This document shows, piece by piece, positions 1-64,000 of a DNA stretch of 64,000 bases. Both the position numbers and the translations under genes were made by a program. Below the pieces are notes generated by a model. That model was not told the DNA's origin. It made no database searches and saw nothing but the letters and a program-made list of their open reading frames with translations. The stretch is from Balamuthia mandrillaris. Taxonomy: Eukaryota. Within the stretch, counting starts at the first letter, position 1, and each line of letters opens with the position of its first letter. The stretch spans positions 124,001-188,000 of the forward strand of contig JAVKOQ020000056.1 in NCBI GenBank assembly GCA_031835245.2, read 5' to 3'.

Positions 1-479
1 GGGTCAAAGCAGCATGCGGAGCAAAAGCATGCATGGTGGGCGTTCTCTGGAAGCGCTGCCGCAGGCACATTCTGCTCTTCAGCCTCTGCTTCCACCGAAC
101 ATGCGGCTTCTTCTTCTTCTTCTTCTTCATTTTACCTTTATGTCCTATTCCTCCTCTCTCTTCTCCCTCTTCTCTTCCCTCTCCTCTTCCCTCTCTTCTT
201 CCCTCTCCTTCTCCACCTCCTCTTTCCCTCTCCTCAGGGCCAAAGGTTCTTCTCCACAGGGCAGCCCAGAAGGCGTCTTGGTGCTGCAGCCGCGTCCAGA
301 GGTCCTTGCAGGTGGAGCTCAGCGCATGAAAGTCGCGCAGCTCGAGGTTCTGGCATACTTGCAGGTGCAGCTCCAGCGGTAGCTCCAAAAAACTTGGGGT
401 CGTCGTCGTCGTTGTCGTCTTTGGTGGTCGAGTCTGGGCAGAGGCCGCTCTCTTCTTCCTTCTTCGTTTCAAGTATCAT
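1..479 (-). CDS. F-box domain protein (5' part; runs off the window start; apparent 1-nt frameshift at A6 run 387-392)
   Basis: ATG at 479 opens MILETKKEEE...DDPKF. Removing one T of the homopolymer gives LELPLELHLQVCQNLELRDFHALSSTCKDLWTRLQHQDAFWAALWRRTF, a typical F-box pattern (LPxE...L..V...L...D...L..TCK.W), open to the window edge. Confidence 0.75.
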
Positions 480-802
480 GTCGACACGGATTATCTTAAT
501 GTAGTGCAGCTTAACTGCAGATTTGCTGCTTTAAAGGACCACAAAGCGAGAACAGATGTCACAACGGTGCACAAGGTGTGCAAAATAAGAGCACGATAAT
601 GTCGACATATAATAAAAAGAAAGGAAAACAGCGGTGAAAGCCGAAGAAAAGAGGAGAAGCGGAGAAGCGGAAGGAGAGAGAGAGAGAGACACACACGCAC
701 TCCAAAGGGAAGTCTCCCACCACTACCGCTGCTACTCACGACACGTACACGTAACGTGCCAGTGTTACCCCACAACAACAAACAACAACAAAAAAATAAC
801 GA

Positions 803-1990
803 ATGAGTATCGAAGAGGCAGTGCCGACCTACGCCTTGGGCGCCCTCGTGGCTGGAGGCGGTATCATGGGCTTCAAAAAAGCCCGCTCGTGGCCTAGGTT
901 TGCTTTCTCTCTCTCTCTACTTCGTCTTCTCTTTTTTTATTATTTTGTTAATAGTGTTTTTTTTTAAAGCCTTATTTCAGGGCTTGGCTTTGGTACCTTG
1001 TTTGTGCTCAGCGGAGAGCTGATGAGAAAGCCAGAGTCGGCCACTACTGGCAAAGTTACTTCCTTTGGTTTGTTTCCCTTTTTTTCTTTTTTGGGCTCTT
1101 TTGCTTCTTCATGTTCGTCTTGTTGTAGTTGTTGTTGATCTTTTTCTTCTCCTCCGTCTTGCTGTTGTTCTTGTTCTTCTTTTGCTTCATGTTCTCCTTC
1201 TCCTTCTTCTTTTTCTTCTTCTTCGTTCTTTGTTCTCCTTCTTATTGTTCTTCTTCTTCTTGTCTTCCTTTTCTGCTTGTTCTTCTTCTTCTTCTTCTTC
1301 TTCTTCTTCATGTTCTCCTTCTTCATCTTCTTCTTGTTCTTCTTGTTCTCCTTCTTCTTCTTCTTCTTCTCCGTCTTGCTGTTGTTCTTCTTCTTCTTGC
1401 TTCTGCTTCTTCTGATCCATTTTAACGTACGGCCATTGAAAGCCTCGTCTATCCTGCTGACAAGCGCCATGTACCAACGCTTCAACAAGACAAGAGCGCT
1501 CTTCCCAGCGGGAGCCATGTGCGGTCTCGGCGTGGTGGCCACCGTCTACCACGGCAACCTCTTCTTCCCCGAGGGCCAAGGGCTTCGTTACCTGGCCGGC
1601 AAGGCCAGAAGGGACGGACGTCTGGAAGAGGTCCGACTGGAAGCCCCCAGGACGCATCGTTTGGATGCCAAGCACAAAGAAAGGGCGAGGGAGGAGCTGG
1701 AGGAGAACGAGCTGGCGATGGAAGAGGTGGACGAAGAGGCGGAGAGAGCCATGAGGAGCCATGAGAAGCTTGTGGCCAACAGGTTGTCCCCATCGTCATC
1801 CACGACAAGCAGCCATTTCACCTCTTCCTCCGCTCCTCATCCCAAGGAGGTGGCAACGAGCCAAGACGACGATGAGGAAGAGGACGCCTCGTCGCCCTCG
1901 ACCTCCTCCACAACGGTCGCAACGACCATCACCACCGATGCCCAAAAGAACGACGACAACAAAGAAGAGGACGAGGAGGAGGACGACTAA
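803..1990 (+). CDS. TMEM14-family small membrane protein with acidic low-complexity C-terminal extension (3 exons)
   Basis: The spliced product reads MSIEEAVPTYALGALVAGGGIMGFKKARSWPS|LISGLGFGTLFVLSG...TSF|ASSILLTSAMYQRFNKTRALFPAGAMCGLG, matching the TMEM14 motifs GG.MG..K..S.PSL..G and RF..T....PAG. GT-AG introns at ~898-969 and ~1068-1442. Confidence 0.85.
1100..1415. repeat. Compound (TTC/TTG) microsatellite inside TMEM14 intron 2
   Basis: Directly visible TTC/TTG-rich tract between the splice donor and acceptor. Confidence 0.9.
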
Positions 1991-2062
1991 CAGGAAGAAT
2001 GATCATTCGTTCGAACCTCGCTGTGGATAACAAAGATAAACGTTTGTCTGTTTGCTCTATTT

Positions 2063-4384
<2,322 letters not shown>

Positions 4385-4875
4385 CTGCGCGCCACTTCAG
4401 TGAGTGGATGGCCTCCTGCTACTCTTTTTGTTTGACGACAAAGACCTCTTCTCTTTTTTTTAACTTCTGCAAAACAAAAAGAAAAAAAAAGTAACAAATT
4501 TTGTCGACAACACATTAAATCTAGATGAGCTTTCTACAAACTTTCTATGAATTTCACATGTCGACACGACCTTACACATGACGACATGAATTTAAAGCGC
4601 TCCCACCTGTTTTAAAGGAGACAGAGGAGAGCGAGTAACGCCAGAAGACCTCAAGGGAAAGGAAAAACTGAACTTTGAAAACAAAACTGGAGAGACGTCG
4701 AACAGTTCTGTAACGTGGAAGGACGCATTCCAAACTAAAAAAAAAGAAGGAAGAATATATATGTCTGAAAAAAAAAACTGTTATTGCCGCTGTCTCTACA
4801 GGGAGAATGCAAAAGAACTTTTGAGGACAGTCGCTATCAACTGAGAGAGTTTCACAGAAAGAAGAGAGGAAAGGT

Positions 4876-5277
4876 TTAGAACCAAGAGAAAGGGGAAAGA
4901 GATCCTGCCGCGGAGTCGTCTCTGGAGTTCTCGCTGGAGTCCATGTCTTCAGAGGCGTTGCTGCTATCCTTGCTCTGAGAGCCGTCATAGCCGTCAGAGC
5001 CATCAGCACCGTCAGCACCATCATCGCCATCAGCTCCATCGGCTCCATCAGTGCCGTCAGTGCCGTCAGTTTCATCAGATCCGTCGGTTCCATCCATACT
5101 ATCAGAGCCATCCATGCCATCACCTCCATCGCCATAGCCGTCGGAACCGTCGCCGTAACCAGAGCAGTAGTCGCGCCCTATGACGTGTCCTTGGGTAGTC
5201 CGTTGAATGGGCTCAGCGCAGATCATTGAAATGGCGACCATGAGGCAGGTTACAAACAAAACGGTGCTCAACTTCAT
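4876..5277 (-). CDS. Small secreted acidic protein with (xDG)n triplet repeats
   Basis: 133-aa intronless ORF with N-terminal signal peptide MKLSTVLFVTCLMVAISMICA, a DG-x triplet tract and a Ser/Asp-rich tail. Confidence 0.8.
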   Translation of the reverse strand: MKLSTVLFVTCLMVAISMICAEPIQRTTQGHVIGRDYCSGYGDGSDGYGDGGDGMDGSDSMDGTDGSDETDGTDGTDGADGADGDDGADGADGSDGYDGSQSKDSSNASEDMDSSENSRDDSAAGSLSPFSWF

Positions 5278-5879
5278 CCTGGTGATTTGTTATTGTTCGA
5301 GTACAAAAAGGGGTTGGTGGTTTCTTGTAGCTGTAGTGATGCTGCTGTGGTGGTTTGTTGTTGTTTTTGTTGTTGTTGGGAACAGCAAAGCCAAGAATAC
5401 TCACCAATTTTATAGTTTGTAAGCCATTCCTTGAACGCCACCATCAAAATTGATACAGTCATAGAGTCACCCTCTTTTCCACCTTTCTAGCATCGAAATC
5501 CACCGGGATCGTACCTGCATTACATCCCCCTTCCCCCCATTCTCCTAGAGCAGGAGGCAGAAAACTCGATCGAGGGGGGAGGGCCTGCCAGGAGTTCACC
5601 TTTGCTTTTCCATGCCTTCCCTTTGAATTTTCAAATATCGAATGGGAATAAAAGGAAACATCGAAAAAAAACCATTACCGCACGACGGCACGTTCTCTCT
5701 CCTCTCCATATCTCTCTCCCTTGCGTCTCGGAAACGAGCTAACAGCTACGAGCTGATGTGGTGTTGAGCTCCTCTTGCTTCTTCTCTCACTTTCCTGTGG
5801 GAAGGAAAATGTGTCGACAATACAAGCAACCAAGGAAAAGTTGTCCACAAAAACCCTTCGGCAAAGAAGAAGGGAGAAA

Positions 5880-7544
5880 ATGGGGACGAGGATCCTGCTG
5901 ACCCAACAGCGGCTACTGTACGCCTTGGGGGGCTCTTGGTTTCTGTTCATGATGATAACGCTTTTCCAGGCTCGCTCCAAAGTCACGATCACAGAGGAAT
6001 GCGTGCAAGCCTTGGCGGATACCAACCTAGCCTTAACGAAGAAACAGGGTGACCGTATTGCACAACTAGAAGAGGAGCTGGCTCGGTTCAGACAAACTGG
6101 ATATGGTAGACCTCGCGCCACGCCGCTTAGCACAAAAGATAATCCTTCCGAATACACAGTCGCAAGAATATGGGTAATGTTACGCTCCCTCTGCTCCGAG
6201 CTCATCATTTGCTTTTTTAAATGAACACTCTATGATAGCCTCCTTCTCAGAGTGAGCAGCGACCACCAAGAAGAGTTGCAGTCATCTTACCCCATGTAGC
6301 TTTTTGCCACTATTACAGTGTTTGTTTGTTTATTTTTTTTAATGTTCCATTTCAAAGTGCAGGAAGCAGGAGGACAGGCTGCGACAGTGGTTCGATGGGT
6401 TCGTTTCCTTCGTTTTGGTTTACGGCTCTCGTTTCTTACCCTATTTCCTGACATATCAAATACAAAAAACAAAGGCTAAAGAACTTCTACAACCAACCTG
6501 CATGTAACCCTAAAAATGGGTACGCCAACTACATGGACTTTTACTTCTACACCAACAAACTGCACGAGGATAGCATGGCAGGGCAGGAACGAAAGTTCAA
6601 GGAGGTAAAACAGGCCATGCTCCAGGCCAACGTATCTCATTGCTTTGGCTCTATACGTACATGGTCCGCAAATCTCTCTGACATGGAAGATCCAGAGACG
6701 TACTCCACCTTTCCTGTTGCAAAGATGTTCTATGAGGTATTCAAGGTATTTCTTCTTCCGGTTCCCTCGTTTTTTTGCGTTGTTGTTGTGCTTCCACTTC
6801 TCACCACAATCATTTATCTCGGCTGTTGGATTCTACAGACGGAGTTTATTCGAGGCCACTATGATTATTTTTTCTACATGGAGTCAGATGTGAGGCCTAT
6901 ACGACCGTTCTGGATTGATAAAATCTATGAAGAGGTAACGAACCGTATCTTTGTATCTCTTCTTCTGTGCTCTATCTTTCACTCAAGAGATTGCGTTACT
7001 AACTAAGAGGACAGATAGAGTTTGTGCCGGATTTCTTCCAAAAAGGTCCCATGTACCAAGGAATAGCCCTACCGGCTGACTACTGTTATAACCTCTACTG
7101 CGGGTGCGGCGATCATATGAACGGCAACAGTGTTTACAGGCTGGGTCATCCTATATTTGATGAGTTTTTGAAAGCGTACGACTTATTTTGAAGTTTTTTT
7201 TGTAAAGTAGTATATCTCTAGAAACCTAAAATCGCTTTGCTGTGGTGACAACAAACAGGGCTGAACGGACAAGACCCGCTGACTGGTGTTATGACGCCTA
7301 CATGATTAACTTTCTGCGAGACAAGGGCAACTGGCGATTTTTTCAGCGCTACGCCCCAAAGTTTGTTTACACCGACTTCATACAACACCGCAGCCCGCTG
7401 ACGGTGGCCAACGTGCGAGAAAAGTTCCCCAACACGTACCTCCTCCACCAAGCCACCTACCATCCTACCGAAGACCAAGAAGCGCTCCTGGGGGAGGACT
7501 GGTTCGGCCCGTCGTGGTTTCCCCATAACATAATCAATCCTTAG
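5880..7544 (+). CDS. Type II membrane protein, putative GT-A-fold glycosyltransferase (multi-exon)
   Basis: Short basic N-terminus, one TM helix and a coiled-coil stem, then YDYFFYMESDVRP (ExD after a beta strand), HMNGNSVY and a C-terminal YLLH. Several GT-AG introns. Confidence 0.6.
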
Positions 7545-8155
7545 ATCACCTGATCATAATGAGCCGGAAAGCAAATTTCCCGTATTTGGATAGAAATGTC
7601 TAGAAAAGGTCCGCTGCGGACTATATTTAGTGAATGGAAATTTCAACCAAACTTACACGACAACCAATCTCCGCTCCTTAGCGCAGATTAAAGCGAGATG
7701 ATTGGTAGGTTTGAGACTACGCGATCGACCTTTTACGGAAAATAGTCTGGTAAATCATTTCCGATGTGCGCTTTCGGCCTGATCTCCCCTCCTAGGTAAA
7801 CCAGCAAATCGACAAAAAGGGAGTATCCCAGTAGATGTCCGGAATTAAAGTGGTCTGCTGAGTTTCGATTTCCCTTTAAAAGGCACACTTTTCTAAAAAA
7901 GGGTTTGCTTGTCAATAAATTTACCTTTCATGTGCCTGTTGAATTGGCTGAGGATTTGAAGCGGGTTGTCGATGATGGCACCGTTTATCAATTTGCGCGT
8001 GGCTCGGGCTCGCTCTGCCTTTCTTTTTGTATTCTTATTTTTTCATTTTTTTCACTAGAACGAACAAAACACGAAACAACAACACCCAACCAACCAACCA
8101 ACCAACCGCCCGCACATTAACGAACCACTAACGAATACACAGCATTGGCGCCACG

Positions 8156-9043
8156 ATGAGGAACAACGGCATGGCTTGCATCTTGCGACAGATAGAGGAG
8201 GAGCGAAAGAAAAAGGAGCGACTGGAGTGGTACCTCAACGAGGTCGTGCTGGAGAAGAACGAGCTCCTCTCCTTGGAAAGCGTCTTCGAGGAATGGGAAC
8301 GAGAGCTGGACGTGGCCCGGGCCATGTCCAAGCCGCGACGCGTGGTCTCCCTCCAGCAAGAACTGGACCTCAAGTTTACTATTTCGCAGGGCCAAACCGT
8401 CCAGCGACAACGCGCACAGCCACACCTGGCCACCGCCGCTCCTTCTGCCTCTTCTCCTCTTCCTTCCACAGAGCTTCCTAGACACAGCATTGCCACTCAC
8501 TCCATCCTTCTCAAGACAAACGCGGCCAAACACGTCTCCTGCGGAAAGCGAAAGCGAAACGAGTCGCCGCCGCTCTTGCACTCGGGCTTGGACTGCTTGC
8601 TTCACGGCCATGGCGGCAACGAGTCCGAAGGAGAGGACGACCTGGAAGCCACTACTAGCACAGTACCCCCACACAAAAGACTCAGAGAAAGCGAACCACA
8701 AAACACAAACAGCAAGCTGCCTGTCAGCAACAACAACACAAACAACAACGTTGCCCAAACGGGACGGCCTCGGCCTCTGCATCACGAGGCTTCTTCTTCG
8801 TTTTTGGAGGCAAAGCGAAGGCTGGGCTTGGCTGACAAGACCAAGAAAGGGCAAGAGTCCTTCGAGGACCTGCTATCCGGACGCGAAAAGCACCGAGCCC
8901 CCTCCTCCTCTTCCTCTGCCTCTTCTTCCTGTTCCTTTTTGGCCACCCGTCAGTTTGAACAACAAAGCAGTCACCACCACGAGCACCACCATGAGGAGGA
9001 CTGGACACAACACCAAGCGGCAACGGCTCTGTTGGAAGTCTGA
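8156..9043 (+). CDS. Hypothetical intronless protein, N-terminal coiled coil plus low-complexity region
   Basis: 295-aa ATG ORF flanked by typical UTR-like sequence. Basic patches (KRKR, HKRLR) suggest nuclear localisation. Confidence 0.6.
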   Translation: MRNNGMACILRQIEEERKKKERLEWYLNEVVLEKNELLSLESVFEEWERELDVARAMSKPRRVVSLQQELDLKFTISQGQTVQRQRAQPHLATAAPSASSPLPSTELPRHSIATHSILLKTNAAKHVSCGKRKRNESPPLLHSGLDCLLHGHGGNESEGEDDLEATTSTVPPHKRLRESEPQNTNSKLPVSNNNTNNNVAQTGRPRPLHHEASSSFLEAKRRLGLADKTKKGQESFEDLLSGREKHRAPSSSSSASSSCSFLATRQFEQQSSHHHEHHHEEDWTQHQAATALLEV

Positions 9044-9753
9044 GGCCGCCACCCCTTTTTTTTTCCCAATTTTTGTTCCTAAAATTTTGTTTTTATTTCA
9101 TTTTTATTTAATTTTTTATCAATTCTTTTTTTTTTTGTTTTCGGGGGGAAGAGGGCTGCGGTGATGAGTTAGCCAACTCAAGGGGGGCTTTCCATTTTCT
9201 TTTTTTTTTTGTTGGTTTTTATCTGGCCCACAACCGTCACCTTTGTCTTCCTCCTCATTCGTATAAAACGAGTTGATAATGCTCTTTTTGTTAAATCGTC
9301 AAATATCTCTCTGTATTCTCCGTTTCTCTCCTCCTCTCTCCTTTTTTTTTGTTTGGGTGTGGGGGAGCTTTACAAAAACAAAAAAAGAGAGAAAGGGGAT
9401 AGATGGCGATGATCTGCTGTATCTCTCCATCTCGCCTTTCGTCAGATCACCGCGCCACCGCGAGTAGCGCCATGACCGTACCGTGCGTGAGATGTCGGGC
9501 ATGGGGAGCAGATAAAAAAAAATAGTTTGGCTGGCAAAACGATTCACAGGTTAGGGTTTACCGGTTATGATCTAGGGTTAGACTACCGATCACAAAAACC
9601 CTCAAGCAAGAAAAGTCGACAAAAAGAGAAACAAAAAAAGACGACGCGATAAAAAAAAGAGAGAGAAGCAATTCAATATTATTTTTTTCGGTTCGAGGAG
9701 GAGGAACAAAGGAACAGAGCAAAGGAAAAAAAAAAATAGTCTGCTTGGGAGGG

Positions 9754-11547
<1,794 letters not shown>

Positions 11548-11653
11548 TTGACGAGCCGAACAACAACGGAGAGTCTACCGTGCGCCCAACATTCCTATTT
11601 CTCTGTAACAACTAACATTCTCCAAAAAGTTTTTTTTTGTTCTTCATCTTTTG

Positions 11654-14600
11654 TTATTTGGGTTTGTGGGAGTAGGTGCCGCCTTGTTGGAAAAGCTTCT
11701 CTTCCCGGACTTGCTTGTCCAAGTAAGAGCGCAGCTCCTCCCCGCTTTTGTCGTAGATGGGGCACGTCATTTGCAGCATCATGTGAATGTTGTCCAGAGG
11801 CATTCCGTCAGCTGAGTTCATCAGCATGGCGTTGATGAACTGACCGCATACCTCCCATAGCTCTTTGTCTTGCTCCTCCACGGAAGAGAGCGCTGATTGT
11901 CCTTCTTCTTCCATCCCTCCTCCAGCTGCTGTTGTTCGTTAATATTTTTAGTTGAAACAGAAGAAACACGAGAAAGCGAAGAGAAGCATACATAGAAAGG
12001 TGGAACCATCGGAAGGAGCAAGGAGCAGTTTGTAATTGTCCTTGCTGACTTCTTGGAGGACGCCTTGCGCTATCCAGAAGCCAAGCCTGCGCTTCACAAC
12101 CTCGGTCGTGATTTCCAACGCAGAGGCCAACTCGTCCGATGTCCAATGCTCTGTTGTTTCATGAAAATGTTGAAAACAAGCGATAAGCCAAGAAGGAAGC
12201 CCATTCTGGGTCTGTACAACGCCTCTTACCTTTGTCTTGGAAGAGATTGATGATGGCAGCTTGGAGGGGAGCCACTTTGCTAAACTGTTTTGTGGTGCCA
12301 TCAGGAAACTCTAGCTCGAGGTCTACGGTGCCCAAGTGGCTGTGCCACGTTAGCTGCCTGTTGTCTTTTAGCAGCTGATATCGTTCCTCGTAACTCTTCA
12401 TCATGCTGTACATATTGTTAGTTCACAAGCGATGGAAAAAAGGAGGGTAGAAAAGGAAGTGTGTGGTAACTTGGTAACCGTGGGAGGGAGCTTGACTTTT
12501 TCAGCACGAAAGGGTGGCCAAAACAAGGACGACAAGATAGTAGCATTAAGCAAGGCTGCCTCTTCATCCTCTTCTTGCTCATCGCTGCTCCGGTCTTTGC
12601 TGGAATGCACATACTGGTTGATGCGTTTGGAGTCTGCCAAATCTTGCACCATGATTTGGCATTCATGCAGAGCGACGTCTCCAAACCGCAGTTTCAACAA
12701 CTCCAATGTACGAATCTGACATTGAAGAAAGGAAAAGTGAGCGGAAAGAAGGAAATGACAAGCACTTTAACTAAACCTCTTGATCTGTGTCATAGTCAAC
12801 AACGGCAAGTAAGCGATCCGCCAACATGTTTTTGTACTCAGCAACAAACATCTCCTTGCTACCATAGATTTCCAATAACATGCTTATTACATCCCTCTTT
12901 CGCCGCCGCTGCAGGCCTCCAGCTTGTTTGTCTTCCGATTAGTGTCACATGGGCCAAGGAAAAGAACAGAAGGAGGTTGGGATCGTACGAATGGAATAAA
13001 GCAGAGCGTCAGTGGTTTCAGGTTGCCAGGGTTCGCCTGTGCTTCCTTCCTTGTCCTCTTCATCCTCGCTATCGCTGAATTCGTCCCAATTGGTATCACC
13101 TTGATCCAATTCTTCATAGAGCTCACTGTTTTGGTCCGTCAGGTTGGTGATTATGCACCTGATTGTGTCCTCACGTTCTCTGCGGGTGAGCAGAAAGAGA
13201 AAAATGGAAGTTATAATGGCGAAGAAAGATAGGCCTTGAAAACAACCGGCGCACCTGAGGTAGAGATGAATGGGAGAAGAAACAGCCTCTAATATGATAC
13301 CGGAGGGATCCAACAGCCGCAAGGCTTTTATGGTGGAAATGTAAGTGGTGATGATGTCGGATGTGTTTGCGCCAGCGTGCAACAATCTCTGTTTGAAACT
13401 GTTGAAAAAGTGCACTGTCGTTGAGACTCAAAAGTAAAAAACAACCAAAAAAATAATAATAAAACATAAAAAGGCGTACGCAGAGGTAAGAGAAGAAACG
13501 AGAAAAGGTTGTTGGTCAGTGTGAGCGAGACATTCCTTCAAGTCGAGCAAGGCCGGTTCGCTATCAGGAAAATCCACAATAATATCAAACAAGCCTCGTA
13601 TCCTGCAGCAGACAAACACCAATCAATAGTAACAATAAACAAGGTTAGTTCATAATAACCAAAGGGACGAGAGAGGAGAGAGAGAGAGAGAGGAGAGCGA
13701 GTGAGGAAAGAGCAGGAAGCAAGCTAACCGAAGACCAGCAAACGTTTCGTAAAGGTGGAATGACAAACGGGTTTTCCACTGTGTGTAGATAGCGTGCCGT
13801 GTTTGCCAACTATCTATAATACGCGCTCTTTCTTCCCCAGCTTTGTTGTATGCTTTAATTAGATAACAGAGAAGATAAAGAGAAGCAAAAACAAAGAAAC
13901 GTACAAGGGCCATCGACCAAGAGAACAAAGCGTAGCCAAGCAAAGACCACGTCATTCGCATATCGCAACATCTTTCGTAAAACAGGTTGAGCGTAGCTGT
14001 CACGAGAGCCCGCATTTTTTACAATGTACTGCTCCATCCTATCGAGCAGCAGCTCTGACAAGGTTCCTTCCAGCAGTCCCAGAACATTCGCTATTGGCAA
14101 AGTATACAGTTTCCAACCTACTTCTTCCATCATTCTCTCTAACTTTTCCTTCATTTCTTCCTCCTCTATTTGTTCGTCGTCGTTCTCATCATCCTCTTCT
14201 GCTTCACCATCATCTTCCTCTTCCTGTTCTCCCTTGTCACGTGATAGCAAGCGTTTCCACTTGGTAAAGAGGTCAAAGTGACGAGAGAAGAAGCAAGCAA
14301 GGAGTTGCAAGAAAACAGGCACCTTCAAAAAGAAATGCATCTGAACTTGCCGCCGAAAGCACAGCATCACGTCCTCTCCTCCTTTACACAGCGGGCGCAG
14401 CAATGAGCAAACGTCCTCCTCCGAAGGCCGCAGCGTCTCCGCCAATGCCTCCACTGCCTTTGGCAGAGCCTCTTCTTCAAACCGCCACCGTTTTTCTTTG
14501 TCTTGCGCGTCTTCTTCTTCACTGGTTGGGGACAAAACTCCTGCCTCCGACATGACCTCCCAAAACGTTTTCATCGGCTCTTTGTCCTTGCACTCCCATT

Positions 14601-14984
14601 GTTGCTTCAGTGCTCCTGTAACATTAGAAAGAAAAAGAGCAAAGTCGTAGCAAGATGAGGGAAACAAAGGTTGAGTAGAGTAGGCGAACTCCTGGTGGGT
14701 GGGCATGTACCCCAATACCACCGCAGGATAAAGTCAGAGTAACCAGCTGCGGCCAACGCCGACAGTTTTGACTTGATGATCTGCTGCTCTGCTTTCCGTG
14801 GCAACACACAGCAAGGACGTCGTTTTTTTTTTAAAAAAAAAAAGGAATTCAAAGGGGATGGAAATATGAAGCAAAAATAAGGCTACTGACTGTTAGTTTT
14901 CCGTTCATAGGGTTGAGCGAGGTACTGCGATACGGCCTCCCACAAGAGATCTTCCTCCTCGGCAGCTACTTCCTCTTGCTCCAT
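11654..14984 (-). CDS. ANAPC2: Anaphase-promoting complex subunit 2 (cullin-like), multi-exon
   Basis: LFDIIVDFPDSEPALLDLKECL, RLLHAGANTSDIITTYISTIKALRLLDPSG, LLKLRFGD..LHECQIM..D..DSKRIN, ILSSLFWP, and C-terminal winged helix FINAMLMN...MPLDNIHMMLQM. Confidence 0.93.
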
Positions 14985-15169
14985 TATGTCCTCCTTCCTC
15001 CTGCAATTTCTGTATGCAACAGCATAAATTCGCATAAATTCACCAAGTCCAAGATTTGCACTCCTCGGAATAAATGAAACTTTTTGGCGAAAACGCCATA
15101 AAGAGGTTTGAACATGGCGGAATTCTCAAAAAGAGCCAAAAAGTATCAATTGCCCTCCAAAAAGAAAGA

Positions 15170-16469
15170 ATGAAGAACGATGGTTACGTCTACTACGACA
15201 CGGTTGCTGCCTTGTCGACGTCCGGTTGCTCCTCCTCCTCCTCCTCTGGCACCACTCTCACTCTTTTAGATTTCTACACTCGCAAGCACGGCCACTTCCC
15301 TCCCGCGACTTGGCTGGACAGGATAAGGAAGGGCCACGTGAGAGTGGAGGGACAGGTCGTCACCGACGAGAACGCAACGCTGCTCGAGGGGCAGAAACTG
15401 GAGTACCATCGACCCGCTTGGTTCGAAGACAATGTGCCGTTGCTCACTGATGAACATGTACTGTTGGTCGACGACGACTTCATCGTCGTTAACAAGCCCT
15501 CTGGTAAACCCCTACATTTTACAGTTTTGCTTTCTCTCTCTCTCTCTCTCTCTCTTTGCTTGGCAAAAAAAAAAATGTCTTCTAATCTTTGTTTTGAGGG
15601 TTTTGTTCAAAGGGCTGCCAGTGTTGCCTGGAGGAGGCTTCCTGCAGAACACCATGCTGCACATGTTGCGGCAGCGCTTTGGCGAGGGGTTGAGTCCCAT
15701 ACACCGGCTTGGTAGAGGCACTTCCGGTGCCATTCTCTGGGCCAGGAACAAGCGAGCTGCTCGAGCGTTGGGCAAGAGTATGCAAGACCATGCTATGAAA
15801 AAAGTGTACCTTGCTCTTGCGCAAGGTGCGCTCCTGTTTTCTCTGTTCCTTTTCTTCTTTACTCCCTTCTCAGTGCTTTCGTTATATTCGACACGTCACA
15901 CATGCACAGGTACAACGATGGAGGATAAATTCACGATAAACAGACGGATAGGTCCGGTGGAGTATCCTCTCTTGACCTTCACAAGAACCATTCATGCCGC
16001 CTCTGACGATGGCAAACCTGCCGTCAGCCATTGCACCGTCCTCAACAGGGACGAGCCTGGAGATCGTTCCTTGCTGCAGGTTCGAATCGAGACGGGAAGG
16101 CCTCATCAGATACGCATTCATTTGGCCTCTCATGGCTTCCCTTTGTTAGGTGATCCATTGTACACCAAAGGTGGTGTTCCTTATTCTTCCTTCACGTCAT
16201 CCCCACCTCCTTCTTCTCTGGGTAATGATGCCAAAGAAGACGAAGAGAGAGAAGAGAACGAAGAGAAAGCCGGCGAGGAGCGTGGCGCTCTCCCAGGAGA
16301 CCTCGGCTACTACCTCCACTCTTGGAGACTGTCGTTCCCACACCCTTCCAACCCAAACCACATGGTCAAAGTGCTATGCCCCCCTCCCCCTGAGCTGGAT
16401 CCCGCATCCTTTGGGGGCACAGCCCGTATGGGAACAGAAGAGGAGAAGGAACATAACTCCGAGAACTAG
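15170..16469 (+). CDS. RluA-family pseudouridine synthase-like protein with S4-like domain (HRLG variant)
   Basis: YHRPAWFED, VVNKPSGLPVLPGG, PIHRLGRGTSG, KKVYLAL, IETGRPHQIRIHLASHGFPLLGDPLY, YYLHSWRLSFPHP. Two introns. Confidence 0.9.
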
Positions 16470-16796
16470 CCGTTAACCAGCTATAACTCCGCAAACTAGC
16501 CGTTAAATAAATGAATTATTGCCAAATAAATACCGCTAGCCCAAAATGGGGCAAAAAAGTTCCAAGAAAGAGTAGCGGGCACAAGGAGAGGCGGAAGCAA
16601 GAAGGAGAATTCTTATTTGTGTGTGAGCGAAAGGGACCCAACAAAAACACATTCCTTCTCCTACCCCCCCTTCTTCCGTTTTGTTTTTCGTTTAATGAGG
16701 TGTTGTCGGTGGTGACAAGCAACGAATTTTTTTTTGGTTGGAAGAGGGGAACAAAAACAAAATCCAACGCTCACCTGCACAAAATACACACAAAAC

Positions 16797-17879
16797 ATGG
16801 AAGGAGCAACCACTTTGACGAGCTCTCCGCGGCTCACGATGACCTCGCCTGCTACGTTTTGTTTTTCATCACCACCCGCCACTGCCTCTTCGTTTTCTAC
16901 CCTTTGGCCCTGCAACAACAACGACAACAATCAAAGCATGACCTTTGCAGTGGGCCAGGTTCGGCCACGAGAGGATGACTGTGATAAAGGTTTTTGCTTT
17001 ACGCCTTCCCCTTCTCTATTCAACACATCATCACATGCAAGTTCCTCTTCGTCTACTTTTTGCTTTTCCCTCAACAACGACCCTCACTGTATAACTTCTT
17101 CCCCGAAGGGTCCTTCGTCCTTCCACACTTCTTCCTTTTCTCCATCTGCCACTTCAAACCCTTTTCTTGCTGCTTCTTCTTCTTTCTGCGACAACACACA
17201 AAACTTTGGAGGCTCTGGCTGTTGGCCTTCCTCCACAACTTCTTTCGGTAGCTACTCCACTACTTCCTTTTCAAACAGCAACAACAACACTTTGATGGAT
17301 GTGATGTCTCCTACCAAGAAGCCTCGTCCTTCTGGTTGGGGTCTCTCACAAAAGGCTCGTCACCAACGAGAAGAAGAAGAGGAAGAGGAGGAAGAAGAAG
17401 CAGGTCCCAGCAGCACACGCAACCATCCTTCCTCTTTTCCTTCCTTGCTCACCCCCTTTTCCTCAAGAAAAAGAGGTTTTATGGTTGAAGAATTGCAGCA
17501 ACAAAAAACGGGAGGAGAGGAGGACAACTCCCGGCCAGGCTCTTCCTTGTTCCCTAACAATGCCAGCAACAACATGCAAGAAGAACTACAACAAGAAGGC
17601 AAGGCTCATGTGCGGAGGAAGCTCATTCATAAGAAGCCCGACGCCAAGGACATTCCCAAGGCCAGGCTTGTTGAGGTTAGGTTCGGCTCCGAGGAGGAGA
17701 CCGTACCCGCCAAGATACTCTACAAGGAGCCTTGGGGCGTGCAGGTCATGTTGTTGGAGAGCAAGGAACACCTCGGCGGTGGCGGGGCCATCAAGGGCAA
17801 ACGCTACTGGGCGAAATTCTCTGGGGCCAACACCCCTGTCGCTAATATCCCCATCCTGGAGGCCATGCACGAGTGTTGA
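16797..17879 (+). CDS. Hypothetical intronless Ser/Phe-rich protein with small globular C-terminal region
   Basis: Long ORF from ATG 16797. Low-complexity N-terminal two thirds, beta-rich-looking last ~75 aa. Confidence 0.6.
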   Translation: MEGATTLTSSPRLTMTSPATFCFSSPPATASSFSTLWPCNNNDNNQSMTFAVGQVRPREDDCDKGFCFTPSPSLFNTSSHASSSSSTFCFSLNNDPHCITSSPKGPSSFHTSSFSPSATSNPFLAASSSFCDNTQNFGGSGCWPSSTTSFGSYSTTSFSNSNNNTLMDVMSPTKKPRPSGWGLSQKARHQREEEEEEEEEEAGPSSTRNHPSSFPSLLTPFSSRKRGFMVEELQQQKTGGEEDNSRPGSSLFPNNASNNMQEELQQEGKAHVRRKLIHKKPDAKDIPKARLVEVRFGSEEETVPAKILYKEPWGVQVMLLESKEHLGGGGAIKGKRYWAKFSGANTPVANIPILEAMHEC

Positions 17880-18298
17880 TGCTAACGGTGTTGTGTGTTG
17901 TACCACTCGTTGCAAATATGACCCCTTGCCGAGTTCTTTAGTTTGTTATTTATCAATCGAAATCACGAAGAACAGTAAGGTTTGTTAGTAAGGGCTGTTG
18001 CAGAGAAGAGAGAGAAGAGAGCGCGCTGGAGAGAGCAAAGGGCAGCTAAACTCTAGCAGAGGGGGAGTGAGAGTACCAATGTCGTCATGAAAAAAGAAGA
18101 GGGTTCCCTCCGAAATTTCGTTTCCCGCCAAAACCACTTTTTTTTTTTGGAGGCGAAAAGGGAGCGCGTAAAGAAAAATAAGAGGGGAGGGAGAAACAAC
18201 GAGGGGAAGAAGACAGAGAGTGAAGAGCAGAGAGAGAGAGAGAGAGAGAGAGAAGCGGGTGGCTTGGTGGTACGTAGTGGGAAAACGCGTGAAGCATC

Positions 18299-21200
18299 AT
18301 GCAACGGCAGAAAAGGACATTGCTGGATGCTGCGGGTAGCGCAGATCCCGCCACTTTTGTACAGTACATTTGCGATAACGTCGGTATCACCTCTCTTTTT
18401 ATTTTTTAAAGCCCTGCATCTTTTTGGTTTGATGCTGAGTTTTTTTTTTCTTCTTCCGTAAAATATGGCGCAAACGTAGTACAAAGGAGAAGCGAATGCT
18501 CTCTCTGAATTGTTACAGCTATTCACAACGAAGGAGTGGCACGCTTTGTGGAAAGGTGTGCACGGTACGCTCGCCCACATTATCGAGGCTGGCTTCGTTC
18601 TTCCTTCCTCCCAACCCGCAGCGGAAGCGGATCGAGGTTCACTCGCTCAAATACCTTGGTGTGTTTTGTCTTTTCTAGGCTCCTTTTCATTGTTACTTTT
18701 TTTTTTCTCTGCTGTCTTCTGTGCATTTCGTTTACCCTTTCAAAAACAATAACATCTGTAGCGATTTGGGAGCAGCTGGTGACAAAGAAGACGACGATGG
18801 AGAAGAAGGAATAACGCAAGACATGGCAGCCGCCACCTTGGAGGACAGCCATTTGGAGGAGGATGAGGAGGACCAGCAGGATAAAAGGGACGCCAAGCTT
18901 GTCGCCCTCATCGGTCTTCAATACATGGAGGCGGTGGTCCCGCTGATTGAATACTTTCTGCAAGACTCGTCCCACAAGAATGCTTCTCCAGACATGCTGC
19001 TTCAAATATTACGCCTTTTTCATGGTTAGTGCTTTTCCTCTTATTCTCTTGTTCTCTTCTCTCAAGAGAATTGTGTTTAGGAAGTACTGAATCAACAGTT
19101 GTTATGCTTTGCGTACAGACAACGTATTTCTGCAAGTTCACACGATGGCAGAAGAGCTTGGTTCCATCGCACCCATTGAAGCAGAGGAAGTGGAAGGGAA
19201 AGCCATGATGCAACAACTCTTGTTTGGACTCTCCCATTCAATCTGCAACATATGCGAGATGTGGTGGAAGCAAGAGCGCCCTGACAAAGAAGTACTGGTA
19301 CCACACACCATTCTCTTCCTGCTTGCCAATGCCTTGGATGAGGGGGGCAAAGCTGCCGATGTAAAGCGTCTCTATGAGTTTAGAGCCTCGCTCCTTCTGC
19401 TCGATTTTCAAGACGAGGAAAGGTAACTAACTATGCTTTTCCTCCTATTCTTCACACGGCCAAACACAATGTTAACGTTTTAATATCACCGTGTTGTCGA
19501 CAGCTCCCTGACGTTGAAGAGACTGTTGCTGCAAAGTGCGATGCACCCACTGTTCCTTCACACGGCGGATGGCAAAAAGTTTTTGGTGTATTTGTTTGGA
19601 CTTTACCCTCCGTTCATTGACGATCTACACGCCACTATCAAGGCTCAGCTTTTCTCTAGTAACAAAACGATGCTTAAGGCGTATGGCGAAGTCTATTTCA
19701 AGGCGTGGCGATCTGCTGAGGGCGCTTATAAGCTTAAACTTGGTACTTTCCTGGGTTTCTTTTATTGTCTGTTATTGGCTCCTTGTAACGTTTTGGTTGT
19801 TTGCTTTGATGAACTACATAGAGTATGATTGCATCCAAGACCTTATGTCAAATGCTATTCACCTGCAAAATGAAACGTTGTTGGGTGCCATTAGAAGGAT
19901 TCTAAGCTGTTTCCACCAAGAAAAGAAGCAGCGTGGCGTATGCTTTCTTTCTTTCTTAGGCATCTCTTTGCTTGCTTGCGTCCTAACCTACATTCATCTT
20001 AACAGGTGGACGAAATGTTGCTTCGTTTGTACGAACCAATTCTTTGGCGCTCGCTTAAAGTGGCCAACACTCTTGTAAGACGCAATGCAGCACTATTGCT
20101 GTTCGAAGCGTTCCCGATCCAAGACCCAGACAGCCCCGCCAGAGAAGTGGACGAGCAGCTGCAAAAACAGTTTGAGGTGCTGGCGGAGCTGATGCACGAT
20201 CCAGCGGCGGAGGTACGCTGTGTGGCAGCTCAGGGTGTTTGCCGCATCTTGGGAGTGTTTTGGGAGCTCATCCCACTGGCCACAACTCGTGCTCTGTTGG
20301 GAAGCCTCATCAACGAGCTGGCCAGAGACAAGAGTTCCAGCGCCGTTCGAGCAGCTGTCTTTGAAGGTCTTCGCTTCTTGCTGGACAATCACTTGTGCCA
20401 CCCCACTCTCAAGACACTGCTGCCACAGTTGGCCAATCTCATTCACGACAACAGCGAGCGCGTTCGTGGAGCATTTCTCTCTTTGTTATGCGATATTAAG
20501 CAGCTGCGGTCTATACGATTTTATGAGGTGGTCCCTCTGGAGCAACTCCTCGCTCGACTGCCGTTAGAGGCAGTCAGCCATCCTAACGGTCCTCTCGTCA
20601 AGCGCCTTTGTCAGCTTCTTTTGAATTCATACTTTCCCGTTGAGAGAAAGCCTTCCGTTCAGGTCAGTTGTCTTCTGGTATCTTTTTTTTTCACCTTAAA
20701 TGTTTATGTCCGTTCTCACCCTTTTTATTCGGACTTGATACCAAAGGCGAAGCGCTGCGTGGTGCTGCTGCAATGTAATGCGGAAGCAGGACGCGCCTTT
20801 TATTCCAACATACACCATTTTGTGGCTGTCGGCCCGCTCAGCAAATTCGTGGTAACGCTTTATCGTCTCCTTTGCAAGTTTTCTCAAAGGAAGGTTGCCA
20901 AGGAGAACAATGGCCGGCTTGACAAGCGAAGACCAAGAGCCAAGTCTACTAAAGCAGCTGAGACGGAGGAAGGAGTTAATGAAGAAGGAGAACAAGAACA
21001 AGAGGAGGAATTGACAGAACAACTACTTGAAAGCGTGTTGGAGGTGATATGCATCGTATGGGAAGCAATAGCTCCCCTTCTCAAGAAGAAGGAAAATAGG
21101 GGTGCAAAAGACTATCTCTATCAACACTTTCAGGACACTGCATTAGAACAAATAGCGGTCTCGTTGGAGAGCAGCAACGATTGTTCTGTGAGAACACAAG

Positions 21201-23346
21201 AACTGCTACTGCGTCTCGCTGCCCATCTTCCTAAAACGACTATCCCTCAATTCAGTTCCTACTGCGAAAGTCAGCTTGAACTTGTACTGTTCTCTCTCTC
21301 TTTCTCTCTCTCTCTCTCTTTCGCTACTAAACATATATATTCACAGGTGAATGTAGGAGCTCCAGCAATGGAGTATGCACCATTGTTGCGATGCATGTTT
21401 GCTTGGCAACAACAGCACCAAGTGTTACAGCTGATCCACGAGTGGCTGCAATCATGCGAGGAGGTGGGCCACGATGACGATGACGAAGAAACTCCGTTGG
21501 CGCAAAGAAAGCCTTTGGTCGCGCTTCAGCTGTTGAATTGTTTGTTGCAAAAGGAGAGCACGAGGCAAATCATGTTCCCTATTAGTGACAAAGCAACCAT
21601 CCTCACCAACTCTCCATCAGAAGCCATCGACAACATTGTTTCGGATTTGAAGCAATACTGGAAAGCGTTCCGCAGGCAACTAACTCATTCATTGTCAGCT
21701 GGCAACGACGAAGACGATGCAGAAGCGGATAGACAGTACGGTCTTTTACCGCTCTTGTCGCTGCCTGTTCTGTGCCGAATGTTATTGCATATGGCTGGCT
21801 CTGCTCGTGGCAGGTTGGAAGCCCTCGAAGCAGCGCATTGCCGGAATGCCAACAACAAGAAACAGAAGCAGGCGAACAAAAAGGTTACGAAGAAGCAGCG
21901 CAAACAACGAAAAACAGCCAACAAGAAGAACAAACGGAAGCAAGATGAAAATGAGGCTAGTAACAGTGAACACGAAAATGAAGAGGCTAAAGGAGAGGAA
22001 GAGCCAGATGAAGAAGGTGCGCAAATGTTGGTGGAACAAGCAACAGTATGGAAGGAGAAAGCTCTCTCCGTCTTTGCAAAGATGTTGGAATGGACTTTAG
22101 AAACAGTTCTTCCTGCCTACCCTCAAAACAACAATTTAAATAGTGACGACGACCATGAACACAACGAAAACGATAGTGATGGGGAGGCCGCTATGCGACC
22201 AGCCACTAGCGACAATAGCGACGACGATGATGTTGACGACAGTAACAGAGCTAAGCGACGCAGAAGACACAAAAACAGGAATAACATACTGGGAGAGGAT
22301 GGCAATGGAAGTGAGGGAGAGGACTTTGCAACGATGGATTGTGTAACAGAGAATGTAGGCATTATTGCCATCGAGTTGGTAGCTTTTGGGTTGTGCGACG
22401 ACAGCACCACCTCTCAGATCACTGAGTTTGTCAAGGGCTTGCTTGTTGTAAAACGTGCGACTCTCCTCTCCTCTGCTCTGCTCTGCTCTCCTCTTGTCTC
22501 TCATCAACTTAATGAACAGGAGAAAGCTTTGTCTCATCGCTGGCGGTACCATTAGCCGGTCGTCTTTTGTATCACCTCTACCACAAAGGCAGCCACGAAA
22601 CACAAGCAACCATTCTTCTCATCCACATGCTGAAGTCGCCTCTTCCCAAGTCGGCACTACCGCAAGTGGGGGTTATACTTGGCGAGATATTTGGGCTGTT
22701 GCATCACCGTGGAACACTCTCCACCAGTCTTCTCTCTCCCCTGCTCAAGGAGGCCCTCCTTCCGTCCATTAGCTCTCCCTACACCACCAAACCTGGCGGT
22801 TCTGCCCGTTCCTGCAATTCGTTGGCAAGCAGCATCTCCCATCTGCGCCCCAAAGCGGCATTTATGTTGTCTACTATGATGCGATCAGGGCATGTGTTGG
22901 CTGCGCTTGCGGACTCGTTGGAACTGTTGGTTGCAGCAACTGCTGTGCCTTCATCACAAGAATCCCACGACCAAGAAGACGGTGACGATGAAGACCGCAA
23001 TGAAGAAGAACAAAAGCTGACATGCTTCTGGAAGATACTGGAGGTTGTTTCCGTGTTGGTGCATCAAGATGCTGTCGAGGAAGAACCACAACAAGATGCA
23101 ACGGGAAGGAGAGCCCGTGGTGGCAGGTGGAAGAGAAGGCAGGCCGCGTGCACTGCTGTACAGAACTGTTTGAGCGGCATTATGGCCAAGTTTGCGTTTC
23201 TTGGTGGAGTGGCAGCTAACAACGGATTGGTGGACGAAGGTGAAGAGAACCAACATTATTACGATGGAGATAAGCTCTCTGCTGGGATGATCCGAAGGCT
23301 GGCTAATCAGCTGTCCCAAGAGTGTAATCGTGTACTTATGGTCTAA
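18299..23346 (+). CDS. NCAPG2: Condensin II complex subunit G2 (HEAT-repeat), multi-exon
   Basis: DEMLLRLYEPILWRSLKVANTLVRRNAALLLFEAFPIQDP, KQFEVLAELMHDP, LARDKSSSAVRAAVFEGL..LLDNHLCHP, LHDNSERVR.AF, CEMWWKQ. Confidence 0.92.
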
Positions 23347-23418
23347 GAAATGAACGTTTATCAAGCAGAAGTTTATTTAGGCGGACAAAAAAAATCTAAG
23401 ACAGCAGCCAAAAAGTTT

Positions 23419-25025
23419 TTAGTGAAGTTCATGAAGGGAGCGTTTGCCGATGGCGAAGGAGTGGAAACCAATCTCTTTGAGGGCAGCCTGGTCGAGAATG
23501 TTACGTCCGTCGAACATAAAGGCGGGCTTCTTCATGCCCTCATAGATTTGACCGTAGTCATAGGTCTTGAACTCGTCCCACTCAGTGCAAACGACAATGG
23601 CGTGTGCGTCCTTGGTGGCCTCGATGGCATGGCTAGGGCTGTCGTTGTCCACTACCACGCATGACGGGAACAGGGCCTTAATGTCCGTCTCAAGCACCTT
23701 GGGGTCGTAGATGTAAAGGCTGGCTCCTTCCTCTGATAGGAAGCGGCAGATGTCGATGGCGGGAGACTCACGGATGTCACCCGTGTCCTTCTTGAAAGCA
23801 AAGCCCAGGACCACAATCTTCTTCCTTCTGAGAGTGCCAAACATGTGTTTCAAGATCCTCTCTCCGAATCGTCTCTTTTGGTACTCGTTCATGTGGATGA
23901 CTTGCCTAAAGTACTCTGCAGCCTCGTGCAGGTGAAAGTTCTCGCAAAGGTAGATGAGACCGTTGAGGTCTTTCTTGAAGCAGGAGCCACCCCATCCGAC
24001 GGAGGTCTTCAGAAACTTGGGACCAACCCTCGTATCAGTTCCTACTACATGCGCTACCTCATCGATGTCTGCTCCAGTAGCTTCGCACACTGCTGACAAT
24101 GCGTTGATGGATGAGATCCTACAACAATGCAAAGTATTAGCATTTCAACGACTCTCCTCTCACTAAGATGGCAAGTTACCTTTGTGCCAGGAAAGCGTTA
24201 GCAGCCAACTTGGCCAATTCAGAGGACCAAAGGTTGGTAGTAAGAATCTTGGCCTTGGGAATCCAGTGCTCATAGAGCCAGGACACACGTTCAATGGCGT
24301 ACCGACCATTTTCCGTGGAAGCATCTCCTCCGATGAGCACACGGTCTGGGTCAGTCAAGTTCAAAACAGCAGAGCCCTCTGCCAAAAACTCGGGGTTGGA
24401 TATCACTTGGAACTCCGTCTTCGTAGACTTGCGGCTGGCATACAAAATGCTGCGAACGTGCTCCGCGGTGCACACTGCGCAACACAACCGCTAGTTAATA
24501 AACCGTGATATGAGGGTGAAGGAGTGGGCGGATGAATGGAAGTAGATCCAGCGCAATTTTGATTTGTTTTGTTGGGGGAGAGGAGGGAGAGGGAGAGGGA
24601 GAGAAAGTACCAGGGACAGTAGATTTTTCAACGATAATGTAAAGACGCTCCTGGTCGGCACTCCTGGCGATGGAACGAGCGACAGCCTCCCAAGCGGTGA
24701 GGTCGTAGGCGCGTCCAGCACCGTAGCCGAATTCCTTTGTTCCGGTGTTGACAGCGATGAAAATGACTTCAGCCTCTCGTATTTCCTGCTCCCTGTGTTC
24801 GCAAGTGAAGAAAAGGTTTTTGCCGCGCACTTCCTCCACGATCTCCTGCAAGCGTGGTTCGTAGATGGGAAGAGTAGGAGAGTTCCATGCGTTGATGCGC
24901 TCCTGGTCAATGTCAACCACCGAAACTCGGCAGTCAGAGCACTTTTGGGCGAGGATGGGCGCTGTGGTACCGCCCACATAGCCAGCTCCGATGCAGCACA
25001 CGCGGGACGACCAAGATTCAGACAT
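23419..25025 (-). CDS. UGDH: UDP-glucose 6-dehydrogenase (3 exons)
   Basis: [77 protein letters not shown]. Confidence 0.97.
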
Positions 25026-25814
25026 TGTTGTGTGTTGTGAGTGTGGTGGTGGTGGTGGTTTTCTGTGTGTATTATTTGTAAGAAGAAAAAAAAAAGGTTT
25101 TTAGCGTAACAAAAAAACAAAAGTGCAACAAACGACTACCGCCCCCCCAACGCACCCCCCCAAAAACAAAAACAAAAACAAAAGTGACAGCACGCCAAAT
25201 ATGTCTCTCACACACGCACACGCGCTGACGCCGCCCCAACCACCGCCGCCGCCACTTCAAAGCAGCAGCAGCAGCACCTGTCTGTCAATTGACAAACAGC
25301 TTGTCACGCGTGTGTGTGGGATCACGGGATAGAGCACCCCTCCTCTAACAAACAACAAAAACAAAAACAAAAACAAATGCCAAACATACGAACCGGTAGC
25401 GGACAAGGGGTTCAACAAAAAAACCTGTCAGGGGCTTGTTTGTTTGTGAGCGTTGTGTTGGCAAAAGAGAAAAAGAAAGAAAAAGAGAAAATAAATAATA
25501 ACTGGCCGTTACCTTATTTAGGACTTGCACGATCCCTCTCTTCTCTTTGAATGGCCATTGGCCGGCCAAACGCAGATGTTCTTTCTTTGGGTTGCCATTT
25601 CCTCGTCTTTCCCTTGAAAATGCAACCCAAGGCATACCTTCATTAGCGCCCCCATCCTTTTTTTTTGTTCCATCGGATAGAGGATGGAACAGTTGGGGCA
25701 TCGTTGGTGCACATGGCATTGGCAGGTGCCGCCAAGACCGTCAAAAGAAAACAACCATCTAGAAAACAATTCTACAAATAGAAAAATATGGACAGGAGAA
25801 AAAGAGCAGAGAGA

Positions 25815-25892
25815 GAAGAAGAAGAAGGAAGAAGAAGAAGAACAAGAAGAAGAAGAAGAAGAAGAAGAAGAAGAAGAAGAAGAAGAAGAAAA
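25815..25892. repeat. (GAA)n microsatellite
   Basis: Directly visible, in the 3' flank of the Cys-repeat gene. Confidence 0.9.
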
Positions 25893-25912
25893 TGCAACAA
25901 AAAAATACTACA

Positions 25913-28900
25913 TTAAAAATTGTACTCGCGGCTGGTATTAGCCAAACCGAAGTTAGCGCTGAGGCGCGTCGTGAGCCGGTTTTGAATGCGACGCCGACGG
26001 GCGTGCATGTAGCCTAAACCAGCCGCAGAGACCAGAAGAGTCAGCAGGAATACGCCTCCTCCAACAGCAGCACCAACGATAGCAAGATTATTATTGCTGG
26101 AGTCTTGTTGGCCATCTTCGGAAGCAGCGAATGGCCTTCCCACGAGCAGGGTGATCCTGGAGGGACCTTCTCCAGGAGGGATGGACAGGTCCTTCGCTGT
26201 GATACGGATACTGTCAAACACAAGGGTGAAGGTAACAGGCCTGATGGTGGAGGAACCATTCGAGAAGGTTTGATTGATGTAGAGAGGAGTGCTCTCGTTG
26301 ATGTTGGGAAACATCCTTGTCGGCAGAGTCCAAGTCATATTGGCTGATGGTTGGTTGTTGGGGTGGTTGTTGTCCAGCGGAACGATGGAGATAAAGATGG
26401 AGGGTACCAATGGTATGTTGTTGTCCTGTGCAATGGGCTCTTCGTTGGGAGGAACGTCTCGAATCTGAAGGACAGAAGGGCTCGTGATATTGTTCACCGA
26501 CAACATGGTGTTGGAGTAGTTGTGCTCTTCGTCACGGATGTCCACGCTCAAGTCGGAAGGAGATGCAGGGGAAGCGTCTTCTACAACCACATCCGTATCC
26601 ACCGTTCTGATGGTGTGAGGGGCGCTCGGGCATTGTTGCGGGGAGGTGGTGCATACTCCGGTGAGACAAAGGGTGCCAATGCCACTATCCCCAACCATTG
26701 CGCAGAAGCACTCTTGGGTGGTGGCACGGCAGGCTCCTGTCTGGCATCGACAAGGCCTGTCTTGAGGGCACCCATTGATATTCGCATTGCACTCACATGC
26801 AGAGGAAGAGAAGCACAAGCCTCCAGGACATAGCCACCCTCCTCCCAATGCACACGTTGATACCATAGGGGTTGTTTGTCCTCCACCGTTGCTACTACTG
26901 GAAGAGGAGGAAGAGGAATCAGGAGTGGAGGGTTCAACAGGCATAAGGCGGCATCGGGAACCACTGGAGGTGATTTCTCTAGCATAGCCTGGTGGACAGT
27001 AGCACCCACAGAGACCAGCAACAATGCGGAGGCTCTCCCCCGGAGCACAAAGAGGACATCGACAGTTACTCTGCACACAGATGCCAGCCGGTAACCCATC
27101 GTCACAGTTCTCGTTGTGCTCATCATCTACCACACCATCTCCACACCGCGGCAGGCGACAATCAGTGCGGCATCGATTTTCCTCGGTATTGCTGTTGAGG
27201 ACGCCCTCGTCGCACTGTTCTCTGCGGTCCGTGACGCCATCGCCGCAAGTGGCATTCTTGCAGTTGGTTCGACAGGCGTCTGGCTCCACGTTGCTTAATA
27301 AAGCCGCTCCTGGATCGCATTCCTCGTTGTAATATTCGTCGGCGTCATCTACAACACCATCCCCACAGATAGGAATCCGGCAGTCGCTGCGACAGGCGTT
27401 ACCCGTAGTGTTACTGTTGTTGACCCCGTCGTCACATGTCTCCCCGTACTGGTCATCCACAACACCATCCCCACATCTCGGTAACGAGCACTCTGCGCGA
27501 CAGGCATTGGGTAAGTCGTTCCTGTTATTCTCCGCTCCGTTGTCACACTCCTCACTGCTATCCACAACACCATCTCCACATTTTGGAGCCTGGCAGGCGG
27601 TCCTACAGGCGTCTGGTTCAACGTCACTTCTTGCAGTACCAGTATCGCATTCTTCACCATACTTGGTGCTACCATCCACTACTCCATCCCCACAAAAGGG
27701 AAGAAGGCAGTTCAGGCGGCAGGTGTTGGGTTTTGTATTGCTACGCTTGTTGCCGTTGTCACATTCCTCACCCGAGTCCTTGATGTCATCTCCGCAGTAG
27801 GGGAGCTTGCAGGTCAAACGACAGGTGTCCGCCAACTTTCCGTTGGCAGGACCGTTATCGCATTGCTCGCCGCTGTCTTTCACGCTGTCACCACAGCTAG
27901 CCTTCTTGCAAGTGGTTCTGCACGCGTCTGGCTTTGTGTTGCTGTTGGCACCACCATCATCACACTCCTCTTCTGCGTCAATCACTCCATCACCACAGCG
28001 GGGCAGCGTGCAATCCGTTCGACAGGCATCTGGCTCGCTGTTGCTGTTCAATATGGTTCCCCTGTCACACTGTTCTCCGTTGTCCCTGACTCCATCTCCG
28101 CAGAAGGCTTCTTTGCAGTTGCTGCGGCAAGCATTCGCCACCATGTCGCTGAGCAGCTCTCCAGTGTCACACTCTTCATCATTGCCATTGTCCACAACTC
28201 CATCTCCGCAAGAAGGTAGCTTGCAGTCGGTACGACAGGCATTAGCTTCTTCGTCAGAATTCGCATCCCCTTTGTCACACTCCTCTCCTCGGCCATTGTC
28301 TATCACACCATCTCCGCACGAGGGAAGCTTGCAGTCGGTACGGCAGGCATCGCTATTGGAGTCACTGTTGGTGGCTCCGTTGTCACAGTCCTCGCCTGCA
28401 TCCACCACCCCATCGCCACAGCTGGGCAACAGACAGGTAGTCCTACAAGCATTGGGTAAGTCATCACTGTTGTGTGCTCCATCGTCACATTGCTCTCCCG
28501 AATTGACTTGTCCATCACCACACGCGGCAAGCATACAGGCGGTACTGCATTCACCCACTCCATTTTGAGCTCCTTCGTCACATTGTTCTCCATTGTCCTG
28601 AACCTCGTCTCCGCACCTGGGATTGGTGCAGTCCATGCGACAGGCATTGGCTCTTGTGTTGCTTCGATCATTGCCAGTATCACACTCTTCGTCACCATTG
28701 ATGACACCGTCACCACAACGAGGCAGAGTGCAGTCTGTTCTGCATGCAGCTTGGGCTGTGTTGGCATTTGCTGCACCTTGGTCACACTGCTCGTCATTGT
28801 CCTGGACGCCATCTCCACAACTTGGCAGGTGACAGGTCAAGCGACAAGCATTGGCTACAGTGTTGCTACGGTTGGGGCCTGTATCACATTGCTCTCCAGT

Positions 28901-31163
28901 GTCCTTGATGCCATCTCCACAGGTGGGAAGCTGGCAGTTGGTCCTACACTGATTGGGGAGGTTGGCAGTAGCTGCTGTGTCACACTGTTCTCCGCTGTCC
29001 TTGACGCCATCCCCACAGGTGGGCTGGCGGCAGTCAGGACGACAGGAATCGGGCAACAGGCTGCGGTTGGATCCGGTGTCACATTGTTCTCCGTTGTCCT
29101 TGACGCCATCCCCACACCTTGCTGCCTGGCAGTTTTCACGGCACGCGTCGGGAAGGCTGTTGTCGTTGTTCTCCCCCGCGTCGCACTGCTCCCCTGTGTC
29201 CACGATACCATCCCCGCAAGTAGGCGACGTGCAGTCTGTGCGGCACGCATCCTTAGTGCCGCTGTTATCGGGGCCGTTATCACACTCTTCAAAGCTGTCT
29301 TTCACACCGTCGCCGCAGGTGGGCAGCACGCAGGTCCCAGGTCGGCACATATTAGGGGACCATGCGTTCAGAACCCCGTTATCGCACTGTTCGCTGTCGT
29401 CCTTGATGCCGTCTCCACATGTTGGATTTGTGCAGCTCGTACGACAAGCGTTGGCCTTAGAGTCGCTGAGAGCTACCCCTGTGTCACACTGCTCATCACC
29501 GTTCACCACTCCATCACCGCAATAGGGAAGTTTGCAAGTAGTTCTGCACGTTCCTTCTGGTGTATCACTGTTATTCTCAGTACCCAGGTCGCATTGCTCT
29601 CCGCTGTCCACAACACCATCTCCGCACCGGGCGTTGGTGCAGTCCTCACGGCAGGCATTGGCTTGGCTGTTGCTGTTAGCAGCACCGTTGTCGCACTCCT
29701 CTCCAGACTCTAATATGCCGTTTCCGCAGGCACCCAAATCAACGGGGGTGTACAAGCGACCGGTCAGATGGTAGCCTGGCGGTGAGCTATACACTCCCGC
29801 CCCGTTCCAAGACACAAAGAAATTGCCATCTTGCAGAAGGATGGCCTTGAGGCCTCTAATCTCGCTGGGAGTAAACTGTGCCAGCTGCTTGAAGTGAATA
29901 GAGGAGGTGGGCTGCAAGGTGAAGGTATCGTAGTTGATATGATAGACCCGGCCAGTCACCCGCCAAGGATTCTTTCTGAGGTCGTTCTCTCGCACGCCTA
30001 TCCAAAATAGCAGCACACGGGGGTTCGCTCCATGCGGCACGTGCAGCCCCATCGGCTCGTAGCAATTCTCGTGCCCGTCCTTGTCCGAGTCGGCTTGCAC
30101 CCGCCCTCCAATCCATGCCAGTCCGTGGGAATTTAGCTCTAACCCTCTGTACCATGCTTCGCGATACCACTCGTTGGTGTAGCCACCCTGGTTCCATAAT
30201 ATGAACGCTTTGGTAGAGCTGATGGGGAGCAATCCTGGGTCCCTCTATAGTGTGAGTCAACGAATATCAGCACATCTGAGTTCATGAACTGCGCCTCAAA
30301 GCCACAGACATGCATACCTGACCCTGATTAGCGCTCTCCCTAGCCCTAATAAATTGGTCGGAAAAGGTATGTGCAACCCAGTGGACCTTTTGTTCGTTGT
30401 CTTCCTTGTCCAGATGTTCGTAGAAGGCGATCAAATGACCTCCCACAAGCTCCGTGCTAAAGGAGTAGTTGCCTCGGCGTCCCATCCAATCCTGATCGTA
30501 CCAGGAACCGCCTATACATTGGGTGAACGTTGCGTCAAATTTGCACTGGTGGACGACTGGAATGACTCTGGCCGGGTCCATTGGGTCCGTCGTATGACAG
30601 CGATACGCAATGCGGTAGGTGCCTGCAATGTTCTCTTTGCCCACTGCTTCCACCTCGCACTTGCCTTGTTGACCTGGCATCACCATCTCGGACTTGGAGA
30701 GCGTCAGATCCTCATTTAAAATTGCTCCCATGATGATTGGTGCTTGATGAGGAGCGCCACTCCAAGCTTGGTAGTAAGTAAAAAGGATAAGCCATTTTCC
30801 ATTGGACATCTGCAGCCCAGCCATCCCGCCCACTCCTCTCACATGCCCCATCGTCGCGTCCGTAGACATTGGGGCGGTGCTCATGTCATCTCTTTGGTTC
30901 ACTCGCACAGCCGAGCCAAGCTCTTCGACTTGTGCTCCATATTGTTGTGCAAAGAGCTGGAAGGCTCCACTCTGCAACCCATAGTAAAGAGCCAAGAAAC
31001 CGTTATGGTCATTGCGGGCCAATATGGTGCCGTACCCTCCGTTCGGTCCGTCAAGTCGCATCTCTCCGCCTGCCGGGTGGTATAGCTGGTCGGGGTCTTG
31101 TGCCTTGGCTTGGGTCGACCATCCCGCCAACAGTAGTGCTAGCAGGAGCATCGCTGAAATCAT
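25913..31163 (-). CDS. Large type I membrane surface protein with ~26 CGDG-x-EQCD Cys-rich (Myxococcus-type / DUF4215-like) repeats
   Basis: Signal peptide MISAMLLLALLLAGWSTQAKA (ATG 31163), one intron ~30249-30318, tandem ~33-aa CGDG..E.CD.G..N....C...C repeats, TM helix AIVGAAVGGGVFLLTLLVSAAGLGYM and basic stop-transfer RRRR. Confidence 0.9.
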
Positions 31164-31473
31164 TGCCGTGGTGCAGTTGCTAGCAGGTAAGTGAAATTTC
31201 GTTTTTCTGTGTGGGTCTCTTCGTTTAGAGTTTTCCAAGAGCAACAAACATGGCCAAAATAAGCAAAACATGGCGAGATATGGAAAGCGCCGGTTGGTGC
31301 GGAAGTCGAAACGTTCCTGTCCGGGAACGTGACCACCCACGGGTGATAAAGGAATCTTCTCTTGAGCTTTCCCAGCAGGGGATGCCGTGCGTTCGCCCAA
31401 TATTTATTTAATGGGGTTTTTTTAACATGTTACGTTACGTTAAAGTAACATGCTAACAGAGACTAGCGAGTGT

Positions 31474-32139
31474 TTAGTTTTGGTCGACCCACATAATACC
31501 GACTGCAAACACCAACGCATCACCAGAGCTCATGTCAATCACAATGTTAAGGGTGATGGTTCCCTCGGCGTCCTTGTACACTCCTTCGCCTTTGGTGACG
31601 TGGAGCACACAACCGGTGGTCACCAAGCCGTTGCCGATGTCGTTCAAGATGTGAGAGGCTTCGTTCTTGAAAGATAGGGTGTGGTCGTTATGGGTAGAGT
31701 GGACCCCAAAAGTGAGATTTCCACTTACGGTGTTAAGCATGTTTTGGGTTGTTGTTACGTCCAACTGAACGGGGTCCACGGGTTAGTCAAAATCGATAGC
31801 CACTGTGGGGGGAAAGGAGAGAAGGCTCTACCGAAAGCACGGAGACGCTGCCAATCAGCTTGCCCATGTCGAAGCTAACAGTTCCGTTTCCTGCAATCCG
31901 AGTAACGATGCTCTGGGACTGCCCCTTGAAAACACCACTGAAGGCAGAGGGATCTTTTGCATCAGGGGCAAAGGTACCGCTGTACTCCAAAACAAAGTCC
32001 AGCTGTGAACGGCGGGATGAGAAAGGGGGAAGGCAAACTTCAGTTTCAGGTTTTAAAAAAAATTGCTCACCCTTTGGAGGTCAGCAGCCATAGCAGCAGC
32101 ACACAAAGCGAGCAACAGAACGAGGGTAAGTCCTCTCAT
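31474..32139 (-). CDS. Small secreted beta-rich protein, possible dirigent/AOC-like beta-barrel (3 exons)
   Basis: Signal peptide MRGLTLVLLLALCAAAMA. In-frame exons LDFVLEYSGTF... and LDVTTT...VSGNLTFG...VLHVTKGEGVYKDAEGTITL. Confidence 0.7.
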
Positions 32140-32320
32140 TTTCTATTTTACTGTACTGTGTTGGTTTTGAACGATTGTTGTCCGAAAAGCCGCACGAAAT
32201 GCCTTATTTGTACTCTTGGTGTTGATTGGTTGCAACTCCGCAACCTTAACCTCAAGCCTCCTCACCAAGGGAAAGCCTCCTCCAGGAGGAGAAGCTTGTG
32301 TTCAAAGAAGGGGGAATGAT

Positions 32321-33184
32321 TCACTTGTTTTTGCTTTGCGCTTTAGGGAGGGTGCTGCTCTCCACAAAGTTCTCGTCCAAGAAGCGGAGTGGTAGGTGGT
32401 GGTCTCTTCCCAATGAAATACCAAGGCGGGTCGTTTCCTGGATGCAAGTCGGTCGGTAGCCCACGTCCTCCAGTCGGAGAGCGGCCGGGTCGAAGCTGCG
32501 CGCGTTCCAATCTTCCACTTTCAGCCCCAGAGAGCGGCACAACAGGGTCTGTCCCGCACAGAGCCTTGTCTGTGGTCTCTCACGAGCTGTCCCGGTGGCT
32601 GGCCCTCTTCTTCTTCCTCTGGAGGTTATTGGGTTGAGCGTTCGCATGTGGCGAAGCATGCGTTGCGCGGCCTCCTGGTCGAGGTCCTCCAGGTAGGGCA
32701 CTCCGGCCTTGATGAGGACGGCGTTGCCTTGGCCCTTGCAGCTGACGTTCATGCTGTCGCCTGCCCTGGAGTAGTACATATAAATGGTGCCGGGATCCAT
32801 CCAGAGGGCACGTCGCCTCTCCGTGAAGCCCAAGGAGGAGTGGCTGGCCTTGTCTCCTTCCTTGTAGTAGGCCTCCGTTTCCACTATCATTGCGGAGAGC
32901 CACAACGGCTCCTCCTCGACCTCGCCTTCTTCCTGTTGCAAGCGAGGAGTTTCCTTTTCTCTTTCTATTATTGTGGAGGGAGAGCTCTTTTCGTCGTTCT
33001 CTTCCTCCTTTCGTCGTTTCTGCTGCGAAGAGGAAGGGGGAGAATGTGTTGTGGCGGCAGGGTCCCCTTTCCATCTGGCCCTCAGCACTTTGCCCAACAG
33101 GTCTTTGGCTACAAGGGCCGGATCTCTGTCAAAGAAAGTGCCAGTGTCCAACAACACGGCAGCAGGTCTTGCTCTCTTCATCAT
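32321..33184 (-). CDS. MPG: 3-methyladenine DNA glycosylase (MPG/AAG family), intronless, bacterial-type
   Basis: FFDRDP..VAKDLLGKVL, IVETEAYY, DKASHSS, GTIYMYY, GNAVLIK, LCAGQTLLCRSLGL, TRLGIS. Confidence 0.93.
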   Translation of the reverse strand: MMKRARPAAVLLDTGTFFDRDPALVAKDLLGKVLRARWKGDPAATTHSPPSSSQQKRRKEEENDEKSSPSTIIEREKETPRLQQEEGEVEEEPLWLSAMIVETEAYYKEGDKASHSSLGFTERRRALWMDPGTIYMYYSRAGDSMNVSCKGQGNAVLIKAGVPYLEDLDQEAAQRMLRHMRTLNPITSRGRRRGPATGTARERPQTRLCAGQTLLCRSLGLKVEDWNARSFDPAALRLEDVGYRPTCIQETTRLGISLGRDHHLPLRFLDENFVESSTLPKAQSKNK

Positions 33185-33614
33185 CCCCACAAGGTATGCT
33201 GTGAGCTCACAGGCCTAGCCAGGGTGGGGAAGGGGGAAACAAAAATAAAAAAACAAAAATAAATAGGTGTTGTGGCTGTCATGTCAACAACCCACCCTCT
33301 GCCTCCTCCTCCTCTGCCTCCTCCCCCTCTGCCTCCTCCTCCTCCTCCTCCTCCTCCTTGGAAGCGGAGGCAATGGTGCCGTAGCAGCAGCAGCTGCCGT
33401 TTTGTTTTTTTTTTTGGGTTTTTGTGTGTTGCTCCCGCTTAAATTGGCCACCCTCCACCCCACCCTCCCCCCTTCCGGGACCCCCCCCCCCCCCTACCCA
33501 AGCAACAGAGCTGCTCCAGCTTTTGATGTGAATATAGCGTGTAGCAAACTTAAGTGGTGTTGGTGGTGGACTTGGAAAGAGAAGACGCAGCAGCTGCTGC
33601 TGGCAAGTAGGGCA

Positions 33615-33965
33615 ATGAACACGGCTGACTTTCTGTACGGCCAGAACAAAGAGGACAGCTATTACCAGGTTCTTGGCTGCGACCCAAACAGCAGCAAGAG
33701 CCAGATCGTGGCAGAGTACAAGGCTAGGGTGAAGGACCTCCACCCGGACAAGCAGCCAGCAGGGAGTGACCCCGCCCCTTTCCTCCGCATCACCAAAGCC
33801 TACCAGGTGTTGAGCGACGAGGAGGAACGCAAGAAGTACGACAAGTACCTCCAGGCTGGTTTGAACGTCTCCTTCCAAGGCTGGAAGGAGATGCATGGCC
33901 ACGCTCGCGTCATGCACTGGGGCGTGCCCAAGAAGCAACCTACCCTTGACAACAAGCAGAGCTAA
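33615..33965 (+). CDS. Small J-domain co-chaperone, DNAJC12-like
   Basis: YYQVLGCD..SS..QI.AEYK...LHPDK...AYQVLSDEEERKKYD followed by ..F..W......MHW. Confidence 0.85.
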   Translation: MNTADFLYGQNKEDSYYQVLGCDPNSSKSQIVAEYKARVKDLHPDKQPAGSDPAPFLRITKAYQVLSDEEERKKYDKYLQAGLNVSFQGWKEMHGHARVMHWGVPKKQPTLDNKQS

Positions 33966-34316
33966 CGAGGAGGCACTCCCACTCCCTGCTTGCATTCATT
34001 GGCCTTGGGAAGAACACCCCTCCCATTCCACTGTACTCGAACATGTGGGTGCGTTCAAACAAAGATCACCATTTATTTGTACATCACCATCACCATCATA
34101 AATACACTTACATGCTTGTGCTAACATTACACAGAGCTGATTGGAGAAGAAGCAGAAGCTGTCCTCAGGTGTCGTTGTTGTTCGTTTCATTCAACGCGGA
34201 TGGATTACACGATGACCTTTCTTCTCTGGCCTTACCCTCAAAGAAGAGATGGAAAAGAGTTGGGCTTTCCATGCAAACATCTGCTGCTCGTTTGTTTTTA
34301 CAACCTTGCATGGAAG

Positions 34317-35046
34317 CTAGCTGACGGCACAACACCCCTGTTTGTCTTGTTTGGGGGGACTTGTGCCAGTGCCAGTTCTTCTTCTGGAGGTGGTTGGGGT
34401 GGGCTGAGCTTCGTCTCTGTCCGCTGTATTGAATGAAGCCATTCAAACATGTCAACCACAACAGAGACTATGATGAGAAGGATGGGAGGGACCGTGATGA
34501 GAGGCGTGATAACAACCTTTGAACCGTTTGTAGATATCGCTCCGCAGAAACTGGTCAAAGTTGGTGTTGGCCATCAACACAAACATGTCCTTTTGTACAT
34601 TCTGGAAGGTGTCCACCGTTGCTTCGCTCAGTCGCCCAGCAACCTCTTGCCGCAGCACCCAAGGCAAGTTCAGCTCGTAGGGTGAGGAGGACATGATATA
34701 CTTGGCATAGATCTCGTTCGCTCTCTTCTTTCTTCGTGCATCGTCCTCTATGTCCTTATACCCTGTTTGCAGGAGAATGTTTGCCAAGATAAGACTCATA
34801 ACACAGCAAGTACTTTAACATTAACTGAGAGCGCATTTTACGTTCAACGTCTATCCAGAACATGAGGCTTTCGGCGCAGCAACTCTTGTTTAGAAACTCC
34901 ATGAAGGTGTTTCGACCTTTGGTGTCCCGGAGAATGGCATTGAGGAAGTACTCCTTGCTCATCTCTCGCTCCAACTCGGCTAACCTCTCCGGCGTAAGGG
35001 GCGCATTTTCCTTTATCTCCCAATCGCTGTCATTGTCTTCTTCCAT
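34317..35046 (-). CDS. Small RGS-domain protein with C-terminal CaaX (3 exons)
   Basis: FMEFLNKSCCAESLMFWIDVER|YK, ANEIYAKYI...SPYELNL, F...QK....LMANTNF.QFLRSDIY. The last exon reads ...KQDKQGCCAVS-stop. Confidence 0.88.
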
Positions 35047-35501
35047 TCTTCCTTTCTGACTCTTCTACGACGGTACCACCACTGGTGCTCGTTATGTTTT
35101 TTCCGTTCCCCTCTCTCTCCTCATAAGCTGAGCGCGTTCTTTGAGTCTAACAATGAGTCATGTCCATGCATATAAACTGTTAAAACTGAGTGGCTTTCTG
35201 CAATGTCCGACAAGAGACTGAGCTCTTGGTGAAGAGGAGCAGTCCTTGCTTCTTCAACTTGGAACAAAACGGTGCGGTGTGTGGTGGTCTGTCTTGGCTC
35301 AACGGCCGCTTATGTGTCGACCGATTTTACCTTATCAGAGGAAAACCCCAATCGCAAAGGACAACAAAGGAAAGCAGCCCTGCAGTGCAGAAGCTCTTCT
35401 TCCTCCTCCTCGCCCTGCAAAGCAATGCTTCAGCACAGCATTAACACCCCGCCAGCCAACGGCCACCATATCAGCTGCTCCACATAACCCGCAAAGATCA
35501 T

Positions 35502-38296
<2,795 letters not shown>

Positions 38297-38804
38297 TACT
38301 CGCTTACCGGCAGCTGCGTTCTTGTGCCGCAGCAGCAGAAATTATGGCCAACCAACCAACCAATCAACCTATTAGTCCGTTCGTGGCCCGACAGCAGGCT
38401 TGTGCTTCTGTGTTTGCTGCCAGTAGGCGTGCGTGCAGGCCGCTGCCTCCCCTCCGCCTTTGCCAACGACATGTCGTCGGAGAGATTGCCCCGTACGAAC
38501 GTAGAGCGAGCTTCCAAAGGAAGGCTCACGGGATGATTTTTTGCCTCCTCCTGTTCCTGAGCTGAGGGGGAGGAGGAGGTTCCACTGAAGTTACAGAGAA
38601 AAGAGAAAGAAAGAACAAAGGCAAACCACATGAAAAACTGCTTCCTTCACCGGTGGCCTCCTCAACACCACCCCAGTTCGTTTTTTTTTTTTGTTCCTAC
38701 TTTTGAAGGGTGGAGGGGGAAGAGGAAGACCACGACGACCAAGAAAGAGTGAATAAGCAGAAGACCACGAAGCATAGAGGAAAGAGCTCCCTTTAAGAAA
38801 AACA

Positions 38805-39851
38805 ATGTGGGCATTGGATAGTGGAGCATGGCGACGGAGAATGGCGGAGCTGCTGGATAGCCCCTTTGGTACTTGGCTGGGGGGTCCCTCCCCGCTCTCT
38901 CTTCGAGGGAGAAGAGAACGACCAGCCCCTGCCGCCACCGCAGAGCGAGCCAGGAAGAGAAGAAGGCACGCAGAGGAGGAGGGCAACAGGCAGGAAGGGG
39001 AAACGGCCAGCGAGGCAGAGGAAGAGGCAAAAGGCAAGGAGGTCTCTCCCTCGGCGCTTTGGTCAGGGAGCGGCTGGTGGTTACCCCACATGGACATCGT
39101 GGAGAAGGAAGAGGTGGTGAGACTGCTCGTCGAACTGCCAGGCATACGTAAGGAGGACATCAACCTGGAAATAGACCCCACCACCAACACCCTTCACATC
39201 TCTGGAGAGAAATGGATACCTGCCCTTGCCCCTTCCGCTTCTGCCGCTGGCAAGGAGAAAGAAGGAGCAGAGGAGGAAGAAGTGGAAGAGGCGGGAGAAT
39301 CGGTGACCCTACGCGAGAGAAGATTCGGCATGTTCAAGAGAAGCGTGAGCTTTCCCTTTGAGCTGGAGCACGCCGCTGTGGATGCTCGTTTGGAAGACGG
39401 TGTGCTGAGGATTGATGTACCCAAAAGGAGTAAAGACAAAGGAAAGGAACTAGAGAAGCACTTTTCCGTTCATGTTAGAGAAGCAGAGGAAGAACCAGTT
39501 CTTCCAACCGAGCGGAAGACCAGAGAAGAGTTGAAGGAGGAGGGCGAAGAGGAAGAGGAGGAAGAAGACGTAGAAAAGGAAGAACAGCCTTCACCAACGA
39601 AACTAGGAACACACGGAAGAAAGAGAAAGGCGGATACCACGACCATCGCAACTATCACAGAACCACCAAAGAAAAGCGAAAGGTTAGCCAAACGCAAAAC
39701 CGCCAAGAAACCTGAAAAAGAAGAAGAAGAAGAAACGGGTACGCAAAAACGAGGAAGAGGAAGAACGTCCCCACGCGGTACCACCAAGAAAGGGGCAGCA
39801 GCCAGCACAACAACAGGGCGGGGTGGCACAGCTAAATCAAAGAAAAAATGA
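38805..39851 (+). CDS. Small heat-shock protein (Hsp20/alpha-crystallin domain) with long charged C-terminal tail
   Basis: PHMDIVE.....LLVELPGIRKEDINLEI....LHISGEK...RERRFGMFKRSVSFP......VDARLEDGVLRIDVPK. Intronless, 348 aa. Confidence 0.9.
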   Translation: MWALDSGAWRRRMAELLDSPFGTWLGGPSPLSLRGRRERPAPAATAERARKRRRHAEEEGNRQEGETASEAEEEAKGKEVSPSALWSGSGWWLPHMDIVEKEEVVRLLVELPGIRKEDINLEIDPTTNTLHISGEKWIPALAPSASAAGKEKEGAEEEEVEEAGESVTLRERRFGMFKRSVSFPFELEHAAVDARLEDGVLRIDVPKRSKDKGKELEKHFSVHVREAEEEPVLPTERKTREELKEEGEEEEEEEDVEKEEQPSPTKLGTHGRKRKADTTTIATITEPPKKSERLAKRKTAKKPEKEEEEETGTQKRGRGRTSPRGTTKKGAAASTTTGRGGTAKSKKK

Positions 39852-39918
39852 AGCAGCAGCCCATCTCTTCGTCAATAAAGTTGATCCTGTTATCACAAAA
39901 ATGACGCTTCCGTGCTCA

Positions 39919-41269
39919 CTAAGCCTGGCTCCTTTCTTTTAGGTGGTATGGCAGATCGTCCTTTTCGTTATTCGCTTTGTTCTTGTTATAGCGTGGTTTC
40001 CTCTCTAGTTCTTCATTGATCTCCTCTTCATCGTTTCTGTATGCGTGTTCATCATCTTCACTTCCATTACCTTCGTCTTCATCATCAAAGTCTGTGTCCT
40101 CATTGTCATCGTCATTGTTATACCGTTCTTCGCGCTCAGGAAGAGAAGGATAAGAAGCTTCCACCAATACTTTAAGTTCTTCCCTCTTGAGAGGCCGCCA
40201 CTTTCCTTCTGGTAAATCTCCTAGTTGTATGGGGCCAATAGATTCTCTCTTGATGGACAACGGAACGCCATTCCCAATTGCTGCCATCATTCTTCTAACT
40301 TGATGATATCTTCCTTCGTAAAGCGTAATCCTGTTACGTTGTTGGTTGTGCTTTCTTTAGAGAAAAAGAAATGAAGAAAGAGCAGAAGAGAACAAGAAAA
40401 TAACCTTGCCATCTTCTGCTCCTGATCCACCACCTCGAACTTGGCAGGCCTACAAGGATAGATTTCTCCTCGCAGCTTTAGAGTACCAGAAGCAAATAGC
40501 TCCGGTTCTTTGCCAGACAGTGGATTGCGGCTTTGTACCAGATACACTTTCGGCAGTTTCTGCTTTCCTCTGCGCGAAGGAGACGCTATCTGGTGTTGTA
40601 ATTGCCCTTTTGGAGAGGCCCAGCAAGTGAAGTCAATGAGTGCACAAGCAGGTTCAGATACAAAGAATATGAATGCGTTGAATTCAGAAAAGCTGGCGAA
40701 CCATACCATCTTGGGTTAGGAGCACAAGTCCCGTCACCCATTTGTCCAGCCGCCCACATATGGAGAGTAACGGCCGCCGTTTTATATAATCTTCCTGTGG
40801 TGCACCACAGAGAAAGGGTAAGCTCTCCGCGTGAAGAAACACGTTAAGATGGTGTGAGTGGTGGCCTTACCGGTAAAAAATCGTAGACGGTTCGGTGCTC
40901 TCCTTTCGCACGAGTGCAGACCACGCCTTTTGGTTTGTGGAACATCAGGTGAAGGCTGCGGATAGCGACACGTCAGTGAGCAACAATAAATAAAAGCAAA
41001 AAAAGGAACATAAAAGAACTAACGGCTCGTTGGAACGTATGGCCTCCCCATTGATGGTGACCTGAGAGGGCAAGGCTTTGGCGTGCAGCGACAACACGCG
41101 CTCTCCCTCCACCAAAACTTGGTTTTTCTTTATGAAAGACTGCCGGCGGGCAACGGTTAGCAGACAAAGACTAAAGGAGGAGGACACAAAAATGGACATA
41201 TACCAAAGCGCCACCGCGAGTGCAATAGCCAAGGTTGCTCAGCAGTCGGTCCACGCGTTGCGGCCTCAT
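39919..41269 (-). CDS. RsuA-family pseudouridine synthase with S4 domain, multi-exon (start may lie further upstream)
   Basis: RVDRLLSNLGYCTR, MFHKPKGVVCT, GRLDKWVTGL, PKVYLV, LYEGRYHQVRRMMAAIG, RESIGPIQLGDLPEGKWRPL. Confidence 0.88.
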
Positions 41270-41351
41270 GTGCGTTGGGCGGCGGACTGGTCTTTCCCGT
41301 CGACGTTCTTTTTCCACTGCGACAGGTGTCTCTCTCCTCTCTTTCTGTCTG

Positions 41352-41410
<59 letters not shown>

Positions 41411-41505
41411 AGTATATTTTAGGCTTTGGGAGGGGTTTGACGTCAGCAGAATTGAAAAAGGATAGAAAGGGAAATTACAAAAAAAAACGGGAGGCAGGAG
41501 ATGAG

Positions 41506-42411
41506 ATGCAGCCAAGCCGGCGTGTGGCCATTGCAAGTACCACCAGCCATTTGGAACGCGCCAATGCAGGGTTCGCCCAAAGACGAGCGGCAGAGATTAA
41601 CCAAGGTGGAGAGCAGAACCCAAAGAAGAAGGAACAGAAACAGGGTGGGCCACAAGCAATAGTGGCTCTGGAGCGGCAGCTGGAGGAAGCAGAGAAGGCA
41701 TCCCGCTCACTGGCTCTGTCTTTGGAAGAGGAGCAAGCGCGCGCCAATAAGCTGCAAAAGGAGTGTGAGAAACTAGAGGCGGCACACAAAGCAGCAACTT
41801 CAATGCTGGAACTCACCAAGAGCCAATTAAACACGTGCGAGGCACTCAATCCATCCGGTGAGATCGGCGAGTGTCACGAGATCGTTAGTAAGATAGCTGC
41901 CTCTGGTTCCGAGGTAGAAAGGCAAAAATTCTTGACCTTGTACCAAGCGGTTTCCAAGGCAGATAAACTTCAGAGCGAGAAGAAGATGCTTGAGACTGAG
42001 AAGAAGTTGATCGAGAGCGAGAACCGGACACTAAAGTATGCTCTTGGTAAGGTGTATTGCCGCTGTCTCCTCGAGATGTTTTGTAACGACTTCATTAAGT
42101 TGCACGAGGAAAACAAGCATCCTGATTGCCTGTGGCCGCATGACGAGGAAATACGTCCCAACGGTCTGCCGTATGTCACCACTGCTGACCATATCGCAGC
42201 ACCATGCTTTAATCTCCAAACCATTGGGTTTTCAACTGAATTCAGCGGCCTGGCTGACTTGTGGAAAAAGTTGTCACGGATGGTCCACCACTTCAGTGGA
42301 GGAACAGTATTCATCCCTGCTGGCGCTCTGTTGGACACCGAGCAGAAGCTTGTGTGTCAATTGGCCAAGTATCTTAAACTGGACACAGAGATCATCCCAG
42401 AGACTCCATGA
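41506..42411 (+). CDS. Hypothetical intronless coiled-coil protein with C-terminal globular region
   Basis: ~301-aa ORF from ATG 41506 with a heptad-rich middle. Last gene before the TE block. Confidence 0.6.
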   Translation: MQPSRRVAIASTTSHLERANAGFAQRRAAEINQGGEQNPKKKEQKQGGPQAIVALERQLEEAEKASRSLALSLEEEQARANKLQKECEKLEAAHKAATSMLELTKSQLNTCEALNPSGEIGECHEIVSKIAASGSEVERQKFLTLYQAVSKADKLQSEKKMLETEKKLIESENRTLKYALGKVYCRCLLEMFCNDFIKLHEENKHPDCLWPHDEEIRPNGLPYVTTADHIAAPCFNLQTIGFSTEFSGLADLWKKLSRMVHHFSGGTVFIPAGALLDTEQKLVCQLAKYLKLDTEIIPETP

Positions 42412-42490
42412 ATCCGTGGCTAAGGAGTTGATTGGAATAGATTGTTTTGTTGTTTCTCTATTCCTATTCTGTTCTCATTTGCAATCATTT

Positions 42491-43090
42491 TAGTAGTAGT
42501 AGTAATAAGAAGTTTATTTGCTCTAAGAGCAACACCAATCTTAACAGGAAGTGTTCTCCTTTTTCTTCCTCAGCATTGCATGCTGGGCACTTCTGTCCTC
42601 TTCAGACTGCTGAATGGCTCCCCACTTTTTTCCAATGGGCAGTCCACTACGACAAATAGCATTCATCAATCATTCTTTCCTTGGGTTGGTAATCACTAAG
42701 CTCCGTTGTTGTCCAACTAAACATTTTCCATTTGTCAGGAAGTTATGCCATAGTCATGCTGTTGTTCCTCTTTCTCCTTCAGCTGCAAACTCCACCTTGG
42801 CTACTCGAGTTCTCATCCTCTTGGCTTTCTTTTCAACATCACTTGTCCCTTCACTTCTCTCACCTTCTTTCTTCTCACCTTCCTCTTTCCTTGCTTGGCT
42901 TATCTCTTCAAGTACTACTATAGCTCAAAGTGGCCATCTTGCTTCTCAGCATGGCGAATTACTGCTTGCCTTTCCAACTCACAGTAGGCCTTGATGGTCA
43001 ACCAGCCCAATTCTGCTCTACAAACCCCCTAACTTGCAATACACTTGCTGTCTCATTTCACACAGCTTTGATCTTCTTCTACCTAAAAGT
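42491..43090 (-). mobile_element. Degenerate non-LTR retrotransposon (LINE) 3' fragment with internal deletion
   Basis: The minus strand encodes KCPACNAEEEKGEHFLL (C-terminal CCHC knuckle) and RAELGWLTI, joined to the shared 3' tail GTTGCTCTTAGAGCAAATAAACTTCTTATTACTACTA. Confidence 0.75.
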
Positions 43091-43664
43091 ATTTCCCTTT
43101 TTTTTTTTTTAATGAAAATGAGTGAAAATGGGAAGAGTTATAAAAAATTCATTGTTTTTTGAGTTCCACACTGGTTTGCTCTCCCTTGAAAGGTCCAAAA
43201 CTACCCTCTCAGAGAGTGGCAAAAAGATATCCCAAGAGTCGCTTTCCATTATAGCTTGGTAGACCCTTCGGTCTTGAAAGAGGTGTTGGAACTCTTCTTC
43301 ATCATCATCATCTGTTTCCTTTCTCATCTCTCACTTTGCCCTTTCTGAAGTTTGACCTTCCTCTTGCTGTTGAATCACAAGCTCCTTCAAACAGCAAACA
43401 CAAGAAAGGGACAAAGGAAAAGAGAAAGAGAGAGGCAAAGGCAAAAGGAGAGAGAATAGATTACTACGAGTTAATACCTGGAGTGATTTTGGCTAATACC
43501 CATTACTCCTTCTTCATGCTTTTCCCACTTCTTCTAACAAAATGTGAAATAGATGTGTCAACAAAAAGCAAATATCAGGCCTCTGAACCACTTTATTCCA
43601 GTTCCATTTGTTTCACCTGTTGTGCCCAAAGGAATTGAAAGGATCCTTTAGCTGAATTTATATA

Positions 43665-44105
43665 CAAGGACAATGGAGATGAAGAACAAGTCAGAAAACG
43701 AATTATAGAAGACTGTACAACAAAGCTCCTGTCAAGTGGAAAGAAATGCAACAGAGCTCAAGAGATGGAGCATTGTAAGCAAAGTTGTAAACAAGTCTGG
43801 AAATTATGGGCAGCAAGAGCAAGTTAGAAGTATGGAAGTTCTTCTGCATTTTATCAATCTTTGGAAGTAATGTAAAAGTAAGGAAATGATAAAAGAGGAA
43901 AAGGGGAAGGAAAGGATAGCTAGATGATACAAAGTTAGTCTGAAAGCTCATTCAACACCTTTCACTTGTAAACTAACATAACAATTGGGAAGGCATTGAG
44001 GATGAGGGAGTAAGAAAAGTAAAAGTACACTATGTATGTATAATGCTTACTTTTTTGTATAGGTTGGTGTTGCTCTCAGAGCAAATAAACTTCTTATTAC
44101 TACTA
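43665..44105 (+). mobile_element. LINE 3' fragment (same family)
   Basis: Near-identical, in inverted orientation, to 54275-54705. Ends in GAGCAAATAAACTTCTTATTACTACTA. Confidence 0.8.
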
Positions 44106-44634
44106 TTCTCTTTGTAGTAGCTTTGGGAAAAACTACCAAAAACTGCCATTTTATGTAGTGGTTTTGCAGCTTTCTCAGTTTGACAACTTCGTTTGACCAA
44201 GTGTGCTAGTAGAGCAAAAAGTACTTAAGTCAGTCCTGCTCCAGATTCCTATAATCAACAATCATACACAGAGGTAGTCAGATCAGCTTCACAAGGGACC
44301 AGATTACTATAGTAAGGAATTCCCCTTCAACAGTAACTAACACAATACAAACAAAAAGGAGAATCTCCTTTTGCTGTTCACTTGGAATATATGGCAAAAA
44401 AAAATATTTTTCAGGTCTTAAAAAAAATATTTTTCTTAAAAATTAATTTTTAGTTAAAAAAATAATATTTTTCCGTTAACAAAAATAATAAAAAAAATGT
44501 TTTTTAATTTCAAAAATATTTTTTATGGTTTGAAAACATTTTTTAAGTTCTAAAAATTATTTTTTTATAAAGCATTATTAAAAGACATTTAATATAAAAA
44601 ATCTACTATTAAACATTAAACAAAATACAAAGAT

Positions 44635-46133
44635 TTATGAATGCTGTTTTTCAAATCTATCTAATTCTGTATAAATTTGAGCTTTGTAAGCAAAAGATAA
44701 TTTGTGATCTGAGGTTAATGCTAAAGGACCCCAAATAAAAGATGCTTAATGTATGTTTTGTGTTTCCTTTTGTAAAAAATAATGTTGACCTCGTTTTGTA
44801 TACCATGATACAGTAGCTTTACGAGGTGTTGTGGAATGAACAAATGCAAGCCAAAAGTCCTCTGAAGAACCATCTTTTGGACAAATAGCATAAATGTGAT
44901 TGGCTAAAATATGGAAAGGTATGCAAGTAGCACAACCAGATGTTGTGACTTGAGATGAAAATTCGATTGAAGAGGAGGAAGCAGCTGAAGTCAAAGAAGT
45001 GGATGCAGAGAATGAAGGAGTATGTTGTCGATTTAAAGTAGTCATAGGTTGAAACAAAGTAAAACAAGGATTATCCAAAGGGAATGAAGGGTGTTGTAAA
45101 TTATAAATCAATGCTTATTCATGAAGTTTGGAAGAAAGCAAGATAGTGGAAAAAGTAGATTGAGTACCTCGAATGCATTCTTCTTCTACACAAGATTTGG
45201 GTATCAAATGAGGAATATGAGTGGAATATAACAATAGATTTGGAAATCCTTTTACCAATGAAATGGGTTTGCTCCAAGGAGCATAAATGTTGGATTTCAC
45301 TTGTAAAATGGGCCATGTTGGACGGCAGGTCATTGTAGGAGTGGGATAAATAAATTTGAAAAATAGAGGTTGGGAATGACCTTCAAGATTTACCATGAAA
45401 GGATGCAACCAACCTTTGAAATCCCAGACCCATTCCAAAGGATGTAATTCTGGATGAGTTTCATCTGTTAAATAAGAAGAGTTAATGAATGTAAAGAATT
45501 GCTCCAAGGTTTCAATATCAAATTTGAGTAATGCTTTATGAAAGGTGGAAAACATTTGATCCACATCTTCATGAGTATGTCCAGGTGGCAAAAAGAACAG
45601 TTTGATCTTGGAAAACATCTTGAGATGCACCAACCAACATAAAAAGGCCAATAAATACTTGTTTTTGTTTTCTTTGTAGCAGTTGTCAGCTTGAAGGTAG
45701 AAGGTTTAGTTGGGATGGGCTCGAAAGGGTTGTTGTAATGTTTGCATAAGAAAGTAAAATAAATGACTGATTACTAAATTGGCATTTCATGACCACTGAT
45801 CAAAATGATAACACAGATAACAATGATGATGCCCATGATCTATTAGTCCGAAACAAGAGACACCGATAAACTTTTTGATGGTCCAGCCTTTTGGGGGAGT
45901 ATGATGATGGGGAAGAGGAATGGCCTCTGTATAATCCATAATGATGGAAATGTATTTGAAAGGAGAGGCTTTGGCTTTAGCATGATGCTTGTAATACTTC
46001 TCTTTGTGTAAACAAACAAAGTGCAAATGATCACTTCGTTCCTTTTGTAAGCCTTGCAATGCCTCCACACTCTTGCATTGTTTAAAACGAACTAGAAGCT
46101 GAGCACATTGATTACATTTTCCTAATCTGGTTT
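44635..46133 (-). pseudogene. Sola-like (DUF7869-type motif) DDD transposase, main exon, with in-frame stops
   Basis: A single frame reads GKCNQC...DHL...YISIIMD...FYLQADNCYKENKNKY...FLPPGHTHEDVDQMFS...WDFKGWL...FWLAFV...VSWY, with four internal TGA/TAA stops and no frameshift. Confidence 0.8.
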
Positions 46134-46183
46134 AACACAGTACAAACAAAAAGGAGAATCTCCTTTTGGAAATTTGAAAGGGT

Positions 46184-48982
46184 TGTAACGGTGATCACGT
46201 CACCTTGTGTTTATTTGTAAGAGGGGATATGTGTGTAACAGTGTAAGTCTCTCTCTCTGTGTGTGAGCATCGTTGCTCACCTTTATATCTTTCTCTTCTG
46301 TTGAGGGTTCTAAGTGATTCTCTCTTGTTTCTCCATGTCGTCATATTCCGTTGTCAATGGTTGGTCACTGCTTGACTCTGATGCAGCTGACTCTATTCTT
46401 GCAGACTTATGTGACGTGTCTGTCAACACCATCACATGCCCTCCCTTAAGGCATGTGTTCATCCTCGAACACTCTTCAACTGCTAACTCCATGACCAAAT
46501 TCTTAGCTTCCTTGCCTTGCTCGATGGGCTCTGCACTCTTCTTCTCGTCATTCTTGTCACAATTGGGCTCTGCACTTGTTTCTTTCTTCCTTCTGTCGTA
46601 TTGATTGGGCTCCACGCTTATCTTCTCTCCTGGGTTGTTGTCTAATTCCATCCTTATCATCTCACTCTCGTCCGTTCTCGTTTTTCCAGTGTTGTTTTGT
46701 TCGGGATCTTCCGTTGTGATGTCTTGTCTGCTCTTGCCGTCATTTTCCACCTGTTTTCAGTTCTCTGCGTCTTCTGGATACATTAAAATGCAACAAAAAT
46801 CCTCATTCCTCTGCAGTCGTGGTCCATCTTTTCTTTTTCAGCTGCTTTTCTCATCCATGCTTTCTCCTCTCCTCCTTCTCTCTCAAGGTGCTTCTTCCAT
46901 ATTCATCTGTGTTGACCTTCAATCATTCTCTAGTTCACAGTTGTGGGTACTAACATCTCTTTTCTTCCCCTCTCTGCCGTCTAAGAGAGCTCGTCCTCAA
47001 GCTTTCTTTCCTTCAAAGCGTCTCCGACATCAAAACGGCCTCCTACCTAAGCCAACAAAGCTCCAAGGAATCCGCCCAGAGTAGAACTTGTATGGATTCG
47101 TATACAGCTTCTTCATGTTTCTCTTGAGTTGTTGTCGATTACTCCACAACGTCAGTCATCTCCCAACACGCCGGAAAGGCGGACCACTGGCTCCGCACCA
47201 GTGTATTGCTGGGCACCTGTGTCCCTCACTTGGCTGCTCTGCAGCTGTGCGTACAACTGGTCCAGGTGTGGCAAGTCCTTTCTCATCGTCCTATCCCACG
47301 TCGAAACTAACACGTAGGGACTCAGCAATGTCACTTTTTCGCATCGCTATACTGCTTGACTCAGTCTCATCTAGGTCGCTGGTGGCATTATCACCATTCC
47401 GGTCCTCCATGTCATCGCGGTCAATAGTTATGTCCTCGTTGATTGACTCCTCTCTGCTGGCATTCCTTAGCAGGGGTGGCGACCCTGAAGGTTGCTGCAT
47501 TAGCGGCTGTGGCTCCTCTAATGGCTGCGACTCCTCTTGTTGCTGCTGCTCATCACCAGTAGGCTGCGGTAGTAGCGCTGTCAACTCCTGCCTTAACTGA
47601 CGGGTGGCCTGCATCAGGGCTTGCATTTCCGCAAAGAGTTCCTTGAAGTCTGCGTAGCTGCTATGTTGCACCGGCAGCTTCTTCTCTGGCTGCAGGGTCC
47701 ATTCCCACGTTGGTTGCAGGGGGAATGGTGCAGAGGAATGTCCTTTCGAAGAATGTGGTGTAGAACGCTGTAGTGGCTTCCTGCATGATGGCTGCTGTTG
47801 CGGGACAAGCTGCGATGATGAGTGCCGTGGTGGCGCTGTTTGCTCAAGGCCGAACTGTTGGGGACAGCGCTTCGGCAGGGCTTGCCTCTGCAGGGTAGTC
47901 TCCTCGGGGTAATACTCTAGCAAAGAGGGCTGTGATGAGGCAGTCCGTCATGTATCATGCTGTGGCCTTGAACACCGAGAATGGCTCTTGGTCGACAACT
48001 GAGGCAGATGGTGACTCTGCTCCAATGCGATTGGTTTGTATGCTGAGCGAGGTTCTCATGAAGGGCCTGCAAGCACAGTAGTGTGGTAGTCATCCTTGGA
48101 GAGGTAGTTTAGGGGATAGTCGCTATAAGCGTCCTCACAGCGGCATCTCCTAAGCTCGTAGCCCGGTGCGTCATCGCTGTAAGCGTCCTCACAGCAGCGG
48201 CGTTCATAACCGTTGTCTGGGACACCGTTGTTGTAAGCGTCTCCACAGTGGTGGCATCCCTACCCTTCAAACCAGCACTCATCCTCGAGGGCCTCCTCTG
48301 GCGTGGGCTGCTGAGGCACATCGTAGAGGGCCACATTGCAAGCGCTTCTGCGTTCCCTTCATAGCTTCTGCTTCCTTGGCTGCACGGCTGAGACTGGCGA
48401 TGCATCCGAGGAGTGGTAGCTACAGCGTCCATTGAAGTCGTAGATGTCATACATGATAGCAAAAAAAATATCAAACAAAATGGGTTATGATGATAAAGCC
48501 AAAACCACTCGAATCAAATCAAAGGCTAGCCGGTGAGGCGTAGCTGTACAAAATCAAATCAAAAATCAAACGGCCACATCACACAAGACTGAATCCCAAA
48601 CAAAAAAAAACACCACACAATCTGCTAAGCCACTTGCACAGACGAAGCAGGGCGAACGGAAGATTGGAAAACAACACTCTGATGGTTCAGTCACCCAAGT
48701 ATTAGGATGACTACTCCGATGTCGCCACTTGTAACGGTGATCGCGTCACCTTGTGCTTATTTGTAAGAGGGGATATGTGTGTAACAGTGTAAGTCTCTCT
48801 CTCTGTGTGTGAGCATCGTTGCTCACCTTTATATCTTTCTCTTCTGTTGAGGGTTCTAAGTGATTCTCTCTTGTTTCTCCATGTCGTCATATTCCGTTGT
48901 CGATGGTTGGTCACTGCTTGACTCCGATGCAGCTGACTCTATTCTTGTAGACTTATGTGACGTGTTTGTTGACACCATCACA
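46184..48982 (-). mobile_element. Non-autonomous LTR retroelement (no recognisable pol)
   Basis: 253-bp TG...CA direct repeats at 46184-46436 and 48730-48982, TSD GGGT. On the minus strand, a PBS-like TGGCGACATCGG follows the 5' LTR and a polypurine AAGGGAGGG precedes the 3' LTR. Confidence 0.92.
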
Positions 48983-49239
48983 GGGTAAAAAATATTTTTT
49001 TAAATCATTTTCCAAAATCAAAAATAATTTTTTTTCTGAAATTTATTATTTTATGAAAATTAAAAATAATTTTTTATATCAAAAATAATGTTTTTTTATT
49101 ATATAACAAAAAAATAATATTTTTTTCACTTTTGTCAAAAAAAAATTAATTATCACTGTGTGGATACATCTCTATATAAAAGATGTAACTTCTCATTTGA
49201 GAATAAAAGTATAATTTTTTCTAATCAAAAAATATCAAA

Positions 49240-52200
49240 AAATTACACTTCAACTCTCTCATATAGCGCGCTCCTTGGCTTACTGCTAAGGTCACTTCGC
49301 TATTTGTTGTGTTTTTGGTGCTTGTTTCAAGCCCTTCCTTACTCAGAACTTATCTGAGACACGTGTGCTGTGGACTCAGCTACTCCAGTGGCAAAGAAGA
49401 GGATAAAAAACGTTTCGATGACTTATGCCATCAGAAGAGCAAACTGATGGAGATGATCAATTAACTGACCGCGATTTGCAAAGAAGAAAACGAGCCACTG
49501 TTCCAACTGCACTCGAATCTGCCTTTGCAACTTCCGGTTAACACTCTGTCAACTCCTTATGTTTCTCCCAAGGGTGTTACCTCTGCAGGTGCTGCTGTGC
49601 CAAAGGTGGTGAAACCTCTGCCTGCTGTGTTCTCCTCCAAGCATTTCTCGCTTTGCTCTGCCACGGAAACTTCTGAGGCTGGCTCCTTGTCTGAGAGTGG
49701 TTACGCTGAACCCTCAGCACTGGGCCATCCAGAACCTTCATCACCCGAAATGGCCTTGGGATAGGCTCATAGCCACCTTCCACGACCACTTTGGCAGCAG
49801 AAACCTGCAGAACGTGCTGCATACAGAGTTCTGTCACTTCTCCTTCAAAACCAGAGAGTAGTGGCAGTGTGCACGCAGCGAGCAGCAGGAGCCATGTGGG
49901 ATATGTTGGGACAAGTGAAGGTCAATGTGTTGGGATCGAACAAGTAGAGATCATTCAAGAATTCTCAGAGCATCGCCTTGGAACACGAATCCGCCTTGGA
50001 AGCCCAAAGCAAGAGAAAGCCCTCGAGACTTTTCCCTCCGAGCAGCTTGAACCACAACAAGGGGACCAAGAACAGCAAACCTTGGTACTCTTTTCACTGT
50101 ACGCACAGTCATTCGGACAAGGACTGCCGAGTCCTCTCCAAGAAAAAGAGTGATGGATCCTCCTCCTCTTCCTCTTCTTCTACACCTGCTACCTCTTCTG
50201 GTGCTCCTCAAAGACCAGCTGGCGTCTGCTACAAGTGCGGTAAGGCGGGACATATGGCAAATCATTGTCCTACTCATGGCACTTCTGCTAAGCCTCCAGC
50301 TTCTTTGCTTAACAGCATGCAGTCCCCTGTGACTGGTGTTTCTCTGGCTCCTCCTTCTGGCAGTGCAGCCTTCCCTTCTCCTTTTCCGGCTACTCCTTCT
50401 TTAAACAACATAGAAGAGAATCCCTTTCAGGAGTTTGAGCAAGCTGCAGCAGAGCTGTTCATGCTTGGTCTTGACGATCATGAAGCTCCTGCCTTCGATA
50501 ACCCCTCTCCTGCTCCTGTTGCTGCTCCTATTATGGTTCCGGCAACCTTGAACAAGCAAAGAGTTAGCAGGGTGAACACCAGCACCTCCTCTTCCTTTGT
50601 GGATCCTTCCCTTGTGGAACAGTTTCACCTCAAAACGACCCACACTCAACAGGATGTGGTTCTGGGAGATGATTCCTCTGCCTCTGTGTCTGCCGTTGCC
50701 TCCCACATTCGTGTGGCGTGTGGTACTCGGAAGTTCTTCCACAACTTCCTCATTCTCAAGCTCTCTGGTTCTACTCAAGTGATCTTTGGCCAAGACATCC
50801 TTGATAGGATAGGCATTGGTCTGTTTGGAATTCCGGTCCGCTTCCCTGGCCCTAAGCCTTCAGCACCAGACAATAAGAACATTGCTTCTTCTGATAAGTA
50901 CGTAGAGTCTCCTTTGCCTCCAGAACTTCAAAAGGCCATTGTAGACCGCATCAAGGACCTTCTTGAAGAGAACAGCGTATTCCTCAAGGTCCTTCCTGTC
51001 CGCTTCCAGAAGGGACAATCCGTTTGGATACCAGAGATCACCCTCTGATATTCAAACATCAGTATCCTATACCAGAAGTCTGGCATTCCTCCATCAATGA
51101 GCAGCTCGAAGAGTGGTACCGCCACAAGGTTATTGTGGATGCTCCCATGGACTCGCCATGGAATTCGACCATTCTTTGCGTCCCTAAGAAGGATGCTAAT
51201 GGCAATTGGACTTCAGCCTGTACCTGCATTGATCCATGAGCTATCAACTCTATCATTGTGGATATCCACTTCCATATTCCTAGTATCCTTGCTGTCATAG
51301 AGTACATCCTTGGCTTCCATATCACCAGCTCACTAGATTTAGTGTGGAGCTTCATGCAGCTTCTAATCTTTGTGCCTCACCAGATCAAGCTCACCTTCAC
51401 CTGGTGAGGGCGCTGCTACTGCTTTCGTGGAGCTCCCTTTGGGGTGAAGATCGTTCCGGCCACTATGCAGCGTCTCCTTGCCCCTGTGCTTAAGGACCTC
51501 GCTGACTGCACCGCACACTATATTGATGATTGCCTCAACCAAGCGAAGCTTTCCAATGTGCTCATCAATAGAGGCAGAGCGGGAAAAGATGTGCGACCCT
51601 TTTGGAACAAGAACTGCGATGAAGCTATCAGTGCCCTTCACCGTATCCTCAGCTCTCCTCTGGTTCTGAGCAAGCCGGACCCCAGTCTTCCGTTCCTTGT
51701 TGGTACCGATGCTTCCCAATATGGCGTTGGTGCTGTGCTCTATCAAGAGTCTGCTGATGGTATTCGCCGTTATCTTGCCTTTGCTAGCCGTGTCCTCAAC
51801 TCTGCTCAACGCAACTATCCTGCCACGAAATGTGAGCTTCTTGCTGTGGTCTTTGCCCTCCACCAGTTCCGCTGTTGGCTGTGGGGTCGCCGCTTTACCT
51901 TGTTCACAGACCACAAGGCCTTGTCGTATCTCTTTACGGCCAAGCATTCTTCTTTCATGCTTAATCATTGGGCTTTCTTGCTGCTCCAGTTTGACTTCAA
52001 CATCATCCACCAGCCTGGTGTTCAGATGGTCTTGGAAGATGCGCTTTCCCACCTCTACCAGCCCAACTTTTGGGAGGAAGATGGTCTGGCTCCACCAGTA
52101 GTTCCAAACGAAGTCAAAACCTTGGCTCTGGTAAAGAGGCAACGCAACATTCCAAGAGTTCCTTCCTTGTCCATGCTTGACGTCTCTCAGCACCCTCCAG

Positions 52201-53863
52201 TTGCTCCGTCAAGAGAACTCATCTGTTACATCAAGCTGTTTTTGGACAAAAAGGCCCCTTCTTTCATGGAAGAACAACAGGAGTTACTCTCCCGCCTCCA
52301 TCTCGCTGGCCATGAAGGTGCTGCCAATCTCTTCAACAAGGTCTGGAACGAAGGTTTCTTCTGGCCTTCCCTTCAGGCTGATTGCTTCGCTACTACCCAT
52401 TCGTGTGATGCCTGCCTTTGTTTCAACATTGCCAGGCATGGTTTTCATCCTCTGAAAACCATCTCCACCACTTTTCCCTTCAAACACATTGCCTTGGACC
52501 TGTTTGGCCTGCTCGCCACCGATGAATCTGGTTTCTGTTATGTTTTGGTGGTCACCAACATTGCCACCAGGTTTACCCTTCTCCGCCCTTTGGTTAACAG
52601 GACAGTGGCTGCTACCACCAGTGCCTTCTATGGGGTCATATGCAATTTTGGCTTTCCCAAGATTGTACAGTCAGACAACGGCTCTGAGTTTGTCAATGAG
52701 ACCATGGCTACTATCAAGGCTATCTCTGGCTTCGACCACAGATTTATTGCTGCCTATCACCCGCGAGCCAATGGTGCTGCTGAGGCCCATGTCAAGCTTG
52801 CCAAGTCCGCCCTAATGAAGCTGGTCTCTTCCGATTGGAGTCACTGGTCCACCTTCCTTCCAGCTGCCCAATTTGCGATCAATCAAAGGCTGACCTCCAG
52901 GCATAAATTGACTCCCTTTAAGCTCTTTCTTGGACGCCCTGTCAACCTTCCGAGTGATTTTTCCAACGTGGAATCCAATCCCCTTCCTGAGGCTGACCGC
53001 CTTGCACAAATTGCCAAGTTGCATTCTGTTGTCTGGCCTGCTGCTTTTGATGCTACTGACCTCTACAACCAGATTGTGTCTGTGACGCATGACTCTTCTG
53101 TTTCCTTATTTGAATTCAAGCCAGGTGACACTGTTATGCTTCGTCATTCTGCTGCCACCTCCAAGATGGATCCGAAGTATCTCGGCCCCTTCTCTGTCAA
53201 ACGCAGAACCAAGAGTGGTGCATATATACTAGTGGATGTTACTGGCAACGAGTTGAAAGATCGTATTCCTCCTTCTCTTCTTAAGCTAGTTCCCCCTCTC
53301 CCTTCTGGTTCCTTGATACTCCTATCCTCTACTCCAGTTCTTCCTGATAAGACCGATTTGGAATCTCAAGCCGACCCTGATGCTTCTGATGATGTTAATT
53401 CCAAGTCTGATGATGATAACAATGATGATTACTCCAAGTCCTACGAAGTTAGCAAGGTGCTAGACCACTGTGGACCTGCCAACCGCCGAGAATACAAGGT
53501 CAGATGGAAAGGCTACTCTCCTAAGTACGACCTCTGGATTCCAGTCAAGAACTTTGATGATCTTCGACCTGTCAATACCTACTGGAAGAAGCTTTGTTTG
53601 AAAAGGGGGTGATGTTGGAAAACTCCAACATAATAGCCCTTCTTCTCTTCCTGTCGACCTCTCCCTCATGCCTGTCAACCTGAGGAAACCTCTTGGTGTC
53701 CAACTTCTCCTTTCTTGAACTTCTCCTTTCTTGTTGTTTTCTGTCTCTGCCCTTTTATGCTGATATTCTCTGTTCTTCTTTTTTGGATAATTGTTCTAGC
53801 TTAAATACTGCCTCTCCTTGCTTCTTCTTCTTCTTCTTTTTCCTCTCAGGACAACTTACAACA
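49240..53863 (+). mobile_element. Ty3/Gypsy chromodomain-bearing LTR retrotransposon, degenerate, 5' LTR not seen
   Basis: Gag knuckle CYKCGKAGHMANHC, eroded protease, RT (SPWNS, HYIDD, partly deleted), RNase H (TDASQYGVGAVL), integrase (H..H..C..C, SDNGSEF, NGAAE), chromodomain YEVSKVLDH...YKVRWKGY. PPT AAAAGGGGG, then putative LTR TGTT...AACA ~53614-53863. Confidence 0.92.
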
Positions 53864-54274
53864 AAACACAAGATACTTTACTATCACTTGTACTCTTCAC
53901 TTTTAGTAAATTAAGTTCAAGTCTCATACTTACTTTATCTCCACCATCATTCCTGTTCTTATTTTTTATGACAATTTATCCATCAAATTATTGTACTTAT
54001 TTATTGTAATATATGTAATGAGCTGCGCCATACAGCGCAGCTCTGTTTGTTTTTTCAATATTTTATTTTTTTTCCAAAAAATTTATTTTTGTTTATTAAA
54101 CAAGAAAATCAAAAATATATGATAAAATTGGTGAAGAAACTATTCAATGATACCAATTTGATAACTAAAGGAAAAGAACTTTATTTGAGTGAAGAAAAGA
54201 GAGAAGAGAGAATGGGAAAGGTATATGGAAGAGTGGTATAACAAATAAATTATTTCAATATCAAAAAGTGTTTA

Positions 54275-54808
54275 GTAATAAAAGTTTATTTGCTCTGAGA
54301 GCAACACCAATCTATACATAAAAAGTAAGCCTTGTACATACATAGTGTACTCTTACTTTTCTTACTCCCTCATCCTCAATGCCTTCCCAATTGTTACTCA
54401 ATTCACAAGTGAAAGGTGTTGAATGAGATTTCAGACCAACTTTGTATCATCTAGCTATCCTTTTCTTTCCCTTTCCTTTCTTCTCTTTTCCTTGCTTACA
54501 TTACTTCCAAAGACTGATAAAATGCAGAAGAACTTCCATGCTTCCAACTTGCTCTTGCTGCCCATAATCTCCAGACTCGTTTACAACTTTGCTTACATTG
54601 TTCCATCTCTTGAGCTCTGTTACATTTCTTTCCACTTGACAGGAGCTTTGTTGTACAGTCTTCTATAATCAGCTTTCTGACTTGTTCTTCACTTCCATTG
54701 TCCACACTCCAGATTCTAAAGCGATCTTCCCAAAGGTTAGGACACCTTAACAGGAAGTGTTCTGCTGTTTCTTCCTCAGCATCACAAGCAGGGCACTTGC
54801 TATCCTCC
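54275..54808 (-). mobile_element. 5'-truncated LINE insertion with 14-bp TSD
   Basis: TCAAAAAGTGTTTA at 54261-54274 and 54809-54822. Encodes KCPACDAEEETAEHFLLRCP...VWRLWAAR and carries the shared 3' tail. Confidence 0.88.
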
Positions 54809-55317
54809 TCAAAAAGTGTTTATATTCATAATTTATTTTCAATATAAATATTTAAAAAAATAAAAGAATATATTGTAAATATAGTTATTTTTGTGTTTAT
54901 TATTTTTTTTTTGAAGGAAAAAATAATTTTGGAAATAAGAAAACCTTTTTTTTATTCTTTTTATAAAATGAAAAATAATATTTTTGTGATAGAAAAATAA
55001 TTTTTTTAAGGCCCCAAAAATAATTTTTTTTGCCATATAATCCAAGTGTGAAGCAAAAGGAGATTCTCCTTTTTGTTTGTACTGTGTTGTTTGCTAATAC
55101 AGAAAGCTTGTATAAGAGGGTATTGGCTGTGCTGTATGACCCAAGATCTGCCCTTCACAATGAAGGTTGCTAAATTCTTTGTTGAAAGGAAAGGGCACTT
55201 TTGCATCGTATGACGCACTCAACACTCTTGCTTGCTAGAAAAATTTGAAAAAATTTGCTTTTCATTGGATAGGAAGGATAGCCAATGCCTTTTATACAAT
55301 AGTAGAGAGAGCTGAAG

Positions 55318-56208
55318 AGGACTGATTTGCACTGCACAGCCTAGCCAATGCCAGCCATACAAAAGAAAAGAGAGCAGAAAAGGGCTAATCTGTGCTGTAT
55401 GGTGCAGCTCATGCCTGCCATACAAAAGAAAAAATTGTGGAAAAAGGCTGATCTGCACCGTACAGTGCAGCCCATGCCCCTCATACAAAAGAAAAGAGAG
55501 TGGGAAAGGGCTGATTTGCACCATATAGTGCAGCCAATGCCTGTGAAACAAAAGAAAAAATTGAGGAAAAGGGCTGATCTGCACTGTACAGCACAGCTCA
55601 TGCCTGCCATACAAAAGAAAAAATTGTGAAAAAAGGCTGATCTGCGCCATATGGCGCAGCCTATTCCTGCCATACAAAAGAAAAAATTGTGGAAAAAGGC
55701 TAATCTGCACCATATGGCGCAGCCCATGCTTGTCATACAAAAGAAAAGAGAGCGGAAAAGGGCTGATCTGCGCCGTATGGTGCAGCCCATGCCTGTCATA
55801 TAAAAGAAAAGAGAGCAGAAAAGGGCTGATCTGTGCTGCACAGTGTAGCCAATGCTAGCCATACAAAAGAAAAGAGAGCAGAAAAGGGCTGATCTGCGCC
55901 ATACAGCACAGCCCATTCCTGCCATACAAAAGAAAAGAGAGCAGAAAAAGGCTGATCTGCGCCATACGGTGCAGCTCATGCCTGCCATACAAAAGAAAAG
56001 AGAGCAGAAGAGGGCTGATCTGCACTGCACAGCGTAGCCAATGCCAGCCATACAAAAGAAAAGAGAGCAGAAAAGGGCTGATTTGTGCCATACGGTGCAG
56101 CTCATGCCTGCCATACAAAAGGGTTGATCTGCACTGTACAGTTGATGCCAGCCATACAAAAGAAAAGAGAGTGAGAAAGGGCTGATCTGCGCCGTACAGT
56201 GCAGCCAA
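55318..56208. repeat. Tandem array of ~15 units, 63-bp period, each with an 18-bp palindrome and an A-rich tract
   Basis: Unit consensus GGGCTGATCTGCGCCGTACGGCGCAGCCCATGCCTGCCATACAAAAGAAAAGAGAGCAGAAAA. Unit starts at 55384, 55447, 55510, 55573 ... 56077. Confidence 0.93.
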
Positions 56209-56690
56209 CGCACTAGTCTCAAAATTTGAATGCAAGCAAAAAAACAAAAGAAAAAGGGATAATGGCATAGCAATGCTGGTCTCTCTTTCAAACAAAATGC
56301 AGGTTGAACAGATTTGACAACTGAGAACAATACAAACCGTTATGCCTCACAGTCCTTTCACAAGTTGAACTCAAAAGAAAGAATTATGAGGTTGGATGTA
56401 AGAAAGCACATTCAAGCCCCTTTATTATGGGAACAAAAAGCTTTCAAATTTCCTTTAACTTGCTGTCACTTCTTCCAGCACCATATCAGCAATGCTCTCT
56501 GTCATTGGTTGTCCTCCACAAAGTCTGCAGCAAATCACAGCGATTTGACTACCAATTAAACGAAATTCAAAAGAAAAAAAAGAGGGCCAAAAGCAAAACA
56601 AACTCCCAAAATTTTAGTTTGTCACAAAAGTGCACAACCATTCACACTGTTCACACATATTCCTTGCTTTTTATTTTTGCTGTTGTGGTT

Positions 56691-59600
56691 ATGTCGGACA
56701 ACAAGAGATTGACAGTGAAAGAACTGCGGCAAAGGATCGAGGACCTCAGTGGACAATGGATCACCAAGGACTCCAAATCTGTCTTATCGCACAAATTGCA
56801 AGTGCTACAAACTCCTACGTCAAATCCTTCTTCCAACCAACCATTGGACCTCTCGGAAACAGATGAAGGCTCATCTTCCTCCCCGTCCAACAGGTAAAAC
56901 AACTTCAAGCTATCACTATGAAAGGTTTGTGCTTGTATTTTTGTGTTATAGTCAATGACTGAACGGCCACTATTCGCTTTGCTTCTTTCTTCCTCAAGAG
57001 AGAAGGGCCAGTCCAGCTCCATCCTACTTTTGCCCTTTCTCTTCTCTCATCCAAATTATTATTTGAAGGGATGGTGTTGACTGCACTGTACAGCACAGAT
57101 CAGCCCTTCAGCTCATTTGCTGCACCAAACGGCACAGTTCAGCCCTTCAAATCCTCTAGTACTTTAGAAGGGAAATCATTGGCTGCACCATATGACGCAG
57201 CTTAGCCCTTCAAACCTCTGGTATTTTTGAAGGGTGTTGGCTGCGCCATATGGCACAGATCTGCCTGAAAGATCAACACTTTCCTTTTATAGTTTGGGTG
57301 ATGATTGCGCCATATGGCACAGATCACAACTGCTGCCTTAATTTCTTGTTTGGCTGGCAAGAAAAGGTTATAGGCTGCACCGTATGACGCAGCTCATGCC
57401 TTTGGCCTTTTTCTCTCTTGTTGACTAGTTGAAGGGCATTGGCTGTGCCATATGACGCAGCGGATACCCTCCACAGTTTTTCTTTTAACTTTGTACTGTC
57501 ATTAACTTCTTATGTTTTATCAGGTTGGCATTGACCTCAGACCAGAAGGGTTGAATAAGCTGCTGGCCACATTCAACTCAGGTGGCATTTTGTCTTTTGA
57601 TGAACACTCTTCTTTATTATTGATGGAAATGCCCTCAGCTCTGTGGGTGCATCCAGAAAGCAATCAACAAGAATATGTATATCTTGGAGGTAACCATCAA
57701 TGTGCAGCAGCCCATGTATTGTACTGTGAAAACTCTCCAAAGCTGAAGGAGTTAACTTGGAGGGCCAAAGTGCTGCCATTTAATGGCAAACAACTTCCAA
57801 GTGTGGCTGTCTTGGACAAGGTACAATACCTTGGAGTTTTATGTTGTTTTTTCTGTTTTTTAACACGGTGACTTACTCATATTTCTTGGAAGTTGTCTGC
57901 CTGGGACAACCTGGTGTTGTCCGAAGGAGTCAATCAAGAGACAGAATGGGATATGGTCTGTTTTGTGTACAATCATCTCACAAAAACACCAGAGGAGCTG
58001 TTACATTATCTGGTAGGATGGTCCTTCTTTGGTTGCAGGCAAGCTCTGAAATGATTGCTCATTTTCTCTTTTTTGTGTTGGAGAGGAGGGGGTTTTGTAT
58101 TTTAGAATTCACAAACTGCCTCCCAAGATGCCCATAATGCTCTCACCTTTGATCATGTTCAATGTTTGAAAACAGTGGCAAACAAAATGCAGAAATTCCC
58201 AGAGTCTTGGAGTTATATTCAGGAGAAGGACAAAGAAAAGGGGGGCTGGGTGTTTACTCCTTATCACTTGAGAGAGAAAATGCCAAGCTCCTTATCAGAT
58301 GAAACCTTGTTGGCAGCCTTGAAAGAGATATGGGCAAGGCACCTTGAGGATCCCAAGGAAGAATGTTCTGTAACCATCATGAGATGGTTTTGGTGAAGGA
58401 GGTGGAGAGGATTGAGGTGTAGTGGTGTTTGAGTGGAATGGAGGAGAAGCTGGTTCATCAGAGGGTATGTATTGCTACCAGCAAGGAATGAATAAATGAA
58501 TGAAAGATAGCTATTGAAAGGAAAAAAAAAAGAAAAGCAAAAAACAACAACCAAAGACCTCTTCCAAACACCAGGCCAAAAAAGCAAAAAACCATCATCG
58601 TGGCAGACCCAAACTCAACACTCCTCCTCAACCCTCCAAACAATTGGCCCACCAACTCAACAAATGGGGAAAGGATGTGCTTGCTTCTCATTCCCCTCCT
58701 ACCAAGTTCAAAGTGAACATTTATGATAATTTACCAACACATGCTCCCTTGATGCTTGATTCCTTGGGAGTACACTGCCAAAGTAAGTCTTTTTTGGGTT
58801 ATTTTTTCCAAAGAACTCAGATTGCTGTCTGTCTAATTTTCTCTCATTCTTCCCAGACCATTATGTGGAAAGGGTTTTGTTGATAACTACCCATTATAAT
58901 CACTTGCACTTGGCCATGAATCAAATCAATGCCAAAAAACAAAAGCAACATCAGCTTTTGATTAACTTGAAGCTAGAAACAGTTCTTGTTTTTGGGTACA
59001 AACCTCACCATTCCAAGCATAACAACAAACCACAATGGTGTGAGAATGGCATGTTTGTGGCAGTGTGGAACAAAGGCCAAACATAGTTGCAGGATGATTC
59101 TAGTTCGATTACTTCTTCTCTTGTTGGCCTTGGAGACATGGCAACCAACTTCAGTGGTGATTCCAATCAAGGGACCTCAAGCTCAGGAAGGACAAGTGGC
59201 TGATCAGGCGAATCTCTCTTCTTCTCCTGTTCCTCCTTTAAATGTGTATCATTATTTGCTGAACACATTCACAGAGCCTAAAGATGTGGTGTTGGCCTTT
59301 AATTCCACAACAGGTTGTTTGCCTGCAGTTTGTTTGGAAAGTAAGTTCATCCTTTTGTTTTTCCTTTCCTTGTTTCTTTTGGTAATGAACTAAAACATTT
59401 ATAAATGTTAGCAATGCGTCATTTTGTGGCCTTGTTTCCTGGTTCTAGAGCCACAAACTTAGCAGAGCATGCAAAATTATTAGCAACCACTGTGTTGGAT
59501 AGAAACAAGGTGCAAAAAGGCTTAGTTGCTTGGAAGAAAAAACAAAAAGTTCTGAAAGAAGATTTAGTACCAAAAAATGCAGATGATGAAGATGATGAAG

Positions 59601-59926
59601 TTCCAAAAGATAGTAATCAATCTGAAGAGGAAGATGAAGAACTTCCAAAGCTTACCTCCAAAAACCACAAAAAATCAAAAGCACAACAAAATGAAAAAGA
59701 AAAAAGTAAAGAAGTAGAAGTAGAAGAAGAAGAAGAAAAAGAAGGAGAAGAAAAAGAAGGAGAAGAAGAAGAAGAAAAAGAAAGAGAAGAAGAAGAACAA
59801 GAAGATACAGAAAGTAAAAAGAACAATAATAATAGTGATGAGGATTTTTCAGATTCTGATAGCAACACATCTTCTCAATCAACCAAATCAAAAAAAGATA
59901 AAGGAAAAGACAAATTAGACAAATAA
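56691..59926 (+). pseudogene. Transposon cargo gene: SAP/HeH-like, ParB/Srx-like, degenerate N6/N4 DNA methyltransferase-like, charged tail (multi-exon, disrupted)
   Basis: MSDNKRLTVKELRQRIEDLSGQWITKDSKSVLSHKLQ; YVYLGGNHQCAAAH; PLNVYHYLLNTFTEPKDVVLAFNSTTGCLPAVCLE|TMRHFVAL; E/K-rich tail. GT-AG introns, several stops and frameshifts. Confidence 0.5.
57075..57465. repeat. Seven copies of the same palindrome separated by divergent spacers
   Basis: GCTGCRCCRTAYGRCRCAG-like copies starting ~57081, 57120, 57183, 57241, 57305, 57375 and 57443. Inverted relative to the 63-bp array. Confidence 0.85.
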
Positions 59927-60106
59927 ATTCTGTTTTTGAAATATCAACTTTCAAACAACAATAATAAAAATGTTTTCTTTAATATTTATAAAATACTATG
60001 CTATTCATATAAAAAATAATTTATGATTTTCCTTATTAAAAAAAATTTGAAAAAAAATTATTTTTGATTTTGGAAAAATATTTAAAAAATTATTTTTTGC
60101 CTTTTC

Positions 60107-60600
60107 CTCTGCCACCCATAGCTTTCTTGCCACCACGTCAATATACACATTGAATAAGAAGGGAGACAAAACTCCTCCTTACTTAACTCCTCTTTCTACT
60201 AGGAATTCCTCAGAGAGTTGCCCATTCATGCAAATGACACTTGTCATACCACAGTACCACTCTGCAATGATGCTCACTGCTGCCTCTTCTGCTCCTCTTT
60301 TGCGCAATGTCCTTGCCAGTATGTCATGGTCAAGCATGTCATATGCCTTGCTGATATCCAACAGAGCAATATAAGTATGTTCTTTGCTTCTCTTCATCAG
60401 GCATTTCTTCAACTGCCACACTTAATCCATGACTCCTCTTCCTTTTCTAAATCCGCTCTGGCAATCACTTATCCACCCTTGCTCTCTTGCTTGCATATTC
60501 AACTGCACCAAGATAGCTCCCTCAAACACCTTGGCTGCGTTGCATAAGAGGGTAATTCCTCTATAATTTGCTGGGTTCTGCTATCCCAAATTCTCTTACT
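60107..60600 (-). mobile_element. LINE reverse transcriptase fragment (pseudogene)
   Basis: PANYRGITLL, LLDISKAYD.LDH, ERGVK*GGVLSPLLFNVYID. Confidence 0.88.
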
Positions 60601-60979
60601 CCTTTTTATTTTCCCTTTTTGCTCATAATACACTCAAAGCACACACTTTGGTCCACACCTCTTTTCTTGTGAATTAACCCAAAGGAAAGGTGGGTGAGAG
60701 GATCTTCAAGCTGGGGCTCAAGTACATTGAAGTGTGGAAATTAGGAGAAATGCTTTCGCCTACTGGTGGGTAGGCAAAGCCCAAATTGAACAAGCCAAGA
60801 ATGAAGGCAAACCATTGTAGACGCCTAAAGAGCAAAGAAAGAAGGAGAAGAGAAAGGAAAAGGTAGAGAATATTGGAACAGTGGCTTTGGACAGTTTGTT
60901 GGAATTCTCTGGCATCACCCCGGCTAAGGAAGAGCATCACTGCTGCCAACTGGTCTGACATTGTGGATGAGGAAGGAAA

Positions 60980-61910
60980 GGAGACCCAATGACTTCAGTA
61001 GTGTTTATCAACTCTTGGGGCTGGGGACAACAGGAATTGGTCAGCTATTGGGCTGACAGTAAGCAATTTGACTTTTTTGGAGTGTGTAAACATAAGAAGA
61101 TGGTAGTCCCTCTCTTGGAAAGGGAGAGGTACAGGCTGGTAAATAGGTAGAAGGTCTGCTCCAGGGAGGAGTTGCAATGGAAAGGGTGGCACAAGGTTCT
61201 TTGTTTGAGAGGGCTTCAAGGGGAACATCAAAGAAAAGAAAGAGTCACAAATGCCCAACTTCACTTGGGTGGAACTAGCGAGACAGAGTAGCATCTTTAT
61301 AATCATATCATGTATTTCCCTCTAGGAGGTACTATGGACAACTTTAAAGTCGCCTTGGCTGCGATCAAGAAGAGAATCTGAAACTAGTTAATGAAGACCC
61401 CTGATTATTGGAGGAGATTGGAAAGGGCCTTGAGGTGACTCTATTTAGAACATGATAAGAAAAAAGGCTGGCCCTCTTAGTGCCTCAGCTTGAAGAAGAA
61501 ACGCCAGTGTTTACATGGAAAGCTGGAAAACGAAAGAGCATTGTGGACTATGTGGTAGCATAGAGATGGATGGTCAAGGTAGCTGGTGATTAGTAGTCAA
61601 GTTGAAGGATTCTGCAAAAAATTGCAATGAGTTTTAGATGAAATGATGGAAGTGGAAGTCCTGCTTGAAGGAAGAGGTGGAGAGAGTACAAAAGCAGCTG
61701 CAAGCATTTCTTCAAAGAAGAGGAATGAAAAGCCAGGGTGTGGAAAATGCAGGAGGGAGCAACACCAAGCAGGGCAAGGAAGCCATGGTGAACAGCAAAG
61801 TTAACATCCTTGAACAAGCAAGTGGTGAAAGTCCATGCTCAGTGGCTAAGAGAAGGAAAGAATAATGGAAAGGCCAGAGAGGAATTTGTAGTGCTCAGGA
61901 AAAGGTTTGT
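60980..61910 (+). mobile_element. Probable LINE APE-endonuclease-region remnant
   Basis: Broken frames containing LIIGGDW and SIVDYVV. Purine-rich plus strand. Confidence 0.45.
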
Positions 61911-61959
61911 GAGGCATACTTCCTTGGAGAGTCTCTCCTAGAACTCCTCAAAACAAATT

Positions 61960-62900
61960 ATAAACAACAAAATACATGGGATAAACCTCAACTACAGCAG
62001 CTGGAATCACAATCTTAGTAGAAGCTGCCATCTCCCCTTCTGAAAAAAGCCTCAAGAGACAAGATAATCATCTTCATACTCTCAACTCTCTCACACTCCA
62101 GGTACTACCTAAGGATCAATGCACCAAGCTGATACACAAGAACCAGCAAGCTCCCAGTAACTCCTCTCCTGCTGCAATTAGCCCCACTAGCTCTATTACT
62201 TCTTTTTCATGCACCTCTGGACCAACACAGCAGCATACATGCTCGCTTCCTCGTTTGTGCCCATCTGCTCCTATGTTTCACTTCGTTAACTCGATTTCAT
62301 CTACTCAACAACAATCCAATCTCACCATCCCAGCCATCAAGCAACAGTACCCTGTTGGTGAAGATGAAGAGTATGACGAATTTTATGAGTCACAACGATT
62401 CCTCAACTTCACCACTGTTATCAACAAAATGCCTGGCCCTAATCAATGACTATTAATAGATGTTGTGTCAGTTTTGTGATCATTAAATGTGATGCCAGTC
62501 ACCCTTTTATGGACCCCTCTATCGTTGACTTGGTTCATGTCAAAACCAAGCAAGCCAACTACACCATCAAACTCAAACACCAAGAAACCACTACTACATG
62601 TGCAGCTGAAACTGAGCCACTTGCTGTTTTCATTATAAGTTCTCCGTTTTGCCTCAACTGAATGGTCAACAGATCATCCTGGGCCTAGACGTCATGTGCA
62701 AGTCTGGCATGAGCAATACTGATATCTCCATTGACCACCCTGAGGAAACACACACTCCAAGGATTATGACAAAGGGAATCAGAACAACATCTTGTAAACA
62801 CTGTTTTTCGCCATCAATACTCAATCCCACATCACATAATGCTCATCATTAATCTACAAGTGGTAGAATGGCTACATACTGGTGTTATTGTGGGCAGAGG
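61960..62900 (+). mobile_element. Highly eroded Gypsy gag/protease remnant
   Basis: DASHPFMDPSIV and LNGQQIILGLDVM resemble the protease region at 50570-50830. Confidence 0.45.
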
Positions 62901-63085
62901 CAATGAAAAAGCCTTGCACTTGGAGATAGCAGCTTTTTACTAAAAAACCTCCTCTGGAGAACACTTAGTAAATGCATAATATTGTGAAAATAAATGAATG
63001 AGACAAGGAATAGAGAATAGAGGAAAGACAACAGAGTGAATCTTTAATGTTGCTTTAAAGTACATTGAGAGAAAGAGAAAATTGG

Positions 63086-63385
63086 TTATCTGAATGTGAA
63101 TTGTCTTTTTAGTAAACATAAGTGTTGGTACTTACACTTATTAGCTAGGCCTTTGTAATTAAGGATTTCATCAATTTTATACTTATCTTGCAGGAGTCCA
63201 ATGTGCTTCAGATGGTTGGAGCTAAATTTGTTTGGGAGGGTGATAACACCAGTGCTGTCCTGGAGGAGGTATGCACTACCATGATCACAGTGGGAAAACT
63301 GTGTAAAACTGTGTAAAAGACTCTGGAGACTGGGGAACTTGTGTAGCATGACCTTGAAACTAGCAGAATATTTGTAGAGTGTCAT
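63086..63385 (-). mobile_element. Eroded Gypsy integrase C-terminus/chromodomain remnant
   Basis: GSAYLLQDSTG...HLK and YKIDEILNYKG parallel GAYILVDVTG...LLK and YEVSKVLDH of the element at 49240-53863. Confidence 0.5.
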
Positions 63386-63435
63386 GGAAGAATCATTTTA
63401 AGCCTTGGTGTGGGAGCTGCTTCAGGTAGAAGAGG

Positions 63436-63606
63436 TAGTAATAGTAATAAGAAGTTTATTTGCTCCAAGAACAACACCAATCTATACATAAAAAGTAAAC
63501 ATTAGTACATACATAGTGTACTCTTACTTTTCTTACTCTTTCATCCTCAATTGTTATAATGGTTCACAAGTGAAAGGTGTTCAATGAGCTTTTAGACTTA
63601 CTTTGT
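63436..63606 (-). mobile_element. LINE 3'-UTR fragment (same family as 54275-54808)
   Basis: Matches 54273-54447, including TAGTAATAAGAAGTTTATTTGCTC..GA.CAACACCAATCTATACAT. Confidence 0.85.
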
Positions 63607-64000
63607 AGGTAGAAGAGTTTGAAGTTGCTGCTTTCTTGAATCCATTCCAAAGATCTTTTTCTTGTCTTCCCTGGAACTTTCCTGAGCCTAGAACTTAAGA
63701 ACCAAGAAACCAAGAAGTTACTCGCTTAGGCTTCTGCCTTTGAAGACAAGCTTGAATTCCTATGGATGTGCATGCTGTGTACTCCATTTAACTACAACCC
63801 CAAAGTGATCTTTCTCTTTTGAACTTTCTTGAAGAGCGACTTTCAGAAAGCAAAAATATATTTAATAAACAGAAAAGACCATTTGTAAGTGTGTTTTTGT
63901 TGCTTGTTGCTTTTCATGTGTTTTTGTTAAAGGGAAGTTATTTGTAGTTGAGAAGGCAACCAAGGAATGAGGCTTGGGATTGAGAGTGATAGTTTCTCCA

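Follow-up and report, generated by a model that had tools for sequence, protein, structure and literature searches.

A decayed Sola1-like DNA transposon in Balamuthia mandrillaris bears a head-to-head gene for a likely ParB and degenerate methylase-like protein

We find that a 64,000-nucleotide stretch of the Balamuthia mandrillaris genome (contig JAVKOQ020000056.1, positions 124,001 to 188,000; hereafter the window, numbered from its first letter) contains one copy, now decayed and nested, of a multi-copy cut-and-paste DNA transposon whose transposase belongs to DUF7869, which we take to correspond to Sola1. Divergent from the transposase lies a cargo gene that likely encodes a ParB/Srx domain joined to a methyltransferase-like domain of the beta-class N6A/N4C type, the latter with degenerate catalytic and SAM-binding motifs. 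Our preferred reading, to which we assign a probability of about 0.55, is that this head-to-head gene of a Sola1-like element provides a ParB plus inactivated methylase-like protein that binds the element's palindromes and counteracts silencing.

Results

The 35-bp terminal inverted repeat (TIR), AACACA[A/G]TACAAACAAAAAGGAGAATCTCCTTTTG, occurs at exactly three sites within the window: 44339 (+), 46134 (+) and 55088 (-). The first (44339..44373, + strand), already proposed as a TIR in a preliminary description of this DNA, is real; it marks the transposase-3' end of the outer element, is identical to the TIRs of a nested insert at 34/35 positions and borders AT-rich subterminal sequence that extends to about 44560, with the stretch 44339-44524 being 79% like the right end of that insert. 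The other end had been placed at ~60106, and there an AT-rich subterminal region on the cargo side does exist (59960..60104), but it has lost the last ~45 bp, TIR included: a LINE reverse-transcriptase fragment adjoins ~45 bp before the expected end, and no right-hand TIR or target-site duplication (TSD) of the outer element is present in the window. A contig of run X12 does connect the TIR end with AGGCAAAAAATA, the reverse complement of 60093-60104. Once the insert and a single GTTT are excised, 6809 bp remain, a remnant in which one transposase exon, the right-hand TIR and some of the cargo gene are missing, rather than the reconstructable ~6.8-kb element that had been envisaged. The stretch between the two genes (56221..56690) is also a remnant, in which tblastn finds the transposase N-terminal exon of other copies to be missing, and the match of contig 12 of run X12 to the locus ends at 56305. 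Because the N-terminal ~205 residues of the transposase are absent from the whole window (no tblastn match to residues 1-193 of model P0002 anywhere in it), the divergent gene start at 56220-56690 is incomplete. This copy is dead, and movement or protein binding is possible only in trans.

The insert at 46134-55088, rightly described before as TSD-bounded, is itself a non-autonomous member of the same family, with perfect TIRs (35/35 identical), both subterminal ends, about 0.9 kb of its own sequence and three further insertions within. Its flanks are GTTT/GTTT (left copy 46130..46133, right copy 55089-55092), and removal of the insert with one GTTT restores the acceptor TTAG/CAA ACC, placing a TAG splice acceptor immediately before QTRLGKC, the point at which the full-length model P0002 resumes. 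The 4-bp TSD ascribed to the family is thus confirmed for this insert, a single insertion that does not establish it for the family as a whole. Read as AAAC/GTTT, this one TSD agrees with 3/4 positions of the AWWT target preference that is a hallmark of Sola1 (PMC3845634); supplementary table 1 of PMC12477816 lists Sola1-1_Ec32 with a bias to A at the end of its target, and the Sola1 preference therefore varies. The empty-site joint 46133/55093 was not among the 15 listed of 171 read joints.

The minus-strand transposase called in the preliminary description is real, an RNase H-fold DDD enzyme with the triad of Sola (Sola1) transposons. Its 3' exon (44746..46129, - strand; QTRLGKC to the stop) matches Pfam DUF7869 at E 2.7e-42 and carries the DDD motifs along with three internal in-frame stops; the acceptor AG and first base of this exon lie at 55093..55095 (- strand), with intron from 55094 upward, and an exon change after YVHFSK is common to models P0002, P0004 and P0035. 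The proposed triad, IIMD / QADN / HEDVD, stands across 32 aligned sequences: D66 is conserved in 30/32, with a gap in the other 2, D149 in 32/32, and in HEDVD the third ligand is D189 (32/32) or D191 (31/32), E188 not being conserved (23/32). The structure model (pLDDT 78.8) has an RNase H-like fold, with Metnase/Mos1 (Z 9.2) and retroviral integrases as its closest structural matches. No relatives of the transposase were found in viral contigs. We rejected 55093-56500 as a coding continuation of the transposase, and likewise the 63-bp array there as a 21-residue protein repeat, since intron and array occupy this stretch and the true N-terminus is absent. In about 3% of one RNA run, from one sample, depth did not exceed 0.5 over the transposase or 0.07 over the cargo gene.

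The notion of a cargo-carrying family was borne out, as the second gene belongs to a multi-copy TIR family, and it lies inside the element on the strand opposite to the transposase both in the window and in 7/10 other contigs bearing a transposase model, so that other transposase copies do include it. Linkage in these copies was derived from accession order: a cargo model lies 1-3 accession numbers away on a contig of equal length in 5/10, and the chimaeric model P0035, which joins antisense cargo to the transposase N-terminus and therefore indicates head-to-head gene order, accounts for 2/10. The remaining transposase contigs (3/10) have no cargo model, and 4/11 other cargo-bearing contigs have no transposase model among the matches. 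In three DNA runs the two genes have similar contig depth, far higher than that of the unique LTR interior (in run X1, 473-619 vs 315-553 for the two genes and 17-24 for the LTR interior, which is not a copy number).

The plus-strand multi-exon cargo gene had also been correctly recognised, but in this copy a deletion, a small inversion, a frameshift and a stop disrupt it; its exons are 85-100% identical to annotated models. The exon 1 region (MSDNKRLTVKEL..., 56691..56924, + strand) lacks about 50 codons of other copies. The exons for the ParB/Srx-like core and following helical region (57524..58375, +) read GGNHQ where other copies have GGNHR, those for the methyltransferase-like domain (58557..59480, +) hold the stop and the frameshift, and an acidic/basic low-complexity C-terminal tail runs to the stop codon (59481..59926, +). 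The cargo matches no Pfam family at a meaningful score, and neither a search of 1.84 billion representatives nor two word-indexed searches turned up a relative outside its own family. Residues 6-38 of the cargo can be read, by eye only, as SAP/HeH-like, a reading that gained no support.

Each domain identity is drawn from weak but concordant lines of evidence. For a likely N-terminal ParB/Srx domain, the motif GGNHRCAAA is a GxxR-type candidate, and its Atlas features resemble clusters in which DUF3723 occurs in 31% of members (score 0.94) and ParB_N in 35% (score 0.91). A ParB profile from six metagenomic neighbours, its members chosen by the same motif being scored, gives the cargo 8.0 bits, where 1200 shuffles reached no more than 4.9, and pairwise comparison with the exons of the metagenomic locus L204 is non-significant save for the ParB part (E 0.027). 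The domain has no Pfam, PHROG or PDB-sequence match, and tblastn of this part against plasmids and phages returned chance matches only. A beta-class methyltransferase-like domain is likely over the motif X-I stretch, the only part (~45-55 residues) with a significant signal: an unbiased PHROGs scan gave phrog_18293 'methyltransferase' at E 1.4e-4, a family that also matches the neighbour gene of metagenomic locus L188 (E 5.9e-7), and 16/18 weak phage tblastn matches fell on one 43-residue stretch, 14 of them annotated as DNA methylases. A 42-sequence beta-class profile, seeded from matches picked by the cargo itself, scored 18.1 and 15.8 bits (maximum 9.8 in 1000 shuffles), and hhalign gave 65%. 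Conversely, a profile of the methylase domains of L188 and L198 scored the cargo at -0.4 bits, under the shuffles, a profile of their helical region did not score on it either, Atlas offered no usable match for the methylase piece, and single-sequence AlphaFold of this part was uninformative (pLDDT 33). We consider it very unlikely that the gene was passively captured or is an orphan without a role for the element, its domain calls being chance motif matches. The want of a significant family match or outside homologue and the uninformative fold fit such an account, but the two motifs keep the order and orientation of Sola1-1_Ec32 and L198, the PHROGs hit was unbiased, and most copies retain the gene. 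The chromatin or DNA-binding accessory protein suggested earlier is therefore probably the right kind of protein, narrowed here to a predicted ParB-like plus methylase-like one.

The family's own models do not show the motifs of active enzymes ([DNS]PP[YFW], and an FxGxG SAM-binding loop with a downstream acidic residue). The methylase-like exons carry degenerate motifs instead (YDNLP; LLNTFTEPKDVVLAFN..TG..AVCLE..RHFVAL): motif IV, placed by eye, is YDNLP in 6/6 models covering it (full form YDNLPT), motif I is AFNPTT or AFNSTT in 5/5 covering models (AFNPTTG form), and F occupies the position of the SAM-binding acidic residue (RHFVALF). Because this degeneration extends beyond the locus copy to the family's models, catalysis has probably been lost, leaving a putative pseudo-methylase. 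The same counts, YDNLP in 6/6 and AFNPTT/AFNSTT in 5/5, make it unlikely that the protein is instead an active N6-adenine or N4-cytosine methyltransferase that modifies the palindromes of the element, or DNA close to them, as has been proposed for Sola1-1_Ec32, although L198 (DPPW, ELFSGTAS) and L188 (DLPF, DFFAGTAS) keep near-canonical motifs and self-modification has been put forward in the published accounts of related elements (PMC12477816; bioRxiv 10.1101/2025.02.11.637652).

Both palindrome arrays reported before are present. The 63-bp tandem array (55280..56220, 13.4 copies), in the transposase intron, holds 13 scored cores of an 18-bp palindrome with four CpGs, whose ancestral form CTGCGCCGTACGGCGCAG was inferred from the repeat units; 7 cores lie in cargo intron 1 (57080..57461) in the opposite orientation, their flanks inverted relative to the 63-bp array; and the non-autonomous insert retains a single well-preserved core (54023..54040). 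Palindromes thus flank the promoter region, in an intron of each gene. Across 21 cores, 63/168 CpG positions are changed, every one C>T or G>A, vs 11/210 other positions, and CpG observed/expected is 0.17 in the cargo gene, 0.26 in the transposase and 0.74 in a host-gene region. Decay of C to T at CpG fits deamination of host 5mC, which again speaks against an active adenine or N4-cytosine methylase, and its extent, a point against the anti-silencing reading, shows that the palindrome sites ended up methylated.

Related metagenomic transposase loci have a G-x-H-R ParB-like neighbour in 7/79 cases, 6 of them head-to-head, the latter being 6/13 loci with at least 1.5 kb upstream. Near-canonical methylase motifs occur in two of these seven: the L198 neighbour combines OTU, ParB-like and methylase motifs, and that of L188 combines N6_N4_Mtase (Pfam E 1.5e-7) with SET. 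Repeated palindrome families of 18-19 bp, their sequence particular to each locus, were found in 7/40 loci of at least 3.5 kb vs 0/40 simulated controls, and 1/7 host-region controls scored a 3-copy family, its source a coding repeat. Among the seven ParB-positive loci, L172, L204 and L222 have at least 3 palindrome copies, L188 has 2 and three have none; in L204 a palindrome lies inside the intron splitting the ParB motif. In a quick tree of 92 transposase cores (P0001, 14 database proteins and 77/79 loci; a short search, with L204 unlabelled), for which ParB absence on short contigs is uninformative, ParB-bearing rows were not clustered (7 changes for 8 rows, 117/500 shuffles as low).

Among 10 loci that have a palindrome family, 7 lack a detected ParB gene (L209, for example, has 20 copies), and palindromes could therefore serve the transposase. 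On this reading they are its binding or synapsis sites, or else loading sites for a ParB clamp that assists end pairing or target choice, with the accessory gene aiding transposition instead of opposing silencing. The TIR's own palindrome (AAAAGGAGA-N-TCTCCTTTT) and the core kept in the non-autonomous insert point the same way. We nevertheless hold this to be rather unlikely, as the arrays are kilobases away from the ends, occupy introns beside the promoter region and are unlike the TIR in sequence, the domains fused in relatives are chromatin enzymes (SET, OTU), and VANC target motifs are likewise described in intronic tandem arrays (PMC5735166).

Discussion

The organisation of this element had been taken as undescribed, but two published systems precede it: Ectocarpus Sola1-1_Ec32, with an opposite-strand gene encoding ParB plus N4C/N6A-methylase (PMC12477816), and Bostrychia Plavaka, with ParB genes beside palindrome arrays (bioRxiv 10.1101/2025.02.11.637652). 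Work from 2025 pointed to the ParB-methylase accessory genes of DNA transposons as perhaps encoding a new class of self-binding and self-modifying proteins, their function there being a proposal. Likened by description, not sequence, Sola1-1_Ec32 is also a DD(E/D) TIR element with a 4-bp TSD, nested insertions, termini beginning AAC (AACCG there, AACAC here) and one accessory gene opposite to the transposase with ParB-like and N4C/N6A methyltransferase domains. It differs in its 21.5-kb length and 282-bp imperfect TIRs, the Balamuthia element being smaller with 35-bp TIRs, in its host, a brown alga rather than an amoeba, and in a methylase recognisable as a domain where ours is degenerate and missed by Pfam; the excerpted account does not mention palindrome arrays (PMC12477816). 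Plavaka (EnSpm) PAG2/PAG3 offer a ParB accessory gene adjoining tandem inverted-repeat arrays and proposed to bind its own element, and a Plavaka methylase and SET gene resembles the L188 neighbour, but these elements have another transposase superfamily, span 17-19 kb, and fuse ParB to a 2OG oxygenase with the methylase as a separate gene (bioRxiv 10.1101/2025.02.11.637652).

Two further systems share single features. The VANC proteins of VANDAL elements (Arabidopsis Mutator-like) are TE-encoded accessory proteins with anti-silencing work, a likeness we draw by inference, and their motifs are short, element-specific and family-varying, multiplied in tandem within introns and elsewhere outside coding sequence; unlike our palindromes, these are 8-9-bp and non-palindromic, VANC is not described in the excerpted text as related to ParB or methylases, and its function is demonstrated where ours is predicted (PMC5735166). 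DIRS1-borne N6A-methyltransferase domains are transposon-borne methylases with lost catalytic residues, and chlorophyte-type Dam fused to ParB-HTH exemplifies eukaryotic ParB-linked methylases, but the former are part of a retrotransposon polyprotein, and the methylase group is not the one with the circularly permuted beta-class pattern of our element (PMC4738411). What is new here is the amoebozoan host, the probable pseudo-methylase and the breadth of the layout across unrelated elements; new as well are intronic CpG-rich palindromes eroded at CpG only by C>T/G>A.

On our preferred reading, the cargo ParB-domain protein is predicted to bind the 18-bp palindromes of its own element and, once bound, would keep the promoter region that the two genes share accessible despite host CpG methylation, both roles being inferred by analogy with Plavaka PAG3 and VANDAL VANC. 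A wider proposal, tentative and rather unlikely, is that a self-recognition module derived from ParABS, made up of a ParB clamp, parS-like intronic palindromes and an effector, is carried by Sola1-like transposons throughout the eukaryotes. The clamp would load at element-specific palindromes hidden in introns, spread along the element and deliver a swappable effector (active 6mA/4mC methylase, SET or OTU), and the amoeba methylase would act as a dead base-flipping shield over the four palindrome CpGs against host 5mC. Were this true, the protein-palindrome pair of each family would make up a natural library of sequence-specific epigenome modifiers.

These findings extend the ParB-methylase accessory class to Amoebozoa, and the locus suggests that such a gene may be retained after loss of catalysis. 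They also supply a candidate target, an 18-bp palindrome with four CpGs that lies on both sides of the shared promoter and is kept in a non-autonomous derivative. As the module recurs in metagenomic loci with different palindromes and effector domains, the resistance of DNA transposons to host methylation outside plants becomes directly testable.

Results

Structure and decay of the outer element

The minus-strand transposase of the outer element (44339-60106) matches Pfam DUF7869 (E 2.7e-42), which we take to be the Sola1 transposase family. The best of its 35 matches are models labelled Balamuthia mandrillaris by their source, at 77-95% identity; that species or a close relative is the probable origin of the window. 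At 27-44% identity come metagenomic proteins and those of Thecamoeba and invertebrates. The DDD triad proposed in the preliminary description is upheld by residue conservation: all 32 aligned sequences have D149 and D189, 31 have D191, 30 have D66 (the other 2 are gapped) and 23 have E188. An AlphaFold model of the transposase (pLDDT 78.8) has Mos1/Metnase (Z 9.2) and retroviral integrases as structural matches, and Foldseek returned no match to the model at E 0.001 or better. Triad, 4-bp target-site duplication and AAC termini are consistent with Sola1, a putative assignment made by these features.

The family TIR has three copies in the window, at 44339 (+), 46134 (+) and 55088 (-). The latter two are identical at 35/35 positions with GTTT on either side, and excising the insert (46134-55088) with one GTTT restores TTAG joined to CAA ACC AGA, so that the suspected duplication is real; in the full-length transposase model P0002, an exon ends in YVHFSK and the protein resumes exactly at QTRLGKC, the restored junction. 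The insert itself belongs to this family as a non-autonomous member: on the left it resembles the cargo-side subterminal region of the outer element, and on the right the 44339 end. Nested within it are an LTR element, a retroelement of gag-pol-chromodomain type and LINE pieces. The LTR element (46184-48982) has 254-bp LTRs that are 97% identical, TG...CA termini and a GGGT duplication; no pol-like ORF was seen in it, its longest ORF lacks a Pfam match, and its empty site is present as a joint in sequencing runs X3 and X12. The retroelement (49250-53965) reads Gag (CCHC)-RT-RNase H-integrase-chromodomain and has sharp family boundaries at ~49248 and ~53965; RNA reads cover its relatives, and no LTR pair was detected for it within the window. 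Fragments of high-copy LINE families (42493-44105, 54273-54811, 60119-60421 and 63435-63607) crowd the element both inside and out, and several have the end AATAAACTTCTTATTACTACT in common. Elsewhere, a host gene region at 27100-29750 (-) carries ~20 dispersed ~102-bp cysteine-rich coding repeats, and long (CAA)n tracts lie at 3680-3915 and 37415-38246, the latter 830 bp with interspersed CATAAGA units.

A TIR search of the window found no right TIR for the outer element, where a LINE RT fragment follows 60104. In run X12 one contig continues from the TIR end into 60093-60104 read as its reverse complement, and other copies therefore do end in a TIR there. Less the insert and one GTTT, 44339-60106 measures 6809 bp, in agreement with the ~6.8 kb first described; that an element of this size can be reconstructed from the locus is not supported, the window copy being a remnant with missing parts. 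The first ~205 transposase residues match nothing in the window and the remaining exon has 3 internal stops, while the cargo gene (56691-59926, plus strand) is without ~50 codons after exon 1 and ~60 codons mid-gene, and carries a short inverted piece (58427-58474) and a stop plus frameshift near 59085-59133. Because parts of both genes are missing, the intact element must be longer, and gap sizes suggest ~8 kb or more.

The second gene is integral to the family

Leaving out the database models P0052 and P0057, which match the window itself, transposase models come from 10 contigs. For five of these, a cargo model within 1-3 accession numbers sits on an equally long contig (KAL6070433-435, KAL6040634-636, KAL6068537-538, KAL6063526/529 and KAL6066937/940). 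On a further two the model is P0035, in which mis-splicing has fused antisense cargo with the N-terminus of the transposase; such a fusion implies that the genes stand head-to-head. As read from annotation and not from DNA, both genes are thus linked in 7/10 transposase contigs, and in 7/11 counted from the cargo side, bearing out the proposal that this gene forms part of the family. Summed contig depth, which is not a copy number, is alike for the two genes in each of three DNA runs and far exceeds that of a unique LTR interior (473-619 and 315-553 against 17-24 in X1; 109-163 and 104-155 against 14-22 in X3; 12-34 and 15-28 against 0-2 in X12). We regard a family with an integral accessory gene as real; that the gene is a mere passenger is improbable.

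The cargo resembles ParB joined to a degenerate methylase

Sequence searches found no cargo relatives beyond this transposon family, and Pfam gave no match. An unbiased scan matched the C-terminal region to PHROG 18293 'methyltransferase' (E 1.4e-4), and 16/18 sub-threshold phage matches, 14 of them annotated DNA methylases, land on one 43-residue stretch. A beta-class methylase profile, seeded from the cargo's own sub-threshold phage matches, scored the cargo at 18.1 and 15.8 bits against at most 9.8 in 1000 shuffles. In the N-terminal region a 'LNKLLATFNSGG' helix precedes GGNHRCAAA; Atlas features place this region near unnamed eukaryotic clusters, DUF3723 (0.94) and ParB_N (0.91), and a profile of six metagenomic neighbours scored it at 8.0 bits against at most 4.9 in 1200 shuffles. 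Neither a methylase profile from metagenomic loci L188 and L198 nor a helical-region profile recognised the cargo, and pairwise scores against locus L204 are weak. Judged from sequence, the cargo is probably a ParB plus pseudo-methylase.

The methylase motifs are degenerate in every cargo model covering them (YDNLP against D(L/P)PY, AFNPTTG against D-x-x-GSG, and F against the SAM-binding E). That the accessory protein is an active self-marking methylase is accordingly an unlikely reading of this family; near-canonical N6A/N4C motifs make L198 and L188 the better candidates for active enzymes. Both are transposon-linked fusion proteins: L198 (711-4283, -) combines OTU, ParB-like, acidic-tract and methylase motifs with DPPW, and L188 (1196-5743, +) combines N6_N4_Mtase (E 1.5e-7) and SET with a ParB-like motif.

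ParB-like neighbors and palindromes recur

Scanning metagenomes with the transposase alignment, we examined the best 79 of 504 confirmed matches (23-43% identity). By motif scan, six of these 79 loci (L171, L172, L188, L198, L202 and L222) have an ORF with the ParB-type G-x-H-R motif, which in L204 is split by an intron that itself contains a palindrome. ParB-like neighbors thus accompany 7 of the best 79 of 504 loci, and 6/13 of those with at least 1.5 kb upstream, head-to-head with the transposase in 6/7; ParB PHROG matches are weak (L172, E 0.017; L202, E 0.013). Weak Tudor-like ORFs, an Endonuclease VII ORF and a Ulp1-type protease also lie beside related transposases (L228 2493-4778; L235 2612-3928; L196 9342-10574; L237 2-679).

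Families of at least three 18-19-bp palindromes occur in 10 of the best 79 of 504 loci, and in 7/40 long loci against 0/40 Markov controls, their sequence differing locus by locus. Overlap with ParB is partial: such a family is present at 3/7 ParB loci, and no ParB gene was detected in 7/10 palindrome loci. Around its DUF7869 transposase, L209 (185-5515) has 20 dispersed copies of a 19-bp palindrome (TCATCCCAG-N-CTGGGATGA), and its 6-kb contig yielded no ParB gene. Within the window, 13 palindrome cores lie in the transposase intron, 7 in cargo intron 1 (flanks inverted) and 1 in the insert. That the accessory gene instead aids transposition, or that the transposase itself binds the palindromes, seems to us a minority possibility, if the foremost of the alternatives.

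The ancestral palindrome was probably CTGCGCCGTACGGCGCAG, with four CpGs. Its CpG positions are altered in 63/168 cases, every change being C>T or G>A, compared with 11/210 at other positions, and CpG observed/expected is 0.05-0.29 in the element against 0.74 in a host-gene region. Loss of this kind at CpG is what host 5mC, through deamination, is expected to leave behind. Young TEs are reported to bear 5mC in another amoebozoan (PMC12344493).

Discussion

We give somewhat better than even odds, roughly 55%, to the prediction that the accessory protein recognizes the element's own palindromes, in introns flanking the shared promoter region, and would counter silencing in cis and in trans, its methylase-like domain acting without catalysis. 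VANC offers a precedent for anti-silencing by a TE-encoded accessory protein (PMC5735166), and inactive TE-borne methylases are covered in PMC4738411. More tentatively, Sola1-like elements may deploy a ParB clamp on their own parS-like palindromes with swappable effectors, here a dead methylase that would shield CpGs from 5mC.

That the organization is undescribed, as the preliminary description suggested, is not supported by two sources. Sola1-1_Ec32 of Ectocarpus carries, on the strand opposite the transposase as in the window element, a gene for a 1104-aa ParB plus N4C/N6A-methylase, and such proteins were proposed as a possible novel class binding and modifying their own element (PMC12477816); in Plavaka elements, a Bostrychia preprint places ParB genes next to arrays of tandem inverted repeats and also reports methylase + SET genes. 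In literature searches no account of this amoeba family was seen: among the matches listed, Balamuthia goes unmentioned in one search and DUF7869 in another. The kind of system is a recently described one with a putative function, to which the window family adds an amoebozoan host, a probable pseudo-methylase and defined intronic palindromes.

What the first reader, a model, noticed from the sequence alone, without database searches (positions are those of the whole stretch)
55318..56208. Palindrome array with an exact 63-bp period (six helical turns): candidate parS-like or transposase loading platform
Seen: about 15 units, with twelve consecutive starts exactly 63 bp apart. Each holds the CpG-rich palindrome CTGCGCCGTACGGCGCAG (consensus) and an A-tract. 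The array lies upstream of the splice acceptor of the transposase main exon. Known: 63 bp is about 6 x 10.5 bp, and ParB proteins load at arrays of short palindromes. Inference: helically phased binding sites for a dimeric element-encoded protein, possibly the ParB-like cargo, with binding potentially sensitive to CpG methylation. The alternative is a set of RNA hairpins in an intron.
Basis: partly seen in the sequence, partly recalled or inferred. Interest (0 to 1): 0.78.

Follow-up and report, generated by a model that had tools for sequence, protein, structure and literature searches.

The report
Palindrome arrays inside an amoeba transposon
A broken DNA transposon of the amoeba Balamuthia carries tandem copies of an 18-base palindrome beside its two genes and in an intron; they are likely binding sites for one of its own proteins (one is a predicted ParB plus methylase-like fusion), which would help it resist silencing by host DNA methylation.

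Summary
The array is real: 15 palindrome units, 13 of them 63 bp apart, none matching the consensus exactly because the CpGs have decayed. It lies in a multi-copy, here broken, Sola-like (DUF7869) DNA transposon of Balamuthia mandrillaris. The same motif forms a second, unevenly spaced cluster of 7 in an intron of the neighbouring accessory gene, and occurs once in a nested sister element with unrelated flanks. This copy has lost the transposase's first 207 codons; contigs of other copies indicate that the array lies upstream of the transposase start, between two divergent genes, not inside its intron. The accessory protein is predicted to join a ParB/Srx-like domain to a beta-class DNA-methylase fold with degenerate catalytic motifs. 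Helical phasing is unsupported (4 of 10 non-array spacings, P=0.2), and so is selection for RNA hairpins. Best reading (0.45): clustered binding sites for an element-encoded protein that switches on or protects the element, like VANC/VANDAL and TnpA/Spm in plants but built from unrelated parts. Binding, expression and methylation were not shown.

The parts
55318..56208 (-). Main array: 15 units of a 63-bp repeat, each with the decayed 18-bp CpG palindrome; oriented like the transposase
55118..55220 (.). Two degenerate copies of the motif (cores at 55127 and 55201)
57062..57475 (+). Second cluster: 7 motif copies, spacing 39, 63, 58, 64, 70, 68, inside an intron of the accessory gene (GT at 56925, AG at 57523)
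   Evidence: exon join read from NCBI-annotated copies P0001/P0007; also visible in the translation of another locus, P0011
54020..54043 (.). Single motif copy (16 of 18 core bases; 10 of 12 pairs in a 24-bp palindrome) in nested sister element B, with flanks unrelated to the array units
44339..44374 (+). Left terminal inverted repeat of host element A (about 35 bp, with an internal hairpin)
44794..46133 (-). DUF7869 (Sola-like DDD) transposase, main exon, with in-frame stops
   Evidence: Pfam PF25273 E=6e-42; tblastn of P0012; invariant aspartates
46134..55088 (.). Nested sister element B with the same terminal repeats and a 4-bp target duplication GTTT (46130-46133, 55089-55092), inserted 5 nt into the transposase exon; itself holds two LTR elements and a LINE end
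   Evidence: varied flanks behind 55088 in 8 contigs
55089..55110 (-). First 5 nt of the transposase main exon, acceptor AG (55095-55094), 16 nt of intron end, and the likely deletion point 55109/55110 where the first coding exon(s) were lost
   Evidence: (loose end before 55110 in one contig of each of two runs)
56691..59926 (+). Accessory gene: predicted ParB/Srx-like domain (about 57524-58018), helical middle part, predicted beta-class N6/N4 methylase fold (about 58680-59470) with degenerate motifs, acidic tail; broken by deletions, a frameshift and a short inversion
59927..60107 (+). Right subterminal remnant of element A (78% like the left end of B); the terminal repeat is missing

Best explanation
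The palindrome is likely a DNA recognition site of this transposon family, multiplied by tandem duplication into clusters near both of the element's genes, where an element-encoded protein would bind and keep the element expressed or unmethylated. Shown: the array, the second cluster, the copy in sister element B, the CpG decay, the multi-copy element with terminal repeats and a 4-bp target duplication, and the two neighbouring genes. Predicted: a ParB/Srx-like domain and a methylase fold in the accessory protein, and a winged helix in the transposase. Inferred: that the array lies upstream of the transposase start; that the host methylates these CpGs; that the binder is the accessory protein (about even odds against the transposase), with the likely inactive methylase fold reading the CpG-rich site; and that the outcome is activation or anti-silencing. 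The 63-bp period is likely just the length of the duplicated unit.
For: Sites occur only inside the element family: all 16 matches in the window lie between 54023 and 57460, 0.01 expected. Between the two clusters the core is 65 of 70 identical at non-CpG positions, the next 10 bases 50 of 70, outer flanks 34 of 98 and 44 of 98. Sister element B, 78% like A at its ends and otherwise unalignable inside, keeps 16 of 18 core bases. Both clusters are non-coding and each points along its nearest gene. Transposase and accessory gene have consecutive accessions at three other loci. CpG observed/expected falls from 0.74 in the gene-rich part of the window to 0.07 in the accessory gene. Atlas structure hits: ParB_N, TM 0.60-0.67; N6_N4_Mtase or MT-A70, TM 0.56-0.60, two rows being ParB-methylase fusion clusters. 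A profile of 14 phage methylases scores the four accessory copies 6.7-15.7 bits against at most 2.4 for 29 controls. Precedent: VANC21 binds motifs in tandem repeats in introns, intergenic and terminal regions of VANDAL21 (PMC5735166, passages); Spm TnpA needs dense motif clusters (10.64898/2026.08.24.746577, section 4); Acanthamoeba methylates CG in repeats (PMC12344493, passages).
Against: No binding, expression or methylation data. Inside the main array the core is not measurably better kept than the rest of the unit (5 of 110 against 31 of 440 non-CpG changes, P=0.52). The between-cluster comparison is inflated because sites were picked by likeness to the core. B is a single case. Pfam finds neither ParB nor methylase in the accessory protein; the Atlas feature score for the methylase part is only 0.83 and its model is poor (pLDDT 0.42); profile-profile probability was 27%. 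The CpGs of the sites decay freely in this copy, which shows no protection here, though this copy is dead. The start-codon placement rests on 26-30 letters from one contig in each of two runs.
Confidence: 0.45

Rival explanations
1. The sites load the transposase itself and act as an internal enhancer of end pairing or cutting, not of expression.
For: The transposase model has a winged helix at residues 133-210 (best Z 6.8). The non-coding sister element B keeps one site, as a cis-need for mobilisation would predict.
Against: The main array lies about 2.0 kb from the left end and 3.9 kb from the right remnant. The terminal repeats share no sequence with the palindrome. The clusters track the two genes, not the ends.
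Confidence: 0.15
2. A neutral minisatellite that arose around a chance palindrome and was carried along by the element.
For: Units differ by 13% at non-CpG sites on average; no excess conservation of the core within the array; other contigs show deletions that cut into the array (table 5).
Against: It does not explain the second cluster with different spacers and opposite orientation, nor the copy in B with unrelated flanks.
Confidence: 0.13
3. Binding sites for a host dimeric transcription factor, forming the enhancer of a bidirectional promoter that methylation shuts off.
For: Position between divergent genes and in an early intron; palindromic and CpG-rich.
Against: No site in the first 54 kb of the window, which holds host genes; an 18-bp core with a kept 3' flank is long for a host factor (own knowledge).
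Confidence: 0.12
4. RNA hairpins in a 5' leader or intron that control splicing or give small RNAs.
For: Each cluster is oriented along its gene, several units of the second cluster can form an outer stem, and each main unit has a pyrimidine run and an acceptor-like end on the minus strand.
Against: No compensatory pairing (145 of 198 pairs against 143 in shuffles, P=0.40). No bias to G.U-preserving changes (21 against 20 in the main array; 7 against 14 in the second cluster). Mean folding z of -1.2 to -1.8, alike on both strands. No Rfam family near its threshold. These tests are on a dead copy and so are weak.
Confidence: 0.1
5. A parS-like, helically phased platform for ParB that partitions or tethers excised elements.
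For: Predicted ParB/Srx-like domain with a GNHR motif; 63 bp is 6.0 turns; the two degenerate sites to the left are 74 and 126 bp apart, near 7 and 12 turns.
Against: 4 of 10 spacings outside the run of 63s are within 1 bp of whole turns, P=0.2. No ParA-like gene and no ParB helix-turn-helix found. Single-base deletions occur in array units of other contigs (table 4).
Confidence: 0.04

Closest known systems
VANC / VANDAL21 anti-silencing system of Arabidopsis (PMC5735166, passages; PMC10398659, abstract)
   Same: A DNA transposon with an accessory gene and a short motif multiplied in tandem repeats in intergenic and intronic DNA, in a host that methylates transposons.
   Different: Sola-like rather than Mutator-like transposase; an 18-bp CpG palindrome rather than a 8-9-bp asymmetric motif; the accessory protein is a predicted ParB plus methylase fold with no Pfam match; anti-silencing is not shown here.
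Spm/CACTA TnpA and its motif clusters (10.64898/2026.08.24.746577, abstract and section 4)
   Same: Dense clusters of a CpG-containing motif in a transposon, read by an element-encoded protein.
   Different: TnpA sites sit at the termini and TnpA derives from a transposase; here the clusters are internal and the accessory protein looks prokaryotic in origin.
Sola superfamily DNA transposons (PMC10741241, passage; original description not held)
   Same: DDD triad, 4-bp target duplication, terminal inverted repeats, length in the 2-9 kb range.
   Different: A second gene and internal palindrome arrays are not part of the description I read; no tree against reference Sola elements was possible.
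Phage and bacterial ParB-N6/N4 methylase fusions (PMC4738411, passages; Atlas rows)
   Same: Order of domains: ParB/Srx-like part, then beta-class methylase fold.
   Different: Here spliced, inside a eukaryotic transposon, with degenerate catalytic motifs; the eukaryotic cases in the passages I read are a haptophyte clade and a chlorophyte/chytrid Dam with a ParB helix-turn-helix.
ParABS (parS) partition systems (recalled)
   Same: Repeated palindromes of similar length near a gene with a ParB-like domain.
   Different: No ParA, no detected helix-turn-helix, different sequence, eukaryotic transposon.

Membership tests
Sola superfamily | DDD catalytic triad | tested here: met
   D275 in 26 of 26 rows with a residue, D310 and D352 in 32 of 32; catalytic role inferred
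Sola superfamily | 4-bp target site duplication | tested here: met
   GTTT on both sides of sister element B; not testable for A, whose right end is missing
Sola superfamily | Terminal inverted repeats, element mostly 2-9 kb | tested here: met
   35-bp repeat at 44339, 46134 and 55088; 6.8 kb of A remain without nested inserts
Sola superfamily | RNase H fold of the catalytic domain | tested here: inconclusive
   Foldseek gave nothing; the wide search was filled by the winged helix; the folded record lacks part of the domain
Sola superfamily | Placement in a tree with reference Sola1-3 transposases | not testable with these tools
   No Repbase sequences held
VANC/VANDAL system | Motif in tandem repeats in non-coding parts of the element | tested here: met
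VANC/VANDAL system | Mutator-type transposase and VANC-family protein | tested here: not met
   Transposase is DUF7869; accessory protein has no Pfam family and points to ParB and methylase folds
VANC/VANDAL system | Protein binds the motif and lowers methylation | not testable with these tools
   No binding or methylation data
Spm/TnpA system | Motif clusters at the termini | tested here: not met
   Clusters lie 2 kb or more from the ends
ParABS | ParB/Srx N-terminal domain | tested here: met
   Atlas structure rows TM 0.60-0.67, four named ParB_N; predicted models only; Pfam negative
ParABS | ParB helix-turn-helix that reads parS | tested here: inconclusive
   No Pfam hit; the helical middle part was not searched by structure
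ParABS | ParA or other partition NTPase gene | tested here: not met
   None among the element's frames scanned; this copy has deletions
   4 of 10 spacings outside the run of 63s, P=0.2
Beta-class N6/N4 DNA methylase (PF01555) | Fold and motif order | tested here: met
   Atlas TM 0.56-0.60; own profile 15.7 bits against 2.4 for controls
Beta-class N6/N4 DNA methylase (PF01555) | Catalytic motif IV (DPPY type) | tested here: not met
   The matching place reads DNLP in 4 of 4 further copies; alignment by eye
Beta-class N6/N4 DNA methylase (PF01555) | SAM-binding motif I (FxGxG) | tested here: inconclusive
   In register the motif is degenerate; hhalign instead pairs it with a later FPGSG stretch of P0066 across a gap
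Known structured RNA (Rfam) | Match at the gathering score | tested here: not met
   Best 27.9 bits against a threshold of 107

The most novel reading that the evidence does not exclude
An amoeba transposon captured a phage-type ParB-methylase fusion, let the methylase go dead, and turned it into a sequence-specific anti-silencing factor: the methylase fold reads the CpG palindrome, and the ParB domain acts as a nucleotide-gated clamp that loads at the arrays and spreads along the element. It would be an anti-silencing system evolved independently of plant VANC and TnpA, with a physical route for spreading.
Probability: 0.12. Interest if true: 0.88.

Novelty: new variant of a known kind. Interest (0 to 1): 0.55.

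Why it matters
How transposons escape DNA-methylation silencing is worked out mainly in plants. A Sola-like element in an amoebozoan with motif clusters and an accessory protein of prokaryotic build would show that the strategy arose again from different parts, and would give a first role to a ParB-methylase fusion in a eukaryotic transposon. The Atlas also lists unnamed cnidarian, mollusc and sponge clusters and fungal DUF3723 as look-alikes of the ParB part, so the pairing may be wider. If the array is neutral, the accessory gene is still an unreported passenger as far as my searches reach.

Tried and rejected
No whole genome is held for the window. Expression: no RNA holder listed; two RNA runs of the same species label gave 0 and 1 reads in 12.9 million records each, with no positive control, so no test. 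The joint across element B and a host-gene control for the RNA runs remain untested. Coding repeat: two minus-strand frames are nearly open, but synonymous changes are not favoured in any open frame; rejected. CHG methylation: 8 of 121 against 13 of 143 CHH, P=0.50; rejected. Paired-motif scans: 5 metagenome hits, all unrelated minisatellites, simple repeats or bacterial REP-like repeats; 0 in viral contigs; 0 in prokaryotic genomes. No DUF7869 loci in viral contigs. Accessory protein relatives outside Balamuthia: none by sequence (two weak hits are repeat proteins). Single-sequence fold of P0007 failed (pLDDT 35). No PDB sequence match; one weak unannotated phage hit, E=0.1. Foldseek on the transposase model found nothing. 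An N-terminal SAP/HeH-like motif was recalled but not found by Pfam. The bacterial promoter scan was uninformative. Earlier findings of this scan: none. The original Sola paper is not held. No complex prediction was sent.

Full report
Observation. Tandem Repeats Finder reports 55280-56121, period 63, 13.4 copies, 80% matches, no indels. Palindrome cores start at 55327, 55390 and on to 56083 in 12 steps of exactly 63, then at 56129 (truncated unit) and 56187: 15 units. A search with up to 3 mismatches finds 16 sites in the 64 kb against 0.01 expected, all between 54023 and 57460. No unit equals the consensus; one (55642) is a perfect palindrome. Decay is mostly CpG to TpG or CpA: 35 of 88 CpG positions in the 11 full units, against 8 of 121 CHG, 13 of 143 CHH and 8 of 286 A/T positions, five sub-family columns left out. 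Contigs from two runs show other versions: of the 40 difference rows displayed (174 not shown), 10 fall in cores and 9 of these go to the consensus base; one contig restores the site at 57375 fully. This shows the ancestral state, not selection.

Setting. Homologous proteins are named Balamuthia mandrillaris by NCBI. The array lies in a DNA transposon, A, that starts at 44339 with a 35-bp terminal repeat and carries a DUF7869 transposase on the minus strand (Pfam E=6e-42) with three conserved aspartates. A sister element, B (46134-55088), has the same terminal repeats, a GTTT target duplication and ends 78% like those of A; it is inserted 5 nt into the transposase main exon. These features fit the Sola superfamily as described in PMC10741241 (passage); a tree was not possible. 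The element is multi-copy: 974 and 373 contigs of two runs lay on 55040-57900 at a range of identities, and transposase and accessory gene have consecutive accessions at three other loci.

Where the array sits. The first 207 residues of the transposase of other copies have no match in the window (best E=0.65). One contig in each of two runs leaves the window's sequence at 55110; on the minus strand the 30 letters shown end in GCCGCCA, which would be followed by the start codon (the codon itself is not shown). So this copy likely lost its first coding exon(s), and in whole copies the array likely lies upstream of the transposase start, 483 bp from the accessory gene's ATG at 56691.

More copies of the motif. 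Seven sites at 57081-57460 lie in an intron of the accessory gene (56925-57523; join read from P0001 and P0007), in the opposite orientation, so each cluster points along its gene. The translation of another locus, P0011, runs through the same cluster. Against the main consensus, these seven keep 65 of 70 non-CpG core bases, 50 of 70 in the next 10 bases, 34 of 70 in the 10 bases before, and 34 of 98 and 44 of 98 further out; the core figure is inflated because sites were chosen by core likeness. Element B holds one site with 16 of 18 core bases in otherwise unrelated AT-rich DNA. Within the main array alone the core is not better kept than the rest (5 of 110 against 31 of 440, P=0.52).

Phasing and hairpins. 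Eleven of 71 periods from 30 to 100 bp lie within 0.5 bp of a whole number of turns. Of the 10 spacings outside the run of 63s, 4 lie within 1 bp (74, 126, 63, 64), P=0.2. Some contigs have single-base deletions in array units, while two diverged contigs span two to three units without gaps. Phasing is therefore neither needed nor supported. For RNA structure there is no compensatory change (P=0.40), no bias to G.U-preserving changes, similar folding on both strands and no Rfam match near threshold. These tests are on a dead copy.

The accessory gene. Pfam and PHROGs give no firm family (one weak phage methyltransferase hit, E=0.007). The Atlas model of P0007, residues 105-260, matches ParB_N proteins at TM 0.60-0.67. 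The Atlas model of P0011, residues 425-630, matches N6/N4 methylases at TM 0.56-0.60, two rows being clusters of ParB-methylase fusions, though the feature score is 0.83 and the model is poor. A profile from 14 phage methylases, the only ones among 75 loci that passed my motif filter, scores the four accessory copies 15.7, 10.8, 7.4 and 6.7 bits, against at most 2.4 for 20 shuffled, 4 reversed and 5 unrelated proteins; hhalign gives E=0.0007 but only 27% probability. Motif IV reads DNLP, and motif I is degenerate in register, so the fold is likely inactive (alignment by eye). The transposase model has a winged helix at 133-210 (Z up to 6.8, below the level the tool calls distinctive), so there are two candidate binders.

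Mechanism. CpG observed/expected is 0.74 in the first 42 kb and 0.07 in the accessory gene, and the related Acanthamoeba methylates CG in repeats (PMC12344493, passages; Balamuthia is not mentioned). In Arabidopsis, VANC21 binds a short motif multiplied in tandem repeats in introns, intergenic and terminal parts of VANDAL21 and removes methylation (PMC5735166, passages; PMC10398659, abstract), and Spm TnpA needs dense motif clusters (10.64898/2026.08.24.746577, abstract and section 4). The layout here is the same, with unrelated parts. I commit to clustered binding sites for an element-encoded regulator (0.45). Rivals: transposase enhancer 0.15, neutral repeat 0.13, host factor 0.12, RNA hairpins 0.10, parS-like 0.04.

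Novelty. DUF7869 occurs in 0 papers of the library; searches on Sola with palindromes and ParB, on Balamuthia transposons, and on ParB with eukaryotic methylases listed nothing on this element (listings only, plus passages of PMC4738411). The supplement of PMC4738411 has 390 mentions of ParB, of which I saw two, and none of Sola or Balamuthia; it may hold related eukaryotic fusions. PMC5751038 and PMC5199201 were seen as passages and the Starship/DUF3723 papers as a listing only. The parS consensus and methylase motif names are recalled. No relative with the motif was found outside this species. Verdict: a real feature, a new variant of a known kind, function inferred; interest 0.55.

Noticed in passing
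window 42493-42604, 43668-44105, 54273-54790, 63435-63607: Four 3' ends of one LINE-like element; the same piece sits in the accessory-gene intron at another locus (P0011), so it may favour these elements.
   Followed up: partly
window 49948-53612: Ty3/Gypsy-type element with zinc knuckle, RT, RNase H, integrase and chromodomain, nested in element B.
   Followed up: no
window 46183-48986: LTR element with 254-bp LTRs 97% alike and a 4-bp target duplication, inserted about 50 bp inside the end of B.
   Followed up: no
window 44352-44372, 46147-46168, 55054-55075: The terminal repeat contains a perfect 10-bp hairpin of its own.
   Followed up: no
window 58367-58474: Segment inverted relative to another copy (P0069), with neighbouring coding sequence missing.
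   Followed up: partly
window 56905: Contigs of other copies continue with other sequence here; an exon present in P0001 and P0007 is missing from this copy.
   Followed up: partly
window 55318-56208, minus strand: Each unit has a pyrimidine run followed by an acceptor-like end; possible cryptic splice sites.
   Followed up: no
window 54117-54239: Short open frame in element B downstream of its palindrome and of an intron-like T-rich stretch; possibly a gene remnant.
   Followed up: no
P0007 105-260 (Atlas): Feature look-alikes are unnamed cnidarian, mollusc and sponge clusters and fungal DUF3723 (31% of one cluster), taxa that overlap those of DUF7869 hits.
   Followed up: no
P0014: The best non-Balamuthia DUF7869 hit is a transcript-derived protein of the amoeba Thecamoeba quadrilineata.
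   Followed up: no
window 15342-39851: Host genes: pseudouridine synthase, condensin II HEAT subunit, DUF4215 repeat protein, HSP20.
   Followed up: no
L002 9329-13270; L005 40-781: Bacterial REP-like palindromic repeats around a short nuclease-like frame; unrelated to the finding.
   Followed up: no

Follow-up and report, generated by a model that had tools for sequence, protein, structure and literature searches.

Accessory genes that combine a ParB-like domain with a DNA methylase have already been published for DNA transposons of algae. In the brown alga Ectocarpus, the element Sola1-1_Ec32 is described as carrying, opposite its transposase, a gene for a 1104-aa protein with ParB-like and N4/N6 methylase domains, and the same source cites green- and red-algal cases (PMC12477816). 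The Plavaka (EnSpm) element of Bostrychia encodes PAG3, a ParB-like protein beside tandem inverted-repeat arrays, for which self-binding was proposed (10.1101/2025.02.11.637652). Moreover, DUF3723 (PF12520) is described as an auxiliary gene of fungal Starship transposons with unknown function (10.1101/2021.12.13.472469, 10.1101/2025.02.28.640899), and eukaryotic methylases are reported to derive from phage ParB-methylase-terminase loci (PMC4738411). In the Balamuthia genome, transposons are described as still to be annotated (10.1101/2025.02.25.640156).

Here we analyse the gene at 56691-59926 of a 64,000-nucleotide stretch of Balamuthia mandrillaris DNA (the window). We document its structure, its head-to-head placement with a transposase, the recurrent pairing of the two genes, the associated arrays, the decay of this copy and the loss of methylase motifs. 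On balance we favour reading it as a decayed accessory gene of a multi-copy Sola-like transposon, whose product would likely have joined a ParB/Srx-like part to a probably inactive methylase fold and bound the palindromes of its own element. Balamuthia adds an amoebozoan member to the algal design; no amoebozoan case was found in the literature searched, which excluded subscription journals, and 10.64898/2026.05.21.726589 mentions neither ParB, Sola nor Balamuthia.

The element and its accessory gene

Positions 1-42400 of the window hold ordinary, intron-rich host genes, and 42490-64000 consists of nested transposons. The features of the element and the gene are as follows.

44338..44600, + strand: left terminus of the outer element, comprising a 35-bp terminal repeat that begins with AACAC and an AT-rich subterminal stretch (self-BLAST)
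44746..46131, - strand: DUF7869 (Sola-like) DDD/E transposase, 3' two thirds, three stops (PF25273 E about 2.7e-42; P0020 alignment)
46134..55088, no strand: inverted, gene-less nested copy of the same family, AACAC at both ends, GTTT on each side
55280..56210, no strand: 63-bp tandem array between the divergent genes, one 18-bp palindrome per unit (TRF 13.4 copies, score 865)
56691..56893, + strand: exon 1, encoding a Ser-rich linker and a pair of predicted helices (HeH-like, unproven; 93% identity to P0008 1-60)
56894..56924, + strand: junction of the deletion at 56905, which took the end of intron 1 along with about 50 codons, remnant KAITMK (sister models P0001/P0008)
56925..57523, + strand: 599-nt GT-AG intron with the second, inverted palindrome set (6 strict matches, 57082-57459)
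57524..57820, + strand: exon, ParB/Srx-like core (GGNHQ at 57686-57700; GGNHR in sisters)
57893..58012, + strand: exon, helical region downstream of the ParB-like core (sister-model alignment)
58106..58376, + strand: exon, helical DUF3723-like region, truncated by the deletion at 58376 (sister-model alignment; Atlas)
58557..58782, + strand: basic linker together with strand 1 of the methyltransferase fold (sister-model alignment; Atlas)
58857..59340, + strand: central part of the methyltransferase fold, with a TAG at 59084 and a frameshift at about 59121 (degenerate SAM-binding motif AFN(S/P)TTG at 59295-59315)
59412..59926, + strand: last exon, RHFVALF strand, helix, long acidic/basic tail and stop (F replaces the acidic SAM-binding residue)
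59960..60101, - strand: outer element, subterminal sequence of its right end (inverted match to 48984-49124)

The outer element spans 44338 to about 60100 and comprises its left end, the transposase (-), the 63-bp array, the cargo gene (+) and a right end cut by a LINE. Self-BLAST pairs 44338-44373 with 46133-46168 (97%) and 44339-44524, inverted, with 55088-54918; the 35-bp AACAC terminal repeat stands at 44338, at 46134 and, reversed, at 55088, and the AT-rich subterminal stretches are of two kinds, one shared by 44339 and 55088, the other by 46134/48983 and 60101. The right terminal repeat of the outer element was lost at the LINE junction, where RVT_1 adjoins, and one contig links 60106 to the terminal repeat. 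Within the inner gene-less copy there are an LTR element, a Gypsy element and a LINE fragment, and 8 contigs of run X1 diverge from the window at 55088. The GTTT target duplication is read from the single insertion of this inner copy, TTAA also being possible at the flanks; 4-bp target duplications are likewise described for amoebozoan Sola2 elements.

DUF7869, which we take to be the Sola-type transposase domain, retains D275, D310 and GHTH.D invariantly in 8/8 transposase models. Residues 1-205, corresponding to the first ~205 codons, have no match in the window, and a continuation of the transposase at 55089 was rejected. Copies of the element are known here as protein models and run contigs. 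Pieces of the cargo gene are present on 12 contigs, each of different size, among the Balamuthia gene models, and in 5 of the 6 cases listed a transposase model has a cargo model only 1-3 accession numbers away on a contig of equal size. In run X1, contigs reach every one of the 30 bins, and their summed depth is 184-948 except in the last bin; this depth is not a copy number, and the three window-identical contigs give about 32-36. The earlier note had taken the gene for cargo of a eukaryotic DNA transposon, which agrees with its head-to-head orientation to the transposase, its position inside the element ends and the recurrence of the pairing. The term 'domesticated', used there as well, does not apply in its usual sense, because the gene moves along with its element and the window copy is dead.

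Five GT-AG introns (56925-57523, 57821-57892, 58013-58105, 58783-58856 and 59341-59411) were fixed by alignment to sister gene models, which bears out the spliceosomal introns of the earlier note, and a sixth splice donor lies at 56894, its acceptor having gone through deletion. Every peptide quoted in that note was found: LTVKELRQRI..G...SKSVL..KL is encoded at 56712-56798, YVYLGGNHQCAAA at 57674-57712, and YLLNTFTEPKDVVLAFNSTTGCLPAVCLE at 59253-59339, spliced onto (T)MRHFVAL at 59412. Among 574 residues compared with the sister models P0008/P0014, 549 are identical; 7 of the 25 differences are single CpG transitions, including the Arg to Gln change in GGNHQ. A deletion at 56905 removed about 50 codons (by sister models P0001/P0008, with loose ends at 56905), another at 58376 removed about 80 codons and left a short inverted remnant at 58427-58474, a premature TAG stands at 59084, and one extra base shifts the frame near 59121. 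With two deletions, a stop and a frameshift, the window copy at 56691-59926 is a pseudogene. Its broken state had not been remarked on in the earlier note.

Sister copies are annotated as two models each (P0001+P0009, P0005+P0014 and P0008+P0015), and P0003 and P0004 span this annotation split; from these bridging models, the intact cargo product would be a single protein of about 820-870 aa. RNA depth on the cargo gene was 0, <1 and 0 in three runs, of which 3-5% of the reads were examined and one counts as no test, and no splice joints of the gene were seen in the same fraction of each run. The nearest homologues of exon 57524-57820 are Balamuthia mandrillaris gene models (NCBI) with 82-94% identity. 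HMMER against 1.84 billion representative sequences returned 7 matches, all named Balamuthia and none from other organisms, and pattern scans for relatives yielded 0/83 candidates in metagenome contigs and 0/45 in prokaryote contigs. No direct phage or prokaryote donor was detectable among the HMMER representatives and prokaryote contigs.

Palindrome arrays and CpG decay

The ancestral form of the repeated palindrome, reconstructed from its copies, would be CTGCGCCGTACGGCGCAG, a perfect 18-bp palindrome with four CpGs. A search pattern that tolerated CpG-type decay only matched 19 times, where 0.00 matches were expected, and every match falls within 54024-57459: the 63-bp array holds 11, the 599-nt intron 6, and 2 lie outside both. 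The intron set is inverted relative to the array set, and the spacer sequence differs between both arrays. ORFs of a 21-aa repeat over the 63-bp array were rejected as genes, being without family match and varying in step with CpG decay.

In a set of 19 sites, 55/76 CpGs are decayed versus 7/190 other positions, and CpG o/e is 0.06-0.30 in the element (0.06 over 57524-59926) versus 0.74 in host genes. The decay of the palindromes together with the low CpG o/e suggests that the host methylates the CpGs of the element; host CpG methylation of retroelements is reported for Acanthamoeba (PMC12344493). The palindromes of the window copy are themselves heavily CpG-decayed, and any protection they received was not lasting.

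Such sites could instead serve the transposase, like the subterminal repeats of hAT/CACTA elements, or a host factor, in which case the accessory protein would act elsewhere, e.g. as a transposase partner or in target choice. This would account for the near-perfect palindrome at 54024, which falls within the limits of the inner, gene-less copy, and for an accessory protein without a confidently identified binding domain. The placement of the arrays argues against it: they lie 2.6-11 kb inward of the outer ends, around the start of the accessory gene and in its intron, and the AT-rich subterminal stretches contain none of the palindromes. Moreover, ParB-like genes and arrays are described together in unrelated transposase superfamilies. 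We regard this explanation as unlikely, and as the most probable of the alternatives to binding by the accessory protein.

The encoded protein and its possible function

At the N-terminus, the SAP/HeH domain suggested by the earlier note was not recovered. It has no Pfam match, and its score on a Rho_N-type profile lies within shuffles, 135/500 of which score as high as the exon 1 segment. Exon 1 helices 9-20 and 26-40 are predicted with a pLDDT of ~45-52 (low confidence), and tape-measure matches to exon 1 (E 0.002) were rejected as helical-repeat noise.

For the following part, ParB/Srx ancestry is probable. The proposal that CAA in the window represents a CpG-decayed CGA was correct, since GGNHR is present in 5/6 models bearing the motif (GGNHRCAAA in 4 and GGNHRYAAA in 1), Q occurs in the window's own model only, and the site is in a CpG context. 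In alignment to 39 bacterial ParB domains, GGNHR..AA follows a helix, a G and a strand, matching the helix-G-strand-G..R..A order of ParB. Among Atlas structure rows for the N-half, ParB_N clusters appear in 7/8, with TM values of 0.28-0.37 by query and up to 0.47 by target, all <0.5. Atlas features give DUF3723 at 0.94-0.96, a score of 0.96 being reached by 1 in 100 shuffled proteins. The ParB/Srx assignment thus stands on motif layout and Atlas look-alikes and fails on the profile-profile test, where hhalign against the 39 bacterial ParB domains scored 11.2 (shuffles: mean 12.2, max 18.6). ParB had no match in Pfam, NCBIfam, PADLOC or PDB sequences; the Pfam search, which covered 21 single exons/ORFs of the window and 12 models, gave no ParB, SAP or methylase match, and the PF12520 (DUF3723) HMM did not match the N-half. 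In tblastn against phages and plasmids the N-half produced 3 weak rows, none of them ParB, and a DUF3723 scan of 101 bacterial genomes was without signal, its control being silent also. AlphaFold models have pLDDT 33 and 36, and Foldseek gave no match, the models being too low-confidence for this to be meaningful.

With a ParB profile test at shuffle level and no family match, one may ask whether the N-half is unrelated to ParB, GGNHR being a chance look-alike and the gene a captured, decaying passenger with a methylase fold beside an ordinary minisatellite. In its favour, every model seen is split or broken and RNA is near-silent. We consider it quite improbable in view of the Atlas feature score and structure rows given above, of a perfect 18-bp palindrome occurring in two separate arrays with different spacers, and of the same two-domain gene described in the brown-alga Sola element.

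The C-terminal half is better defined, and the beta-class N6/N4 methyltransferase fold recognised in the earlier note is supported jointly by PHROGs, Atlas, phage tblastn and hhalign. Among the 38,880 PHROGs families scanned, a methyltransferase family matched with E 1.4e-4, and N6_N4_Mtase clusters occupy 9/9 Atlas structure rows (TM 0.57-0.60 over 149-165 residues), two of which (rows 2 and 5) are ParB fusions, a lead given an Atlas feature score of only 0.84. In phage tblastn, residues 283-325 were matched by 13/15 rows listed, 12 of them under annotated methylases, with E 0.8-8. hhalign to a methylase profile scored 34.7 versus <=26.0 in 40 shuffles, with a template that was picked from the best match and hence not blind; the PF01555 HMM did not match the C-terminal half. 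The fold is a permuted Rossmann fold with motif I close to the C-terminus.

The Balamuthia sequence P.L..YLL.TFT.P.D.VLAFN.TTG...CL...R.F.ALF aligns to phage KP.AL..YLI.TYT.PGD.VLD..MGSG....C....R.FIGIE, and the motif I Asp, GSG and the following Glu are lost. Motif I reads AFN[PS]T in 6/6 Balamuthia models covering the region, F stands for the following Glu in 5/5, and YDNLP is found in 8/8; among phage relatives, DxPY and DxxxG[SA]G are kept in 52/53 and the following acidic residue in 51. As the earlier note had stated, DPPY/SPPY is absent: no [DNS]-P-P-[YFW]-like motif was found in any + strand frame. (I/N)IYDNLP at 58716-58736 is a candidate DPPY remnant that was placed by eye, and global alignment did not set YDNLP opposite DLPY. 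Because the degeneration of the motifs extends to every model seen, their loss is a trait of the family and not decay of the window copy, and the C-terminal fold is likely a pseudo-enzyme, as had been guessed. An active methylase with an unusual site, writing anti-silencing 4mC or 6mA, e.g. at the palindrome's GTAC core, is very improbable: the fold is retained, YDNLP still has Asp and Pro, and the algal relatives have been classed as predicted N4/N6 methylases, but in all models seen the motif I Asp is Ala, GSG is TTG, the acidic ribose-binding residue is Phe, and no aromatic residue follows Pro. Family-wide loss of these motifs also argues against a 'self-methylation' model for the Balamuthia family.

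Returning to the accessory protein as a binder of its own element, we suppose that the N-half would fold as ParB, and that the helical region behind the ParB-like core would read the palindrome as ParB reads parS. The protein may then coat or clamp the element starting from palindrome sites, and the dead methylase fold would be a second DNA-gripping or protein-binding module that writes no mark. The setting would be a genome that silences transposons through CpG methylation, and self-recognition would most likely keep the divergent promoter region accessible or guide the transposase to its own element. The defined 18-bp candidate site makes this ParB/parS-like idea testable. Only tentatively would we extend it to an ancient ParB/parS-like module shared by transposons of amoebozoa, algae, fungi and animals, with the Starship DUF3723 as its fungal form; in Balamuthia the dead methylase would then be a DNA reader, and a CTP-driven clamp at the CpG-rich palindromes would shield the element from methylation or deliver the transposase.

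Comparison with known systems

VANC proteins of VANDAL transposons are likewise element-encoded and bind short repeated motifs of their own element. Their fold is unrelated to that of the Balamuthia protein, and their anti-silencing has been experimentally demonstrated.

Phage fusions of ParB_N and N6_N4_Mtase show two folds in the order of the Balamuthia protein (Atlas rows 2 and 5), and phage beta-class methylases are the best motif matches of its C-terminal half. Phage enzymes differ in keeping DPPY and FxGxG and having no introns, and identity to the Balamuthia protein is ~20%.

Starship DUF3723 resembles the Balamuthia N-half as its best Atlas feature match and in being element-borne. Starships, in contrast, use a tyrosine recombinase, and the accessible parts of their descriptions report no methylase fold with DUF3723 (10.1101/2021.12.13.472469, 10.1101/2025.02.28.640899). 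The look-alike connects the Balamuthia gene to the question of what DUF3723 does in Starships; no paper in the literature searched treats DUF3723 and ParB together.

Bostrychia PAG2/PAG3 share with the Balamuthia element a ParB-like accessory protein, adjacent arrays and a PF01555 methylase in the same cassette, and the ParB assignment there is also weak (HHpred E 0.29). In Bostrychia, however, one gene encodes a fusion of ParB with a 2OG oxygenase and another a fusion of the methylase with a SET domain, and the transposase belongs to another superfamily (10.1101/2025.02.11.637652).

Ectocarpus Sola1-1_Ec32 has AAC termini and a 4-bp duplication as in the Balamuthia element, its length being 21.5 kb versus ~7.5 kb in Balamuthia without nested inserts, where the host is an amoebozoan (PMC12477816). 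The 1104-aa protein and the Balamuthia protein of about 820-870 aa are compared here by description; the methylase motifs are degenerate in Balamuthia, the Ectocarpus counterpart is described as a predicted N4/N6 methylase, and the available account of Sola1-1_Ec32 makes no mention of arrays like those of the Balamuthia element. The Balamuthia gene, represented in the window by a dead copy, is not a new kind of system and has no bearing on the amoeba's disease. It extends to Amoebozoa a design so far published for brown, red and green algae, and adds two details, the family-wide loss of the methylase motifs and a defined 18-bp candidate site, the CpG-rich palindrome whose 19 copies flank the gene and fill one of its introns.

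Retroelements in the transposon nest

Fragments of a single LINE family occur at five places in the window, and their 3' tails consist of TAG/TAC repeats.
42493-42604, LINE fragment
43668-44105, LINE fragment
54273-54820, LINE fragment
60101-61950, LINE fragment
63435-63607, LINE fragment

RNA reads from two runs begin to match the window at 60119, within the fourth of these fragments, and a relative is therefore transcribed. Two Balamuthia gene models, P0002 and P0004, have incorporated that same piece of the LINE, so that it may have entered the Sola-like transposon family more than once.

Two further retroelements lie inside the inner transposon copy.
46185-48982, LTR element of 2.8 kb with 254-bp LTRs and a gag-like remnant on the minus strand
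~49250-53900, frameshifted Gypsy retrotransposon; its domains are a zinc knuckle, RT, RNase H, integrase and, at the C-terminus, a chromodomain

The LTRs of the first element are 97% identical to each other, GGGT flanks the element on each side, and a Pfam search with its gag-like remnant returned no matches. Its CpG observed/expected ratio is 0.65, and the insertion is therefore younger than its host element. No LTR pair was found for the Gypsy element.

Transposon ends, cargo remnant and protein names

The flanks of the element ends (44334-44341, 46130-46137 and 55085-55092) read differently according to the terminus chosen: CAC..GTG termini leave CTAA, TTAA and TTGT, and AAC..GTT termini leave AACT and GTTT/GTTT. 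The consensus of the loose ends at 55088 opens with AA. The terminal repeat itself contains a hairpin at 44350-44373 (AAAAGGAGAATCTCCTTTT).

At the second deletion of the cargo gene, a short cargo coding segment (58427-58474) lies in inverted orientation.

Public names such as 'Digestive organ expansion factor' and 'NMDA receptor-regulated protein 2' are low-complexity-tail artefacts for seven transposon proteins, namely P0009, P0010, P0011, P0014 (a cargo sister), P0016, P0020 (a transposase model) and P0021.

Other features of the window

3529-4076 and 37386-38303, very long AAC/CAA trinucleotide-type tracts
41161-42408, intronless coiled-coil ORF of 416 aa bordering the transposon nest, with no match in a Pfam search
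26500-31400, minus strand, large gene with many Cys-rich CGDG..D.GE.CD repeats

The last of these likely encodes a surface protein, and its repeats are presumably of the DUF4215/myxococcal type.

Follow-up and report, generated by a model that had tools for sequence, protein, structure and literature searches.

Two algal genome papers of 2025 propose, in the text available from each, that ParB-like accessory proteins bind and modify the transposons that encode them (PMC12477816; 10.1101/2025.02.11.637652). The available account of Sola1-1_Ec32 from Ectocarpus gives AACCG termini, a 4-bp target duplication and an opposite-strand gene for ParB and N4/N6 methyltransferase (PMC12477816). Plavaka elements of Bostrychia, as far as their description is accessible, have tandem inverted-repeat arrays beside the ParB-like PAG3, for which binding has been proposed (10.1101/2025.02.11.637652). 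For the VANDAL elements of Arabidopsis, the accessible text describes motifs bound by VANC, which form dynamic tandem repeats within the introns of accessory genes (PMC5735166). ParB-linked methyltransferases of eukaryotes have also been listed, and the available part of that list does not include the element described below (PMC4738411).

We analysed a window of 64 kb (64,000 nucleotides) from a Balamuthia mandrillaris contig (JAVKOQ020000056.1) and found palindrome arrays in a broken, multicopy, two-gene DUF7869 DNA transposon with AACAC termini. In the open-access literature searched, we found no description of this element and no paper that names DUF7869. Several of its traits recur in the accessible description of Sola1-1_Ec32: a 4-bp target duplication, termini of the form AAC...GTT (AACCG in Ectocarpus, AACAC in Balamuthia), terminal repeats that are long and imperfect, and an accessory gene on the opposite strand. 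In Sola1-1_Ec32 this gene joins ParB-like and N4/N6 methyltransferase domains; in Balamuthia a ParB-like fold is predicted and a methyltransferase-like one is a candidate. Palindrome arrays are present here, whereas the accessible account of Sola1-1_Ec32 reports none, and the methyltransferase motifs look degenerate in Balamuthia; the two systems are compared by description. Sola1-1_Ec32 is given as 21.5 kb long with an accessory protein of 1104 aa, while the Balamuthia protein has about 800 aa (P0020 and P0037 summed).

With Plavaka and PAG3, as described in the available text, the locus shares tandem inverted-repeat arrays beside a ParB-like accessory gene, as a candidate target of the element's own protein. 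In that account, the transposase of the Plavaka elements is of the EnSpm/CACTA type, ParB is joined to a 2OG oxygenase, the methylase has a gene of its own and the arrays are adjacent. In contrast, the Balamuthia element has a DUF7869 transposase, a predicted fusion of ParB and methyltransferase folds, and two mirrored arrays, one of them inside the gene. VANC, in the part of its description available, likewise involves an element-encoded accessory protein, a short family-specific motif, tandem duplication in introns of the accessory gene, and gain and loss of units. VANDALs are Mutator-type, the protein is unrelated, the motif is 9 bp and non-palindromic, and its function was shown experimentally; we treat VANC as a possible functional analogue only. 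Bacterial ParB-parS partition relies on sequence-specific binding, CTP-dependent spreading and a ParA partner. The Balamuthia locus resembles it in a predicted ParB_N fold, a G-x-x-R-like motif and repeated palindromes of similar length nearby. It differs in being a eukaryotic, intron-containing transposon; no ParA-like partner gene was detected among the element's reading frames scanned, and a role in segregation is not implied.

At its left end the host element has a terminal inverted repeat that starts with AACAC (44339-44373, plus strand), and AT-rich sequence comes after it. An AT-rich right subterminal region, followed by a LINE fragment, lies at 60011-60101 (minus strand). The right terminal repeat was not found in the window. 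Remains of the transposase (44794-55093, minus strand), recognized by a profile match (E 2.7e-42 against DUF7869) and by the protein of relatives, are split by a nested element into 55093-55089 and 46133-44794. Its two closest relatives are 94-95% identical and carry the NCBI name Balamuthia mandrillaris (2 of 8 matches from 151 candidates); relatives of the element under this name are 91-95% identical. The transposase motif D..DNC..NKN..GHT resembles what we take to be the Sola1 pattern.

The nested element (46134-55088) has 35-bp perfect terminal inverted repeats that begin with AACAC and a 4-bp target duplication, GTTT, and its excision restores the exon reading of the transposase model P0001. 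Terminal inverted repeats with a 4-bp duplication are as in Sola1. The only target site seen, GTTT/AAAC, deviates from the AWWT preference given for Sola1 in the accessible text of its description (PMC3845634). Sola1-1_Ec32 is also listed, in the available portion of its account, with a target bias other than AWWT (PMC12477816), so the deviation may mark a sub-lineage. By its sequence the element may be classed as Sola1-like only. A Helitron reading suggested by the terminal hairpin and a CACTA reading suggested by the CAC termini were both dropped on finding the AACAC termini and the 4-bp duplication. The terminal repeat holds a hairpin of its own of about 19 bp (55063-55081, 44351-44373 and 46146-46168) that can be mistaken for a Helitron end.

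The segment 46134-55088 forms a four-level nest, with the non-autonomous element inserted in a transposase exon. It contains an LTR element with a 4-bp duplication (46184-48982), a chromodomain Gypsy remnant that lacks its 5' LTR and ends at 53863, and a LINE piece with a 13-14-bp duplication (54275-54809). The first-pass annotation had called this non-autonomous element a deletion derivative. We find that the two copies match at their ends alone (79% over 187 aligned bases, 77% over 91) and that the host has no core at the place matching the nested element's core; it is thus a relative and not a proven deletion derivative. A single LINE family with a TAC/TAG-repeat tail has several truncated copies in the window (42490-44105, 54275-54809 and 63435-63607), and pieces of it also occur within the gene models P0010 and P0012. 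Elsewhere, degenerate tandem repeats of about 102-108 bp with higher G+C (27100-29700) probably represent a repeat-protein gene.

The accessory gene (56691-59926, plus strand) is broken. Its exon map and predicted folds give a ParB-like N half, an N4/N6-methyltransferase-like C half and an acidic tail. This copy has two internal deletions (one removes most of exon 2, a later one about 65 codons), frameshifts and stops, and read contigs have loose ends within the gene at 56905 and 58376. Transposase and accessory gene are neighbours on five contigs by accession order (consecutive numbers on three, three numbers apart on two more), and the 5' half of the accessory gene adjoins the transposase wherever contig order is readable. 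The models P0018 and P0034 match the window's own reading and were left out as independent copies.

Array 2 (57081-57460, plus strand), the array in the accessory gene, was located by pattern scan; its seven palindrome cores of 18 bp are separated by spacers that for the most part differ from one another. The cores start at 57081, 57120, 57183, 57241, 57305, 57375 and 57443, with start-to-start spacings of 39, 63, 58, 64, 70 and 68 bp, which bears out the seven copies mostly 58-70 bp apart that had first been noticed. Chance does not account for them: a pattern tolerant of CpG decay has 19 matches with at most one mismatch in the 64-kb window and none in 30 dinucleotide shuffles. At up to three mismatches there are 23 matches in the scan of the window, all of them inside 54023-57443.

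The placement of array 2 in an intron of the cargo gene also agrees with the gene models of other copies. In three of these (P0009, P0017 and P0020) AITMK is joined directly to GWH, which implies a predicted phase-1 GT-AG intron of 599 bp (56925-57523, plus strand) that encloses the array; introns elsewhere in the gene measure about 70 bp. The models P0010 and P0011 read through the array, so that it is present in both copies while the models disagree on the intron. Three runs of RNA reads gave 45, 51 and 0 reads, too few to judge splicing or expression, with almost all of them on the neighbouring repeat at 60119 and none on array 2.

The cores descend from one perfect 18-bp palindrome, CTGCGCCGTACGGCGCAG, which is rich in CpG (four CpGs), by CpG decay. 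Among 87 differences from it in the 23 cores, 69 are CpG transitions, 2 are other changes at CpGs and 16 lie elsewhere. The 10 non-CpG positions have a mean identity of 89%, compared with 45-59% in nine of ten spacer pairs. The central two bases vary at 57120, 55831 and 56020, as would be expected if a dimer bound two half-sites set apart by a spacer. The observed/expected ratio of CpG falls to 0.06-0.29 at 54-60 kb of the window, compared with 0.47-0.93 at 1-42 kb, and this depletion of the element suggests methylation by the host.

Contigs from four of four sequencing runs, from four studies, contain array 2 (27-30 of 30 bins); one of these runs is possibly the window's own source. In run X1, the summed depth over the array is 233-715, within the span of values along the remainder of the element and far below the 4423 of the adjacent repeat; summed depth is not a copy number, and a single 18-bp core falls below the length that it can register. 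Two loose ends from X1 at the first core look, by eye, like array 1 of the host element, and one contig of run X12 joins the intron acceptor to a different upstream sequence. Among the 40 variants of other copies listed (18 further ones lie beyond these), 26 fall in cores, which make up 25% of the bases (binomial p 1e-7). These 26 comprise 14 changes back to the perfect palindrome, 10 further CpG decays and 2 others. As other copies restore 14 of the 26 deviations listed, the ancestor would have had near-identical cores, each with four hypermutable CpGs. The cores are the most variable bases in present copies, so selection may be inferred for an active ancestor only. The proposal of a selected cis-element is therefore kept in part: a cis-element of the transposon, with the ParB-like accessory protein as candidate partner, is our best reading, while the retention of the motif on which the proposal drew does not hold for present copies.

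Spacers of array 2 are 21-52 bp long. The first-pass annotation had described them as unrelated, and alignment supports this for most pairs. One pair, s2 and s3, is a duplication (73% identity, z 8). The other nine of ten pairs reach 45-59% identity against 43+/-4% after shuffling, and it is mostly the flanks that lift them above the shuffled level. Once the flanks are trimmed off, s2/s3 alone is clear and s5/s6 is marginal. Against the spacer of array 1, s2, s5 and s6 align weakly (z 2.3-5.9, flanks included). The flanks quoted earlier are a consensus that no single copy carries whole. A 33-38-bp part of spacer s4 (57278-57315) recurs with other flanks in two contigs of run X12.

Array 1 (55280-56204, minus strand) is built from 63-bp tandem units that each contain the core of array 2 in mirror orientation. 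Its 63-bp period (55280-56121) corresponds to 6.0 helical turns. The relatives' transposase begins with ~205 residues that have no counterpart in the 64-kb window, so array 1 may be intronic or lie 5' of the coding region. Upstream of it on the minus strand, 56340-56560 holds a possible short frame with TGA stops of the CpG-decay kind and an open antisense frame. This frame is covered by contigs of the family and is unlike the relatives' transposase, and it is possibly an exon without annotation or a third gene. An upstream transposase exon at 56339-56552 was considered and rejected; the first 215 residues of P0001 match nothing there.

The arrays face each other across the divergent promoter region, and their mirror orientation holds for most copies. 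Using a flank model from array 1 on the minus strand, four of the seven cores of array 2 are clearly plus, two are weakly plus and the one at 57375 is ambiguous. An isolated, worn core on the transposase side (55127-55144, plus strand; pattern scan and flank model) leans to the orientation of array 2 and is an exception to the idea that each array is sense-oriented to its own gene. Among the isolated copies listed at first, the one at 54023-54040 is a genuine core with unrelated flanks (pattern scan), and that near 55201 (55201-55218, minus strand by the flank model) is very worn with more than three mismatches. The core at 54023 belongs to the nested non-autonomous element, since the target duplication of the LINE shows that 53864-54274 was once contiguous with the right end of that element.

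The accessory protein is predicted to have a ParB-like fold and an N4/N6-methyltransferase-like fold. The Atlas model of P0020 (pLDDT 0.61) matches ParB_N or HTH_ParB clusters in nine of ten rows, four of them at the naming bar, with TM by query of 0.39-0.45 for the ParB-like N half. The Atlas model of P0010 matches N6_N4_Mtase clusters in ten of ten rows, every one below the naming bar. AlphaFold models with a mean pLDDT of 34 (P0010) and 33 (alignment A1) were left out of the fold search. Sequence searches of Pfam, PHROGs, NCBIfam and PDB detected neither a ParB nor a methyltransferase domain. GGNHR is kept across the family in the ParB-like part. Active amino-methyltransferases carry the motifs DPPY and LDPFxGSG; the family has YDNLP and LAFNPTTG in their place, so the methyltransferase-like module looks catalytically worn. 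The predicted-structure matches thus place a ParB-like accessory gene inside the element, with inverted-repeat arrays at and in that gene.

Searches for relatives of the accessory protein gave 4 matches from 64 candidates and 5 from 307, none of them outside Balamuthia. A search with the exon 57524-57820 against 1.84 billion representatives returned P0009 and two ice-binding proteins, and the latter were judged spurious. Alignment A2 gave no related loci in viral and prokaryotic genome contigs, and P0001 as the query gave none in metagenomes.

We also inspected 22 metagenome loci with a related transposase (63 kb in total, most of them short). Clusters of at least three copies of one palindrome occur in 4 of the 22, compared with 2 of 220 shuffles and 0 of 14 window tiles of 4 kb outside the arrays; shuffles are not a natural-genome control, so we regard the palindromes in these distant relatives as a lead. 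In two to three of the 22, the clustered palindrome has a sequence peculiar to that locus. A different 15-bp palindrome occurs six times in L020, with mixed spacers, in the region between transposase exons (2254-2590; exons assigned by eye and by one weak tblastn match), and once more alone at 100-114, a layout like that of the Balamuthia locus. In L001, another palindrome is found three times past a divergent reading frame (131-288; 480-930). These three copies may be intronic to a second, divergent gene that adjoins a DUF7869 transposase of intact appearance, in a contig that ends early; a likeness of the upstream gene to the accessory protein, seen by eye, had no support on comparison. In L021, seven palindromes form a 28-bp tandem that the family member L012 (10.6 kb) lacks, so this array may not belong to the element. 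Three palindromes in L019 were dropped, two of them being within transposase coding sequence. The window's 18-bp motif was not found in the 22 loci, and no ParB-like accessory gene was detected in these mostly short sequences.

We propose, with a probability of roughly 0.55, that the accessory gene's own protein, with its predicted ParB-like fold, binds the cores of array 2 as parS-like sites. This reading draws on cores that were alike in the active lineage despite spacer drift, on the same core in unrelated flanks, and on the predicted ParB-type fold of the gene that bears the array. By analogy, the sites may serve to regulate or shield the element. The protein would recognize the two 8-bp half-sites of the palindrome as a dimer, load onto the many sites that flank the divergent promoter region on either side, and then spread. 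In this way the element would stay expressed or be protected against methylation by its host. As the methyltransferase module looks worn, the protein would bind and not modify DNA. The arrays would grow through tandem duplication; in the active lineage, cores would then be kept while spacers drift, and after methylation of a copy its cores would decay fastest. Several observations count against the proposal. The sequence searches showed neither domain, the cores vary most in present copies, and no ParB-like gene was detected in the 22 mostly short loci. Spacing in array 2 shows no helical phasing (3.7-6.7 turns), joints in other copies swap 57161-57449 and 57171-57270 for other letters, so that the array varies, and both fold assignments come from Atlas predicted models only, with TM by query of 0.24-0.45.

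Array 2 could instead be a neutral old minisatellite, a decayed relative of the 63-bp unit of array 1 in which slippage, gene conversion and hairpin template-switch repair keep the palindrome alike without a protein partner. We consider this unlikely. Spacing near 63 bp, the s2/s3 duplication, the weak alignment of three spacers to that of array 1, unit numbers that differ among copies and cores that now decay freely all fit it. The middles of the spacers are mostly unalignable, yet the non-CpG bases of the cores are largely identical, and unrelated palindromes recur in distant family members. Hairpin repair would be expected to preserve symmetry, not an identical sequence in unrelated flanks such as those at 54023. 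That the non-autonomous element keeps a core would also suit sites for the transposase in place of the accessory protein, that is, an internal transposition enhancer or an autoregulatory site, and the available text of one study indicates that transposases can be sequence-specific regulators (10.64898/2026.08.24.746577). The array of L020 lies between transposase exons with no accessory gene seen in a contig of 4.7 kb, but this contig stops in the upstream part of the element, which limits the lack of a second gene to the contig. No cores occur in the terminal repeats or AT-rich subterminal regions in the 64-kb window, and we think transposase sites quite improbable.

The chance is slight that the units act as RNA hairpins in pre-mRNA, for splicing or small-RNA control, or form a repeat-spacer memory array that captures foreign sequence. 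Units that include the GAAGGG/CCCTTC flanks do fold as hairpins, spacers vary among copies, and the piece of s4 in other contexts would suit capture. Against this, Rfam gave three weak matches to array units, none near the gathering score, and the array had no match in 50,697 phage records. The motif pattern was absent from viral contigs, and spacer sequences matched only chance words of 11-15 bp in the window and the 22 related loci. Constant repeat and spacer lengths and foreign-matching spacers, as in CRISPR, are thus not seen, and two of the spacers are duplicates.

The parS-like reading also has a bolder form, which as a whole we hold to be doubtful: a self-contained ParB/parS-type switch in a eukaryotic cut-and-paste transposon. 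A ParB-methyltransferase reader would clamp CpG-rich palindromes on both sides of a divergent promoter, spread and hold off host cytosine methylation. Methylation of the four CpGs of a site would eject the reader and silence the copy for good. Each family would have its own palindrome, and non-autonomous relatives would keep a single site for borrowed protection.

A design of ParB-like accessory genes and arrays has already been reported in algal transposons, and the Balamuthia locus extends it to an amoeba. One element here joins the two published halves, a Sola1-like gene predicted to encode a ParB-methyltransferase fusion and inverted-repeat arrays, and it provides an exact 18-bp candidate site together with a candidate protein. 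If the binding is true, this would be a second route, after plant VANC, for transposon self-recognition and self-regulation, built from a DNA clamp of bacterial or phage type.
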